Shown here: positions 1-64,000 of the stretch, one piece after another
Position numbering within the stretch: the stretch's first letter is position 1
How the letters are laid out: each line of letters begins with the position of its first letter
NCBI GenBank assembly: GCA_973895155.1
Contig: OZ316895.1
Span: 19,358,803-19,422,802 of the forward strand
DNA from: Marsupella aquatica
Taxonomy: Eukaryota > Plantae > Marchantiophyta
Reading direction: 5' to 3'
DNA: 64,000 bases
Position numbers and translations under genes: made by a program
The notes under the pieces: generated by a model
Told to the model about the DNA's origin: nothing
The model's input: only the letters and a program-made list of their open reading frames with translations
The model's database searches: none

Positions 1-7
1 TGCAAAT

Positions 8-544
8 GTGCATTGTTGTTTCCTCCCGCTTGGTGAGGAGGAGAAGATGGTTCGAGGGTTCTTTGGCCATGGAGGGCTTGTTGACAAGCTATGTACCTCA
101 CAGACCGATTTCTTGATTGCAAATACGCGGAAACAGGCCGTGGAGCACTTCAGTGACTATGCTGGCTTGATCGAGCATTTCGCTGAAACCGTGCATTTCA
201 TCTCTACTCGGTGGGTAGAGTGCTCCATTCTTGCCAACAAGCAGTTGGATCCAGGAGAGTTCTTGTTGCATCCGAGTAGTGATCATGGTCTAGAAGATTC
301 GCCCGAGGATGATGATGGTGAGGCCTACCCTCCCACCTTGTCTAAATGTGACCTGTCACCCACTGAACTTCAGATTGCTATGTTTGATTACAAGGAAAGT
401 TGTGCAGCCGAGGTGGAGGCTCAGAGGCTACAGGCCGGTGAAGCTATTGTGCGGAAGAATTGGAATGCCAGCCAAAGGCGTGCTTCGTACAAGAAGAGGA
501 AAGTGGACAAGGAGTACTACTGGTCTGGAGAAGGGACTCCTTAA
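8..544 (+). CDS. BRCT-like domain protein, 3' portion (probable transposon cargo)
   Basis: GGLVDKLCTSQTDFLIA...VHFISTRWVECSILANKQLDPGEFLL matches the BRCT pattern (GG, THLI-like strand, WxxxC helix). The 5' part lies outside the window. Confidence 0.55.
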   Translation: MHCCFLPLGEEEKMVRGFFGHGGLVDKLCTSQTDFLIANTRKQAVEHFSDYAGLIEHFAETVHFISTRWVECSILANKQLDPGEFLLHPSSDHGLEDSPEDDDGEAYPPTLSKCDLSPTELQIAMFDYKESCAAEVEAQRLQAGEAIVRKNWNASQRRASYKKRKVDKEYYWSGEGTP

Positions 545-1193
545 TCAACATCAGTCTGGAGGGAGGGTGTAGAGGGATGACCATGACTCATGTAGGCTAC
601 ATTTGCAGTAGAAAGGATAGTACAGCTATTGTGTATCTCTATTTGGTCTATGTGCAGCAATAAACACATCCATGAGTGCTATTTGTCGCAACAATTGTGT
701 GGTTTGAATGTTGTATCTTTTTCCTGTGATTAACGTCGAGGAAAATTTAGTACGTTGACTGAACCGTCGTATCTAGTTATTAACGTCGTTCTACTTGAGG
801 TAATATATTTTCGTTGCGCCATCATCGTTAAGAACGTCGTTTTCACCGTGTTACGACGTATAGAAGGACGTTAATAAACCCTTATAACGTCGGCTGATGG
901 TTCGGTACACGACGTTAACTACCATTACGGTGAATTGGCGTAGCTATAAACGACGTTAGAGAATTTGGTATCGACGTAAATTGTTTTGGACGACGTTAAT
1001 GATAGTTATCCCTTGTAGCAAAAGGCCGAGGGATCATGTCCATAAATGTATGGTTATTACTTGTTTCTTTACCAAGTGATTAACAAGCCCATCCCACTCT
1101 ACAAATTGACAGATGCCTAGGCCATGAAATATGTCTGTTTATATGCGAACCGTGACAACAGTCAATACAAATGGGGATAGTGAGTCTATCATG

Positions 1194-4100
1194 TCAATCC
1201 TCCTCGTCTACAATAGCTGATGGCATGAAGCCCTTCCTGCGGCGTGGAAAGATGGGAATCACAATGGACCATCCTCCCATGCTGTGCATCGGAACCATAA
1301 TGCATTGATCCACTTGGCTAGGAAAAACTATAGTGTCACTAAACTCAGTCCCGCTTGGTGCAACACGGGTCGTGTCCACACGATAAAATCCACACTCATC
1401 CTTCACCATGGTAGCTCTTGCTGGAGGTGACATGATGGACTTGTGCCACCTCACCTCTAACACCGTGGTGGTAAACGAGCCAAAATTAACATCCAAAATA
1501 TCCAAGACAATGCCACAATAAGGAACCTCAACATCACCTACATCGGTCACCATATATACTCCAGAGTTACAAGTACTCTTCTTCATATGGTCCGTCCTCC
1601 AAGTCCGAAAGTGGTGCCCTGACTCATACATGTGAGTATGACTCATAGCCCACATCGAAGGCCCCCTAATGATGTTATGTACATCAATGGGAATGAATGT
1701 AGGGCCATGCACTGCAAGGAGCCCCTCCATGCGCTCCAAGGCCCATATGCGAAATGATGCATGAACACGGTCTTGTGCTGCCCCTATCCGCTGCTGCTCC
1801 ACCCATGCCTTGCAAGTATTGGGTCACATATACATTAGATCCCAATATGTGCCAACCACCTTGAATGTACATTTCAAATCTAAGTAGGACTCAACATGAA
1901 GGATTACGTCCCTACCTATACAACTCTCTCCAATCTGACATCTCGGTGCGGTTCTCCAACACATAATTGTGGATCTATCGGTGAAAAATGTCATCATGTA
2001 ATGATCGCTTCTTTGATGCGCCCATCACTCGCAACCCACCATTATCATCATCTTGTGCCTCTTCCCAAGCTGTGGGAGCTTGTTTGTCCAAACTCCCTAT
2101 CACCCCGCTTGAGTAGAACAGGCACTCCGATATAATATACCCTGTTGCCATACTTCCCGCTGGTCGAGCGGGTTTGGTGCACCCAAGACTTTAGCACTTT
2201 CATGAACCGCTCTACCCAATACATCCACCGCGCATGCACTGGACCAGCAATGGCTACCTCATCCACCAGATGACATAGCAAATGCAATTGCATGTCAAAA
2301 ATACATGGGGGAAACACCTTCTCCATATTGCACATAACACGGGCAGACCGTTCCCTCATCTCGGGAATCTCACTCTCCTTTATTTCCTTGGCGCATACCC
2401 ACCTGTAAGGGGTACTCAAGATTTTGTCAAATTATTAGTATGATAAACATATACAATGATCATATCATAAATATATGCCAACAAGACTATGCTAACCTGA
2501 AAATGGAGCACAACTCATATACTGTATGTCGGAGTAGGCGTCGCTCTCTAGAATCATCACAACAACGCAAGACAGCAGGTAACACATGCTGAATCAACTT
2601 GTGATAATCGTGAGACTTCAAGCCGATTGGGGGTATGTGGTCTTCCCTTGTAGTGCACCCACGGAAGCCGGCTCCGTAATGGCTAGGGAATTTCATTTCA
2701 CATATCATCCCGTTCATCTCCTTCAAAATCTGTTTTGGCAAAACCCAAGGAGCAGGTGGCTTCTCCCCATCTCGAGTTATCCAACAACTCTTGACCACTC
2801 CAACCTGCTTTGCATCCTCTCGGACCCCACGAGTATCATTCATCCCATAAATGTGCTTCACCAGGTTCTTGGCAACATTTACTTCAATATGCATGGGGTC
2901 CAACAACCATCGGATGTGGAGCCTCTACAAGATGAAGAACCAGGTTGTGCTAGTGAGAAACTCATAAATAGAATACTACAAGTCACTAACTTAAAATAGG
3001 TCCAATCTGATTTTACTTACCCTCCAATAAGGCAAGTCCCACAAAGCTGAGTGACGATTGACACCATAGTGCTTAGGTTGAAGTAACTTTGCCTCCACTT
3101 TCTCCGCCATTTGAATTTGACCCTCAGCTGAAGGCCCATTGGGACATGGCCTAAACTCAGTCTCAGCCCAATGTGTGGTGTTATGTCACAATATATTGTC
3201 CATTGGCAAACGAACCCTACTGCCCTCATATGTGGTTTTGTGCAGACGCTTGGAGTATCTCCCATGCAACTCAGGACCACATGAAGGGCAAGCTGAATAA
3301 CCGGCCACTTTCAAGCCAGATATTGTGCCCATACCTGTCAATGACACTTAAAACATTCAGGCCAAAATCCATTGTCACATGCAATAGAACCATGCACAAT
3401 GTATGTCTCAATTATTTCTATGACTGAGAATTACCTGGACCATCCATGGTGCAATGGGTGATCATTGCTCTCATATTAAATGTCCTCCCATTATCCGGTG
3501 TACGAGTCACATCTGTGGTCACTGCCCCAAACTCCCATAGCTTCTGCAACTCTTCATAAGCTGGAGCCAAACAAATGTCTGGATTTTTATAGGCCTGAGG
3601 ACCCGGAATGATAGCAAGGAGGAGAACATGACCCTTCTTCATCGCCAACCATGGAGGGATATTTTTATTGAGCAAAAGAACTGGCCATATGGACTTAGGC
3701 TTCCGTCGTTGCTTGTATGGGTTTACCCCATCTATTGCTAACCCCAATCGAATGTTCCTTGGCTCCCTAGAAAAATCCGGCCAAGTGCTGTCGATGTGCT
3801 TCCATGTTGGACTATCGTGGTGATACCACATAATCCCTGGTGGAGATTTGTTCTCAGCATGCCATGTTTGAAGTGCTGATAAATGTTTCCGTCGATAAAG
3901 ATGCTGTAGTCGGGGTGTGATCGGGAAATACCTGAAGACCTGCCATAAACAGTGTTACAAGCATCACTTCGACGTTAAATCAAAGTTAATTACGTCTCAC
4001 ACAACATAAATACACCTGTACAATGTAACATACGATGTAAAGTTTCTTAGCGATGTTAGTAACGTTGGCTACTTCAGTTTATGTCTTAATTAACAATGTA

Positions 4101-6623
4101 AATATATGTGTACCATGTAGTAGACGACGTAAAAACTAACAGGTGATTTGGAGACGTAAGTTACATCTTTAGAAAGGACGTACGTGTGCGTACATCAGAA
4201 ATGACGAGGAAAATGGGCAAAAATACGTTCTAACAAACGTAACACCACCAGGAGGAGGAGGACATCACCTTCTCTGGGATCTTTTTGCCGATGGTATTCG
4301 GTCGGTACCGTGGAAGCTTACATTGTGCCTCTGGGCACTCTATATGCTCAGAGTATGTCCCTTTGTACAGGATGCAACCACTTGGACACATGTGGATAGT
4401 CTCTAAAGCCAATCCAATTGAGGTTAACAACTTCTTAGCTTCCCTCACACACCCAGGGAGAGTGTTTGGTTGGGGCAATAGTTTTTGGTGGAATAGTTGG
4501 AATAGTGCATCTGTATGGACGTCTGAAGTGTTGAAAACTCCCTGCAAATTCAACATCAACAAAGTGGCACCCAACCTGCATTTGTGAAACCAGGGATTTG
4601 TATGCAATTAGTTTGAGGTATGACATTGGGTGTGGTAAGTAATGGTCGAAACATTGGGTGTGGTAAGTCATGGTCGACACATGATACTATTCAATCATGA
4701 GACTTACCGTGATGATGGAGAATCCAGGAAGAGTGGAGTTCTGGCTTCCATTTCCAACTGGTCCCAATCTTCCTGGTCTACTTCCATGGTAGGCCTCTCG
4801 CCCCGAGGTGCATGTGGTCCAAAGTGAACGTCCCAAGGTGGGCAAAAGCTTCCTCTTCAAGAATGGGTGCATCCCCCTCATCTCCATTGTCCTCATCAAA
4901 GTCTCCATCATATGCATCATGGTACTCCTCATGGTCACTATCCCCCTCAACATCTTCCTCATCATAAAAGTGCAGAGTGGCCCGTAGGTGAAAGTCACGC
5001 TCTGACATCATCATCATGGATGGGTGAGGTGTAGGGGTAATGTATGCACCATCCTACAATTGTTTAATACAATATTATAATCAAACAAATAATAAAATAT
5101 GATTTAATGCAATATGCAACAATGGGTCCATATATTCTGAATGTATCATGTCCATCCTCAATGCCAATCATAATCTACAAAAATCTCTTCCCTTGCTCAA
5201 ATGGTGCGGCTAGCATGGGTCAAGATGTAATGAGTACAAGTCTGTGGCAAACGAGGGTGGGTCTGGTCATGGTACTCGTGCCACTCAGCGTTTGGCCTAA
5301 AACCTAAACGCCGACAACCCACAGTGCTATTGATGTAACCTGCCAAGTTTCCAGTGCGGGGTGGATAACCATCCATCTGAGCATACCTAGGGTCTAGCTT
5401 GATAGACATGCCATATCGACCAAAGGTCGGACATTGTCGAGACAAGATGCGTCATCGCTGTGCAGAATACTTTGGCCCATAGAATGGAAAGAGCTGAGGC
5501 AAGTCCTCGGGCTGACAACCATCAAGGACCACAATATCTACAAGTGCAAATAATCCTAATCCTACATTGGGGCCCAATGTGGAGGGAAGGAGGACCCAAG
5601 GGCAGCCCCAGACTATGATAGGTTCCCTGATTGGAAGGTCCAATGGGAGCCCAAATTGGGTAGGAAATGAGTCCTTTATGATGTCCAAGGCTCTCCCACG
5701 TAACTCTCTCGGTTCCCGGGCACTAGATGCATCAAGAAAAGGGCAACGGGGTGGCCTCATCCTAGGCGGACGAGACTCCAACGACCGTGGTCTAGTACTG
5801 ACCACTACTCCCCTCTCAATAGGGTGCACCCATGCCACCCTCACCCTATCAAATACACGGTCTATTGCCCGTAAGGTGGCATCTAGTGCCGATGGGGGGA
5901 CCAGTGCAGAGAGCGCTCGATGTGCAACCTCTCTCATGCAGTCCTTAGGGGGAGACCGTACAATAAGAATCTGTTCCACATGTATGCAACAAAATTTCAA
6001 AAAGCGAGAAACATGAACATTGCTCAAGAAGCCAACCTACCCCAACCTAGTAAAAGTTAAAGTTACTCAAAATGGTTGTGCAAAAGGATAAAACTTACCT
6101 CTGGTGTCGGTGGAACATAACAATCGTGGATCCCTAAGTGGCTAACGATGGTAGTGCTCTCGTGAGATACAACGCCCTTGCATCGTCTACAAGGGCAAGG
6201 CATCTTGCGGACTGGTCCAATACCATGAAGAGCAGCCATGGCCGCTCCAAACCCCTCCTCCGCTGGCGAAGGTGAGTTGTATGCCTGGGGCTCACGTGAT
6301 CGCCGGCGACGGTGTGACCGATGATGGTGGCTCCTCTCTCTCCTTCCGTCCTCATGACTGGGACGGTGATGACGTCGAGATCCACTAGTCGTCCTCCGAG
6401 GCAATGACTAACGACCCCTGCTCTCTGGTGAATAATCCCTCCTATCCAGTGAGTCATCCCTCCACCTATCCGGCGTATAGTCCCTCCTCCTAACCAGTGA
6501 ATGATCCCTCCTCCTATCCGGCGAATAGTCTCTACCCCTATCACGATGCCGGTATCTGGAGCCAAGACTCGTATCCCCATCATCTCTCTCATCAGACAGA
6601 GAGTCCGATGCATAGATCACCAT
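1194..6623 (-). pseudogene. CACTA transposase (Transpos_assoc Zn finger + Transposase_21 + DUF4218 + DUF4216 type), multi-exon, with stops and frameshifts
   Basis: Motifs CPCRRC..SHL (~6130-6210); IHMCPSGCILY; RYFPITPRL; DSPTWKHID..EPRNIRLGLAIDGVNP; LDPMHIEVNV; GLKSHDYH; HLLCHLVDEVAIAGPVHARWMYWVERFMKVLK; NSGV..YCGIV..PSQVDQ. GT-AG introns link the pieces. Confidence 0.9.
5160..5970 (-). pseudogene. SET-domain (lysine methyltransferase-like) exon inside transposase intron 1
   Basis: ORFs 5452-6027 and 5197-5445 share one frame. Reading through the two TGA stops gives GLGLFALVDI..FPFYGP..DGYPPRTGNLAGYINS..PNAEW..ILTHASRTI*AREEIFVDYDW, all hallmark SET motifs in order. Confidence 0.8.
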
Positions 6624-7074
6624 GCCCTGCAACAAATTGAACTGTCTTTGATTAATGCGTAGGGAAGGATCCAAACCCTAAACCTACCACACAAACCCTA
6701 ACCCTAAAGTACAATGCCATACAGTATGTTACAAGGCCTTAACGTCGTTTTTCGAAGCAACCCTAACATTTAACATCGTCAATGGACCCGCAAACAATGA
6801 CCTTTAAAACACAAAGGACGATGTTTATCTAGATTAACGTTGTTAAGTATGATGTGTTATGTACGTCATTTCACCTAACGACATCTGTTACGACGTAAAA
6901 TCAGGAAAACGGCGGATCCGCAAGGTTAGGCATCCCCGGTCATTTCCTTTGGGAAACATCGAGGGAGTATCGAGGGAGTGTTTGAATGTGACTCACATTC
7001 AACATTCCCCACCTCTAGTCCTTACCTCTCCTTGCCTCCTCTACCTCACATAATCGCTCACAGAATAGTCTGCC

Positions 7075-9190
7075 ATGTCGTATCCAGGCTATCTTCCCTG
7101 TAGTGTGAACTTTGATGCACTGAAGGTGGGTTTGGAGGATCCAGAGGAGTTGGAGAAGGTGCATCGAGCCCTACGTTCGACACATTCACTAGTTCAAGCA
7201 TTCAACCACAGCTGGCAATTCATGGGAGGACAAGGAACAAAGGAGTCCAGGTTTATAGAATACCTGGAGAGTATTGAGGCCAACACTCCTGCCGACGAGG
7301 AGGGGGCCAAGATTGAGGAGGGGGCCGCGATTGAAGTGCCTGAATCCGTGCCCGAGCTTGATGGGGCATCGATTGATATGCTGCCTTCATTCCCGAGTCT
7401 ACCAGACGATGGTTGGGATGATCCTGCCTTCACTGGGATTCAACTAGATTCTCAGGCAGCAGCTCGAACTCCTATCAAGAGTCAAGTGACAATCCCACAT
7501 GAGAGATACAGGCCAGAAGATGATAGGAGGGACCATCGGCAACATAGGAGGAGGAGGAGGCAATCTCGTTCTTCGTCAAACAGCAGCACTGAAAGGAGAA
7601 GGCGAAAGGGGAAAGGATCCAATGACCACAATGCAGGCACTTCTAGCAAGAGACATAGGGGAGATCGACATACAGGAGCAGAGAGGAGAGAAGACCACTC
7701 ACGATCATTTCCTCCAGAGCGGCGACGTCCTTCTCAGCAAGCTGCAGCTGCTTCTGCCAACAGGGAGCACCTTCCCACCATCACCCTTGCCGCTTTTGAT
7801 GCTAGGCCGGACGTCATGGATAAGAAAGCACTCACGAACAGAGTGCAGACGTGCGTAGCTAAACACTATCCCGGTTGGACTACTTGGAAGGAGCTTGTGC
7901 ATAACCAGAAGAAGTTCCAATTGCTCCTGAATGATGTGCAGGCTGGATTCAGAAATGGGCGAGAGATTGACTACCGCCACATTAGGAAGAAGATCGTGAA
8001 TCACCTAGCTGATCGGCATTTCAGGTGGAGAGCCAAGGTCCAAAAACTGAGATGCTTGAGGACAAGGGATTACAAGAAACCTGATGGGATGAGTGAAGAG
8101 GACTTCAAATTGATTGTCTCCGAATTGGAAGCAGCCCCAGACACCCCAGTTGGCAAGCGAGTGCATATGGGAGACAAGGCCACTGCTGTTCGAAAAGCGA
8201 GTGGCAAGAAGGTGACTAATTTTTGGGGACAGGGAGGATGGGGAGGATTTCTTGCAACCTATGTAAGTGCAGTGACTCACTCTATACTCATTGAAGTCTG
8301 CATTCTGTGGTTGTGTGCTGCTGCGGTGAAATCCTGTGCTTTACATCGTTTTTTAGTATTAACGTCATCTTGGCCGCACATTACCTTCCCTCTTACGATG
8401 TTTTCTTAGACGTACCTTGCCTCTAACTATGTTAGCACTATATTAACGTCGTCCTGTCAACGTTAATACTATGGAATCACCCTGAATGTCTTAATGGACG
8501 ACGTATGTATTAGTAACGTCGTATGATGATAGGTAAATCACCCTGAACGACGTAACTTCCCTTTGCTGCAGAAGCGGAAGTATGGCCGAGATGTTGAGCC
8601 GAGTGAGCAGGAGTGGCTATACTCTAAGCGATATGGCCCGGCAGCCCTATGGGCAAAGCTTGACTCTGTTCCGGAAGACCACCCGGTAAGTGTGCTAGCT
8701 TGTTCAGTACCATTCCATAGACCTAGACTAAAACTGTGTCATGCAAACCTAGACTAAAATTGTATCTTGTGCACAGGTGGATTGGACTGCACCAGAGGGT
8801 TTAGTAGCACGACCCATTGAGGAGGATGAGGAGCCCAACACTGTAGCCCTGGAGGAGGGTACCTAGGAGGAGGACCCAGTACCTTGCGGTCAGCAGGGCT
8901 CCACTTCTCGTGACCTTTTCCCTGCACTAGAGACTCATAGGGCCAGAGGACAAGGAAGGGAGAGACAGAGGGAGGAGGGAGATAGAGATAGAGATAGAGA
9001 TAGGGAGAGATAGAGATAGAGAGAGGAGAAGGAGGAGTGGTGAGAGGCGGTCCACTAGGGTAACACATAGCACCAGGCAGATAGTGCCAAAACCTAGAGG
9101 CAAGGCTCCACCCTCGGCTGCACCGGAACCAGAAGGCAGTAGCAGTGCCTCAAAGCAGGATGCCCAGCAGTATCAGTTGCGTCGGTGACG
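7075..9190 (+). CDS. CACTA second ORF (TnpA/Ptta-like accessory protein, spliced; 3' end degraded)
   Basis: 444-aa ORF with Arg/Ser-rich and W-containing helical regions (TTWKEL, KPDGMSEEDF, WGQGGW). Donors near 8262 and 8686, acceptors near 8571 and 8776. Divergent from the transposase. Family assignment is inferred from position. Confidence 0.55.
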
Positions 9191-10075
9191 AGGCGGAGGA
9201 TCGAGACGTGATAGGCCCCATTCTCAACGACATTAGGTTGTAGGTATTTCAGTAGCAGGAGGTCCTCCATGCATTATGTACATATTTTTTGCCATTTTGA
9301 TTCAGGCCACCCATTTGTGGTGGCACCTCATTCCGGGTTACAATATGTCAAAACACATGGTTATATTGTGTGTGAGCTGAACCCTAACAAGGACCCCACC
9401 CAGACAGTGCAATGTGTAATAGGATGTATGTACTCCCGTATACGTCCTCCTTTATAAGACCTTTAACCACCACAGTACATCGTTGAGCCCTACATAAGCC
9501 AACGTACGTCGCACAACAAGAGCACGATATATCGTCCCCTACTATGTCAACTTACCCAAACGTCTCAAAAGAGGTCATAATATACCGGCCACGGACAACG
9601 CTAAAATAATACGACGTTTAGTGCATTGCACATTACGACGTACTAGACGTGGTTAATGTTTCATTACGTAGCCTGACACGACGTTTATGGGTAAACTTAC
9701 ACACGAGCATTGGCCATATTTTACGTAGCCTAACACGTTGAAAAATCATATACCTCCTATTGTACGACGTTAAGAACAATGTTTTGGACGTGGTAAAGAG
9801 CGTCTCCCCAAACATGGTAATTAACGTCGCTCTATTAATGTCGTGAATGAGGTCTTTCCTCCTCCGGCCATATACGTCGTGATTAACGTCTTCTAAAAGT
9901 CCGTTAATCAGCCGTAAAATGTAGTTGTGTACACTCTAACACTACCTAGAATGGTGTGACACAATGCATGATTGGATCTGATTTGGACATCAAGCAAAAA
10001 ACATGCACATGTGCAACCGAGTCCTTGTTGTCCTGCAAACATTGTCACACAGCTACAAATAGCGTTGCTTGCTTG

Positions 10076-10345
10076 TTTTCACAAAGAAAATGGACCTCCC
10101 TTGCCGATTCAGTCCGCCAACCAGCGCCACATAGTTGTCATAAAGAAAATGGACCTCCAAAGCCAATTTAGTCCTCCAACCAATGTCGCTTTTTTCACAA
10201 CAAAAATGGACCTCCAAACTTGCAGCGGCAAAATCCTCTAGGCCTCCATAGTCTACTCAAGATCAAGCTCAAGATCCAACGTCACGGCAGCGCACAATAG
10301 TCCTCCCAGTTGTCACAAAGAAAATGGGCCTCCAAACTTGCAGTA
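10076..10345 (+). repeat. Dispersed direct repeats TCACAAAGAAAATGGACCTCC (4 copies)
   Basis: Near-identical copies at about 10079, 10138, 10195 and 10313. Confidence 0.75.
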
Positions 10346-10869
10346 CCCCTCCCGGCCTCCACAGTCTACTACGGATCAAGGTCGGAACAACTAGAGGAGT
10401 CCTTTGATTTCTCACAAGCAAAATGCACATTGAGTTTGAAACTCAATGTTTGCGCATTTTGGTGGTTCGTCGACCATCCCTGGGCCCTCATTCTTGCTTC
10501 AGCTTCCACCCTCGACGCTACAACCGCCACCCAAATCTTTTCTGGCCATTGGATCTAAACCCTAGGCATCAATGGCCCTTGCAAACCCCAAGTGGGATCA
10601 TGGGTCCCCTAACCCATTTTAGACCCTGCCCCCAATAAACCCAAAACACAATCCTCGACAAAACCTAGCTTCACAAGAAGTTTTTTTAGAATGAAGTTTG
10701 GTTAGAGTTGGGCAAAAATGAAAACATGCATGTTGAGGCAAAAATGCATTCTTACACACTAAAAACAAACTTGTGTCCCAATTACAAGTAGACAGGTGGA
10801 CCAATACATACATTACGCGTGTTGCACATACATTTGGCACTAAGAACCCTAACTTTCTTGGACACCTTT

Positions 10870-11023
10870 CATGGAATATGCCTATTTTTCTTTAAATCGG
10901 TCCAACAATTAAAATGGATCCTATTGTTCTTCCATGAAACTTCAGAAGTCTTTCGCCAAACCCAATTAAATGGCCCTATACTTTGTCACACGTGATGTGG
11001 TACATGGAAGTGATCCTCCTAAG
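10870..11023 (+). mobile_element. Partial copy of the CTCGGGGG-TIR MITE family
   Basis: Similar to 60040-60193 (ccctattgttcttcc..gaagtctt..ttgtcacacgtgatgtg..ggaagtga). Confidence 0.6.
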
Positions 11024-11280
11024 ACTATAGCTAGTGGAGCTACTGTAGCGTGTACACTGTAGTTAGTGAAACAACTAATTATGTTCCATATATTGTAGCT
11101 ACTATAGATGGTTTACTGTAGCTAAAAAAGTTATTTAAAGTCTAAATCTTATAATATAAGTGCTAAATTACTTACATAATCTATAACATATTAAAACAAA
11201 CAATTTTCCATATAATAAGAGAAAATCATGACATAGGGCATGAGAATTGCGCCAGCCAAATCAGAATGGGCTAAGGTACT

Positions 11281-14200
11281 TGTGATGCCGCCAGCACGGT
11301 TGGTAATGAGTAATCTGGCCTAATCCGTGCTGAGCACGCACGCTACGAACTTAGCAGTCCGTAGTTATTAGCATAGCGACACTAAAATAGTTCAGGATTT
11401 CTTACCCAAAGCCAAAAGTTCTTTGGATAGAGCTTATCAAATTGAAGCATTGGAGGAAGCCCAGGTACTCGTAGCTCGACACGCAGCAAAGCAGCAAGCA
11501 ACTTCTAAGAAGTAGCACAACAAAGGACTACAAAAGATCAACATCATAACGGGGGATTTGGTGCTCCTGTACAATAGCCGGTACATGCAATTTTCGAGGA
11601 AGCTGCATACTGGCTGGTTGGGACCTTTCCTAGTCAATCAGATACACCCAAACGGATCTATGAAACTCGCAACGTACGCCGGTGATTTACTCCCCACACG
11701 AGTCAGTTATGATTGTGGGAAGAAGTACCATCATCAAGATGATACCGCTGGATATAGTGATGTTCACGAGGATGCTTCACAGTTAAGTAGGGAGCTATGT
11801 GACGCCGCTAGCACAACTGGTAATGAGTAATCCAACCTAATCCGTGCTGAGCACGCATGCTACGGACTTAGTAGTCCATAGTTATTAGCATAGCAACACT
11901 AAAATAGTTAGTAATTACGAATAGGACAAAATTAGTCAATAAAGAGCATTTATGCTCGGGCTGGCGACGAAGCGACACCTATATTATCGGGTTATGAGTT
12001 TGTTATGGCCGTCTACCTTGGGTCCGTATAACGGATCGAGAAGCGGCTCTCTAACATGCCTTGATTTGGACCTACATAGTGGCCAACACACTATAAGCGT
12101 GAAGAACTCGGCCTATTAGAAAGGGGCAGGGGCCGATCGACCGACGTCCCACCAAGGTATAAAAGGCGAGCCATTCCCTTGCTTAGTATTGGCACTTCAC
12201 TCCTCGCGCCAGCTTTGATCCCAGCTTGCCCGTTACTTCCTTAGCTATCCACCACACCTCACCATATGTCTGTCACAATTACGTCCAGTTTGGCCATTCG
12301 CTTTTGGCTTCAATTTCTGTCCATTGGTAATCATCTAGCAAAAACGCTTGCTAAATTCAACCCGCGCAGGTACAAAGCCAAAAGAGAGTACGAATGACTC
12401 ATCCGTTTGGCCGGGCGCTCTCACTACAACGATAACCTCAATCTTCCCTTTCAGAGCAAATTCTGTTGAGATGACGAGATTGCCAAATTCTTCTTTGACA
12501 GTTCAAAGTACCTCGGCTTTGGAGAAGCACTCCTTCAACTTTTGGACAAGGTCTTCACGATCCTGGGCATGGTGGACTTGTAGCGTCATCACTTCAACCA
12601 TATACCCACCAAAGTTCAGTCCTTCCTTGACTATCGATTTGGTAGTCCAAATACGGGCGAGTCATCAATCCTAACATCACTCGGATTCCCCTTCGACCTT
12701 CTAAATCCTATGGCGCCGCCTCCAACTACACCCACAGCCAACTCATTGGCACCATTGCAACCGCCGCCTTGGCCTCATTCAAGCTGCTCTCCACCACCGG
12801 TCGCACCAACCGTTTGGGTACAATCCGTGGTGAATGCGTTGAATATCAGCTTAGAGGACAAGGAGGCTCATCCTCCTCTTGTCCAGAGACCACCAGGGGC
12901 ACACCGCCACGGATCGGGTAACACATTGCCGCTTGCACAAGCCTGGACCCGAGAGATGGCCTCAATAGACAACACGGTGACCGTTGGCCCCGACACCAGT
13001 TCTGATTGCGGTCGCGCTAACCCTACCAGATAGGGAAGATGGGGAGATGTCCCCTTCTTCGACCCATCCCGGGAACAACTCCCAAGGAAGGAAGAGGAAG
13101 GAAGAGGAAGGAGCCAACTGCACTATCCGGTTTACCCGTGGCCACCGTCGCCATGGCCAAGTTGACCATGCATCGCATCATGGGGGAGAATCTTGGGGGA
13201 GAATGTTCACAAGAACATCCTCCATTTGAAGCATGTTGTGTACCTGAAGACCCAAGGTTTCAAACACCTTGCCGCCCTCCCTTGGAACACTTGCAGGTAC
13301 TACAGGCAAGACATGACGGAGTTCATCCAGAACTTTGACGTGGCCCGCCAACAGACCTGTGCACACAGACGGGTAATATCTTTGAATGAGGAGCAGCTTA
13401 AGCTCATTTTCAGCCTACCCGAGGGTCAAAACCGGGTGGAGTCACGGGCCCCAAGGGGCAAGGGAGCAAAGTACCAATCCTCGAGCTTCCCGCCCAAGGG
13501 TTTGGTGGACAACGGCTTCCTGATGAGGACATGCCTCATCCCGGAGATTGCAGAGCGGCTGGAGTTCCAGAGGTATGTCCTCCACATGATGGAGCCGCAA
13601 GGAGAGATATCCTTCGCCCAGGTGATCCAGGTCAAGACCTATCGGCCTAGAAAGTGGGCTTCCTTCTTCGTCAAGAAGTTCCACAAGGAGATGGAGCAAC
13701 AAAGGAAGACCCTGTACCTCAGGGGGAAGGCGTACCTCGCAAGCCACATCAAGATTATTATTGAGTGGTACGCCCGTTTTGATCGACAAACCCTCTTGCG
13801 GCTCAACAAGCCTGAGCTCACCCCGTCCTGGTGGGTCTTTCTAGCATTGGAATGACGGCCGCAGCCCAAAGCCCAGGCTCCAGCACCAGTAGTACCCACC
13901 CGGCCCCACCACCAGCCATTGAGACACCTTCTCCGGTGCCAAATTTGGCGGTAATTGCAACCCTGGATGCTCAAAACTAGGCCCGTGCAGTGACCATTGA
14001 GCGGGAGGAATCTGGCCCCGAGCTCGAGGCCATTAGTCTGGAGGGAACCGCGGTACCATCCGCACCAATGCCAGCAGACCCTCTTGCTGGGTGCCTTGCC
14101 CCCTCTAACCATCCTACCTTCGGGCTGGACGTAACAACCCCGGACTCTTCCCAAGTAGAAGTCTGCCCTTGCCCAAACCCGAGTGGGCACAGCTTGGTGA

Positions 14201-15795
14201 ACCCAAAACTCTTCGCATCGGGCACATATTTGAGCGGGCTGCTGGGAGACTTCTCCCAACAAATTAGCCAAGAGATGGGGGAGTTCATGGCCCGCAAGGT
14301 GGCCGATTTCTTCAGCGAGGAGCTGGTGGCGGCAGTGAAGGCAGGACGGGCTCAGGCTAAAGCCATAGCAAAGATTGAGCAATATTGGGCCGAGGTAACC
14401 AAACTCTTAAATGAAGCCTCTGGCCGAGATACCAAGTTACAACGTCTTTGTCCTCAGCTTACAACCACCCTCGCCCAGGTCGCTGACATCGATGCCAAGT
14501 TAGCCTTGGCCGAGCAGGTCGGAGCCGAGACGCCAAAATCTCATGGCTCTAGGCCCAGGTTGACAGCTTGAAGGGGCAAGCCATAATCTGGTAGAAGGAC
14601 GTAGAGGAGGCCGACGCTCGGGCCCAACGGGATACAGCCAAGGTGGACGCCCTGAAGGCGGAGGTGGCACGGCTTCAAGGAGAAGCCGCTAAACAAAACC
14701 AACTGGTGACCAAGTTGACGAGCGATGGTCAGCAATTGGAAGAGGCGTGCCAGGAGGCCGTGGTGGAGACAGACACGGTGAAGTGAGAGAATGATTCTCT
14801 CATATATGGACCAGGTCCAGATCCTCAAACAAGATGTTGACCGGATGAGGAGGCAACGGGACGGCCGATCCAAGTCCCACTCGGGCAGATCTAGCAAACA
14901 AGCCAAACATTAGGCGGTGCTGATAGTTTAGAGTAGCGTAGATTTAGCCATAGAAGTAGGACACTACCGACAAGTGCCAAAACTAGTTAGAGCGGCGCTG
15001 ACAACTTTCCTTAGCGTAGCATCTTAGGGTAACGACAAGCCGTTTAGCAGACTGGCATTTAGCTAGGATTAGCATAGGCTAGAACTCGAGCACGTGACCA
15101 CTCCTGGCCACGGCTCTTAGTTAGTATTTAGTGCACCCCCAATAGAGGCAGTAGGGGGGACTTTGGGTTTTGAACCGGGTATCCGCGGATGTGCGGGGAG
15201 TCTCGACCTTAGTGAATAGAAGAGTACCGCGGAGTGAGGGTACAACTAAGCTTGTCGGGCGAGTGCGGAGCCGGGCTCCATTGTGGTGTATACCTCATTG
15301 CCATTGGACTATTTATTCCCAAAGAAGTCGAGTCAACCGTATATGTACGTATGACGGATTTATAATTGAAAGTCTTTCCCCACCATTTCCTTTGTGTAAA
15401 CCGAGATTGTATGTGTGTAAGTTGTTATGTTCATTAGTTTTGTATACGGGTATAGAATGCTTGGCCGAACACATTATACGAGCTGCGCATGGGGTGATGG
15501 CTGCGGATAGTGGTTGCAAGCTCGGGTTAAATACCCGTATCATCAGATCCGGATCAAAGGTAGATAGCACGAAGGCTTAGAAGTCCTTAAGCCAGGATCA
15601 ATCCTGTACCTTAAGTCGCGGCGGAATACAAAATATACCTATGATGTGTATAGATATGAAACCGGATGCGAGTAGCATCAAGTTACGGGAATAAGTACAG
15701 TTCGCACGTCCCTTCTTGCCCAAAACCTCAATATTGACAGAGGGTATGGCCGCCTAAGCCAAAATCCAATTAAGGATGAACCTTTTGGCGTGACA
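11281..15795 (+). mobile_element. Internally deleted Ty3/gypsy (non-chromovirus-like) element: truncated 5' LTR, integrase tail, long 3' LTR-like region with extra ORF
   Basis: 11281-11391 is repeated at 11799-11909. Between them lies an integrase C-terminus (GDLVLLYNSR..KLHTGWLGPF) followed by a purine tract. Termini TGTGACGCC ... GGCGTGACA. Confidence 0.7.
12710..14910 (+). pseudogene. Retrotransposon accessory ORF (plant-transposon-protein-like domain, Pro-rich linker, coiled coil), frameshifted
   Basis: LAALPW..EFIQNF..ISLNEEQLKLIFSLPEG resembles extra ORFs of plant gypsy elements. Heptad-rich segment at 14300-14860. Several frameshifts. Confidence 0.5.
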
Positions 15796-15849
15796 ACACC
15801 TCACCTACATACGTCTAACCTACAAGTATGGGCCTAGCAAGTTAGCTTT

Positions 15850-16367
15850 GTGTCTAGTCAATCGGGTTGAGGTCCAAGTAGAGAGCCAAGAATACCAAAG
15901 TGAGTTTGAGGGTGGCAAGTCTCCAGAAGCACATATAAGAAGAGTGATGTCCATCTCTTTGTGGTCCAGGGGCAAGCCCAAGCCGTGAAGTGCAACGGTG
16001 CCCTACTAAGGGGAAATGTCAAACAAAAACAATGATATCTCCTCAACTTGAAGTTTGTTTAAAGACTTCTTAGGTGCGTTATAAAGCTCTCAAGAAGGAC
16101 TGTATCCTTCTGCTATTAGGTGAGTTTGGGAGTGCCTTTGGTCCGCATAGTTTTCAAGGGCTATCTTGCCTCCATGTCGATCCTGCCAAACCATTGAGCA
16201 ATGGTTGTGTTGAAGAGCAAGAGTGGCTTTGTATGAGAGTTTCCACTGGTTGTGATAGAGGCATTGGGTGGCTTGCTCATGGAATTTTGTGGAGGCGTTT
16301 GGGCACTAAGTCCCGAGGCAAGAGTTTCTAGGTTTGGTGAGGGCGCTCGATGGCTAGGTTCACCACT
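15850..16367 (+). repeat. Degenerate LTR fragment related to LTR 37810-39292
   Basis: Shares gtctccagaagca..gagtgatgtc..actaaggg..gatatctcc and the terminal ggtgagggcgct..ggctaggt(t/c)caccact with the gypsy LTR. Confidence 0.7.
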
Positions 16368-16622
16368 TGTGGCCAACCAGGTTGTGTAATGTAACACAAA
16401 TTCCTTAAACGCAAGGTGCATTTGGCTTGACATTTGTGTGTGATCAGATTGGGCAAGGGATTGGACAAGATTGATTGAGTGAGTTGCGATCACTTTTCAA
16501 TTCTTGTGAAGATTATTGTGGGTTTTGAACATGTGTGGACATGAGTTCTAGTTGTATCCCATTCTCTTATGTTTGTTTGTGCCTATGTATGGATGTGTGT
16601 GACAAGCAATGTATGATTGTTT

Positions 16623-16947
16623 CTCAAGGGGGTCACTTCAACGGAAGTGACACACCACGTTTGACAAAATATAGGCCCATTTAAATTGGTGTGGCGGAAG
16701 ACTTCCAAAGTTTGGTGGAAGAACACGTAGGGCATGTTTTATTGACTGGTCGACTCTAAAGAACACATAGGCCTATTTAATTGTAAAAAATATTTTCTAT
16801 AAAGTTTTTAGGGTTTTTTTAGTAAAAATTGACAAATTTTAAAGAAAAAAAGGGTTTTACAAAAAACTATTTTCACTTATAAGTTAGGGGGTCAAACCCT
16901 AAAACATTGCATGCGATGTATGGCCCTCCATGTAATGACCCCCCAAG
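16623..16947 (-). mobile_element. MITE, CTCGGGGG-TIR family
   Basis: Reverse-oriented homolog of 59868-60193. Flanked by GATTGTTT / GATTGTTG (7/8 TSD). Confidence 0.85.
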
Positions 16948-17620
16948 GATTGTTGTGGAGCAATGTGTGTGCACGACATAATCAATAAATAACCCAAATT
17001 TGATGCACCTCCACTAGCCAATAACCCTAAAACCTAGATTGCAATTATGCACACTAATGACAATCCTGACAGTCCATTACTGATGTAGTCTAGGTCTCCT
17101 AGTTTCCTCCAAGGTGCTTGCAGCTAACATCGGCCACGCTTTTGTGAGAATCTGGTCATCTTGTTACGCCCCAATAATGGGTGGTGGACCTTTGTCACCT
17201 TATACATATGGCTGCTTTCAATGATCCAAGTGGCAAGGCGGATGAGGAGTCGCATGTGTGGGCAATAGACTAAGCAAGTTAAGTTCCTCACCCCATAGCA
17301 ATGTAGCACCCCATGCTTGAGCTTGCCAATGCACCACAAACATTGAACCAAGACTTTACATCCAAATAATGGGGTGGGCAGGAGGTCTGATGGTGAGCAG
17401 AGGGTTGTTGCCTCCACTAAAGGAGGCCTGTTGTAGACCTCATGTTATCGAGCCTGTTATCCAGATCTTGGCCATAGTCAGTATCAACAAATCCAACCTA
17501 TGATTTGGCATTGTAAGAGTTTGCATCAAACAATACACCACCAAACATTTAAGATACCTACAAATCCACTTCATCTAAGTTTGTGGTGCTCCTTTCATGG
17601 ATTTGATATGTACTTGTTGA

Positions 17621-17878
17621 CTTGGGGGGTGACTATATGGAGGGCCATACATATATCAAGTGCAATGGTTTGGGTCATATGTGATCCCCCTAAGTCACTT
17701 TATATAATAAAAGTTGTACAACACTAATCATGTGATGACACATTTGCATTTTGCATTTAAATAACCTTATATTTACATTCACAACTTAATAAGTCTTTTC
17801 TCAAAAACCTTTTATTAAATGACCCTATATTTTGTTGCATGATGTGATGTGCCACTTCCATGGAAGTGACCCCTTGAG
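17621..17878 (+). mobile_element. MITE, CTCGGGGG-TIR family (older, shorter copy)
   Basis: Ends cttggggggtgactatatggagggccatac ... ggaagtgaccccttgag. TSD is degenerate. Confidence 0.7.
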
Positions 17879-18029
17879 CCTGCGGACTTTGCCCATAGCG
17901 AAGGCAATATTTGGTCTAGTACACATCATGAAGAATATGAGACTACCTATTGCTTGCTGAGAAGGGATTTTAGATATAAATCCCTTTGCCACAACATTAA
18001 TTGGACAATGTGTATCTCACCATCAACTA

Positions 18030-18240
18030 TTAGGCTTAGAATTGTGCTCCTCGTCAATTGCCTAGCTTTGACCCTACCATTGTCTCTTCTACTTGCATTC
18101 CTCTCGTGGATTCTCCTTTTAAGGTGTGTCAAAGGATTGATGATGTTGACCAGATGTTGTTGTGTGGCCATTGCAACACCCATACCATCTCTTTTGTTTG
18201 AGACCTGAGCTTCTACGATTTGCCCTTTCTGTTCTCCTAC
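18030..18240 (+). pseudogene. PHD-finger remnant, probably the tail of a gypsy-type pol
   Basis: Translates NCAPRQLPSFDPTI..KVCQRIDDVDQMLLCGHCN/YHLFCLRPEL across a frameshift, matching the PHD C4HC3 core. Confidence 0.55.
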
Positions 18241-20159
18241 ACTAAGTTGATTATCAGCCTGTTGATCATTCCCATGCTCAGGTTGGGGGGGGGATGGGGA
18301 GATCCAGGGATTCACATTCAAGCCCCAACATGTGTTCATCTTGGTGTTAATGAACATACACACTCCATTTTTTCTGGTCAATTTGTTGCACCACCTGGAT
18401 GCATATGGTACATGTCTTGATATTTTATGTGACCAGTTTCTTATGTCAAAACAACAGTCATGCAGGAGTACATGGTTATCATCGCCCTTCGCCATGCCCT
18501 TCACACACCTGCTAGGATATAATGGTAGGTTAGGTTCATCAATTAGAGTCCATATATGCAAGCTAGAATAGACATGCTTAGTGCTGTTGAAGCAAACATT
18601 CCTCTCTTAGTAGCACTTTGGGCAATGTTCTTGTAGCAATACCTGGTTGTTCTTGAAGCAAATATTCTTTGTGAGGAGCATTTCAGGGTCATCATACTTA
18701 GATTTTCTCATCGTACATTTACTTCAGTTCTTCTTGAGTTTTAGCTTGGCTTTGCATGCACTTGGCTATGGCTGCACACTCCATGGCACCTCCACACATT
18801 AAGGATTGGCTATGACTCTTTGGATGCTCCCAGCACATCATATATGGCATGGCACACTCTACATGCCACACTTTATGAAGGGTTCACATTCATGCCCCAG
18901 AATTTATTCATTTTGGTGTCAATGGACATATACATTCCATTTTTTTCTGGTTTTCTGTTTTGTTGTGCTACCTGGATGCATATGATTGGTACATGTCCTC
19001 ATATGTTATGCCACCAACTCTATATGTCACTACAAGGATTCAGAATAAGATTTGGTAGGGGCTTTTGTCTAAGTACAAAGTTGCTTGGAACAAGGGTTTA
19101 GCTCTTGTCATGATTAATCAACGTTGCAGAGTGGAGCTTGTTGGCAAGATGGCACATGACTTTGACCATGAACTATTGTCCCTTGTCTTATTTTGATCCA
19201 CCTTGAATAGGTAATTACTTGGTTTCATTTTTATTGGGTTGTTATCCAAGTATGGTCATTTGAGGTCTCTACAGATGAATTTTCCTTTTTGTGGAGTTTT
19301 GTCAAGGTTCAGCTGTTCAGATCTTAGTTTGTGCCTGATCTCTTCTTGGACTCTAGATTGAGTCTACCCTCATGTGTAGTAGTTATTAGTTTGTCTTTTC
19401 TGAGTGACGTTAGGTCACATCCTAAACTATAATACACTGTTGCGCCTTTTTTTCCGTGGTCGTCATTCAAAAATGCAGTGCCAACAAAAAAGGTAATCAA
19501 TAAACACAAAGGATAAAACCCAAAACGAATTAAATATAGAGTGAACCAAAAGTACAGTAATTTTTTTCACACAAAAGGGAATCAAATGGTGGAAACAAAA
19601 GACAAAAATGAAACTAACTCAATTGCAGCACGAGTATCAAGGAGAAACCTGACTGTACCATCATAGATACACAAGAAAACAATATTGAGTGCACTATAAG
19701 TCACTATAATACCATTTACTCTAGAAGGGTACATTTACAAACTCAATAAAAAAGGATAACAAATCTTAGCCTTTAGTTGAAAAAATGTTTTTCTGCAATG
19801 GCAGGATCCATCCATACCCCTATTAATCTCAATTACCTCTGCCCAAGCTACCCAAGCTACCCAAGCTACCCCTAACCTACCCTCAAACTTGACAAAGATA
19901 ACAAATTTATTGAATATTAATTAAAAACTAATTATTAAAATTGAATTTTAAAGAATTGGATATTAGCCTTAAATTTTTGGTAAAACTTGAGTATAAATAA
20001 AATGTATACAATATTAATTTCTCCAAAAAAAAAAATTTAACAATTTTTTTGTATCATTCGGTTGTGCTTGGACTCTATGCTATAGTGACCGATATCTCGC
20101 GTCTCCAATTTCCATGTGCAAATGCATGAGTTGTTGAACACCACCACAACAACTCTACC

Positions 20160-21432
20160 TTGCCTTGACATCTCTCATCTCGCCTCACATTTATATCTTT
20201 ATCTCACCAAGACAATTTTTTTCTCACCCTTGACATCTTTTAGGTCCTTGATTTTGTTTCTTTCCTCCATATATTTTCTCATCTGACTCAACATCGTTTA
20301 GGTCCCTGATTTTTGTTTCTGTCCTCCATATATTTTATCATTTGACTCGACATCTTTTTCTCACCTCCACATCTTTTCTCACATTGACATCTTTTCTTTT
20401 TCTCACCTTACCATCTTTCTCTCACCAAAACATCTTTCCCTCACCCTCAACATCTTTTCTCTCCTCAACATTTTTTCCTCATCTTTACATCTTTTTCTCA
20501 CCTCGCCATGTTTTCTTTCCTTGACATCTTTTTTTCACCTTGACTTCTTTGCCTCACCTCAACATCTCTTTTTCTCATTGAATTGACATTTGTTTTCACC
20601 TCTACATCTGATCTTTTCCTCACTTTCACATTTTTATCTCACCACAACATCTTTCCTTCATCTCCACAGATTTTTTCTCACATTGTCATATTTTCTCTCC
20701 TTGACATATTTTTTGCTCGACTTCTTTTTCTCAGCTCGACATCTCTTTTTCTCTTCAACATCTTCGTTCACCTTGACATTTTCTCCTCGCCTCAACATCT
20801 TTTTCTTGCCTTGACATCTTTCCTCTCCCTTGACATCTTTTTCTCACTTCAACTAGTTTTTCTCACCACACCATCTTTTGTGCAACTTTTGTCTTAACTA
20901 CGATATCGTTTTTACTTAACGACAGCTTTTCTCTTAACAACATCTTGGGTGCCACAACATCTTTTTTACTAACAACATCTTGGGTGACACAACATCTTTT
21001 TTCTTAAGTACATTTTGGGTGCCATGACATTTTTTTCTTAACGACATCTTGGGTGACACGACATCGTTTTTCTTAATGTCACCTTGGGCGACACCACACC
21101 TTTTTTCCTTAATGGCATCTTGGGCAACACAAAATCTTAACGACATCTTGGGCGATAGTGCATGTTTTTCTTAATGACATCTTGGGCGACACAACATCTT
21201 TTTGTCTTAACGACATCTTGGGTGACACGATATCTTAACGACATCTTGGGCGATAGTGCATTTTTTTTCTTAATGACATCTTGGGCGACACAACATCTTT
21301 TTGTCTTAACGACAGCTTGGGTGACATGAATCTTTTTTTTCTTAACGACATCTTGGGTGACACGACATCTTGGGTGACACGACATCTTGGGTGACACGAC
21401 ATCTTTTGTGCAACGCACAGGTATTGAGCTAG
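20160..21432 (+). mobile_element. Non-autonomous Helitron 3' portion with internal minisatellite
   Basis: Hairpin TGTGCAACGCACA (21407-21419) followed by CTAG|T (21429-21433), the canonical Helitron 3' end. 5' end not located. Confidence 0.65.
20930..21405 (+). repeat. Minisatellite built on GACATCTTGGG(T/C)GACAC
   Basis: About 13 copies with variable T-rich spacers. The final copies are a head-to-tail 17-bp repeat. Degenerate TTGACATCTTTT units extend upstream to about 20160. Confidence 0.9.
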
Positions 21433-22019
21433 TTTCACTATAATTCATCTTTGCCTTTTGCGCTTGCCCTCACAACTGAATGTGTTTGGTCTTTTGAGTG
21501 GTTGTTGGTCATTGCCCTGGATTGGGTCCTGTAGGTTACTCCCTTGTTTTATTGAGGTTGACTTTCTCTTAAACCACAACTACTTGTATAAGAGCTAAGG
21601 GTTACCAGTAACTTTCATGCATTATACAATGCACACGGTTCCAAGAACGGAAAAGCTCACTTTTGATGGTGAGCACACTACTCACCAGGGCAGGAATGAA
21701 CATAAGAGGGAATGCGGCCCTTTTATATTGTCAGCTGTGGGTGAAGTGCTTTCTTCAAGAAAACAATAATAAATATACAAAACCAGAACTCGCTAAAGTC
21801 TTTTACATTTCCAGCTCACACGTAAAGCAGACTCGTTGTACCACAGAGAGCACGAGAGGCGCTAAGAGAACCCTCTCGAAAGACAATAGCCGTTGCGGGG
21901 GCAACCACCTCACCGGTCTGGGGACCCGACGAACTCCATGACCTACAAGAAGTGACCAACTGAACTCACGTCCATTTGGAGAACTACGAAACAGTGGTGG
22001 ACAAAGATGCTGGATGGAC

Positions 22020-23510
22020 TCGACCATCTTACCTTCTGCGGACGGTCCCCCCCACCCCAGCGTTTCTGTCCTTGCTCTCTTCCTTTGACACCACCGTGAT
22101 GCGGGTCTTTGGTCACCTCATCGGTCCTGGAGCCCTTGATGGAGAGGATGGTTCTTTTGCGGCTAGGCAGACGTCTCTGCCCCCATCGGGAGGTGGTTTG
22201 GGGGTGTCCTCGGCTGTGGTTGTTGCTCCTTGTGCGTTTCTTGGCAGCTGGGCGCAGGTGGCCCCCGCCTTGGCGTCACGTTTCATTGTGGACCTTCGGC
22301 CTATCCTCTCTGACTCGGTCATGGGAGTGGAGAACGGAGCTCTCCCTTTTCAGATCCAGCTTCGTCATGCCCGGTCCTTATTACCGGAGGATGTGCAGAG
22401 CGTGGTCCCTGCTTTTGAGGGAGTTATTTTGGACAGTCCCGACCGAGTTCAACAGGTGATCTCTGATCGCATGCACCGATTCACCCTTTCTAGCATGCTT
22501 TCCGACGCACCCTCTGACTTGGTTCGAGCGCGTCTTTTATCCGGTTCGGGCGTTGGTTCGGGGGCTTGGTTATCTGTGAGCCCATTGTGGGCCCCCTTTT
22601 GTATGAGTTCTTTTGTCTTCACCACTTCCATGCGCCTCCGTCTTGGTCTTCCCCACCCATGCCTCCTTGGGCAACCCACATGTGTTTGTGGAGCGCCCTT
22701 GGATAGGGGGGAATCCATATCCTACGATGTGGTCATGGTAGTGAGCGGACGGCGACACACGATGACATCCGAGATGTGGTAGCCGCCATCGCTCGTGATT
22801 CCGGGTATCATGTTATGATGGAGCAACGACATGTGTTACCACCCCGGGATGGAGTACCGGACAGGCGTCGGGCCGATTTGGTTTTCTCTCGCGCTGGTGT
22901 TCGTGCCCTTGGGGATGTGGTTGTTGCTGACCCCACTAGTGGAGCCAATTTGGCGTCCGCTGCCCACATCCCAGGTCATGCTGCCACGAGGGCTGCTCGC
23001 CTCAAGGAGGAGGCTTATGCTACGCGTTACCCAGGGGACCTTTTCTACCCGTTTGCCGTGGAGGTCTTTGGAGCGTTGCACCCGACTTTTGACCAGTTCT
23101 TGCGCTCCTGTGCGGTTCATTATGTCGAGCGGCGGCCTTATCCACCAGTCTCTGTTATCACATCCTTTTTTAGACAGAGGGTGTCCATTGCACTTCAGCG
23201 TGCACAGGCCTTCACTATCCTTCGTAGAGGCGAGGCGGTTGGAGTCCGGGCATCTAGTCGGATTCCATTGCTTGACCCCCCTATGCAGTTCACGACGGAG
23301 CTTTATCAGGCCCTTCACTGTGCCGTTGGGTAGCCTTTAGGTTTATGTGTCCTTTGTTCTCCTTGGGCTGGGCTTGTGCCTGGTCTTTTTTGTTTTTGCT
23401 CTTTGGCCTTTTGGCCTTTTTTCTTGTTTTCCCTTGATTGGGTTTTTTGGCCTGTGGGATCCTGTCTCCCAGTTCTGCGCCTCCTGCTCTTTGGCAGTTT
23501 GATATATATA
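22020..23510 (+). mobile_element. 5'-truncated non-LTR retrotransposon with restriction-like endonuclease (CRE/R2-type)
   Basis: RPSYLLRTVPP..GGLGV..AFLGSW..LRLGLP; CCHC knuckle CVCG..H..RC across a frameshift near 22710; HD..RD; RADLV..GDVVVADP..KEEAY..PFAVEVFG (PD-(D/E)xK). Stop at 23333, then a T-rich 3' UTR. Confidence 0.8.
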
Positions 23511-23775
23511 CTCGATAGAGTTCTATTGTAGTTGAGTGCACTCTAATTAGAGTACTCTTCTACTGTACATAGAGAGGCAGTTTGACGATGAAGAAGATGG
23601 TTTGGTGTTCAGGTCTTGCCGAGTTGTCCTTTCCATAAGGCTTCACAGATGTTTTAAGGTCAGGTCCTGTAGATCTTTTAGAATTTCCAAGAAGAGGAGT
23701 TGGGGCACACATTCTTTAGAGTAATGCGGTGTATTTGCCAAAGCGAGCAAGGAGGTAGGGCACAGTTAGACGGGG

Positions 23776-26700
23776 ATGGCACCTAGTGGCCATCTGCTGC
23801 AACTTTTGCTTCCGAGCGTCAAGGCGATCAGAGTCGTAGGGACGACGACAAGGTCGCTCTCTTATGTTGTGCGCCCCCGCAGCTACAACAATAATAATTT
23901 CCAGCCAGAGGCAACGCCGCGTTGGCGGGGCATTGTGATGGCGAATGTGACGAAGGCGAATTTTCGGGAAGCTTGCGAGCAGCTGCAGACGCACTTGCAG
24001 GGGGCCGATTTTGTTGCCCTAGATTTTGAGATGACCGGCGTCGAGACGGCTCCGTGGAGAAGGCACTCTGAATTGGACACCTGCGAGACGCGCTATCAGC
24101 ACATCAAGAATTCTGCGGAATCGTTTGCCGTTTGGCAATGTGGAATTTGTCCCTTCCAGTGGGATGAACCTGGACAGAAATTCGTTGCTTACCCGTGAGT
24201 GTTTCTTGTTCCTTTCTCACATCGGGGAAAGATTCTTCCAGGACTCCAGGATTTGAGTAGTGAATGAGTGAGTGAATACAAATGAAAGAATGAATTGACG
24301 AATCAGTGAATGAAAGAGTGATAAAGCAGTGAATGAAAGAATGGAGGGAATGACAACATGGATGCATGAATTAGAAGGAATGAATTAGTGTATGAAAGAA
24401 TGAACGACTGAGTGACTGAATGGATAAAATCAGTGGATTACTTTTTATGTCTAGCCGCTTTTGGCATCTCTTAAGGTACATGACCTCCCATCCCCGTGCT
24501 CTATTTGAGTACTTTCAATTTTCTTTGTAGCTGATGATTATCTGTGCAAAAATTAGGGACACTGGAGCCCTTTGTACACTGCAATGCAAATTAACTTGTT
24601 CCTTTGTCAATAAGGACAATCAACTTCCATTTTAATGTTTTACTGACTGAGGTGTTTTTCACTTTGTTTGCGCTATGTTGGTAGACCCTTGTGGAATTCT
24701 CACCCTTGACGTGTTTGCTATTTGTACTTTTTCCTTTGCTGTTTGTTTCTGCTTGCTCTTTGGGTTCTTCCCTAAGTCGTTGCTTCGCCCTTGGTCCTCA
24801 AATCACTGATCACCAACTTTGACAATCTAACCTTATTTGGCTTGTTATATGGAATTTGTTTGGAAGTTTCTATGGGAGTGGTCCATAGTAAAACCCTTTT
24901 CTAGAAAGAGGATTTACGTTATGTTCGGATATTGATATGATTGCTTGGGAACACTGAAGAGGAATAATGCGTTTTCGTATACAATTGCGCAGACACAACT
25001 TCTACGTATTTCCACGCAACGAGTTACCCGTCGATATGACCTCTCGTAGTTATTTCTGCCAAACGACATCTCTGGAGTTTCTAGCAAAGCATCACTTTGA
25101 TTTTAATGCCACGGTTTATAATGGTAAGGCGAGTAGTTTCATATGACTAACTTTGCATTTTCTTTGTGTCATTTTCTAGGGTTCAAGACGGACTGGCGAG
25201 TAACTGAGAGGAAAGTTTTATATATCTTTGATGCGTTCCATTTCTTGACGATGAGCTGACCGTAATTATGTTTTGCTTTCAGGAATTTCATATTTATCAG
25301 TGGAGCAAGAAAAAATTGCAAGAGCTAAACTTGGGCTGACAGTGGAAGCCAGGATTCTGAAACACAAATATGTAGAGAGTGAGTCAGAGATTCCCCTTAC
25401 TAGAACAGCTGACGTTGTCTTCGCAGAGAGGGTAAGAGTTCAACTGGGACAGTGGCGGGATGGCCTCATGAGAAATAAATTGCAATGGCAGGTCACAGCC
25501 AAGGGAGTAAGAGGCAGCTTGAGCTCCCAGACAACCTCAATTGAACCTCCTGGCTTTGGAGTTTCTGGCATTCAAAGGGCTACCCAGGCTATAATTCCTG
25601 CTTTGGGGGAAGTTACTAGTGATGAAAGTTCAACCGTTCTCCGACCCTCTTATTATGTGGACATATTCGGTAATAATCAAGCGAAGCTGGTCAAGCAAGT
25701 GAGAGAGCTGATCTTGTCTTCCAGTATGTATTTCTGTACAATTTTAGAGGCTGTAGTGGAAACTGTGAAGCCTTGACCAATTTCGACTCACTATGGACAA
25801 ACTTTAGAAACATGTCCGGAGTGTCAAGATGCTTGTAGAGTACCCTCTAGATGTTATAATACTTATTCTCGTTAAGACAGCGCTGGATGAAGTTGCTTGT
25901 CATGACGATTGTCCGACTTAACAATCTAGATATCTTTTCGCAATATCCGTTTTTGCTTATGTTTTCTGCTCTTGGTACCTCTCAGATCTTATATCGATGA
26001 ATTTATATTTACCTCCATATTCTCAAGCATTGTTTGGCGTAGGTTATAAGGAAGCATTTTCCGGACCTTGTTCCTGTTGTGATGGCCAATCTTAGCAATG
26101 TGGAACGCCAGCAAGTGCGAATCATATTTACTTCTTCCACCGAAGACAAAGCAAATCTTCTGGTCCGTTTCCTTCCGTGCTGAAAGTGTCGTTTAAGAAA
26201 ACGCATACTTCCTGAGATGATTAGCCTTACCTGGCATCTATGTTCGTCAATTGCAGGAAGAATTGGACTTGGAGGAGTTGAGAGGCCTGGAGACTGTCCT
26301 CTCTAATGCTGTGGGGTTCCGTAAAATCATTGATGCGGTCAAAGCTTCTGGGAAACCGCTTGTTGGACACAATTGCTTACTTGGTATGGATATCGCATAA
26401 TCAGAGCCTCGTTCTGTAAGGCTACAACGTACACAATTTTTTCTTCCAGTGAGTCTTACTTTCATTTTGTTTTTGTCTCTGACAATGTCACATACGTAAA
26501 GAAACTAACGCATTCTGCAGGGTCATGATCATTTCTCATATTTGATATTTTGCTTTGCAGACTTGGCTCACCTGCATGATAAATTTGTTGGGCCCTTGCC
26601 TTCAAGCGTGAAGGGGTTTTCATCGTCTATGCTCAATTACTTTCCTTGTATCCTTGACACTAAGTACCTGCTGAAAACAGAGCCTACCCTGCGAGATGCA

Positions 26701-28097
26701 AATATAAACAGAAGTACCTCACTAGCAATTGTTTATCAAGAACTCTGTCATGGCTTCTCGGACAAATCGGCAATTCCGGGGAGATTCTATCATGGAAAAC
26801 CCAAAATTATTGGCAAGCCTATGTCGCGAGTAAAGTTGGAAATTGCAAGTGAACTCCAGAGGTTAGTTGTTTCATAACCAGGCTATGGCAATACTTAATC
26901 TCTCTTGGATTTCCCAAAGATGCTTGTGGGTGCTCCGTTTAATGCTCAGTCATGACAATCTTCTAGCTCCGCATTTGTTAATTTTGGTGAACCTATGTGT
27001 GCAGGTACTCTGGTGGACTGGATACAGGCTTAAAACATGAAGCTGGTTTTGATGCTTACATGACAGGTGCCGTCTTTGCTCAAATATGCCATTTGTTACG
27101 TGTTGATATCGGTACAATACGCCAACTCGCACACACAGCAGGTGGTACATCCATAGGTTTTGCAAGCTATGCGAATTTGATGATGTTACAAACCTTCCGA
27201 GGACAGGCTGCATTGGACCTGACCACAGGAAGTGAGGCAGTCGGGATCAAAGCTCCACGCGGACCGACAATACCTCCCTTCCGTTTGGCAGAAAGAGATA
27301 ATGTAGCGCTTTTCTGGGGACCACTCCCTGCACGTGGCCTGGAGGTATATTTGCGGAAAATTGTGCAGAACATCTTTGCCAAAGAAAGACGAATGGCAAC
27401 CATTGATATTTACCCTGTGGACGGAAGCTCTGCATTTGTAGAGTTTAGGAATTCTGCGATTCTGGACGATTTTTTCAAGGCTGTTGGAGGTTTAGTCGTC
27501 AGCAAGAGCGCAAGTTTCGGTGATGGCATAGAAAATGAATTCCCATTAAAAGCTGCGAGATTCGAGGCTTATGAGCGGATTTGCAGGTCTCCCCTGTCAA
27601 CTCCGTTACTTGGAACGGCAGCAGATTTGCTAGAGGTAAATCAGGTTGGGGGTGACTCTCTTGCTCGAATCGATGGCAGTCACGTTCCATCCGGAAAAGT
27701 GGAAAAGTGGCCAAACTCTGCAATTGGGGGTCAGGTAGCAACTGAAGGTCCAAATGCAGCCTTGGATACTGGGTCTTGTGAGGAAGCGATAGCTACCCCT
27801 TTGGAGGAAGAGATTAGTGGACAGACAGACAGCCAAGAGACTAGTCGGCAAATCCTGGAACCCACTCTAATCACCGAGTGCACAACTTCTGGTGAAGGCT
27901 CTTATTTGGGTAGTAGCTTTGTAGAGGCACCCATGAAAACAGACATGATCAGTAAAGGCAAGGACTGTTCCGATGAGAACATTAGATTTAGGAAGGGCAA
28001 GAGGCACGGTTCTGATGAGGATTATAATAACATTAGGACCCCAAAAAGGCCTAAATCAGGTCTTGGTACTGACGATAGTGGAGGGTCCAATCTGTGA
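23776..28097 (+). CDS. CAF1-family poly(A)-specific ribonuclease (PARN-like), 7 coding exons
   Basis: DEDDh motifs ALDFEMTG, VGHNCLLDL, LDTKYL, HEAGFDAYMTG. Approximate exons 23776-24194, 24993-25123, 25283-25697, 26043-26162, 26257-26382, 26561-26860, 27005-28097 with GT-AG borders. Confidence 0.9.
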
Positions 28098-28975
28098 GGA
28101 AGGTCCGGCCGCAACGGTAGATTTTAATAAAAATACAAAGAATTCCGTGATGGGATGAGAGCTCTCACGCGTGGCGTCGACCCACTGACTCCAATCTCAG
28201 ATTTGTCAACGAGTCATGTCCTGGCCAATTGTATTCAAAGAAGTACCAACTTTCCTCAATATTCGAGCCATATGGGTCAGGAGTTTTTTTCTGCATTATA
28301 TCCTCTTAAATCCTGTTAATTATTGCTGACCACACCCTTGCTGATGAGGCGTGGCTGTCCTGAGTCTATGTAGCCATCCCTGGTGTTGGCGAAGGGCCAG
28401 TGAAAGTGATTATATTCTGGTTCATGGTACTCTATTGCTAGAGAATGACAGCCACAAAGGTACAGAAGTGTCATGCCTTTTAAAAAAATTAAAATTAAAA
28501 AAAAAATCTAAGGGGAAATTTGTGAAGTGAGAGGGGAAATGTTGTGATAACTGTAAGTCACATCATTTGAACTCTAAACCTTAAATATAAAATAAAAATT
28601 GGAAGTAAAATTTGTGAAATCTCATGGAAAATTTGAACATTTGAACTCTAGACCTATTAGGCTCAACTCAGGAACTCCACGCTCATTCAATTGCTCATGA
28701 ACTTAGGTTCTACTGGGCCATACATTTCGACCAAGTTCAAACCCGTGCACTACAGTAGCTAATATTGGTCAATGCATACCCCAAAAGAAAAACTATGAGC
28801 CCCACAAATGAAGCATGCTCTTTATTGCCTTTGTGCTCATAAGTTTTGAATGACGTCCTTTACAACAATTGCTGAATATTTCTTTCCTACTCGTCTGCTA
28901 TAAAATACAAGTGCTACAGACCGTAGGTCTGCTAATCTGCTGTAAGACCCAAACCAACAAATGTGAAGTTCATCC

Positions 28976-31900
28976 TTACAAAAACCTTTTTAGCCATATA
29001 CCCACATTCAAGAAACTTTCAAACTCTGATTGAGGCCTGCGTCCAAATAATGCACACAGAACGTCTGATTAAAATCAAGTCAACACGACTCTTTAAGCTG
29101 ACGATAGATAAGACCTTGAGGAAGATCTCCCTTTCTTTCAGCAGTTTTACACGGATACTCTTATTACTGATCGAAGGCCTAATTCAAATAAGTTGTCTAT
29201 GTTTCACAACGAGTAATCTCCCGCTTTGTTTACTTGAAATGAAAAATAAAAAACTTATACTGGGGTACCAGGTAAAGACCATATGAACGACAATGAAAGT
29301 CTGTAGCATCCTGAACTCATAAACCTTTCAAACTCAACCACATCACGGAACAGACGACCCATCAGAACTGCTAGACAAACTACCAAAACCGAAACAGAAA
29401 TATTCTGGAGAAAAGTGTGACTTGTGGCTTACAATGGACACATTCAACTGGTACACAAGGTTATCTGGGTCTAAAGCGGGGTTACCTGTCGATAGAATGG
29501 ACATCGTCTGGGAAAAGAATGACCTTCACTTCGAGACCACGAGCCCGTAATGCTTGCACATACTGACAACCAAAGCGATATCAGAAAACGATACAAAGAT
29601 CTGACATTGAAAAAGGAGTCACACAAAACCATAGAATACTATCACATGCCAAGCAAATCAACACAAGACGCGACCTCTATCATTACCTGAAATCCGTTAG
29701 ACACGGGAACTCTCCTATCTTGAGCTCCCAACAAGAATAGCGTAGGCACCTTCACCTGCTCCACCAGCACGAGAAGTCGTTGAAAATTTCTCACAACAAG
29801 ATAAGATCGGCGGTTACAACAAGATGGCCTATATAAAGTATCATGCTGCATGGATCTCAACGCAGATGTAGTAACCAACCTTAGATAAATGTGCGACAGG
29901 TGACGCTTTGTAAAACATGGTAAGATCAGTGACAGAAGGAGCCTCAGAATATGTGGATAAACCTTCCTTTCCAAAAGTTTCCACATAGCACCAATCGGGT
30001 ATGTCAGTGATGCCCACCATTGACGAAAGATTGCAGACAGGATTTCTTAGGACAGCAGTGACAAATGTCTCTGGAGCCTGCAAACGTCAATCCAGCTCTT
30101 TGTTACATATTGTCCACATTGACCTTAACTTGGGTAACCAAGCTGATAAATTTTCACTTTCCTAAATAACACAACCATCAGTACACTTGCACTTTTCTTG
30201 AGTGTACCTAAATTCACTTTCTTGAGTATGTTACCTAAATGAATACACGACACAAGATTATCAGTTAATAGACGTGACTGCCAATGTAAAAAATTCTGAT
30301 TACCTACGGAGAGAGAAAGCAAACGTTCAGAAAGGGGGTCTCGCCTGTCCAATCAAGTGAGATGTAAGAAAACCACCATGAGAGCCACCAATAACAGCAA
30401 TTTTGTGCCGCTCAGCAAGCCCATCCGAAATTACTTTCTCCACGGCAACAAGAACATCTGATACATCCTATTCGAGAAAACGCAGAAAGAATATTCACAT
30501 TGTACCAGTGAGCACAAGTTTTCTGTCGATAAGAGACGCTAGCACTATCTTTTACAACATACCATTATAGCAATATTTGTACAAGAACTTGTTCCCACTG
30601 ATGAAAAGTTCCACAAGTATCTCGAGACCTCTGGTAGATATACGTTATAATTCCTTTCCATCGGCTTTCACATGGGATACTGATAGGATAATTTAGGATC
30701 ATAGCACAATTGAGAGCTTTAAAGTTAAAGACTACAAATGAGCATGGGTAACTTGAAGCGGCCGATTCTTCATGTGAGCACTTCACAAAATGAAAGTAAA
30801 TAATGATGAACTACAGTGTTTATAAAACAGAAGGTATGAACTAGAAGTTAATCAGCTTCTAGTTGCCATGAATGATTAACTTGTACCTGGCGGCCCACAT
30901 GACCTGGAAGAGATTGTAGAGCTTCTTCGCCAAAACCCAGAGAACCTCTGCTACAAAGCAATGTAAGTTAGCTTTGTCGAGAAAGAACCAACGGCTTCCA
31001 AGAAAGATGCTTGACACTACTTCCAGTAGTTTGCATAGTATTCAAGCTAGACCACTCCGTGAAAGCACGTTTTATTTACGGTATGGCTAACTGAGTGGTA
31101 CCTCTTTGTTAAAGGAAGATCGTACCTGTAGTTCACATGAAGCAGGCTGAAGCCCAAGGCTGATAAGAAGGCATACGTCCTTGAAAAGCTAGTTTGGCTT
31201 ACAGAATGCGGTCCACCATGGAGAACCACGACAAGAGGATAAATTTCAGGTTTCTTCGCGCCTCCTGGTTGTTGTTTGAAGGGAGATGGCTTTGGAGAGA
31301 CAAAGATGGCTTCAAATGGTTGCTTTCCACCTGTGGGATCAAACCGTAACGAAACTGATTAATAGCACTCAATCTCCAGAAGACTTTGTCCTGCATAAGG
31401 ATTTGAAGACAGAGAGTGGATCCAAATACTTGTTTCAGGGTGAATTAATATGCCAGGGAATTCATAGTTATCTTCTCCCTGGTCCGAGCATTCATCCAAC
31501 GTTTCCACACGCAATACGTCACATGTAGCTCATGATTTCAGCACTTGTTCCGACTTTCCTTGCTGATAGAAGTGAAGGAATAAAAAAATCCATGCTATCG
31601 TACCCTCAGAATCAACCTTCAGCTGGTCAGAATTTGAAACTGGTACTTTCAATACGGCATAAGTCGTAGATGAGAAAGCTGCCTCCACCTGCCAAAATGC
31701 ATTCCAATTCATCTTTGATTTAGTGGATGACAGTAAGCACGAAACCAGAAACTGAGAGTATGCGGAGACTTCCCATCTTGTTTAACAAACCCTTCCATTA
31801 TTATGCGACAGGCAACTCACCTACGTAGGTCAAAATGGACAACCATGAGGTATATTGAGGACTGAAGGACTCACCTTCTGATGATACTTGAGGGAAGGAA

Positions 31901-34900
31901 CAGCAATATCAGACCAACTCCATGACTTCTCTGCATTGTATAGGTTGGTCGCTGGAAAGCTACCTAATTTCAAGCTTGGAGGATTGACTGGGGAGCTGCT
32001 CACTGCAGTATTCATTCCAGCAAGGGGGAAACTCATTAGGTCCCACACAAAAACAAATTGTAACCCTCACTGTACGGTATCCTTGTCGTACTGGAAAATC
32101 TCTGAATAGTAGCTGATGGACCTTAAGTTCTGGGTGCAGCCGTCCTTAAGTAATCTCCTGATTCTCATGCCTGGGCCGTAAGACTAGGTGGATAAGTTGT
32201 CAGCCCACATACCTGCTACGACAAGATCATCTTGCACTCCCAGCAGGGACCAGGAAGCATTGGTAGCAGGTGTTATCCTTGTAACTCTGCCACTGCACAA
32301 CCGCAACTGCATTTAGCCCCTGGTATATGGGCGTGGCTAGCCAACTTCTGAATTAATGTGAGTATAAGAATCAACATACCTTTCAATATCGACACCCAAA
32401 ATGACCTGTGAGCTTCTCCAGTGAGATGACAGCAACAATGTTGCGCCATCCGATAGCCAAGGGTGGGCAATTAGAGTAGGCACGTAAAGGCCCGGGAAGC
32501 CTTCTGGGTCAGGTAGATTCACAACAGGAACCTGAAACACACTGCATGCTTTAATATTGAACAAGAATTGGTCTCGATACGACTGTAAGGGTGTCCAGGC
32601 AACAAGAAAACGTGCTGAGCTTACGTTTGTAAAGCGGATTGTTCAATAAAAAGTGAGCATCATCATCATGAAGCAAACTCGGCATAAGATTGCTTCATAA
32701 AGTTTGGACTATCAGACATCCAAATTGCATAGCTTGCGTATCTAACATGAATAAATATGCTTTCGTTCCACTTCACTAATGTAAAAACACATAAAGCGGG
32801 ACTGACCACGTCTTTCATGGGGAGCTGTGACGTGGGAACTCCTCCTGCCGGCCAGGAAATGGCGTGCAATGAGTTTGTTGCAGAGTGCGCTCCACTGTCA
32901 ACAGCAGCTTTTGCAGACAAAAATACTAGAAGCTTCCCATCTGGACTGCACATTAAAAATAACGTTATCGCTTAGGCAAGGCGTCGTGCTGAAAAATGAA
33001 TTTCTAACCAGGTTTCCATAATTTTTGTTGAGTCCTCCTACATCCGCTTCCGGATGACCATGCAGGTTCCTCCAACGCGCTACTACATTTTTAAAGCAGG
33101 TACTGTATTTAACAAATTAGAGCAACGATCATTCCAATCAAAGCGTATCATAGTGACCTGAAACGTGGTGTAAGGGCGCTGCTTATTTCCCCTGTAAGCT
33201 TCACAGGAGCTGGAGTAGGTTGAGACTCATCCCTGCACGTAAAGCAAATTTCCCTCATGATGAGTTTTTATGACGACTTCCCTATTTTGGGTTCCTTGGT
33301 ACTACTTAAATAATGAATTTGTATCATCCAGACGAAGTTGAAGCTCGGATGGACCGAGCCCGTGAACTATGCAAAAACCCCATTGGACCGTAACACCTAC
33401 AGCTTCACTCGTTGACACCCTTCTCCTTTCCAATTTTATAAACAGAAATTGTCCACCGTATATCTCCCTTCATATCCAGCGATATCGGCGGTGCTTGGAC
33501 TTGTTAAAAGCAGCTCGGAAAGATCGTTCCAACGGGTCTAATATCTCTCGATTTCATGAAGAACTGAGAGACCTATGAACTTATGAAGATGAGTCGATCA
33601 CTCACTGTCCGCAATTCGTGCTCTCAAAAGTTTTTGAGCAGCTAACTTCGACATTTTGTATCTCCCTCGTATCCAATGTAATCGGCTGTTTTTGGAAAGA
33701 TCTTTCTAATGAGCCTAATGTCGTCAAATTTCATCGAGAATTGCAAGACCTGCAAATCTCCAAAGGTGACTGTTCGTTTTCTTATCACATTTCACTCATT
33801 AGTGTAACATATGCTATATGAGCAGAAAATAGGCTTTCGCTGCAGTCCATCTCTGCAGTCTATCAGAGCGTCTTGGCAACCATGGAGGTCCATTCGGGCT
33901 TCAATTTCCATTCAGACGGGCCATAATTTTTACAGGCTTTCACATCGGCCAGACTTCTCAAAACAATAATGAAAACACTTCCGGGCTGACTGTGTAGCTC
34001 ATTTGGGAGATACTGACATTATTTTACACAAATACCCATCTTTGATATTCAAACTAGTCGTATATCCATTTCGGAACTTGTCCAGCAAAATGAGTGTCCA
34101 GAGAGTATGCAGGATTGACCTGGTACCAGACGGTGCTTCAACTGCATAGAGGGCACAGGGCCTGTTGTAACAATATTTCATTCCCAGCTTCCTTGTGGTG
34201 CTAAAGTTTGAGGCATAGGATGTCCAACCCACAAATACCAAATACTGCTCTCCTTCACCGTCAGGGGGAGGTGGTGCCCACACGACTTGGCCGACACTGA
34301 CATCTTTTGGAATCCCTTCAACAACCTGCACACCACCACTGCAAACAGGGCTGTTTAAGTACAGGGATAGTCAGTCGAAAACTAGCGAGATTTCATATAA
34401 TATTGAAAAGATTGACAAATCAATCTGTGCTATCAGACACTGTAAGAGAATCAGCTGTGAGCAGCAGTACCAAATCTTGCTCCCACAAACCCTTCTACAA
34501 AATTCCAACTACCTCATCTCTGACTGCTTTCCAGTAGTTATCTTCAAAATGTCTGGCCATACCTTCCCAAACTAGCCACAAATAAAACCGGCCGCCTCTT
34601 GCCAGAGTAGGATTCACCCCAATCTTCTAGCCAATCTCCTTGCCCTTTCCAAGTCCCTGCATCTACTTCACCCTCTGACTTGCTACTCTGCCCTGTCGAG
34701 AAGAGAGACTGGCCAAACAATGGGCGAGACGGAAGTGGTTCCTCTGCAACATAAGCTATATGTTCTTCATCGTGGCTCCAGGACACACCTTCAAACCTGG
34801 AAAGGAACATCAGAGCACAACTTCTCAGCCCCTAGTACAGCACAATGCGTCGATCCATTAGATCCTAGATACAACGTTGCGTCACACTTATTGTAGAATC

Positions 34901-35634
34901 AATCTTGCTCGTCTTTAAGGACGGTAAACAAGTCACATACCAGCCGTCGGCATATACGGAACCATGGACAGAAGATGGAACATGTAGGTCCTTCAGGAGC
35001 TGTCCAGGACCCCAGATTTCAAGCTTCACGGCACATGCACCATCCTTGACAATTGGGTCTGCTTTCCGGACTATCAAAAGTTTTGTGCCCGATGGAGAGG
35101 GAACAATCAGTAATGCTCCACTTAATTCGAATGGAAATGGTGACCAGTGATAATCGGCCGGATTACTGGCTACGTCTGGTATGTATACAGTAGAAATGAA
35201 AGTCCGCTTGGCATTTGCATGAAGGTTGATTTGGCTCATGGCTACCACAACATCCACGCCTCCACTCCCTGCATTCCACAGAGAGATACTCAGACCTTGT
35301 CAGATCACAGATTGATTCGAAACGTTGAAAGCTCTTCATTGAGTGCCCTATCAATATCGGGTTGTAAGGATCTTTTCCATGAAATGCGGAGCTGCGTTAA
35401 TGAGAAAATCAGAATGATGTTTGAAGCAGTCATCCCAATTTCATAGATCACGGATCTCTATTCTTTAGAAATTGGCAAAAAACTGCGCTAACCTTTCCGA
35501 GATGAGCTCGTCCATGCCTTGTCAATGTTAGGGATAGAATAAAATGCCTGCAGCAATTCAGCCTCTTTCCCTTCGAGTACTTCGCTCTTGGTTCCCACCC
35601 CAGACGTCGCACTCTTCTCAGTTGACTGATCCAT
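28976..35634 (-). CDS. AARE: Acylamino-acid-releasing enzyme (S9C peptidase), many exons
   Basis: LHGGPHS, VNYRGSLGFGEEALQSL, GGSHGGF nucleophile (~30370-30390), RNPVCNL, GAQDRRVP, DVHSIDRPQSEFESFLN. N-terminal propeller with DWGE and YCYNRPCALY. Confidence 0.93.
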
Positions 35635-37382
35635 AGATGGACGAGAACCTAGGCTGTAAAAGTGCAAGACACAGATCAATTGTGTATGTCGAAATACCAT
35701 AATGTTACTGCAGGCAGGGCCAACCGCGATGTATGAAATTGTAAAACATTCATCTATGCTTTCCGTTGAATATTATCATAAGGGCCTCGGCATTTTCATC
35801 ACAGTGTGTATGACACTCAGAAAATTAGTACGGATGCCAATATGTGCAAAGTGACCCATAGCATGACAGTCGGCATCCTTAACGATTTGACAAGCAAGAC
35901 ACACGTCAAGACGCTACATGCCGGCACAAAATGGTGCAGGGGATTCAAGTTTAGACTTTCCCAACTCTCTATGCAAAACACAAACCAACAAAACATTAAG
36001 GGGTGAAACGAAAACTCTGAGCATGCTCCAAAAATAAGATTGAAGTACTTTAAAAATCGTTCATTTCGGAATGGGGCACTGCCAATGCAGAATGCCCATA
36101 ATGCCATCGGAGGAATCCAATTTGAGGTGGACGGTCTATTGAAGACCTCTGGAACTTCAAGGCAAGGCCACTACAGGGATGAATAAAACCTCAAGAAACA
36201 AAACTGTTCGCATTGTAATAAGCATTTAAAAATTGGTAGTAAACTCTGATGGATACCCGGGATTGCTCACTTCAAAGGCGGGCACAGCCAGGGCCGAATG
36301 GCTGTAATCTGATCGGAGTAATTCAAATACAGTCTAGTTTTGCAAAAATAATACAATATTGTAGTAAACTTCGACAGACGTACGACTTCGTTCATTCCAA
36401 AAGGAGAGATAGCAAATGCGGAATGCGAATGCTGTGGAGGAATTAAAACTTGTGGTGAAAATTTAACCCACACCAGTAGCCTATAGCCACGTTACAATCG
36501 AAAAACACATCCACAAAATCACCAATGCGTGCAACGGAACAAATTGTAGCAAATTATTTTCGTGAACCGATGCTGTCACCCACTGGTGGCTACCGCACTC
36601 GCGATATCAAGTAGAGCCTGTAAATTTGCAAAGGCGATAAATATTGTCGCTACTCAAAAATCGACTCTGCGTCCCAATCGCCATGCCCAAATCCAAGACA
36701 GAAGAAAGCGTGGACGCCTTTCATCCGATGAGGGACCTAATACGGACTCCCAACGCGCCTTCCCTTTCTGCCCGCGCCATAAACTTGTGAAGTTCAAGCC
36801 TACTCACATTGGAAATCACGTGAAGAATTTTGAAAGACTTATTTGCTAGTAGACAAATGTCTCTTTCCTTCCTTCCGGAACCTTGAACCTCACCACGGAG
36901 CAATCAACCCATCCGGACAGGGAACACCAACTCAATGCGAGAAGAAATTTCAAAACAGCAGTACCATGAGATTCGAGAGGATCTTCCTGAGAGCCGAGCA
37001 CCGGCAGTGTTGGTGCCACAAGTTGGCAGTTGTAGACGAAGATGCCGAGTGCCTTTCCTTCGTGCGAGCGCGAGGGGGGCGAGTGAAAATGCCAGAAGGG
37101 AGAAGAGGGGCCGGGCGACGAAAAGCGGGCGAGAGAATGGAGAGCATGCCCTTACGCCAGTCGTTGCGGCACAATCCATAGAATTGTAAGGAGGTAGAGC
37201 TTCAGTGTCGAAGTTTCATGCCCGATAATATTATATGATGAATTCTTGTTCCCACGGCAAACCAGTTGGTAGATACACCGAAATTGGAAACGCATCTCTT
37301 CTTACGTCACACGAGCTTGAATGTATATTCTTTAAATATTATGTTAATATATGTCAAAAATCATGGAATCTAAAGCCCCGAT

Positions 37383-37525
37383 GGACCCATCCCCATGGAC
37401 TCGATCAGGCGAGTGTTGCTACTACACGGAACCGGTTGTGAATCATAGTTGACACCCATCCCCATGGACTCCATCAGGCGAGTGTTTCTTTTACACGGAA
37501 CCTGTCGTGAATCAAAGTTGACTAC
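37383..37525 (+). repeat. ~70-bp tandem duplication upstream of AARE
   Basis: cccatccccatggactc(g/c)atcaggcgagtgtt..acacggaacc..gtgaatca.agttgac occurs twice. Confidence 0.8.
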
Positions 37526-39294
37526 TTTGACTACCTTGTGAAGAAAAGTAGTCAAGACGTCATCATGTTTTTAGAAAATGAACTCCATTCAGTGTAATGG
37601 CTCAGCAGATCGAGAAGAATGGGGTTTCTTTATCTTGAAGCTCCAATCTATCCAATTGAAAGCAAACAAAATGGATCAATGACCTGGAAGATGTGATTGA
37701 AAACACTTGCACCACTCCATCACGGATTCGAGCCGGCTGCTTAACAAAATTGTCAAGTCATCATGAACTTCACAAGTACATAACATATTTTCGGACCCCA
37801 CTAGAGGTCAGTCGTGGAACTCGACTACCTTAACACTTAGCTCCGGCGTCGCTGACTCCGACGCCGAGCTCCCTTATGGTCCAGGCCCGGATAGGCCATC
37901 CGGGGAGGACTTAGCATGGGGAGACTTGTGGGCAATGAGATGTGGCACTGGCGAGACAAGGGGCCAAGCTGGGGACACAAACTAAGGACTTGGACTAGCC
38001 TATGGCTGGTCGGGTCAAGGGGAAATGGGCCGGGCTCAAAGATGGCCGTCCGCACCGTCGGATGGACTTTGAGTTCTGAGGGCTTGGGAGTGAGCTCCTC
38101 TTGGGCCCAAGGCCAATGGAGTTGACACCATTGGCAAGGGACGCTTGGGGCGCAAGTTGTGGCCCGATCCGGGTTGGGCCGGTCGGGGGCCCCGAGCGGC
38201 GATCAGACTTGAGGGCCTAGGCATGAGCACTGGGTCGGCCTAGTCACAACGGGCTAAGGCACTCCGCTTGCGGATGCCTATCAAGAAAGTTATGGGCGTT
38301 GCTAGTTGGTGGCGCGCCCATTAAGCGCGATGGGATCCGGGTTGGGGGCCAAATGTTTAGGGACCAAAGCTGGTCCGGGGTTGGCAGGTCTCCAGAAGCA
38401 TATATGAGGGGAGTGATGTCTCCCTGGGGGCTAAGGCCGAGCCGAAGTCGTGAGCCGCAGCGGTCGCGACACTAAGGGAAACCGCCAAATGGAAATGGCG
38501 ATATCTCCCCAACGGGAAGTCCGTTGGAGGACTTCTTGGGTGCGTTGGAAATCTCTTAAGGAGGGCTATGCCCTCCTGAGCTCAGATGAATCCGGGGGTG
38601 CCATGGGTTCCCGTGGTTTGTGGGTGTTAGCTCGCCCGCTTGCCAAAGCCGGCCGAATAGTAGCCAAGCCGCGTTCGGCCTTCCAAGGGAACTTGCATTG
38701 GGGAGGCAAGGCCAAGTAGGTATGGAGGCTGAGTCCCAAGGGCGCTCGGTCCCTAGACCATCAGTGGGGCAAATCGGGAGCGGTTGTTAGAGTCGGGGCC
38801 GTTCTGGTCCCGGCGTGTTGAGACAAGCTTTTGGACAAGCTACGCTATTTGGGCCATGAGCATGTCCTGAGGTCAGGGCGGTCAGTTGGTGATGGATAGG
38901 TACGAGGGGGAACCCGGGCCGCGCCCAAAGAAGGAGCTGTCCTGGACGGACAGCGGGCGTGGGTTCTGGTTCCGGCTTATGGCATCGGGAGGACCTATCG
39001 CTGACCTATTTATCAACGTCTGTTGAGCTTGAGTTAGGAGGCTAGACTTGGCGAGTTCTAGATCCGGAGGGGTTACTTACCGAGGTGCTTGGTTGCTTGT
39101 GCAGACTGTGAGGACTGTTGAGTAGCGGTCATGTAGGTGAGCAAGTGCGGCTTCGTATGGGAGGGGCTGCAGGTAGTGCTAGAAGCACTGAGATGCTTGC
39201 TCGAGGTATTCCGTGGAGGCGTTCGGGCACTAAGGACACTTAGACGCAAATGCTGGGATTGGTGAGGGCGCTGGGTGGCTAGGTCCACCACTTG

Positions 39295-39306
39295 TGGTAT
39301 CAGAGC
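39295..39306 (+). other. Primer-binding site (tRNA-iMet)
   Basis: TGGTATCAGAGC between the LTR and gag. Confidence 0.9.
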
Positions 39307-39437
39307 GATTGCCGGCATAGACACCGGGCCGGGGTCGTGCTAAGTCGGAATCCAAAAATCTTAACGGATTTTTGCGGGGACTTAGTGCTTCAACGTGCCC
39401 GATGGGTTGACTGCGGGCAGATTCGGTCGCTGGGGAC

Positions 39438-42400
39438 ATGGCAAAAAACACTCGCGCAAAGAGTGGCAAGCAGGTTCCCCCCACCAAGGGGAGAGCCCAA
39501 GTTCACGATGAACAAAAGGAGGACGGGTCGACTTCCCTAGACAAACGTTACAAGCAAGATGAAGAAGATGCAATGGCCGAACCGTCGACCACTGCGGCAA
39601 ACAAGTCGAGTGCAGAGCGCCGTCAAATTAAAGGGAAGGAGGCGGCGGATCCTTCAGAGGATGGGTCAGATGACGATGACTCCGACGCAACCGCAAGCGA
39701 TGACAACGCTGAAGCTGAGACAGAGGAAGAGGGTCAGGACCCGGAAGAGGAACTGATCCCAGCCTTGAGAGGGTTGAACGTGGAACCAGAGGATGATGCC
39801 AAGCCGGACATCATTGTGGATAATTTGACCAAGCAGAACCAGGATGACGCGGGTGATACCTCAATCCCGGGAGGTCATGGTGCTCGCAAGACGCGGGGGG
39901 TGTCACCAAAATCCACAAGAGAACCTAAGGACAGGTGGCCTGCAAAGGAAAGACGGTTGGAGGACCGCCCTCGTACAACCCGCAAGGGCCCAGCCGCTGA
40001 CGACGGTCTGGGTCCGTTGACTCAAGACCAACGACTCATCTATGAGCAGTTGGAACACAACAAGGGGGCCCAGATTAAGTACTTACTTAGTCTGGGTAGT
40101 CAGAGTGCGTCGCATCCCGAGGGGGGAATGGTAGTTGGACGGAGTATGTTCCAGGTGAACCAGCTACCGACTCCTCCAACTTATGATGGGGCCTACAAAC
40201 AAAGTGGACAAAAGTTCCTGAGTTGGCTCTCCACGATGGAGATTCATCTCCAAGCGTGCGTTAAGCGTTCCACTTGGGCTACCGCAACCGCTCCTTACCT
40301 GAAGGACTATGCCTTGACTTGGTACAAGAATGGAAGAAGTCACGAGAGGACTCCTCCTTGCCGTTAACTTGGGAAAACTTGGTTGAGGGTCTCCGTGCTC
40401 ATGTTACCACTAAATACCCCGAGTGGCACGCTCAGAAATGTGTAACGGAGATGAGCTTCAGGGGTGATATCCAAAAGTTCATCACTTATTACCAAAATCA
40501 GTTGGCGTGTATCCCGGCGGGATAAGAGACCCTGCATACACAGCTTCACAACTTTATCGTGAAGCTCCCGCCGTTGCTCAGGGAAAAGTTGCAAGAAAAG
40601 CGTCATGAGTTCAAAACACTTTCTGACGCCTTCGACAAGGCCACTAGTTGGTGAATAACCGACCGGACTTGGCGAAGGTGGGTGGCAAGGGATCCGAGGA
40701 GGAAGCTGGGAAAGCAAAAGGTCCCGAGAATAAGCGTAAGCAACTTGAGGGGGCGGGGGCCGGTGGTTCGGATCCCCAGCCCTAGAATGGAGAAGCTAAG
40801 CGAAACCGGAAGGCCGACAACTTTAAGAAAGGAGCCTCATCGGCACAGAAAGCAAAGAAGCAGGCGACCATGGAGCAGAGGCGGGCTGAAGGTTCGTGCT
40901 TCACATGTGGCGCCATGGGCCATCAAAGTAAGGATTGTTCCACGAAAGGTGGCAAGCCAAGCGGAGATGGTGGAGGGCAGAAGAGCATTAAGGTAAGTAT
41001 CGCTCTAACTGAACCCTTAGTAGCTGACAAGGTCCCTGTAGGGGATGTCCCTGACGGAGAGAGGGTGTTGTTGCGAGAGAAGATACCTAAAGTTAAGACA
41101 AGGGATCCTGAAAAACTGATTTTTGTGAATGTCACTTCTAACGGTAATCTGGGTGTTGCTTTGGTGGATACAAGCGTGACCGCCTGCTTTGTCTTGGGGT
41201 GGACGTGCAAGAGTTGTTACAACCGTTAGTGTGCAAGTTCGCCAACAACACGAAGGGGATAGTGTCAAGAGTAGTGCATAGACTTCGGGTAGAGGTCATA
41301 GGCGAACAACAAAATTTTGTTAGTCAGGAGATGTTCTATGTTCTAGACGGTCTAGCCGTAGACTTCATTTTGTCGATAGGTTATCTCAGAAAGCACAATG
41401 TTACCTTGAAACCGGGGGGTGAGGTGCTCCATTTTCCCAATAAGGGCGGTGAGCCCATCGTTGTACACGAAATTACCGAAAATAAAGAAAGATTTTTTAA
41501 AGTAAGTAAAGTGTCGTGAATGTCTTCGTGTGTATCGGCGAAGCAATGGTGGAAAGACTTCAAGGGTGGACATGAATGTTTCTTCTTTCATCTCCACCCA
41601 ACTAAGGAGGCTGCGTCGCAGCCAAAGGTCAAGTTAGCTAAGGTCGGGCCCGACTGCGGTCAAATTCCTGAAATTTTAGCGGAATTCAACGACGTGCTCT
41701 CACAGAAGCTACCTAAAGGTTTACCCCCGTGAAGAGAAGTGGATCACCAAGTTGAGTTGGAGCCGGGATCGGCTCCTCAGGCTAAAGCTCCTTATCGTCT
41801 GAACCTGAACGAGCGAATGATGTTGAAGAACGCCTTGGAAGAGTTGATCGACCAAGGGTTCATTCGCCCTAGTAAGAGTCCTTACGGGGCGCCCGCGCTG
41901 TTTGTGTCCAAAAAGGATGGTACTTTGAGATTGTGCGTAGATTACCGGGCCCTCAATAAGCAGACGGTAAAGAACAAGTACCCATTACCTCATATGGATG
42001 ACCTCTTCGATTGCCTCTCCGGGGCTAAGAAGTTTTCAAAGGTGGACTTGCAGTCTGGGTATTACCAGATCCGCATGGCTAAGGGAGACAAGTATAAGAC
42101 CGCGATGCGCACAAGGTTAAGATCCTATGAGTTTTTGGTTATGCCGTTCGGGTTGTGTAATGCAACCGCAATGTTCATGAAGATGATGAATACCATCTTT
42201 CATGACTTGTTGGACCAAGGAGTGGTCGTCTTTATTGACGACATCCTAATCTACTCGAAAACGTTGGAGGAGCATGAACAGTTGCTCAGAGAAGTGTTCT
42301 CTCGCCTTTGTAAAGCTCGTCTCTTTGCTAAACCTAGCAAGTGCGAGTTTGTGATGAACGAGATTCAGTTCCTCGGCCATACCTTTACCCCAGAAGGGAT

Positions 42401-42635
42401 TACGCCTAGTCAGGACAAGCTTAAGGAGATCAAAGAATGGGAGCGTCCATCCAATGTAAGGCAAGTTAGAGCCTTCTTAGGATTTACGGGGTTCTATCGG
42501 AGATACATGAAAGACTATGCGAGGATCGCGAGGCCCCTCAATGCGCTAATGTTGAAAAACAAAGTGTTTGTGTGGACACAAGATTGCGAGTTAGCATTCC
42601 TAGAACTTAAGCGGTTAATGATAACGCCGCCGGTG
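39438..42635 (+). pseudogene. gag-protease-RT (gypsy), frameshifted
   Basis: ORFs 39438-40367, 40274-40525, 40870-41229, 41199-41519, 41520-41732 and 41739-42653 form a broken polyprotein. Confidence 0.9.
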
Positions 42636-44549
42636 ACACTCCAAATGCAATGAAGAGCCTTTGAGAACATGACCATTGTCTCTAAACTTTCAACTGATGA
42701 TCAACCATCCAAGAGATATGGAGAATTGAACGAGCTCTGCAAAATTGCTTCTTTGTCTTATAGATTTTGTTTGGTTGTATAGTAGGATATGTTGAAGCCA
42801 ACATATTTTGGCATCCGTACCAAGCAAATAGATGGATTTGTGATGGATAAGGGATTTCTCTTGTAAGTCCACAGGAGGATCAACGAGGGCTTGTCATGAA
42901 GGATTTCTTGAAGACAGGATGCCCGACAGGATGTGCATTCGAAACATTGGCATCCTCATCATTCAGCTCGTTGTGTCTCATTTTGTGACAAGCAGTTGGA
43001 ACGGGAGATGTCATAAGAAATGTGGCTACGTGTCATGGAGCTGCCTGATCAGCCGCTTGATTCTTTGTCATGCCCGTCACTTCTTGCTTATCCTATTCAG
43101 ATCGAAGAGTCAAAGATGGAAGCTTTTATGAGATGAAGACATGGGATGTTTTCCAATTTGGATGGTGATACTCACATAAGTTGGGCCTGCACAAGTAATA
43201 GTGCGTAGGCTCTGTCTTAGTCTGCAATTATAATGCTCCTCTGTTGTGGACCAATGGATAAGAAGCGCTATCGAGCATACAATTCTTAATTGCGGAAGTT
43301 TTACAAAATTAGTTTGGAGACTTTGATAGAATTCTTTGGCCACCAAGGTAATCACAGGAGTCCAAAAGAGCATTAACTTTCCGAGTCGGACAACTGCAAT
43401 TGCACCAGGCCCAGGTGCACTTGTCTAGAGGATCGCTTGTTGTTTCTTACTGGGCTGTTTCCTACTTGTCTCTTATTGTAATGCATCTTCTATGTACTGC
43501 AATTTGAGACTTATTTCCCCTTTTCAAAAAGCTCTGCACGAAACTACAATGTTCAGTTATCAAATCAAAGGAGAGCAACACGAAATTTAAAAAGCTCTGG
43601 ACAAACAGGTTTACTCGTGTCTGAGGTGTGTGTGTCCAGTGAACGTGATGGAAACATTTTGACATTCTTAGCTTTTAAAAATTTTAGCTAATGTCACAAA
43701 ACAAAACCTATTTTGATAGCACAATGTTGTACAATTTTTGACAGTCCACCACCCAGCGAGATAGTAGCTTCTAATAATATTAGCTTTATCTCACTAGTAT
43801 CTCTATAATTGTAATTGCATGCCTATAGAGTCACGGCTAGCAGTTTCACTCTGGCAATTGGCAGGGTTTCTAGTATCCCAGTCCTTTTGGCTGAAAAAAT
43901 TCATATCTTTGTTCAAAGAAAAAACAAATTTACACACATTCCTTGGATCAACAAGGGGTCCACGGACTAATTTCAAAATTTGAGTGACGTCTTGGCGACT
44001 TACTCTACAGGGTCGTCAATGTAGTCAATTTTTAGCACAGTAAACCTTACCTTTAAATTTGGCAGATTGGGTTGATTTATTTGTAAAGCGCGTGGACCTC
44101 CGTTTAAGTTGAAATGTAAGTTGAATGTTTCCAGCATGGTCTTTGATGTCCAATCTATTGCCTGACAAAGTTTGAGACTTTTTTAAAAATCATTTGCTTC
44201 ATTTTTGATGAACACTAAGAATTCAAATATTATAAATCATGATTTTACTTTACACTTGGAAATTTTCATGCGGGTCTATTGAAAACAAATGTTTCTGAGT
44301 AATGACATGATGTCTTGATATCTTCAGGTTTAGGGTAGTCAAAGACCTGTTTGGTAATGTAACTGAAACTGGTTGGGACAGTTAGGAAACAGTTTACAGG
44401 TTGCATTTTCAGTCAAAAGTGCAAACAACATTATCTGAGTCAAATTAAATATTTTGAGCAAGTCCATTCAAGCCGGCCTTTTGCTCAATGTCCTTTTGCC
44501 CATGGGGAATGCTACTATGACCAAAAGAGTAGATACTCAGTTAATGTAC

Positions 44550-45160
44550 AGGTGGTCTATGATCATAGGTGGCAAATAATATATATGTTCTTAGGTGGGT
44601 CAATGCAACCATACGTGTTAATTCCAGTTTTTTCAACATCTTGCACTTTGGTTAGTTTTCATTAAATATTTGCCTTTCCATTTTTCAGGAATGCCTGGCT
44701 CATGCTCAGACTTGACCTGCTTAAGGAAATCACCCTTGTGGAAGTTATGCACAGATGTAAACAGTAACAATGTGTTCAGTGATGGTCAATACATATTGGG
44801 TGACAACGGGTACCAGGCTTTACCTCATGCTGTTTGTGCATTCAATAGAGCAAACATTGTACGTGATAAAGAGGATTTCAACACTTGTGTGGCAAAGTGC
44901 CGTGTTACCAATGAGCATTGCATTGTCGTCCTAAAATCTCGGTGGCATTCTTTGAAAGAGGTTAGAACCCAGCTGAACAAGAATAAAGATAGTGCCTAGC
45001 TGGTTACATTGGATTACTCTATGTGGCAAGTTACATAATTATGTTATTTCTCAGAATGATGAATGGACAGAAGAATATGTGTCTCTATATTTACCAGATC
45101 TCTAGAGGAATGAAGATGTTTGAGGACAATGTGGTTCTGGCAGGGTGTCTAGAAGGGGCA
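44550..45160 (+). pseudogene. PIF/Harbinger transposase (DDE_Tnp_4-type) C-terminal remnant
   Basis: Exon VVYDHRWQIIYMFL splices to GMPGSCSD..YILGDNGY..FN..RVTNEHCIVVLKSRWHSLK. Confidence 0.85.
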
Positions 45161-45179
45161 TAGTGACAGCAGGTTATGC

Positions 45180-45352
45180 CTTGCTTGTGAGTGAGGGTCA
45201 TGGACCATGCCCTCACATTCAATCAATGACCTGGACGCTTCCAATACTCACTCGAACAGTGACATGCTTGCTTGTGAGGGTCATGGACCATGCCCTCACA
45301 TTCAATCAACGACCTGGACGCTTCCAATACTCACTTGAGCAGTGACATGCTG
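45180..45352 (+). repeat. ~85-bp tandem duplication
   Basis: gggtcatggaccatgccctcacattcaatcaa.gacctggacgcttccaatactcact.ga.cagtgacatgct occurs twice. Confidence 0.85.
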
Positions 45353-46857
45353 GTACTTGCAGTCAACCACACACTTGATTGACTGGCTTCACTTGCTCCT
45401 TATTTTGGTTGACTGGTTGACCACCACATGCAGTGCTTGTCTTCAAAGTACTGCACCCAAATGCAAAAACCTAGAAATGAGAGGAATGCCTTTGTTCCTG
45501 TCACATTTGCAACCTTTTGAGCCTAGCAGAGATTTGGGCATTCCAAAATCGAGAAACCTTGATCCCCATTGTGGCTGATTGACAACAATGACTTTGTCAC
45601 TAATAATTTATTCTTAGGTATCTGGAATTACCCAAGTTGGCCAACATCAGTTTGCGAGCCATTCCAGCAGTTTTTTGGAGGTGTCAAGGATGTTAGGAGA
45701 CATGGCCATTGACACACGTGCTGCTCATCAAGTGGGATGACTTCTTTGCATTCACAAAGGAAATTTTGCTGCAAGACGAGAGTGCGGGCGAGAGTGATGA
45801 CGAAGAATGCAACATTGCAAGTACTGTCACTTCCTTGATGGCAATAATTTCTCAAGAGACAGGTGGAGACGGTGTGACTTGCGACTGCAGCCCATCATGC
45901 GCTGAGAGCTCACCTCACAATGCCGATGCACCTCCGAAGGAGTAGCCCAGTAGCTGATTTTTGTCACCTGTTGTAGGAGTGATTGGTGATTGGCGATGCT
46001 GACTATGTTGGCCATATGTGAAGGCCACAAGTTTTCAGCTTTTTGAATGCAACACTTGTTGGGGTTGTGTTGTAGAAATGGGTCTTTTGCAGTCCACGAC
46101 CAGAATAGATAAGAGCAGGCACTTCAAATTAGAACTCAGTAGGATACTGTAGGTAATTGATTCCCATTGTGGTCATCGATTAGCATTTGAAATTATAGAA
46201 TTCTGCACTTGTAGTGGCCACAAATTTGTAAACTTTGCCGTATTATTTGTAAAACTCCTGAATTATTTTTGTGTGAATGGATTGAGATTGTGGCCTAGAG
46301 ATTGTGGTTTTGTGTGAATGTTAGTCCGGCTTTGTTATGATTATTGCCTTAGTAAATGTTGATGGCCAGATTTTCTATTTGTGCATTGACACTTACAGAA
46401 TCACAGATTATGAGACACAACTTAGTTTGAACATGTGGGAACTTTTGTGTAAAACATGGTGTTTTTTCATGAATGAATAACCGGTAATATGTCCGCCTTA
46501 AGCTTTAAGAAGCATCCCATAGTGCCATGATTAACATTCAACGGCGCAGTGTGAGGAATACACAAACTATTTTAGGAGGACATGATGCACAATGAATTTG
46601 AAAATTGTTTCTCCAAATTATGCTTCAAAACAGATATATCCAAGTTCATGTGGGTTTAGCATCTACATGGAATGCAGTGTGATCACAGGAAAAGAGTACT
46701 ATTGCTACATGTAAGGAGGTTGTCTATCCTATTGCAGATCAACAACTTCTTCATCTCTAGGTGAAGAAGTCCATGCACAACAATTTCTTGCTTCCGAATT
46801 ACGTTGTGGAATGTTTGGTGCCTCGTTTATGCCAGGACTTTCATCAACGTAAGCATT

Positions 46858-47458
46858 GGGGTACACAACATCATTGGATATCAGTGGCTGATAACTGATA
46901 TCAGTTATCTAAAAAATTTCAGAATCTCAACTGAGGAGTTGAGATGGGGCCTTCGAACTTCCGCGCATCTCAGCTGGGCAACCGAGGTTAACTCAATCTT
47001 GGCTGACCTCGCCGAGATGGGCGTACGGACCGAAAAAGAAAAAGAAAAAAAAAACCAAAACATTTCCCGAAAAAAAAATTTTGAAAAAAAAAATTTGAAA
47101 TTTTTTTCCCCATCTCAGCTGGCCTCGCCGAGATGGGGCGTACGGACCGAAAAAAAAGGGGAAAAAAAAACCAAAAATTTTCCCAAAAAAGAATTTTGAA
47201 AAAAAGAAGTTCGGAAATTTTTTTCCCATCTCGGCTGGGCTCGCCGAGATAGGTGTCCGTATGGTACGGACGCCTCATGACGAAAAACATTTTGAAAAAA
47301 AAAAGTTTTCCTTCAAATTTTGAAGAAAAATTTAACATTTTTTTTTCTTCATTTTTTTCTTTTTCGCATCGCAACTTGGCGGCCTCTCTAAGATGAGGTG
47401 GCAGCTGATATCAAGTACACTGATGAAAGTGACTGATAACTGATGAGATTACTTATCT
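46858..47458. mobile_element. Small insertion with ~120-bp internal tandem repeats, flanked by a 10-bp direct repeat
   Basis: CGTAAGCATT at 46848-46857 and 47459-47468. Internal ctcgccgagat core occurs three times, separated by A/T tracts. Confidence 0.5.
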
Positions 47459-48145
47459 CGTAAGCATTTCCTCAGGTGTCCAGTTTGAACAAATCAGTTC
47501 AGTTAGTAGTGTTGTTGACTATTGAGCTCTAGCTCGACAATGTCAATTGGATCTCCAAATCAATTCTGGCCCTCTTCTCCTCGTGCCTTCTCTATATCCT
47601 ATCTCTCACCCTGGTGTCCTTTATCAATGCTTTGCACTCGTCCCTGCTATCAGTAAGTTCATTTTGCTTTCCATTTATCCCGAGTTTCAATCATCTATTG
47701 TCGGAATACGTTCTTCTCAACTAGCTTCTTCATGTACAACTCTGCCGTGTTGGGCCGGGAAGTTGCCTATGAAGGGGCGGGCCTTCTCATTTTTTTCCTC
47801 CCATGATTTGATCTATCCATTCTGGGATTAGATGGCGGGGCAGTGGGGGCTTGTGAAGCCTGCACTTTGTCAGTGTTGTAGAATTAAACTAGGTTCTCCA
47901 GAGGCAACAGGTTTGGGCTCTGTCCATGAGGGAACAAATGCATGCCATGAGGCATCCTCACTCGGTAAGCTATGCTCATAGTCAAACTGCAAATCCCCAC
48001 CATGTTCACGGAAATCTGTCAAGGACGGGTAAAATCCAAGAGTAATGAGCGAATAAGTCTGGTTTTGTGTAAAGAACGAGGTAAAGAAGAAGTGTTTTCC
48101 AAGTTCAGCCTACTATGGCACATACCTGTTGGCAATGAGTCCTAG

Positions 48146-48792
48146 TCATTCGATCCTTTGCAGTCGTCTTGTTTGTCCTCGTCCGATCCTAGATCCACAC
48201 AAAGCTCGATGTGGTGGGGGGAAACACTTGCCCTCTCTCAATAGTGCGCGCGCATGCATCCTGTCAAAGTGAGGACAAATCTTGTCGAGCTTGTCCTCCA
48301 GCATACTACCTGCCCAAAGCTCAATGTTAGACCAGTTCCACAATCCTGTTTCATAGCCAGAGCCTCCTTATATTTCTTCACATATCGTGCAAACCTTTTA
48401 CCCGAGTTGTCTCTTGTGCTGACAAATGTTGGGAAGCCTTGGCTATGCAGCACAACCAACATCATTCAAAAAACCGTTTTCTTCAAAGGATTCCTTGTAC
48501 CCACAGGCAGCCTACGAGAGGATCCATTCAACATTGTGAAGTTGTATGGATCTTCGAGCCAGTCTACAATCTTACCCAAGTGCGGTGCAGTGAGCTTGCA
48601 ATTGACATTCACTGCAGAAACATGGTGATTATTTGAGGCCACCATGTTTGCTTGAATTTCTGTGAGCTGTGAAGTGGGCACTACCACTACAATTGGATCC
48701 AGCGACTGGAGATATCTAGACAATTGAGAGGAAGTAAGATGTGCCCTCATCAAATTAGCCATCCTTCCTCTTCTACTCTTGCACTTCAACAT
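48146..48792 (-). pseudogene. Harbinger accessory (Myb/SANT-like) ORF remnant
   Basis: IVDWLEDPYNF..G..KKTVF..RFARYVKKYKEA..GTGLT..LEDKLDKICPHFDRM across stops and frameshifts. Convergent with the Harbinger transposase remnant. Confidence 0.55.
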
Positions 48793-49031
48793 GGAAACTT
48801 AGGACTCCTTTGTTGCAGATGTTCCGAGAGGGAAGGTAACATTTTGAAAAAGCTCTGCATTCAACGAAAGAAAATAGGTTCTGTGCAGAGCAAAGCCGGC
48901 GCAAGGGTTCAAACATAAAGTGAGCGGGATTTCCTTAACCCATGCTAAACCCACTACCGTGGCAGCTTATGACCCGTCTCAAACTTTGCCCCCTTGCTTT
49001 CTGCATGCCCGAAAAGACTGTCCCAGCCTCA

Positions 49032-49392
49032 GGGCCACTTTACAAGACGGGCGCGGCAATTTGAGTGCTTTCTACCAGGGCTGTGACAGAGCCCAACTTT
49101 AGTGGTACAGTAGGACTCTAGACCAATCCAAGGCAGGGATCCTAGGAGGAAGCGGGCTGCCCATTTTCGCACCTCCGGAGGTCCGATAGTCTAGCGCCCG
49201 GATGAGAGTCCCAAGCCGGCTGGCCCGAGCTGATCCATACCAGAATGCAGGTTCGGTTATTCCCGCAGCTCAACTTGCCGCGCTAGTCTTCTAAAGCAAG
49301 GAGCGCCCGGGCAGGCTGAAACAACGGTTGTGATTGATTCGATCATGAAAAAAGAGGGACTAAATTGCCACGCCCGTCTTGTAAAGTGGCCC
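49032..49392. mobile_element. Tourist-like (Harbinger) MITE
   Basis: 31-bp TIR GGGCCACTTTACAAGACGGGCG(C/T)GGCAATTT (30/31 match). Flanks are TCA and TTA. Confidence 0.9.
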
Positions 49393-49889
49393 TTAAATCA
49401 GTTTTGGGAAGCCTTTTTGCCAGTCATGTGCCCCTGACCCTGTCCACACCGTTCAAGTTTGAGACGCCCTAATAGTCTGCCATAGAGATTCAAATTCAAA
49501 CAGTAGCTTACTCTTGGATGTCGTCCATCGATGCATACCGTTGACAGTGACTTTGAGGGCGAGGAAGCATTCACGGAACCCGAACCTCAGAAATGCTGGC
49601 AACAGTTCGCACTTTAGAAAGAATGCCGAGCGCGGTCGAAGCAAACTCTCACACAGCATACGAGAGAGTCTTGTTGTTGCGGAGTGGTGCGAGGGACACC
49701 TTCCGGCAAGGTCGGAGCTCTTGGATCTGCGTCGTAAGGAACAAATAGGCATTCCTACTTGGAGTCACACGAAGAACAGACAGACAGAAGATTTTTCACC
49801 AGGGGAAACAGTCCAAGAATAAGGAAGAGGGCATGTAGGGTTTGTATGAGGTATACAAAGCAGATGAGATAGATCTGCCGACTGTCGCG

Positions 49890-52863
49890 ATGAAGGGGGC
49901 TCGCAGCTTGGCATCTATCGTCCGTGGCATCGGGCGATGTGTGGAAAACAGCAGTCAATCGGGACCAGCAGGATATGGAGGCCAAGTGCGCCAAGTTCGC
50001 TCTATGGGAACTCATAGTCCCGCTGTGTTCGTGGACAAGAACACTCGGGTCATTTGCCAGGGAATCACGGGGAAAAACGGCACGTTTCACACCGAGCAAG
50101 CCATCGAATATGGCACTAATATGGTTCTCAATCTGCCTCCAGGATCTGTTTTCCTTCTCTGAACTGTGAAATGCCCTGTGCACAATGACAATGTCTTTCA
50201 TTGCACTTTAAGTCTTTTGAGTTTTGGCTTCGATTTCTCGCTCTGTTTTGCTGGCTTCTTGTCTCTGCTCATCAGATTCTCTCCAGATCCTTCAATGAAG
50301 ATAAGTTGTGATAGATCAGGATGCCTGAGAACGAGGAAGCTACGTATATTCGAATTAGGCTCTACTTTGGAGGACCGACGTAGACAGCCATTTGGAATGC
50401 CCACTGTGCCGTCTTTTCCTTTGCAAACTGTCAAAACTGTATTTGTGCCTTGACATTTACCCGTTATAATTAAATTAACCCAAATCCTTATAATTAAACC
50501 CCTAACGCCCTTCAGGAGCCGCTGTCAGCAACTGAATGTACCGTCAAAGAGAATTTGGCGCAAGGCAGAAAACCTTTCCACAGTCCTTAGAGTGATATAG
50601 GCATGGAAAGTACTGGTGTGATTTCCAGTTTACAAGTTTTAGCTTCAGGCATGTGAATAGATTTTGTTGTGCAATGTGTTGTGAGCGCAATCATCGCGGT
50701 TTCCCTTGGGGGTTCTCAGCCGATCAGTTTAAAGTGTTCGACGGTTAAAATTGCAGAGGTAAACTTGAACCGCAAACACCGCAGATCCCTAGAATCCAAC
50801 GAAGTACTTTGCTACACTGCCTGGCAACAAGCAGTAATCTTGAGTTCTCCATGCAACAGTTTTAGGGTTCCTGCTCCGGTTCTCTGTTTGTATTTGTTGA
50901 GTAGTTTGACTTTTTGCAGTTTAACATCAAATCCATACGTCCTTATATTGTGGGAATTGGTGTAAACAGGTGGGAGGTGTCACCCCAAAGAAAGGTGGCA
51001 CAGAGCATCTGGGACTGCCAGTGTTCAATTCTGTTGCCGAAGCTGTTGCAGCTACCAAAGCCAGTGCAACAGTTATTTATGTGCCCCCGAAGTTTGCGCA
51101 AGCTGCCATTTTGGAAGCTTTGGATGCCGAACTTGACTTGATTGTTTGCATCACTGAGGGTATTCCTCAGCATGATATGGTATACTTGTCCAGAATGATT
51201 TCTCTCAACCTGTTATATTCTTGTTATTTGGGACTCTTAGCAGTTTTTAATGACTTGACAGACGGATTGAAGTGCCAAAACTGTCCAGAGACAACACTTA
51301 CTGAAGACGGTCAAAGATCATTATTATTAATATTATCCCAGTGTTTCCGATATGCAGGTCCGAGTGAAGCATGCCTTAAAGCAGCAGACAAAGTCACGAC
51401 TGATTGGACCCAATTGTCCTGGTATTATTAAGCCAGGAGAGTGCAAAATAGGCATTATGCCTGGATATATTCATAAACCTGGTCGTATCGGGATTGTATC
51501 TCGGTCAGGAACCCTCACTTATGAAGCGGTAAGCTACAAGTGCTCAAGAAACAATGTTGAGGGTTGTTGTTCTTTTCGAAGGAGGTTTCTTAGGGATAGT
51601 TTCGTGACGGCCTTAGTTAAAAAAGTCTTCACCTTTGGAATCGTAACACAGATTGTGACCTGTAAAACCTTTTATCATTAATTCAAGGTCTTCTGTTGTT
51701 TGTCTGCAGGTGTACCAGACAACTGCAGTAGGTCTGGGACAGTCGACGTGTGTGGGTATTGGAGGCGACCCTTTCAATGGTACAAATTTTGTTGACTGCC
51801 TTGAGAAATTTGTGAAAGATCCACAAACTGAAGGTATAGTTCTTCTTGTCTGCCAATCGTACAAGTGTTTTCATGAAATTTATGTGACAAGCAAAGTCCT
51901 GTTCATAAGAATTTGTTAAATCGTTGGTTGGTCAATCGAGTCCTTAAAATCTTGGACACTTGAAAGTTCATGCATGTATCTCTTTCTATCCAGGGATCAT
52001 CTTGATTGGAGAGATTGGTGGCAGTGCAGAGGAAGATGCTGCCCAATTCTTAATTGTAAGTGATAGAACGAGTTTTGTGTTCTTTAGGGTATCACCAGGA
52101 AGGTGATGAATTGTGACATTCAATGAACATATTTCTCGCAGACCTACATCTGTAGCCAATTTTCAAGATTACGACTTAAGTTGAATTCATATGTTTTTCT
52201 CCTTCCAGGATAGTGGAACAGAGAAACCTGTGGTTTCGTTCATTGCTGGCTTAACAGCTCCTCCAGGACGCCGGATGGGTCATGCTGGAGGTAAGAGCGT
52301 TCTGTCTCGATGTTTGGGGCTCTCCCCTCGAAAGTCTGTCCAGATAAATTTGAAACGTGTATTTGACCTTATTGATTACATAGGTACGCGAAAGCTATTA
52401 GAGTCTAGACACATACAGGTGAAGAAAGTATGGTTATTTGCGAAGCCATTTGTCTCCACTATTGCGATTATATTTTTTGAAGGTAGATGCATTGCCGAAA
52501 ACAAAGTGATGTTCTCCAGTTCTCTTATAACTAGATTGTAGTCAGTACTGTGATACCGACCCTTTTCTGTCTATTATTCTGCGAATGTGAATTTTTTGGC
52601 TTCAAATCTAGTAACTGTGCATGCTCAAGAAGCATCGAACTTTGTGCGTTGTCTGTGTCATTCTGAAAATAACCTCGTGTTTACATGTTGCTCGTCTAAC
52701 TTTTGATGAATGGCCATTGACTGCAGCAATTATTTCCGGAGGGAAAGGGACGGCTCAAGATAAGATAAAAACCTTGAAGGCAGCCGGTGTTACTGTTGTA
52801 GAATCACCTGCAAAAATTGGGAGTGCTATGCATCAGGTGTTCAAGGATCGTGGGCTTCTTTGA
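49890..52863 (+). CDS. Succinyl-CoA ligase alpha subunit, mitochondrial, multi-exon
   Basis: Transit-like N-terminus, [66 protein letters not shown], and the phospho-His motif GRRMGHAG. Confidence 0.96.
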
Positions 52864-55663
52864 TGAGCTACAGGTGCCACTTTCTATTGTAGAAGAATTG
52901 TTTCTGAAAGATCCGGGAAAGGTATCTATGAGCACCGCTGAAGGTAATTGAGCTTTGTTCAAACATTATGAAATGTTTGACTATGGTTAGTCAACGAATA
53001 TGGAGTGAGCTGTGAATAATTTTAGTACACACCTCTAGTCCTGATCACGCCAGTTCTTATAGGGGAGTATCCAAGCAATCAGATCAGTGTCTTTGAATGT
53101 AGTGTTGATCATGACCGGAGGATTTTGAAACTACAGTTTTGGGAGGTTTGGGCATCAGGTCTGACTATGTTTAGAACTTCTTTTAGTTTAACTTCGCTGG
53201 TGCTGTAGTCCACGTGAAATTTCTTCCAATGGCCTTAGGATTCGAACTTGGCCGACGAACGTGAATACGTTTCCTGTTTTGATGGCGTCTACGAGATGTC
53301 ACCATTCCCATGTACAGTCCCGAGTGTCAGCACTTCAACTGTTCTCCCGTGTGTTCTTCGGAACCAGAAACATGGTATGTATTTTGGGTAATGTACTTCA
53401 CGAGAGGCATCTTGGGAGGTTTCAAGTGGAGAATGACGGGGGTCTTGACAACTCGTAACCATTGTCACGGTAGTTCAGTGAGGAGGAGAGGGCATTTAAA
53501 GATATTTGGTCAAAGGACTGATTCGCAAAATACACACAATCGTGTGTTTTTGAGCAAGGCGTGGATATATATTTTGTGCTGATGAAATAATCTCCCTCAT
53601 TATTCATATCAGATACTCTGGGTCGTGGGTAGGATCTACAATCTCCTACCTCTGTTAAGAGTTGTGGTGTCATGTACGGTACTAGGCCAGACATGTTGGA
53701 GGATTTGTGGTTTGTAATCCTCACTTTATATTCATCTTCGGTCTGGTGGTTGCTGTGTGTTTTTCTGAGGTGTAGAAAGGACTAGTCTTTGCATTGGTCC
53801 TTTATAGGAGGTGATAAGATGTGAGACGGTTTGACCTGCTCGTTATGCTTCCTATGCAGATATTTTAATGTCCATGTATTTCCATTTTGTTCTCCACTTT
53901 AAAGTATTGTTGTTTTGAATGGATTTCGCGGTAGCCTCTAAAATAGTGATTAACGATTCGTGGTCAGTCACCAACACAGTTAACCATGTCGGTTTTGGGT
54001 CGATGTCTTGATTCCTTTGGGCGCATATTCCTCTCTTGATGTTTTGAGCCTCATGAAGTTTTTTCTGGGAGAGCCATTAGGTCGGTGTAGTGGACATTTT
54101 CAAAACAGAATCGGTTGATCTGCACATAAAACTGTGATAAGGTGCATTTACGTCTCATACCCGGACAAAAGTTATTTTGGTGTAAATTTTGTGCAAATAT
54201 AATACCACCTTCTAAGTAGGTTCCACTAAAGATATTCAAATACTTAGAAGGTTCCACTAAAAATATTCAAATACCAATACTTTCCAAACTAATGTTTGGA
54301 TTGATAGCCACGTTATCTGCAGCCATCCCTGTGTACTGTGATAGGGTTTGTAGCCATCCCCATGGACTGTGATAAGGAAACAGTGAACTCAATTGCAGCA
54401 CATAAGTGCTCTAACCATATTTCTACTTGTAATTAATGAAGATACCGATACAAAACATAAAGTGAATGGTCAATGTTTTCATTAATTGTTTACTACATTT
54501 TTCAAGAGTAATAACACCCGATAGGGATAGTAGTGGATGGTAAATGTTTTCATTAAACCACACTTGCCCCTATAAAGGGTTACGGGTAACTGTAGCTACA
54601 AGTTCAGAAATGGGCTTTGAGCTTCAAAGAAGATGATGACTTAAAACCTTTTTTTGACATGTATTCTACAAAAGGTGTTAGTATTCCACCTTTGGTGAAT
54701 AGTGAGACATGGAATGAGACTTTTATAATGGCAGGTGTGATTTAATTGTTTAATAACAGTTTTCAAGAGTGAATAAAAAGTTTGGATGGTAAATGTTTTC
54801 ATTAATTGTTTACTAACATTTTTGAAGAGTAAATAAAAAGCTTGGATGGAATGGATTAAAGGTTCACATTTTGTTTGTGCATGTGAAATGTATTGGTTTC
54901 TAAAGACCTAAATTTACCATGAAATTTGTTTTATTTTGTTGAGCTTGAGTAAACCATATGGAGGGAAAAGGTTCTAATAAGGAGAAAGAAGCTACACTGT
55001 CAATCAATAGTGATCTGCCAGTAACAAGATACCTTCTGGACAGAATTGTTATGTGCTAATGACAGGGTACCTTAAGGGGTAGAATTGGTGATCTGGTCAC
55101 TAACAGAGAAATCATGGGCAAAAATATAAACAATAATATCCATGCATATAGTTCAGGATATCTTTGTGTTTAGTCTAGTCCATAACCTAAGTTTGAGTTG
55201 TTCATGGCCCGTTCATGGCTGGGGCTTCATGGAGGATATCTTTGTATTTCAGTCAAGTCCATAATCTAGGTTTGAGTTGTTCATGGCCTGGGTTCATGGC
55301 TGGGGCTTCATGGACAATGTAGTCCATCCAGGCTTCTTTCCAAGACTATTCCGAATTTGTAAAGGTGCCATACTTTTCCACTACTGTTAATCACTGATGA
55401 AAAATGGTTAAGCATGTGTAAAGATAAGCATGGGTGAGGATAAGCATGGGTGAACATCCATCCATGGCAATAGAGATGCATCTACCCATAGTCTTCCCGG
55501 TCACTTCTATCTGTTCCCTTGACTGTTGTACTTGGCCCACCCTACCATTCAGACCATGATTAACCATTTCCAAAATAGGCTTTAGGGTAAAGGGGAACAC
55601 CAAGGGAAACATTGCAGGAACCTTGATGGAGCAAAATTACATTTCCTTCTACAAATCACGAAG

Positions 55664-55831
55664 TGTTATGACACCATAGTTAAGCTACCAGGGTTACTTA
55701 TCTAACCCTAGTTAGGAACCATGTAACCCTTCATACTATATATAAACGTCACCCGAGGGAGAAGATGTGATTCAGTTGGAGATTGTATCCGAGGGAGAAG
55801 ATGTGATTCACTTGGAGATTGTATCCGAACA
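55664..55831 (+). repeat. Copia 5' LTR (168 bp, with 36-bp internal duplication)
   Basis: Direct alignment to 63255-63386. Confidence 0.95.
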
Positions 55832-58069
55832 CGTTATCAACACTTCTCAACCCGGCTGAGCAAGACCATGGAAAAATTGATCCTACACTGACTATGGCAA
55901 ATCGAATCTGAAGAAAATTGAGGGCGCAAGTCGAGAACTTAGAATTGAAAGAAAGGAATTCATAAGGATGATCGTGGAATCCGTAAGGAAGCACAAAAAA
56001 AAGAATAGAATTAGAGAAGGCCACGAGAGAATTGATAAGAAGAACAACAGACGAAAAACGATTGAAGCAACAACAGAGAGGAGAATCGACGCCACAGAAG
56101 AAGCATCGGGCCCTATCCATTGAATCGAAATACTAGGGTCCCAATCGTCATACCCGGCAGAAGACTTCGAAAAGAATAGAAGGAGACTCGAAAGAAGATC
56201 GTAGAGCGATTCAGGAGCGAACACCGAACAAGAATTGATAAGGACCTTAAAACACATCGAGTCAAAGCATAGCCTCAATCAATAAGGCCACGCACCTGAT
56301 CTGAGATCGTGAGGGAGAAATTCACGAGCAAAAGAAAGAATAAAGAATCGAAGAGGACCCTAAAAAGGTGCAGCCATACGAAGCCAGCATCACCCACACG
56401 AGAATAAGGACTTCAGAACGACCTGTCTGCGCTTTGTTACCAGGATGAGCACTTAATTCGTTTCGTTACCAGGATGAGCACTTGATCAAGAAATAATAAT
56501 ACAAGGCGAAACCACAAGTGAAACCGCAGAATTGAAGAGGCACAGGTTCAGAAAGCAAAATAGAAGCAACAAGAGGGAAGATCAAAGCATAAGGACGTTG
56601 TAGAGGAATCAGAACTGCTCGCTTGACCCCGATCGGCGCACGAGAAGAAAAGAAGTAGAAACTGATAGAAGCCACAACATAACAAACTTCAGAAGATCAA
56701 TAAACAAAGCGCAGAAGGATTAGGCATTGACAACACTTTTCAGAAATTGAAGGGAGAAATCGTCAGGAGACTGAGGGGCGCACGAGTGCTGGCAGCAAAT
56801 TAACAAGAAGAAATGTGATAAGGAATTGCAATTCCTGAAAATGAAAAGCACAAATGCAAGTCGTGCGCAAGAGAAGAAGCAACCGATCGAAACAAGAAAA
56901 CAAAATTCAAGAGGAATAAAGAATGAGAGACAAGGCAGCAGACGATAGTCAGATACAGTAGCGAAAAAGCAAAAACTGATGGATAAGAGACCGGCCCCGA
57001 CCGAGACCCAATAAAGAGAGCAAAAACAAAAGTCCGTGAGCAAGCAGCATGCAGGGGCTGCACAGAAAGGAGCGATAAAGGAGCAAAAGAGAGAATGAGA
57101 GCAGAAGGGTCGCGTATGGAAACGTTAAGTCACAACGGAGTGGGCGAGCACTAGCGAAGGACCCCGATTACTGACACCCCTTCCCATACCACGGCACAGC
57201 GAACGACGTTCAACTCTTGATCCCTCATTAAACCTCATTCGACGTCCGGGTAACCCGAGCCCACCATTTGATCAAGAAATCCAAAGAATCAACCACAGAG
57301 TATTGTGATCCCACCGTAGCGAAAAACGATAAGGAGATTTGAGAAGCAAAGTAAAGAAAGACGTTGATATTACAAAGACAAAGAAGAAAAGTAGAGCTTC
57401 GGAATTAAGACGCTGCGAAGAAGAAGAGCACTGCCGGAGGAGAGAACGAGGGAAGAAAGAGAGAACGTGAGGAACGCCAGGAGCGAGAAGGACGCCCTGT
57501 AAAGACTAAGATCGTGGTACAAACGAAAGATGAGACGGTGGACAAGGAGGCAAAAATGGCAACAATAGTGACCAAAACATCGACAAAAACGACACTTAAC
57601 CTGATAAGTGCAACCCTCCTTAACCACAAAACCCATCAAAGCAAACTACTCATACAAAAGAAATTGTGCACTAAACCAGGGAAGCGCACAAAACCGCAAA
57701 CCACTCATAACTTCAAACCAAAAACAAAGAGAATTTCATTTACAAGAGAACTTAGTGCAGTTAACCACATACACGAGGAAACCAAACCTAAGTGCAAACC
57801 CTAAAGCGCACTTCATCCTTATGCTTAAGTTGCATGCAAAATTAAACCTAAAATGCATCTAGGGTTAATGGAAAAAGAACCCTACATTAATAAGGCAAAA
57901 CCCTAAACACAAAAACGAGAAAGAAAAATCAACTTTTTTGATTTTCCGAAAGCGCACAACTACTATAACCGCACAAAACTCACAAGGCACTAAGAACCAA
58001 CCTATCTTATAAACCTCGCATACGCTATAACCAATACGAAACCTAACCCTAAACCTAAAACCCAAAAGA

Positions 58070-61000
58070 TATGGCATCCATAGAGAAGCTGAACTTCCTC
58101 CCATTGACCATAGAGGGGGAAAACTACCTCTCCTAGACACTAGATGTCAAAGCTAACCTAATAGCTAAAAACATATACAAAACAATAATAACCGATCAGG
58201 GCACAACAACCCAACAGAAGGCGAGAGCCTTGGTGTTCATAAGACACCACCTCGTAGAACCATTAAAGCTACAATATCTTAACGAGGAAAATCCCAAAAA
58301 CCTTTGGGATCAACTCAAAGAAAGATATGACCACACTAAGACCATACACCTGCCTAGAGCCCGCCATGATTGGGCTAACCTCCGCGTCCAAGACCATACG
58401 TCGATAGTTAACTATAACAGCGAGTTGTTCCGCATCACATCCCAGTTGGCCCTGTGCGGCCAACCAGTCGGTGATGAAGAACAAATAGAAAAGACACTAT
58501 CAACCTTCCACTCGGGCAACATAATACTCTCATCACAAGAGATACTCTAAACTTACAGCTCACATGTTGCTAGCTGAGAGGCATCAGGATTTACTCTTAA
58601 AGAACTCAAAGATGCGACCCCCGGGAACCCTGCCATCGCCCCCAACCACCGAGACAAACTTTGGATAGCCTTCTAGCAGCAGAGGAGGCCAACAGGGCGG
58701 CTTCAGCCGCAATGGTAGAGGACGACCGGCCTTCGAGGAGGAAGACAATTTGGAGGCGGAAGATCCAACTACCTCAGGGGGAGAGGCAGAGGCCGCGAAG
58801 CTGGAGGAGGCCGCGGACGAGGAAGATCAAGCTTCACCCACACTTGTGGAGGATCGGGAAGACCAGGAAGACCAGCCCAACGGGGCAGTTCATCCCGACA
58901 ATACTCAGGAAGACCCGCTGTGGAGTGCTTCCGATGCGGCACCAAGGGCCACCCACAGAAACTGTGCCGCATACCGGCACACCTAGCAGAATTATACCAA
59001 CAGAGTAGAAATAATAGAACTTAGGAGGCACATCATGGTACTTTTCTAGAGCAGGACGAACACCTAGAAAACTACACCCATGACGAGACCACCCCTGAGA
59101 CACATATGATTACACACCAGCAGGATTCCTTACCTTTAGACGACATTAGAACCTGCATTGTAGATAGCGGCACGTCCCACACCATATTAAAGTGCAGGGA
59201 CTATTTCACTCACATTACTCCCTCCCACAGAAATATGACTACCATCATGGGGAGTAACCAAATAGAAGAAGGTAATGGACCCGCCACAATCATGTTACCT
59301 CAGGGCACTACTATCCATATTAAATCAGCTATCTATGCACCTAATGCCACTAGAAACTTGATTAGTTTCAAGGACATTAGAGATAACGGATTCCATATCC
59401 ACACTAGCACAGATAAAAACCAGGAAATAATTCATATCTTAAAGAATACTTTCAATTGAATGCTAATAAAAGAAACACTTTTCGCATATCCGTTGGGTTT
59501 CTATGTCACACAATTGAATGCTTTCCATTCAACTACGCATGAGACGTCACTATATGACATATGGCATACCAGACTTGGACACCCTAGCATGACCGTATTT
59601 CACAAGATGAAAAAAGTAACCCATGGAATATCACAAAATGCACGTCCAACAAACTATAATCAGTCTTGCATGGCATGTTCTCAAGGAAAGTTAATCCTCA
59701 GACCTTCCATCTCCAAGACAATCCATGAAATGCCCAGATTCTTGGAACGAGTGCATGCAGACGTATGTGGCCCTATTGAGCCACCAAGCGGACCATTTTG
59801 ATTTTTCCTAGTCATTATTGACGCATCCTTGAAATGGTTGCAAGTTTTGTTGCTTTCCACACGAAACCTCGGGGGGGTCACTATTTGGAGGGCCATACAT
59901 CGTGTGCGACGTTTTAGGGTTTGACCCCCCTAATGTACAAGTGAAAAATATTTTTTGCAAAGCCCTTTCTTTCTTTAAAATTTGTCATTTTTTATTAAAA
60001 AACCCCTAAAAACTTTAAAGAAAGTATTTTTTGCAATTAAATAGGCCTATGTGTTTTTCAAAGTCAACCAGTCAATAAAACATGCCCTATGTGTTCTTCC
60101 ACCAAACTTTGGAAGTCTTCCGCCACACCAATTTAAATGGGCCTACACTTTGTCGCACGTGATGTGCCACTTCCGTGGAAGTAACCCCCCGAGCACGAAA
60201 CATGGTTTTTCCACGACTTTTACCACACATCTTAAAGCTAAAAGCCCAATTCCCTGAAAACCCTATCAAAATGATTAGGGTTGATAATGCAGGCAAATTT
60301 ACTTTGAAAACATTCAAAGATTTTTGCATTGCGATAGGAATAGACACTCAATACCCTGTACCCCATGTACATTTCCAAAATGGCATCGCTGAATTTGTCA
60401 TTAAAAGAATACAGATGATAGCAAGACCCATGCTTATACAGACGCAATTACCCACAACTGCCTGGGGTCACACTATACTACATGCAACAAATTTACTTAA
60501 ATATCGCCCATCAGCGTATAATGACCAAAATCCACACCACCTAGCCTTTGGAGTAGATCTTGACTTATCACACATCAGAACTTTTGGTTGCCAAGTACTA
60601 GTCCCCATAATGGGACCTAAACGTACTAAGATGGGACCTCAAAGATAAAAAAGGCTTCATATATGTTGGTTTTGAGTTACCATCCATAATTAGGTACTTA
60701 AAACCATCAACTATTGATGTCTTTCAAGCGAGGTTCCCTAACTGCCATTTTTATGAGAATGTTTTCTCCAAACTATTTGAAGGGAAACCGCAATTTGAAC
60801 ACCCTCGTAACCTAGAATTACGATGGCGGACTCAGTTCACTATTTGGAACGATCCATGGACACGACAATGCAAAGAAGAAGTCCGTAGGATATTACAATT
60901 ATACAAAGATTGTGGAGCAAATGCTAGACGCATTTATAGACATTGCGCAGGTGACGAGATCACATATCCTTGCCGCAAACACTCCCGCACGTCTACAAGA

Positions 61001-63064
61001 ATTCACACAACTGGCCACGGACCAACCACCAAGAGCAAAACATGGACATCCCTTGGGATCTAAAGATACCCAACCAAGGCAAAGAAAAACAACAATAATA
61101 TTACCTGCAATACCAGAAGTGATACCCACACCAAACCCTATGGAAATCCCATAAAATGAAGAAATCTCAATTCACTACATGAATACTGGGACCATCTGGA
61201 ATAGAAATAATATTCCTATGGACGACAACTTTGCCTACCATATTTCCCAAAGTATCACACATACACAACTTGACCCTAAAACAATCAATGAGGCACTGAA
61301 AAGCCCAGATTGGTCAGAATGGGAAAAAGCAATTAACTCAGAATTGGATTCACTGATTAAACACCAAGTGTTTGGACCTATTATCCCAACACCAACAGAT
61401 ACCCACTTAACAGACTATAAGTGGATATTTATGAAAAAGAGAAACGCACAAGGCCAAGTTGCAAGCACGCCTTGTCGCGAAAGGATACACACAAATACCT
61501 AGGCGTGACTTTGACTTAACATACGCACCAGTGATGGACGCAATAACCTATCGATACTTAGTTGGATTCTCCCTAGGTCATCGACTAAAGATGCATGCAT
61601 CAAATGGATGTCGTAACAACATATTTATATGGATTATTGGATACGACCATATACATGAAAGCACCCCCAAAATTAATAAAACGACACACATACCATATCC
61701 AGGGGGAGCATAAGACAAAGGAAAACCCATCCACATCCACATCTCTACCTTATACCACAAAAAGACTTTGGGAAGGGAAAACGGGGCATGGTGGACCTAC
61801 AGCCCATCAACACCATGGAGTGGACCAATTGTCCTCCATAAGAGTGGACCTATTGTCCTTTCAATACATAAATCCATGCCTCTGGCCAAGGATGGATATG
61901 CTGTCCAGATCATGAGATCTTTATATGGACTAAAGCAAAGCGGAAGAATGTGGTATTAGAGATTTAGAGATGAAATGTTGAATATGGGTTTTACTAATGA
62001 AGATATTGCTCCTCAAGTGTTTATTCATTAAAAAACACAATGAGGAATTTTTGATAATTGCCATCTACGTAGATGACATCAACCTATTTGGACACCTAAA
62101 CCTATTACAACACACCATTAAGATACTAAATCGCGTATTTAAGATGAAAGACTTAGGCCAAACCCACTACTGTTTGGGCCTACAATTTGAACACCTACCT
62201 GATGGTATACTTTTACACCAGAGCACTTACACTACAAAAATCCTCAAACAATTCAACATGGACAAGGCACATCCTCGAACTTCTCCTATGGAAGTACGAT
62301 CCCTAGACAGAGACAAGGATGCATTCAGGAAGAGAAACAAGAATGAACCACTACTCGGTCCTGAAAAACCATACTTATCAGCAATAGAAGCACTCATGTT
62401 CCTAGCCAACCAGACACGACCAGACATTTCCTTTGCAGTAAACCTACTAGCCAGACACAGTGCACACCCTACTATACGCCACTGGAACGACATAAAAAGA
62501 ATAATGCGTTACCTTCAAGGAACTATTGATATGGGACTATATTTCCCTAATAACACTAATAAGACCTTAACAGGCTAGGCAGACGCTAGATATTTATTAG
62601 ACCCAGACGATGCTAAATCATAGACTGGCTACGTATTTTTATATGGTACTACAACCATTTTCTGGAAAAGCACTAAACAAACACTAACATGCACTTCATC
62701 TAACCACGCTAAGATTATTGCATTATATGAAGCTAGCAGAGAGTGTATTTGGCTAAGAAGAGTAACCGACCATATTAATACAAATTGCGCCTTACCAGCA
62801 CTAACCGAACTTACTACACTACTTGAAGACAATCAAGCATGTGTTGAGCAGGTCTTGAAAGGATTCATCAAAGGAGACCGCATCAAACATATTGCACCAA
62901 AATTCTTCTTCACCCACGAACAACAAGGAGACACCATTCAAGTGAAGACGATTGCGAGCAAAGACAACCATGCAAATCTATTCACCAAAGCCTTGACTCC
63001 AACACTACATATTATTCATTGTCAAGGCATAGGCTTATGCAGACTATCAAAACTCAGAGATTAA
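58070..63064 (+). pseudogene. Copia gag-pol, multiple stops and frameshifts, interrupted by a MITE
   Basis: Successive ORF fragments in copia order gag-PR-IN-RT-RH. Confidence 0.92.
59868..60193 (+). mobile_element. MITE, CTCGGGGG-TIR family, inserted in copia integrase
   Basis: TIRs CTCGGGGGGGTCACT / AGTAACCCCCCGAG; perfect 8-bp TSD CACGAAAC. Removing it restores LLSTRNMVF. Confidence 0.95.
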
Positions 63065-63254
63065 AAATAATATTGAACACTAGATAGCCATAAAATTTTG
63101 TACTCTTATTTGTAAAGGTGGTTGTACTCTTTCCCTCGCAAGAGTATGAGAGGGTTTTAATGAGGCAACACCTCCATAAGAACAAAGTACAAAACATGAG
63201 ACTTATGTTGGAGGACTTAACTTGCATTGCTCCCATAATACAATCAAGGGGGAG

Positions 63255-63386
63255 TGTTATGACACCATAGTTAAGTTACCAGGGTTACTTATCTAATCCT
63301 AGTTAGGAACCATGTAACCCTTCATACTATATATAAATGTCACTTGAGGGAGAAGATGTGATTTAGTTGGAGATTGTATCCGAACA
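63255..63386 (+). repeat. Copia 3' LTR (132 bp)
   Basis: Follows the PPT and is followed by TSD CGAAG. Confidence 0.95.
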
Positions 63387-63585
63387 CGAAGAAGTCATTT
63401 AATATTTTTTGTGGTTCCTATTGTCTTCGGTCACTGCTGGTAGGTTGAGTTCTTCATTGGCGTGGTCAGGGCCTAACCAGGTTATGAACAGTGCCTCTGG
63501 GGTGAACTTTCACCAATCCAAAACTGGGTCAATGCTATATTGGGTCTTGGGATTCCATGAGTGGGTGTAGGATGTGGATCCCAAT

Positions 63586-63883
63586 CTTAGGGGTCTCACT
63601 ATACGGATGCCTCCCCATCACCTGCGACGTTTTTAGGCCTCGGACCCCCTAAAATGTAAGAATTTTTTAAATTTTTTTCAACCCCTATAAAGTTGGAATA
63701 TTCTTGGAATATTCCAAAATTTTGGTTATAAGGACCCTAATGTTCTTATAAGTCTCAAAATTGGATTTAAAAGACCCTATTGTTCTTCTCAGAAAATTCT
63801 TAAGTCTTCCCTTTGAACCAATAAAATGACCCTATACTTCGTCGCACGTGATATGCCATTTTTGTGGAAGTGAAACCCCCGAG
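63586..63883 (+). mobile_element. MITE, CTCGGGGG-TIR family (divergent subfamily)
   Basis: cttaggggtctcact ... agtgaaacccccgag. Flanks are ATCCCAAT / ATCCCAAC. Confidence 0.8.
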
Positions 63884-64000
63884 ATCCCAACTGTGGAATC
63901 CCAAACACTACAACATATTTGACACTTTTGCGAAGGTATTTTTGTCGACGCTCTTGTATTCTGATGGGCGGCGCTTGGCATAATTTGCGAATCAACCTGC

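Follow-up and report, generated by a model that had tools for sequence, protein, structure and literature searches.

What does a short CpG-containing word do in the noncoding parts of a decayed CACTA element? The element lies in the window, by which we mean the whole 64-kb stretch of DNA that was analysed. An initial annotation had listed clusters of the word there and had read them as docking sites for an element-encoded protein, with a possible role as a targeting code for the product of a SET exon. CACTA elements carry subterminal sites for their own protein (PMC2613891). In Arabidopsis, TnpA proteins bind such motif clusters, and TnpA acts at the termini only (10.64898/2026.08.24.746577).

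The element and its genes

The features of the element are collected in Table 1. Pfam finds the domains of a TnpD-type transposase (Transposase_21, E 6.7e-36; DUF4218, E 1.1e-23; Transpos_assoc in exon 1), and the main genes diverge from a central stretch, which holds cluster 3 and is the presumed promoter. At 9929 the right terminus reads CACAA inward, not literal CACTA, and this one end has the 5′-CAC..GTG-3′ form described for CACTA/EnSpm termini (PMC12730594). A contig of run X4 aligns with 9606-9929 (its letters 1-316 of 369) and then departs from the window sequence. The left end of the element falls outside the window.

Table 1. Positions of the genes, word clusters and terminus in the window.
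Feature	Position	Strand	Description
BRCT-like ORF, 3′ part	2-544	+	converges on the transposase gene; 5′ part outside the window
Cluster 1	730-999		8 copies of the word, both orientations, between two converging genes
TnpD transposase exons	1194-5053	-	Transposase_21, DUF4218; frames and splice sites; stops and frameshifts in this copy
Cluster 2	3970-4133		within the 329-bp TnpD intron 3940-4268; 5 copies when CpG decay is tolerated, 2 of them with one mismatch or none
SET-domain exon	5158-5970	-	own stop codon, phase 0 acceptor; two in-frame stops in this copy
Exon 1	6099-6623	-	Arg/Ser-rich stretch and CPCxxC zinc-finger-like transposase-associated domain (Transpos_assoc, E 0.0018)
Cluster 3	6739-6961		6 decay-tolerant copies; located in the 451 bp that separate exon 1 from ORF2 at their divergent starts
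ORF2	7075-9243	+	exons 7075-8262, 8572-8685 and 8777 onward; 3′ part broken
ORF2 core	7768-8262	+	predicted three-helix basic domain
Cluster 4	8340-8556		within the 309-bp ORF2 intron 8263-8571; 8 copies when CpG decay is tolerated
Cluster 5	9612-9891		subterminal; 6 copies, both orientations
Right terminus	9905-9929	-	reads CACAACTACA inward from 9929
Exact TTAACGTCG or reverse complement	730, 780, 910, 991, 3970, 6739, 8443, 9765, 9821		

The BRCT-like ORF matches Pfam BRCT_2 only at E 0.12 and has one homologue at 68%. Its summed contig depth, which is a sign of many copies only and not a copy number, is as high as that over the TnpD exons. It is likely a third gene of the element, to which we infer that it belongs. 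Cluster 1 is internal only if this is so; the internal clusters number three, probably four. No contig bridging cluster 1 to the 3′ end of TnpD, with 31 letters on each side, was found among the contigs listed. Cluster 1 as the left end of the element is disfavoured, as it has no terminus match and both runs continue window-like upstream of 715.

Distribution of the word

On both strands of the 64-kb window, TTAACGTCG has nine exact matches where 0.18 are expected, a number reached in 0 of 100 shuffles. All nine lie inside the decayed element, and the remaining 54 kb has none. The repeated clusters are thus real and not only subterminal, as the initial annotation had proposed. Most of its positions stand, although two were off by one (8442 and 9820, for 8443 and 9821) and the copy at 9765 had been missed. 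The comparison of inside with outside that it suggested gives, at one mismatch or fewer, 27 matches in the window: 24 are within 730-9891, and the remaining 54 kb has 3. The 3,107 noncoding bp of the element hold all 24, and the 6,821 coding bp hold none (binomial p 8e-13, on a coding and noncoding split from our own exon annotation).

When CpG decay is allowed, the word has 5-8 copies in each of the five long noncoding stretches (about 300 bp and upward), whereas it is absent from all nine short introns of the element (62-132 bp). Its description as running throughout the noncoding segments is therefore right for the long stretches only. The densest 330 bp outside the element, in the 64-kb window, has at most three decay-tolerant copies. 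In 1,000 local dinucleotide shuffles of each cluster, the observed count was never reached for four clusters and was reached 12 times for the TnpD intron, so cluster 2 is the weakest statistically. One word is common to the true terminus and the internal clusters. The spacing of the copies is irregular, from 9 to 86 bp, and no tandem array was seen in any of the five clusters, which leads us to reject a tandem-repeat origin.

A shifted word in a relative

A metagenome scan gave two loci from 24 candidate stretches. One of these, L001, has a SET exon that is 46% identical and the same gene layout, including exon 1, and it is the only relative found with an upstream region. It has its own cluster upstream of exon 1, made of a shifted word, TTACG[T/A]CC; the best 8-mer has seven copies in the 321 bp upstream of exon 1, a count that 0 of 60 shuffles reach (mean 4.3, largest 6). 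This cluster is at the same position as cluster 3, 101-294 bp upstream of the exon-1 ATG, compared with 117-331 bp in the element here. The L001 sequence extends 321 bp upstream of the ATG, and the cluster in it may thus be subterminal. No cluster is present in the two short L001 introns or in the intron of the second locus, L002, which comes without an upstream region. The viral and prokaryote collections that were scanned contained no relative of the element, and 78 viral loci with a doubled word had no similarity to it. An Atlas search gave only matches under 0.9, and PDB sequence searches gave nothing useful.

ORF2 as a candidate binder

Which protein of the element might bind the word? 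Modelling points to ORF2 as a likely candidate for a TnpA-like binder. An HMMER search with the ORF2 core gave 16 relatives, while a word-index search with the full ORF2 exon gave none. The relative P0023 spans both ORF2 splice joints; P0028 (a repetitive, chance-like match) and P0034 (a 27-residue overlap) were left out of the alignment. The predicted fold of the core (pLDDT 84.7) has one three-helix unit and two further helices, and its third helix has 9 Lys or Arg residues vs 1 Asp or Glu. In the VIA comparison, the top row is the tRNA-binding domain of GlnRS (Z 6.5), and other top rows are Myb-like Reb1 (Z 6.4, rmsd 3.6, 71 aligned) and BEN domains (Z 5.6, rmsd 2.9, 63 aligned), all matches being under Z 8. 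Foldseek gave nothing under E 0.001 for this model, and no Pfam family, including any TnpA family, matched ORF2.

On balance, it is probable that the five clusters of (A)TTAACGTCG(T), which occupy all the long noncoding stretches, are binding arrays for the element's own ORF2 protein. This reading is the best one on the grounds of the confinement of the word within the window, the shifted-word cluster of L001, the basic domain of ORF2 and the precedent of Arabidopsis TnpA. Docking sites for an element-encoded protein thus remain the preferred part of the initial proposal, while nothing directly supports a targeting code for the SET product. The terminal array would serve the ORF2 protein in transposition, and through the internal arrays it would hold the central promoter and the genes open against silencing. 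The inward extension of the arrays would follow from the start of both main genes in the middle of the element, as a promoter there is out of reach for sites at the termini only. By analogy with the work on Spm and VANDAL elements, the protein would bind the word and co-evolve with it, and demethylation would be local.

Comparison with known systems

The closest comparison is with the TnpA proteins of Spm/CACTA elements (maize En/Spm; Arabidopsis TnpA-Spm1, with the word CCVTCGCAAA, and TnpA-Spm3), which belong to the same superfamily as the element here. As in those systems, the word has 9-10 bp and contains a CpG, it occurs in clusters of four or more with irregular spacing and in both orientations, it differs between related families, and a second ORF has a predicted three-helix domain. 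For Spm, 'four or more neighbouring motifs' are reported as family-specific (10.64898/2026.08.24.746577); the 5-8 copies per cluster fit this number, with confinement to the family judged in 64 kb. However, binding and demethylation in Spm are terminal only, whereas three, probably four, of the clusters here are internal, and the element here, whose genes diverge from a central promoter, also has a SET exon. TnpA-Spm1 depends on demethylases of the host. TnpA-like domains are reported only in flowering plants (10.64898/2026.08.24.746577; PMC13547354), and ORF2 has no sequence match to them. The accessory protein of a TnpA-type system has a tandem three-helix HTH DNA-binding domain; the ORF2 model has one three-helix unit and two further helices, with structural matches under Z 8.

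In the placement of its words, the element resembles VANDAL elements with VANC proteins (PMC5735166, PMC10398659), where words that differ between related families are found in introns and in intergenic and terminal noncoding sequence but not in exons. VANDAL elements are Mutator-like and have tandem-repeat words, whereas this element has a CACTA-type transposase and dispersed words; binding and demethylation have been shown for VANC. The known plant anti-silencing systems, TnpA and VANC, have been described in flowering plants. Here a VANDAL-like layout of internal sites occurs in a CACTA element of likely liverwort origin, and the same element carries a candidate reader and a candidate chromatin writer. 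This bears on whether sequence-specific self-activation is older than the flowering plants. Should the TnpA-type reading alone be true, the result extends a known system only modestly.

The SET exon

Might the clusters be an address code that brings the zinc-finger-SET isoform to the element's own DNA, likely via ORF2, with the element thereby writing its own histone mark? A genuine SET domain is encoded, as structural matching of a homologue confirms the fold. The exon itself matches Pfam SET at E 7e-4, under the cut-off, but the homologue P0002 (60% identical) has 278 Foldseek matches under E 0.001 and superimposes on SET8 in VIA with Z 12.1 (rmsd 2.4, 121 aligned). At the stop at 5452 of this copy, almost the whole contig depth of runs X4, X2 and X5 carries a different reading. 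Relatives of the SET domain are annotated in the liverwort Calypogeia fissa. The GxG, YxG and GxxN motifs and the C-terminal Tyr vary little or not at all across 18 aligned SET sequences. SET domains usually carry an NH motif with His; here the Asn is kept, and the His is replaced by Ser in 18 of the 18 sequences, which counts against an address code for this protein. The matches of P0002, with tied Z, comprise H3K4, H3K27, H3K36 and H4K20 enzymes as well as PR domains, and thus span several substrate classes.

The reading phase of exon 1 fits the SET exon as well as the TnpD exon at 5053, and the SET exon is predicted from the sequence to be an alternative terminal exon that shares exon 1 with the transposase. 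The splicing is a prediction, although the layout is kept in L001. Clusters 2 and 3 flank the SET exon, and internal sites would suit a mark laid over a gene body. However, no sequence-specific DNA-binding domain is recognisable in the SET protein, which would therefore need a bridge to reach the motif. Weighing these points, we regard the address code as doubtful.

DNA transposons that carry SET domains are described in 10.1101/2025.02.11.637652: PAG2 of Plavaka (EnSpm lineage) in red algae, HarbingerS and Helitrons. The element here is like them in having a SET domain as cargo, and in Plavaka the SET domain is found together with repeat arrays proposed as self-binding sites. There, the SET domain is joined to an adenine methylase in a gene of its own; by layout, the SET domain here differs, since it is predicted to be an alternative last exon of the transposase gene, within a CACTA element of a land plant. 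One can imagine a liverwort CACTA lineage in which ORF2 reads family-specific arrays over the full length of the element and recruits a SET isoform spliced from the transposase gene, so that a sequence-addressed histone mark protects cognate copies only. This combined scheme seems to us unlikely. If true, a land plant would have an anti-silencing system that joins reader and writer. The element also bears on whether transposon-borne SET domains target their own DNA.

Origin of the internal clusters

It is also conceivable, but rather improbable, that the internal clusters are relics, either nested small elements or copied subterminal pieces, without internal function. No inverted-repeat pair was found around clusters 2, 3 and 4 (searched at length/mismatches of 8/0, 10/1 and 12/2), nor was a copy of the element's own terminus found near any internal cluster (best local score 16). 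Nested MITEs are unlikely since these three internal clusters lack inverted-repeat ends. Such MITEs, which the initial annotation had set against its own reading, are thus unsupported for three of the four internal clusters. Around cluster 1, however, a 12-bp inverted repeat with 2 mismatches and a 5-bp direct repeat enclose 573-1013; a single search would give this by chance with a probability of about 0.0013, before any correction for the four clusters and three lengths that were searched. In favour of relics, both introns that carry the word exceed the short ones in length by about 210-230 bp. Furthermore, the similarity of sites 781 and 4125 reaches about 30 bp past the word into the flank (score 24, where 60 shuffled sets gave 20.5 at most), which shows segment copying. 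Against relics, the clusters have little in common but the word, the four internal places are all noncoding, and the L001 cluster is at the same position. With the clusters as binding arrays for ORF2, the arrays would likely have spread through the copying of short segments within the element.

CpG content and variation between copies

The CpG observed/expected ratio is 0.92-2.53 in the clusters vs 0.27-0.79 in the exons, and the clusters are in this sense CpG-rich, as had been noted. The excess is mostly the motif itself: once the motif copies are set aside, the promoter has a ratio of 0.59 and the ORF2 intron one of 0.28. A general CpG island is rejected, the CpG excess being bound to the motif. 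An ACG or CGT context is found for 91 of the 112 cluster CpGs vs 78 of the 193 in coding parts, and the full ACGT for 46 and 9, respectively. An ACGT core is a common word of host transcription factors of the bZIP or NAC type. That the clusters bind such factors, as ordinary enhancers accumulated by the element, would fit this ACGT count, the ACGT often held by the L001 word and the location of one cluster in the presumed promoter and two in introns, but it is improbable, as the same word forms a subterminal array, the place of the own-protein sites of CACTA elements (PMC2613891), and is a fixed 9-10-mer, shifted in L001, where several copies read ACGAC instead.

Diverged copies of cluster 1 keep or gain the word where the spacers differ. 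Among the family contigs of this cluster, none of the 52 non-CpG motif positions varies, compared with 17 of the 189 others (p 0.014), and none of the 8 CpGs in exact motifs, compared with 13 of the 21 other CpGs (p 0.003); this test is confounded by contig depth. At comparable depth only, the values are 2 of 6 vs 8 of 10 for CpGs (p 0.09) and 0 of 28 vs 11 of 119 for non-CpG positions (p 0.09), and the CpG difference vanishes when sites with two mismatches are included. Against the reading as ORF2 arrays, CpG transitions, some of them inside motifs, make up 23 of the 34 differences listed between family copies of cluster 1, and the cluster CpGs were thus likely methylated in many copies.

Results

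The word TTAACGTCG matches the window exactly nine times, against 0.18 expected, and all nine matches lie within 730–9829, so the clusters of this word in the element, first pointed out in the initial annotation, are a real feature. With up to one mismatch, there are 27 matches in the window, 24 of these in the first 9.9 kb, and a profile built from the 24 sites gives (A)TTAACGTCG(T). All 24 are noncoding, and the 6,821 coding bases hold none (p = 8e-13), the split being that of the exon annotation made in the present analysis. When CpG is also allowed as TG or CA, the copies fall into five clusters, with one extra at 9228. A stretch of 330 bp in the remaining 54 kb of the window holds three at most. 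The motif is absent from all nine short introns (62–132 bp) of the element. Thus, the earlier description of noncoding segments throughout the element holds for every long noncoding stretch, but not for all noncoding DNA.

Features in the region of the element, with its motif clusters; copies are counted with CpG allowed as TG or CA
Feature	Position	Strand	Details
Cluster 1 (near BRCT-like ORF)	730–999		8 copies
Cluster 2 (TnpD intron)	3970–4133		5 copies
Cluster 3 (putative divergent promoter)	6739–6961		6 copies
Cluster 4 (ORF2 intron)	8340–8556		8 copies
Cluster 5 (subterminal)	9612–9891		6 copies
BRCT-like ORF	2–544		E 0.12
TnpD transposase		minus	Transposase_21 E 6.7e-36; DUF4218 E 1.1e-23
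TnpD exon 1	6099–6623	minus	weak transposase-associated zinc-finger match; ends in phase 0
SET exon	starts 5970	minus	phase 0 after AG; own stop at end
Next TnpD exon	starts 5053	minus	phase 0 after AG
ORF2	from 7075	plus	
Right terminus	9929		CACAACTACA read inward; alignment with a contig of run X4 ends at this position

The left end of the element is outside the window, and the transposase gene is broken in this copy. Since the phases of the three minus-strand exons agree, we predict alternative splicing, in which exon 1 would be joined either to the SET exon, giving a zinc-finger–SET protein, or to the transposase. From their strands and starts, ORF2 and the minus-strand gene both begin from a 451-bp stretch containing cluster 3.

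Contigs of four runs from four studies were aligned (six runs listed), and they reveal many diverged copies of the element. The BRCT-like ORF, which converges on the transposase gene and belongs to a many-copy family, has a contig depth similar to that of the TnpD exons and is likely a third cargo gene. One contig links it to 671, and upstream of 715 the diverged contigs go on with window-like sequence, so cluster 1 is probably internal to the element. Among the contigs listed, none bridges cluster 1 and the TnpD end.

The contigs of runs X2 and X4 over 712–1010 gave 34 differing positions, of which 23 are CpG transitions; hence, the cluster CpGs were likely methylated in many copies, as dead insertions would be expected to show. 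Differences were counted only above 15% of summed depth, which is uneven, and most rows come from few contigs. On this count, CpGs vary at 0/8 positions in exact motifs and 13/21 elsewhere, and non-CpG positions at 0/52 and 17/189. At comparable depth only, the values are 2/6 against 8/10 for CpG and 0/28 against 11/119 for non-CpG (p = 0.09 for each), which is suggestive of lower variability at motif positions. In the loose ends of more diverged contigs, the word is kept or added despite a changed spacer. The clusters do have the CpG excess that had been described, but it is motif-bound, and we rejected it as a sign of a demethylated island.

The ORF2 core (7768–8262) has 16 relatives. One ORF2 relative, P0023, is continuous across both splice joints, supporting the intron that contains cluster 4. 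A model of the core (pLDDT 84.7, 15 sequences) has helices at 16–33, 47–59 and 69–93, the last with nine K/R and one D/E. Its structural neighbours include Reb1, BEN domains, P-element transposase, ARR1 and homeodomains, all with Z < 8 and among unrelated helical domains, and Foldseek gave no significant match. The ORF2 protein is the best candidate binder of the word, not a proven TnpA.

A true SET fold is seen on P0002, a homologue of the SET exon, and fold matches to it give no single substrate. The exon retains the key residues, with NS in place of the NH typical of SET domains. Seventeen SET relatives were found, two of them annotated in the liverwort Calypogeia fissa (47% and 59% identity). 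L001, a 2,195-bp relative locus from a metagenome scan, is 46% identical across the SET match and has the same exon order: a serine-rich exon 1 with CPCxxC, a SET exon in phase 0 that has its own stop, and an acidic phase-0 exon, whose identity rests on position, there being no significant tblastn match to the acidic exon of the window. Both 5054–6623 of the window and 322–2195 of L001 thus have a predicted alternative terminal SET exon, with exon 1 in common with a CACTA transposase. The 321 bp upstream of exon 1 in L001 contain a cluster of a different CpG-containing word, TTACG(T/A)CC. Its best 8-mer occurs in seven copies, a number reached by 0 of 60 shuffles with the motif search included. 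The copies lie 101–294 bp before the ATG, compared with 117–331 bp in the window, a comparison from one relative whose contig starts too near the ATG to separate promoter from terminus; the second locus, L002, does not extend over this upstream stretch.

Discussion

From the clusters, their placement, the gene layout and one relative, we consider it rather probable that the ORF2 protein docks on the motif arrays. The terminal array would be used in transposition, as in other CACTA elements, and the internal arrays would keep the central promoter and gene bodies open. Recruitment of the SET product to the arrays, the targeting code once suggested, would be an added, unsupported step and is unlikely, as no DNA-reading domain is evident in the SET protein.

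It is slightly less likely still that the internal clusters are relics. Cluster 1 does lie within 573–1013, bordered by a 5-bp direct repeat and by a 12-bp inverted repeat with two mismatches. Taking that one search by itself, the probability of such a find by chance is about 0.0013. The repeats reflect either chance or an old insertion and weigh in favour of relics. However, clusters 2, 3 and 4 lack a flanking pair of inverted repeats, which argues against the separate nested MITEs considered in the initial annotation, and no copy of the terminus was found near any internal cluster. Pairwise alignments between clusters recover mainly the word. Sites 781 and 4125 have about 30 bp of flank in common (score 24; maximum 20.5 in 60 shuffled sets), which suggests that short segments were copied within the element. 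Least probable is that the clusters are enhancers for host factors; bZIP/NAC factors use ACGT.

The feature would operate in the manner of a TnpA or VANC address system, and the element, classed as CACTA, is a member of neither as tested. The words bound by TnpA are clustered and specific to a family, with both binding and demethylation located at termini (10.64898/2026.08.24.746577), and the subterminal words of CACTA elements vary by family (PMC2613891). TnpA binding is thus described at Spm termini, whereas clusters here are also internal, although internal Spm sites might appear in the motif maps of that preprint. The words that VANC binds lie in introns as well as in intergenic and terminal regions and are arranged as tandem repeats (PMC5735166, PMC10398659), whereas none of the five clusters has a tandem array, the copies being 9–86 bp apart. 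Other work describes TnpA and TnpD either as spliced or as separate genes, with TnpA-like domains in flowering plants only (PMC13547354), CAC..GTG termini and TET cargo (PMC12730594), and a SET domain as cargo of Plavaka, HarbingerS and Helitrons (10.1101/2025.02.11.637652). Literature searches, mostly at the level of titles and opening lines of abstracts and excluding subscription journals and Repbase, listed no paper on CACTA elements with internal motif clusters or on liverwort CACTA elements with a SET exon.

Other repeats lie beyond the element. A CACTAC word 10 bp past its end, followed by 59-bp repeats (9939–10343), may mark where a further element begins; along 9975–10400, one X2 contig shows no differences from the window. 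Arrays of 19-bp and 35-bp units occupy 20170–21410. The 35-bp unit includes TTAACGAC, which is similar to the motif, but it is arranged in tandem and forms part of a different repeat. The reading frames at 21964–23330 resemble the terminal part of a non-LTR retrotransposon that carries a restriction-like endonuclease.

Follow-up and report, generated by a model that had tools for sequence, protein, structure and literature searches.

Does the CACTA transposon at this locus encode a SET-domain protein of its own, or does it hold a captured piece of a host gene? The question arises from a window of 64,000 nucleotides of the Marsupella aquatica genome (the whole stretch of DNA that was analyzed, contig OZ316895.1), which contains a minus-strand reading frame with the motif order of a SET domain. 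An earlier note on this DNA, made from the letters alone, had proposed that the module is encoded by the transposon and that active relatives would produce their own lysine methyltransferase.

The element is a decayed CACTA (EnSpm) copy, in which the SET exon is located within intron 1 of the TnpD gene (Table 1). A zinc-finger exon precedes the SET exon, the transposase exons follow it, and its reading frame is closed by a stop codon. The earlier note had not recognized the module as an exon within the first intron of the transposase gene. The exons downstream of it matched the Pfam domains Transposase_21 (E = 6.7e-36) and DUF4218 (E = 1.1e-23), and were collinear with the gene models P0097, P0116, and P0142. 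The order Transpos_assoc, Transposase_21, and DUF4218 is that of CACTA/EnSpm elements, with the Transpos_assoc match in exon 1 (E = 0.0018 to 0.0024) falling below the cut-off, while DUF4216 had no match on positions 1197-1823. The divergent gene on the plus strand is probably the TnpA-like second gene of the element, to judge from its position and resemblance; the segment 7069-8406(+), where Transposase_24 was sought, had no Pfam match and no Atlas match over 0.78.

Table 1. Features of the CACTA element and of the SET exon in the window.
Feature	Position	Strand	Description
Exon 1 (predicted)	6099..6623	minus	Arg/Asp/Ser-rich repeats, then CxCxxC...H zinc motif (Transpos_assoc-like), phase-0 GT donor
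GT...AG intron, exon 1 to SET exon	5971..6098	minus	splice-site sequences
SET exon	5158..5970	minus	270 codons plus stop, two internal TGA
SET exon layout	helices predicted at aa 9-42 (two), linker of low confidence, SET domain from about aa 100 to 270		G137xG139, F163xG165, N214-S215, Y267
AT-rich spacer	5054..5157	minus	SET stop to next phase-0 acceptor
TnpD transposase exons	1194..5053	minus	acidic exon, Transposase_21, DUF4218, C-terminal exon; this copy disrupted by stops and frameshifts
Divergent multi-exon gene	7075..9188	plus	no Pfam match; best Atlas score 0.78, uninformative
Right end	9480..9929		ACGACG/AACGTC-type repeat cluster and candidate terminus at 9929, minus strand reads CACAACTAC
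Second repeat cluster	700..1000		same motifs, inverted relative to right end
Open frame, converges on TnpD	2..544	plus	BRCT_2 E 0.12; one homolog, 68%; repetitive in related runs

The right end contained 11 subterminal repeat motifs compared with 0.37 expected, and the second cluster 15 compared with 0.24, with 0 of 2000 shuffles reaching the count in either case, for a motif that was picked by eye from the sequence of the window itself. The low-depth contigs that were identical to the flank started at 9935-9936. To the left of the element, a search that allowed up to 3 mismatches found no terminal repeat partner of the CACAACTAC end, and the element may therefore extend past the window. Repeats of the same type also clustered inside the element, at 6730-6900 between the divergent genes and at 8350-8560 within an intron of the gene on the plus strand, with a weak cluster at 3960-4230 in a transposase intron; these internal clusters are possible binding sites. 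The open frame at the left edge of the window, for which the structure model was uninformative (pLDDT 41), may be additional element cargo or a repeat in its own right.

Outside the element, the window contained host genes for a CAF1-family ribonuclease at 23770-28094(+), an acylamino-acid-releasing enzyme at about 34002-35299(-), and a CoA-binding protein resembling succinyl-CoA ligase alpha at 50925-52538(+). It was also noted that the window contained a reverse-transcriptase element (RVT_1) at 39411-42650(+), a DDE_Tnp_4 transposase fragment at 44622-44996(+), a decayed Copia element at 58137-63061(+), a pair of 112-bp direct repeats at 11281-11909, and a degenerate tandem array with a strong strand skew at 20316-21407.

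The ORFs 5452-6036(-) and 5197-5451(-) had previously been noted to share a reading frame, and this was borne out when the frame 5161-5970(-) was read from the acceptor at 5970 with TGA translated as X. The resulting protein of 270 aa contained the motifs GLGLFA...LFPFYGPKY...GNLAGYINS...PNAEW...ASRTIXAREEIFVDYDWH, followed by a stop at 5160-5158. A pattern for this motif order occurred once in the window and in none of 100 base-shuffled windows, a weak control since the pattern was written from the match itself. The internal TGA codons correspond to aa 173 (5454-5452) and aa 258 (5199-5197). At the first of these, 24 of 25 close homologs had Trp, and contigs of related genomes had TGG in all or nearly all of the depth in three sequencing runs. 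At the second, 19 of 24 close homologs had Arg, and AGA made up half or more of the depth in the contigs of related genomes (among the rows listed, 40 of 326). The suggestion that the stops arose by decay after insertion fits the sense codons that related copies have at both sites. Of the origins proposed for them, TGG>TGA agrees with the TGG in related copies, whereas CGA>TGA does not, as the sole alternative listed was AGA.

The Pfam SET profile (PF00856) matched the last 140 aa at E = 1.5e-4 (22.5 bits, cut-off 22.4) and the full 270 aa at E = 7.3e-4 (20.4 bits), and it matched 25 of the 26 aligned family members at E<=0.1. An AlphaFold model based on the alignment of these 26 sequences had a mean pLDDT of 85.1, and Foldseek returned 112 matches at E<=0.001; among the matches listed, all were SET proteins or complexes containing one. 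The independent aligner VIA ranked Set1 first (Z = 12.2, rmsd 2.6, 122 residues aligned) and SET8 next (Z = 12.0, rmsd 2.3, 121 residues aligned). These alignments span residues 100-270; residues 1-100, which comprise two helices predicted with confidence and a linker predicted with low confidence, were barely covered by the tests. Among the solved structures, a search with the single sequence gave no match and the first profile gave one weak match, and the best sequence match obtained with a profile was the bacterial LegAS4 (E = 4e-7), followed by MLL1 (E = 1e-3). The second Atlas match, a weak one, was to a bacterial cluster in which 11% of the members contain SET. The protein is thus predicted to have a SET fold. 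The profile search and the structure prediction, both proposed in the earlier note as checks, each gave SET matches, which upholds the motif order that it had described.

To judge the catalytic potential, we used an alignment of 159 proteins, in which the denominators vary by position. The glycines of the GxG motif were retained in 105 of 116 (G137) and 112 of 117 proteins (G139), N214 in 115 of 126, and a later Asn, which follows an insertion, in 114 of 117. In the ELx[FY]DY motif, aligned to ELTYDY in MLL1, E262 was retained in 102 of 105 and the catalytic Y267 in 98 of 100. The absence of the His in the NHS motif, as previously observed for the window, was found to be family-wide, with Ser in 113 of 125 proteins. 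The YxG tyrosine, aligned to EYAG in MLL1 and which we take to be the position of Y641 in EZH2, was Tyr in 61 and Phe in 52 of 115 proteins, with Phe in the window and in 23 of 25 close homologs. The protein in the window ends 3 residues past the catalytic Tyr, and the chain beyond this Tyr had a median length of 7 residues and was at most 15 residues in 74 of 91 homologs, none of which contained a Cys-type post-SET (CxCx4C). Judging from these sequences, the post-SET is absent throughout the family, which had gone unremarked. The protein resembles SET8, the SET domains of Set1/MLL, PR domains, and LegAS4 in its fold, its GxG and Asn, and an E[IL]xxxY motif that includes the catalytic Tyr. It differs from them in having NS for NH and no post-SET, at an identity of 14% to 24%, and it is not assignable to any subfamily.

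Activity in the absence of the NHS His is known from PRDM9. The motifs NHS/CxxPN and ELxF/YDY are described as SET signatures in the part of PMC3178901 covered here, where the post-SET is part of the substrate groove and its truncation is tied to inactive PRDM constructs. On the evidence of the retained motifs, we lean slightly toward a catalytically active SET protein. If so, the Phe at YxG and the small residue located 2 positions ahead of the catalytic Tyr would suggest a di- or trimethylating enzyme, in line with the report that Tyr-to-Phe at EZH2 Y641 favours trimethylation (PMC3868588, in the part covered).

It may be, instead, that the SET fold is catalytically dead and has been selected for binding, as a decoy or scaffold that binds a histone tail or a silencing factor of the host. 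The family-wide absence of both the NHS His and the post-SET would agree with such a role, and inactive SET proteins with chromatin roles are known (PMC12886896). However, the GxG, the Asn, and the catalytic Tyr were kept in at least 90% of the deeply diverged homologs. In the part of PMC12886896 covered here, the NH motif is essential for SAM binding, and the inactive SET-24 lacks both this motif and the Tyr motif. We therefore regard a dead fold as unlikely, yet as an explanation to be reckoned with.

An active methyltransferase could also act on a non-histone substrate, such as its own transposase, the TnpA-like protein, or a host protein, and thereby tune transposition post-translationally. 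The SET protein would have exon 1 in common with the transposase and hence be co-expressed with it, and the family proteins that were scanned contained no chromatin-reader domain apart from the zinc motif. Furthermore, the identity of the protein to histone enzymes in the structural alignments was only 14% to 24%. The best structural and profile matches were nevertheless histone lysine methyltransferases, and nothing indicates any particular non-histone substrate, which makes this explanation distinctly improbable.

How the SET protein would be produced is suggested by the exon structure. Exon 1 ends in GAG/GTAAGT. Phase 0 is common to its donor (6098), the SET acceptor (5971), and the acceptor that follows (5054), so exon 1 can be joined in frame to either acceptor. 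A stop at 6410-6408 in exon 1 was a sense codon in the related-genome runs X1 and X4. The same layout was identified at a locus with 46% identity, here called L001, which contained a zinc exon followed by GT, an intron, AG and a SET exon with a stop, a spacer, and AG with the acidic exon, all in phase 0. L001 carried one internal stop of its own, and the reading at the DNA level covers these two loci, both of which are decayed copies. It was also noted that exon 1 in the window contained, at 6420-6600(-), short peptides of the RRDYSPD type repeated in tandem, and that the corresponding position in L001 is occupied by a Ser/His-rich tract. Contigs of related genomes spanned from the SET exon into exon 1 and also into the acidic exon. 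The diverged copies retained the exons, whereas the intron and the post-stop spacer were not alignable: the alignment broke off at 5158 and restarted at 5056-5058, and in one diverged copy (run X4) the intron at 5971-6098 had been replaced, with both flanks still alignable.

At the protein level, a CxCxxC...H-type motif was located upstream of SET in 5 of the 37 homologs of at least 280 aa, namely P0056, P0058, P0067, and P0086, which are long and include the SET region, and P0097. Three of the 5 are from Riccia sorocarpa, for which the proteins are gene models (P0058, P0059, P0067, P0097, and P0116). Most of the remaining homologs of this size started inside or just ahead of the SET exon, as expected of gene calls that are blind to introns. 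Splicing of exon 1 to the SET exon would give a zinc-finger/SET protein of about 445 aa, and splicing past it would give the transposase, so that one transcript would yield 2 proteins with a common zinc-finger start. We consider such alternative splicing of exon 1 to be likely.

Contrary to a terminal SET exon, SET sequence and Transposase_21 were combined in 3 gene models, P0097 and P0116 from Riccia and P0142. These would be consistent with a constitutive SET exon in one long SET-transposase fusion, as in SETMAR. In the sources covered, SETMAR likewise has SET beside a transposase, but as one host gene to which a mariner transposase is joined in frame. However, P0097 and P0142 align over only part of SET, nearly all homologs stop just past the catalytic Tyr, no in-frame donor-like motif was found ahead of the SET stop in the window or in L001, and the diverged copies are alignable as far as the stop codon and not beyond. 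A constitutive fusion is therefore very unlikely.

A word-based search identified 25 homologs with open frames and 44% to 62% identity among 1570 candidates, the close ones including P0010 and P0013 from Calypogeia fissa. The same type of search for homologs of 474-2000 aa found none among 3494 candidates, but such proteins were recovered by a profile search, which gave 142 matching clusters. A tree was inferred from 81 rows, consisting of the window and 80 of the 159 proteins, the remainder of which covered too little of the domain. The window clustered with the 2 close Calypogeia rows in a group of 12 rows (support 97/84), inside a clade of 56 rows (96/92) that also contained an L001-like protein and 4 Riccia rows. 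As Calypogeia and Riccia are members of different classes of liverworts, the pairing of SET with the transposase is old or has moved between hosts. The tree was taken without host SET sequences, and gene transfer is not claimed. Distant members of the SET family, P0117, P0079, and P0186, were found in Ginkgo biloba (Gb_21150) and in Calypogeia fissa (503-506 aa, with other Cys/His motifs), and these may have been domesticated or may be carried by other elements. None of 32 pattern matches in viral contigs and none of 12 in prokaryote genomes was confirmed, in a search that reaches close relatives only, and the metagenome scan gave 1 of 57.

The summed contig depth over the SET exon, which is not a copy number, was about 1700 in run X2 and about 650 in run X3, compared with 29 and 26 for the contigs identical to the flank, and was of the same order as in the TnpD bins. 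The joints 4882-5845 and 3864-5467 were considered as elements without SET and were rejected, as they represent internal deletions.

In the SET part, the window and L001 were 53% identical in amino acid sequence, with identities of 0.63, 0.71, and 0.39 at the 3 codon positions, and only 15 of 63 four-fold sites were alike, which is the chance level. We further examined a sample of 30 SET-exon variants among the rows listed (40 of 326). Of the 24 that segregated among copies, 18 were synonymous (29% expected, p = 4e-6), whereas the variants common to nearly all other copies included 0 synonymous and 6 non-synonymous changes (Fisher p = 0.0016 against 18:6). These patterns show that the SET family is under purifying selection and that the copy in the window has decayed since its insertion. 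That a host SET fragment was captured by one element and drifts neutrally is scarcely credible, since, against the stops in both the window and L001 and the fact that CACTA elements pick up gene fragments (PMC8978399, in the part covered), the synonymous sites are saturated at 53% protein identity, synonymous changes are in excess among copies, the same layout recurs in distant relatives, and no canonical host SET was found among the strong profile matches examined. The module is multi-copy and under selection rather than restricted to one copy in neutral drift, and the earlier proposal of conserved, element-encoded cargo is sustained by the homologs, the shared exon layout, and the purifying selection. 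The SET cargo is real, conserved, and element-encoded; SET-carrying transposons as such were already known.

In maize En/Spm, TnpA and TnpD are 2 proteins produced from one transcript by alternative splicing. The window differs in that the putative TnpA-like gene is divergently oriented and that the alternative product would be the SET protein. Angiosperm CACTA elements have the transposase-associated domain, Transposase_21, and DUF4218 in the same order, and their additional domains are Transposase_24 and Peptidase_C48 in ORF2, with no mention of SET in the part of PMC8978399 covered here. The earlier view that SET is not standard CACTA cargo agrees with this source, but SET genes have been published for several transposon groups, including EnSpm/CACTA elements in red algae. 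In these, the Plavaka elements, the SET gene is called PAG2 (10.1101/2025.02.11.637652). According to the part of that report covered here, the likeness lies in the superfamily, in SET (PF00856) as conserved cargo, and in an activity that is putative in both cases, whereas PAG2 is a separate gene with SET fused to an N6-adenine methylase in elements of 17-19 kb. The SET of the window is instead an exon inside a canonical Transposase_21 gene, a comparison of layout and not of SET homology, and no DNA methylase family was found in the 26 aligned and 38 further family proteins scanned. SET genes are also described in HarbingerS and MuDR of Phytophthora (PMC12730594, citing Repbase Reports) and in proto-Helentron-Pi and Helentrons (PMC4067079). 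From the parts of these sources covered, they are likewise DNA transposons with genes for SET lysine methyltransferases, in other superfamilies and hosts, and the proto-Helentron SET is canonical and Clr4-like (E = 3e-24) with its own ORF, unlike the intronic exon in the window. VANC, the anti-silencing protein of VANDAL elements, resembles the SET protein as an element-encoded chromatin regulator but, in the sources covered, is not a SET enzyme. We found no published report of the land-plant CACTA-SET form in a search with Repbase Reports, subscription journals, and bioRxiv supplements outside its coverage, and an element of this kind could be present in Repbase or among the 335 EnSpm transposases of the Bostrychia supplements.

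Taken as a whole, our preferred reading is that of a decayed CACTA element with a conserved SET exon that would be reached by alternative splicing and would likely encode a minimal lysine methyltransferase serving the element, to which we assign a probability of about one half. A partner or a dimer may replace the missing post-SET. The likeliest benefit, for which we infer both substrate and target, would be a chromatin mark that eases silencing of the element; a histone at or near the element as the substrate is put forward tentatively. In the plants that host the family, transposons bear H3K27me3 besides H3K9 marks (10.1101/2022.10.24.513474, in the part covered). It is a more doubtful extension that bryophyte CACTA elements had an active histone lysine methyltransferase of their own before the main liverwort split, alternatively spliced, aimed by the zinc finger shared with the transposase, and functional without the NHS His and the post-SET.

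Transposon SET genes are known from oomycetes and red algae, with no assay in the papers covered. The SET family described here is small and intact in many natural copies, and it makes the self-writing of histone marks by a transposon testable. If active, the protein would be a SET enzyme that functions without 2 textbook features, and if dead, it would be a chromatin decoy that has been kept for a long time. In both cases, exons of this type will be mistaken in bryophyte genome annotations for host SET genes or for fusions of SET with a transposase.

Follow-up and report, generated by a model that had tools for sequence, protein, structure and literature searches.

A liverwort CACTA element with a predicted splice choice between a SET-domain exon and the transposase

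En/Spm makes two proteins, TnpD and TnpA, by alternative splicing (PMC13547354; bioRxiv 10.64898/2026.08.24.746577). Judged by their transposase domains, maize En/Spm and Arabidopsis ATENSPM3/7 belong to the same superfamily as the liverwort element described here, and in them one transcription unit yields a transposase and an accessory protein, which is also what we predict for this element. In En/Spm the accessory protein is the helix-turn-helix protein TnpA, whereas here it would be a SET protein, with a coding finger exon as the shared piece, and unlike En/Spm the present element has a further divergent gene on the other strand. The initial annotation of this DNA had invoked En/Spm as a parallel; the splicing logic of that comparison carries over, but the second product is a SET protein and not a TnpA.

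Several DNA transposons that keep a SET gene have been described, among them HarbingerS, Phytophthora MuDR, and SET-carrying Helitrons (PMC12730594; bioRxiv 10.1101/2025.02.11.637652). These belong to other superfamilies and hosts, and the available text of both sources presents accessory or captured genes and mentions no exon shared with the transposase. A closer case is Plavaka PAG2 of red algae, a SET domain in an element of the EnSpm superfamily, as here (bioRxiv 10.1101/2025.02.11.637652). PAG2 is described as an accessory gene in which SET is joined to an N6-adenine DNA methylase domain, whereas Pfam finds SET alone in the family studied here (PF00856 in 32 of 33 members and no other family; no PF01555, the N6-adenine DNA methylase domain, among the 33 members or the longer homologs scanned). 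Also unlike PAG2, SET here lies inside a transposase intron and the enzyme is of the Transposase_21 type. Membership in both groups was considered and rejected, for Plavaka PAG2 because no PF01555 lies beside SET and for HarbingerS because the transposase is Transposase_21 and not Harbinger-type. The domain order of the predicted transposase isoform is that of canonical plant CACTA ORF1 (TAD, Transposase_21, DUF4218, DUF4216; PMC8978399), except that a SET exon with its own stop lies between TAD and Transposase_21 and that Pfam does not detect DUF4216 in the last transposase exon. In a literature search that left Repbase Reports, subscription journals, and supplements outside its scope, we found no paper on a CACTA element with SET in a bryophyte, nor on a finger exon that SET shares. 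Each half of the arrangement is known by itself, SET genes in transposons on the one hand and splicing of the En/Spm kind on the other, but we came across no published account of both together.

The window (the whole stretch of 64,000 nucleotides from Marsupella aquatica that we analyzed) is plant nuclear DNA with host genes among transposons. The host genes encode a CAF1-family (PARN-like) nuclease (23770-28097, plus strand), an acylamino-acid-releasing enzyme (APEH; 29642-35299, minus strand), and a CoA-binding protein (succinyl-CoA ligase alpha-like; 50925-51431, plus strand). Two overlapping open frames at 21964-23333 (plus strand) appear by eye to be the end of a non-LTR reverse transcriptase/endonuclease gene and have no Pfam match of note. 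Decayed gag-pol frames, also recognized by eye, represent Gypsy-like and Copia-like retrotransposons at 39411-42653 and 58137-63064 (both plus strand). At the left edge, an open frame at 2-544 (plus strand) runs off the window and gives a weak BRCT_2 match (E 0.12).

To the right of this frame lies an EnSpm/CACTA-type element, a decayed copy of a multi-copy family, with an approximate extent of 708 to 9929 and no strand assigned to the element as a whole. EnSpm/CACTA elements have terminal inverted repeats of the form 5'-CAC..GTG-3', reading CACTA in flowering plants, and a 3-bp target duplication (general CACTA structure: PMC4158355). The right end of this element, CACAACTAC, reads CAC, while the left end aligned to it is without CAC, and no 3-bp duplication was found at the ends of this decayed copy. 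With the left end at 708, 16 of 32 terminal nucleotides pair, compared with 5 to 9 for neighboring starts, and contigs of other copies end at 707 and 9929. Clusters of AACGTCG/CGACGTT form subterminal repeats in both orientations at 732-991 and 9612-9823 and are also found inside the element; 3 of the 18 exact matches to this 7-mer fall outside it. The internal clusters, at 3970-4130 (transposase intron), 6741-6891 (between both genes), and 8445-8548 (second gene), could be putative binding sites of an element-encoded regulator.

The second gene is a 446-codon open frame (7069-8409, plus strand) that stands head-to-head with the transposase gene and is contained in the multi-copy contigs; further plus-strand open frames continue beyond it to about 9240. 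It has no Pfam match at E≤1, and a sub-segment gives a weak AsiA match (E 0.07). Its C-terminal segment, viewed by eye, looks similar to TnpA/Ptta-type proteins.

The transposase gene is on the minus strand. In the predicted transposase isoform, the second exon is an acidic exon (4708-5053) with a phase-0 acceptor, and it is followed by exons at 4575-4270, 3939-3435, 3334-3021, 2924-2497, 2402-1916, and 1808-1194, the GT-AG borders of which were read from the sequence. Pfam matches to Transposase_21 (PF02992, E 6.6e-36) and DUF4218 (PF13960, E 1.1e-23) place the enzyme in the EnSpm/CACTA superfamily. The EnSpm/CACTA transposase motif as defined in PMC12730594 was also found by eye, with CPSC in the exon that begins at 3334 and HLLCHL in the exon that begins at 2402, directly before WVERF.

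Upstream of the acidic exon on the same strand are the two exons with which we are chiefly concerned. The first coding exon (6099-6623, minus strand) is 525 nt long and therefore ends in a phase-0 donor. It consists of low-complexity RD/RS repeats, built of 24-nt units at 6393-6557, followed by a CxCxxC...H finger. Directly 5' of the exon, an acceptor-like TTGCAG at 6627|6626 suggests a possible upstream non-coding exon. The finger (6138-6197, minus strand; C143/C145/C148/H162) is a weak match to the transposase-associated domain PF13963 (Transpos_assoc), with an E value of 0.0047 and a score of 17.5 bits, under the cut-off of 27.7. The SET exon (5158-5970, minus strand), a predicted alternative last exon of 270 codons plus stop with a phase-0 acceptor, encodes in order a helical segment, an Arg-rich linker, and a SET domain with a DYDWH end. 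It is likewise a weak match to Pfam SET (E 7e-4; 20.4 bits, cut-off 22.4). The SET stop is separated from the acceptor of the transposase by an AT-rich stretch (5054-5157, minus strand; 25% GC) with two ATTAAA words, which is the predicted end region of the SET isoform.

Based on this layout and on the comparisons below, we think it likely that intact copies of the element splice one zinc-finger exon either to the SET exon or past SET to the transposase. A single promoter 5' of 6623 would drive both isoforms. Use of the near acceptor at 5970 would give a finger-SET protein of about 445 amino acids that stops at 5158; use of the far acceptor at 5053 would skip SET and give a transposase of the order finger, acidic exon, Transposase_21, DUF4218.

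The splice sites in question had been named in the initial annotation, and all three motifs are present on the minus strand where it placed them: CCAGAG|GTAAGT with last exon base 6099, GAACAG|ATTCTT with exon start 5970, and TTGTAG|GATGGT with exon start 5053. As it had also claimed, phase 0 holds for the donor, at 6099|6098, as well as for the acceptors, at 5970 and 5053, each of which opens a coding frame. Nor is there a strong donor 3' of the SET tyrosine motif, where GTs occur only at 5120, 5086, 5070, and 5057 and none is donor-like. In one locus, phases agree by chance 1 time in 3, and intron 1 has two other phase-0 AGs (6094 and 6037); we regard the agreement as above chance because a related locus, L001, has the same layout and because of the pattern of variation among copies. 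The short intron (5971-6098, minus strand) is 128 nt long with 36% GC and has stops in the exon-1 frame, and its GTAAGT donor is common to both predicted isoforms. Position 6000 is C (minus strand) in all listed covering contigs, which gives a branch-like word, CTGAA. The pyrimidine tract of the SET acceptor (7/16) is the weakest among the nine window acceptors scored, the others having 8 to 13.

L001, a JGI contig of 2195 nt, was the 1 locus obtained from 57 pattern matches in a metagenome scan, and its SET is 45% identical to that of the window. Its Ser-rich exon contains the same finger (PF13963 E 4.9e-4, likewise under the gathering score) and closes with PATTE|gtatga, a phase-0 donor that falls at the codon where the window has PPTPE|gtaagt. 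After an intron of 144 nt, with CTAAT 30 nt 5' of tatcag|, the SET exon opens in phase 0; it contains a single internal TGA and is followed by a stop and an AT-rich stretch. An acidic exon at 1882 has a phase-0 ttcag| acceptor and ends like the acidic exon of the window. Both loci thus have the layout of En/Spm type, in which one upstream exon could be joined in frame to either of two exons further downstream. The only significant blastn match between them is a single 176-nt stretch inside SET, which means that general similarity of their DNA does not account for the phases they share. The window and L001 loci descend from one ancestor, and the SET acceptor and its phase, on whose conservation across relatives the initial annotation had staked its reading, are kept in L001 together with the second acceptor and its phase. 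No related loci were found in viral contigs (0/32 and 0/3) or in genome contigs (0/40).

Contigs of five public runs span the whole element with its introns and include many variants below 90% identity. There was no exon-to-exon joint among the best 15 of 62 joints, nor among the 12 listed in a second comparison at a 30% share threshold; the five runs carry no RNA label, and missing exon-exon joints in them say nothing on expression. The contigs are informative about the state of the copy in the window, which has a TAG stop in exon 1 (6410-6408), two TGA codons in the SET exon (5454-5452 and 5199-5197), an acidic exon of 346 nt that is one base short near 4832 and, read in phase 0, runs into a stop at 4780, a stop in the exon that begins at 3334, and a frameshift near 2173. 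Because exon 1, the SET exon, the acidic exon, and the transposase exons all contain such defects, this copy could make neither a finger-SET protein nor a transposase. In other copies, the codon at 5454-5452 is Trp in all or nearly all contig depth, the stop at 5199 is Arg in 49 to 88% of contig depth, there is an extra base at 4832/4833, and there is an indel at 2173/2175. All or nearly all covering contigs also read Gly-Arg after the finger (6122-6124), unlike the copy in the window; this Gly-Arg matches a GR motif that L001 and more distant relatives have. Some contigs of other copies have internal deletions (1859-5378, 2360-5262, 3864-5467, and 4882-5845), in some cases with filler letters, and such copies are consistent with non-autonomous derivatives.

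In diverged copies the middle of the short intron differs (joints at 5999/6003-6091/6095), whereas its last ~30 nt are kept, as are the SET exon and exon 1 with its donor. Similarly, 5054-5157 has diverged between subfamilies, and the SET end and the acidic exon are kept (joints at 5056/5058-5158). Among the listed variants, which are the best 40 of 185 and hence a best-supported rather than a random subset (3 intronic rows dropped, 2 exon-1 rows set aside), 21 of the 35 in the SET exon are synonymous compared with 10 expected (p 1e-4). The SET exon thus shows purifying selection among copies.

These observations bear on the view that the SET sequence was passively captured as a piece of a gene, or came in as a nested insertion, and that its phase matches by chance. 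Gene fragments are often captured by CACTA elements (PMC8978399), and in the window the SET exon is flanked by a direct repeat of 10 nt, at 5113-5122 and 5983-5992, for which resampling gave p 0.04, this being one of four such tests. We rejected this repeat as a target duplication; it has no counterpart in L001, where no matching direct repeat was found (p 0.52). Inverted repeats bracketing SET are not above chance in either locus (p 0.91 in the window and 0.22 in L001). The nested insertion with its own TIR and TSD that the initial annotation had named as the counter-case was not what we found, there being no TIR pair and a direct repeat that is unmatched. Capture is also contradicted by the synonymous excess among the listed SET variants, by the same position of SET in L001 and in gene models of Riccia sorocarpa, and by the 141 relatives (at the 50%-cluster level) that a profile search with SET returned. 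We consider this explanation largely refuted and give it hardly any weight.

Among the relatives, the nearest named ones are from the liverwort Calypogeia fissa, at 47% and 59% identity. Two others, P0057 (Logan, 2141-nt contig) and P0185 (ENA, 1528-nt contig), contain the finger plus a complete SET in one ORF, in the order low-complexity start, finger, linker, and full SET domain. They are 55% identical to each other over 408 amino acids with no break across the finger-linker border. We infer that both are probably uninterrupted ORFs, because other proteins of both sources start in the intron and so were called without splicing. A profile of the window and L001 fingers alone finds P0057 (E 1.2e-3) and P0185 (E 2.6e-5) among 215 sequences, and the reverse finger profile finds L001 (2.3e-6) and not the decayed finger of the window (0.27). 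In Riccia sorocarpa, five gene models, which are predictions, join the finger (degenerate in one) to SET sequence. In a FastTree phylogeny of SET, built from 48 rows and 206 columns without the fragments, the fused ORFs and the Riccia models fall in a sister subclade to the SET of the window (supports 0.93 and 0.99); the finger fusion is absent in 25 of 25 closer SET homologs. Other Cys/His-rich N-termini are present in the distant family members P0082 (Calypogeia fissa), P0119, and P0099, perhaps a sign of additional fusions or of domesticated copies.

If the finger exon served SET only, the transposase would start separately, at or 3' of the acidic exon. Finger-SET fusions were found and no protein was found that joins the finger directly to the acidic exon without SET, in searches that used SET queries only, and there are four Met codons near the start of the acidic exon of the window. 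However, those Met codons are missing at the start of the L001 acidic exon, and a phase-0 acceptor precedes the acidic exon in the window as well as in L001. Moreover, angiosperm CACTA ORF1 begins with the finger domain (PMC8978399), which is why we expect the transposase to use exon 1. Such a division of the gene therefore seems quite improbable to us.

Another arrangement, in which the transposase intron harbors SET as a small gene in its own right, with a separate promoter and ATG and with the finger exon unused, deserves closer attention. The SET exon has an in-frame Met 12 codons in, which is matched in P0001, P0002, P0004, P0005, and P0006, and the L001 subclade has an ATG directly after the AG. 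Arabidopsis En/Spm families are known to switch between spliced and split-gene layouts (PMC13547354). Against this, Met 12 is missing in P0009, P0014, and P0015, the intron upstream is just 128 nt in the window and 144 nt in L001, and finger-SET ORFs exist. The codons 5' of Met 12 look constrained: in a diverged copy with one loose end at 5938, compared by hand, 6 of 10 residues between the SET acceptor and the internal Met are kept, 4 of these 6 through synonymous changes. In 13 of 14 ORFs that run upstream, there is by eye a Gln (a possible CAG) at the inferred border; the ORFs in this count lack independence, and that same Gln helped to place the border. We judge an independent nested gene to be unlikely, though it is the alternative with the most to be said for it.

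A third possibility is that the SET cassette is spliced on to the acidic exon from a donor before the last tyrosine, which would give a finger-SET-transposase fusion. Several Riccia sorocarpa models, again predictions (P0069, P0118, and P0148), as well as P0090, join SET to the acidic exon or the transposase, and a phase-0 GT is present at 5178 in the window, just 5' of the SET terminal tyrosine, and at 1654 in L001. But this GT is part of a Val codon in poor donor context (TTT|GTAGAT and CTT|GTGGCT, respectively), and its use would drop a tyrosine that alignment columns show to be kept in at least 90% of rows. The models join at differing places, as expected for predictions on decayed copies, and no longer relatives (539 to 2000 amino acids) were present among 7991 candidates, which is weak evidence. 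The chance that this is how the gene is spliced appears slight.

Taken together, the layout, the conserved phase-0 sites, selection on SET, the finger-SET ORFs, and the lack of bracketing inverted repeats make alternative last-exon splicing the likely arrangement. The initial annotation's preference for an integrated architecture over passive capture is also upheld, by conservation in L001, purifying selection, the absence of a TIR pair, and finger-SET ORFs in distant relatives. It further saw in the N-terminus common to both isoforms a putative module for targeting or assembly.

What a finger-SET protein would do depends on its SET domain. Structure models of the relatives P0001 and P0185 have the SET fold (Foldseek E 2.4e-7 and 2.6e-7). 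VIA on the SET model gave Z 12.4 to PRC2 (rmsd 2.7, 134 aligned) and Z 12.3 to SET8 (rmsd 2.4, 122 aligned); since the top Z values are tied across SET8, PRC2, COMPASS, and SET7/9, no substrate can be assigned. In SET8, PRC2/EZH2, SET7/9, and PR-domain (PRDM) proteins, the fold, the GxG, and the terminal tyrosine are common with the SET protein here, at about 12 to 23% identity. A PDB search by sequence returned just a weak match, PFL0690c (E 0.12), and Atlas placed the protein in a 50-member, mostly streptophyte SET cluster with a score of 0.97, a recognition under the reliable level. The finger region of the P0185 model has block pLDDT values of 42 to 74, and because these are low we assign no fold to the finger.

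Within the SET domain, the second G of GxG is invariant, and the first G, the Asn, and the terminal Tyr are each kept in at least 90% of rows. The canonical N-H motif of SET enzymes is RFINHS. The His after Asn is found in 0 of 48 rows here, and nearly all have N-S; we therefore do not file the protein under the canonical histone-methyltransferase families (SET1, SET2, SUV39, EZH2), and catalysis is not assured. No pre- or post-SET cysteine clusters are present in the protein. PR domains are also without that His and PRDM9 is active, so the predicted activity of a His-less SET protein is possible. The function we consider most likely for the finger-SET protein is SAM-dependent lysine methylation, exerted in trans on the chromatin of the element family, which would help the element stay active; we hold this proposal with less than even confidence. 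More doubtful still is the fuller scenario, in which a splice switch, in a CACTA lineage long established in bryophytes, attaches the zinc finger of the transposase to a His-less SET methyltransferase, so that one module would deliver either a cutting enzyme or a chromatin writer, the latter methylating histones on the element's own copies or target sites and thereby escaping silencing.

The plant anti-silencing factors VANC and TnpA have been described as DNA-binding regulators. If our reading is correct, the transposase gene of a plant transposon would also supply a lysine methyltransferase, by which the element would itself place chromatin marks, and the choice of splice site would govern how jumping is balanced against chromatin control. 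The SET relatives occur in two liverwort genera, the lineage is probably old, and they constitute a small SET family, amenable to testing, whose active site is unusual. It also follows for bryophyte genomes that "SET domain-containing" models in their annotations, e.g., in that of Riccia sorocarpa, can be transposon products.
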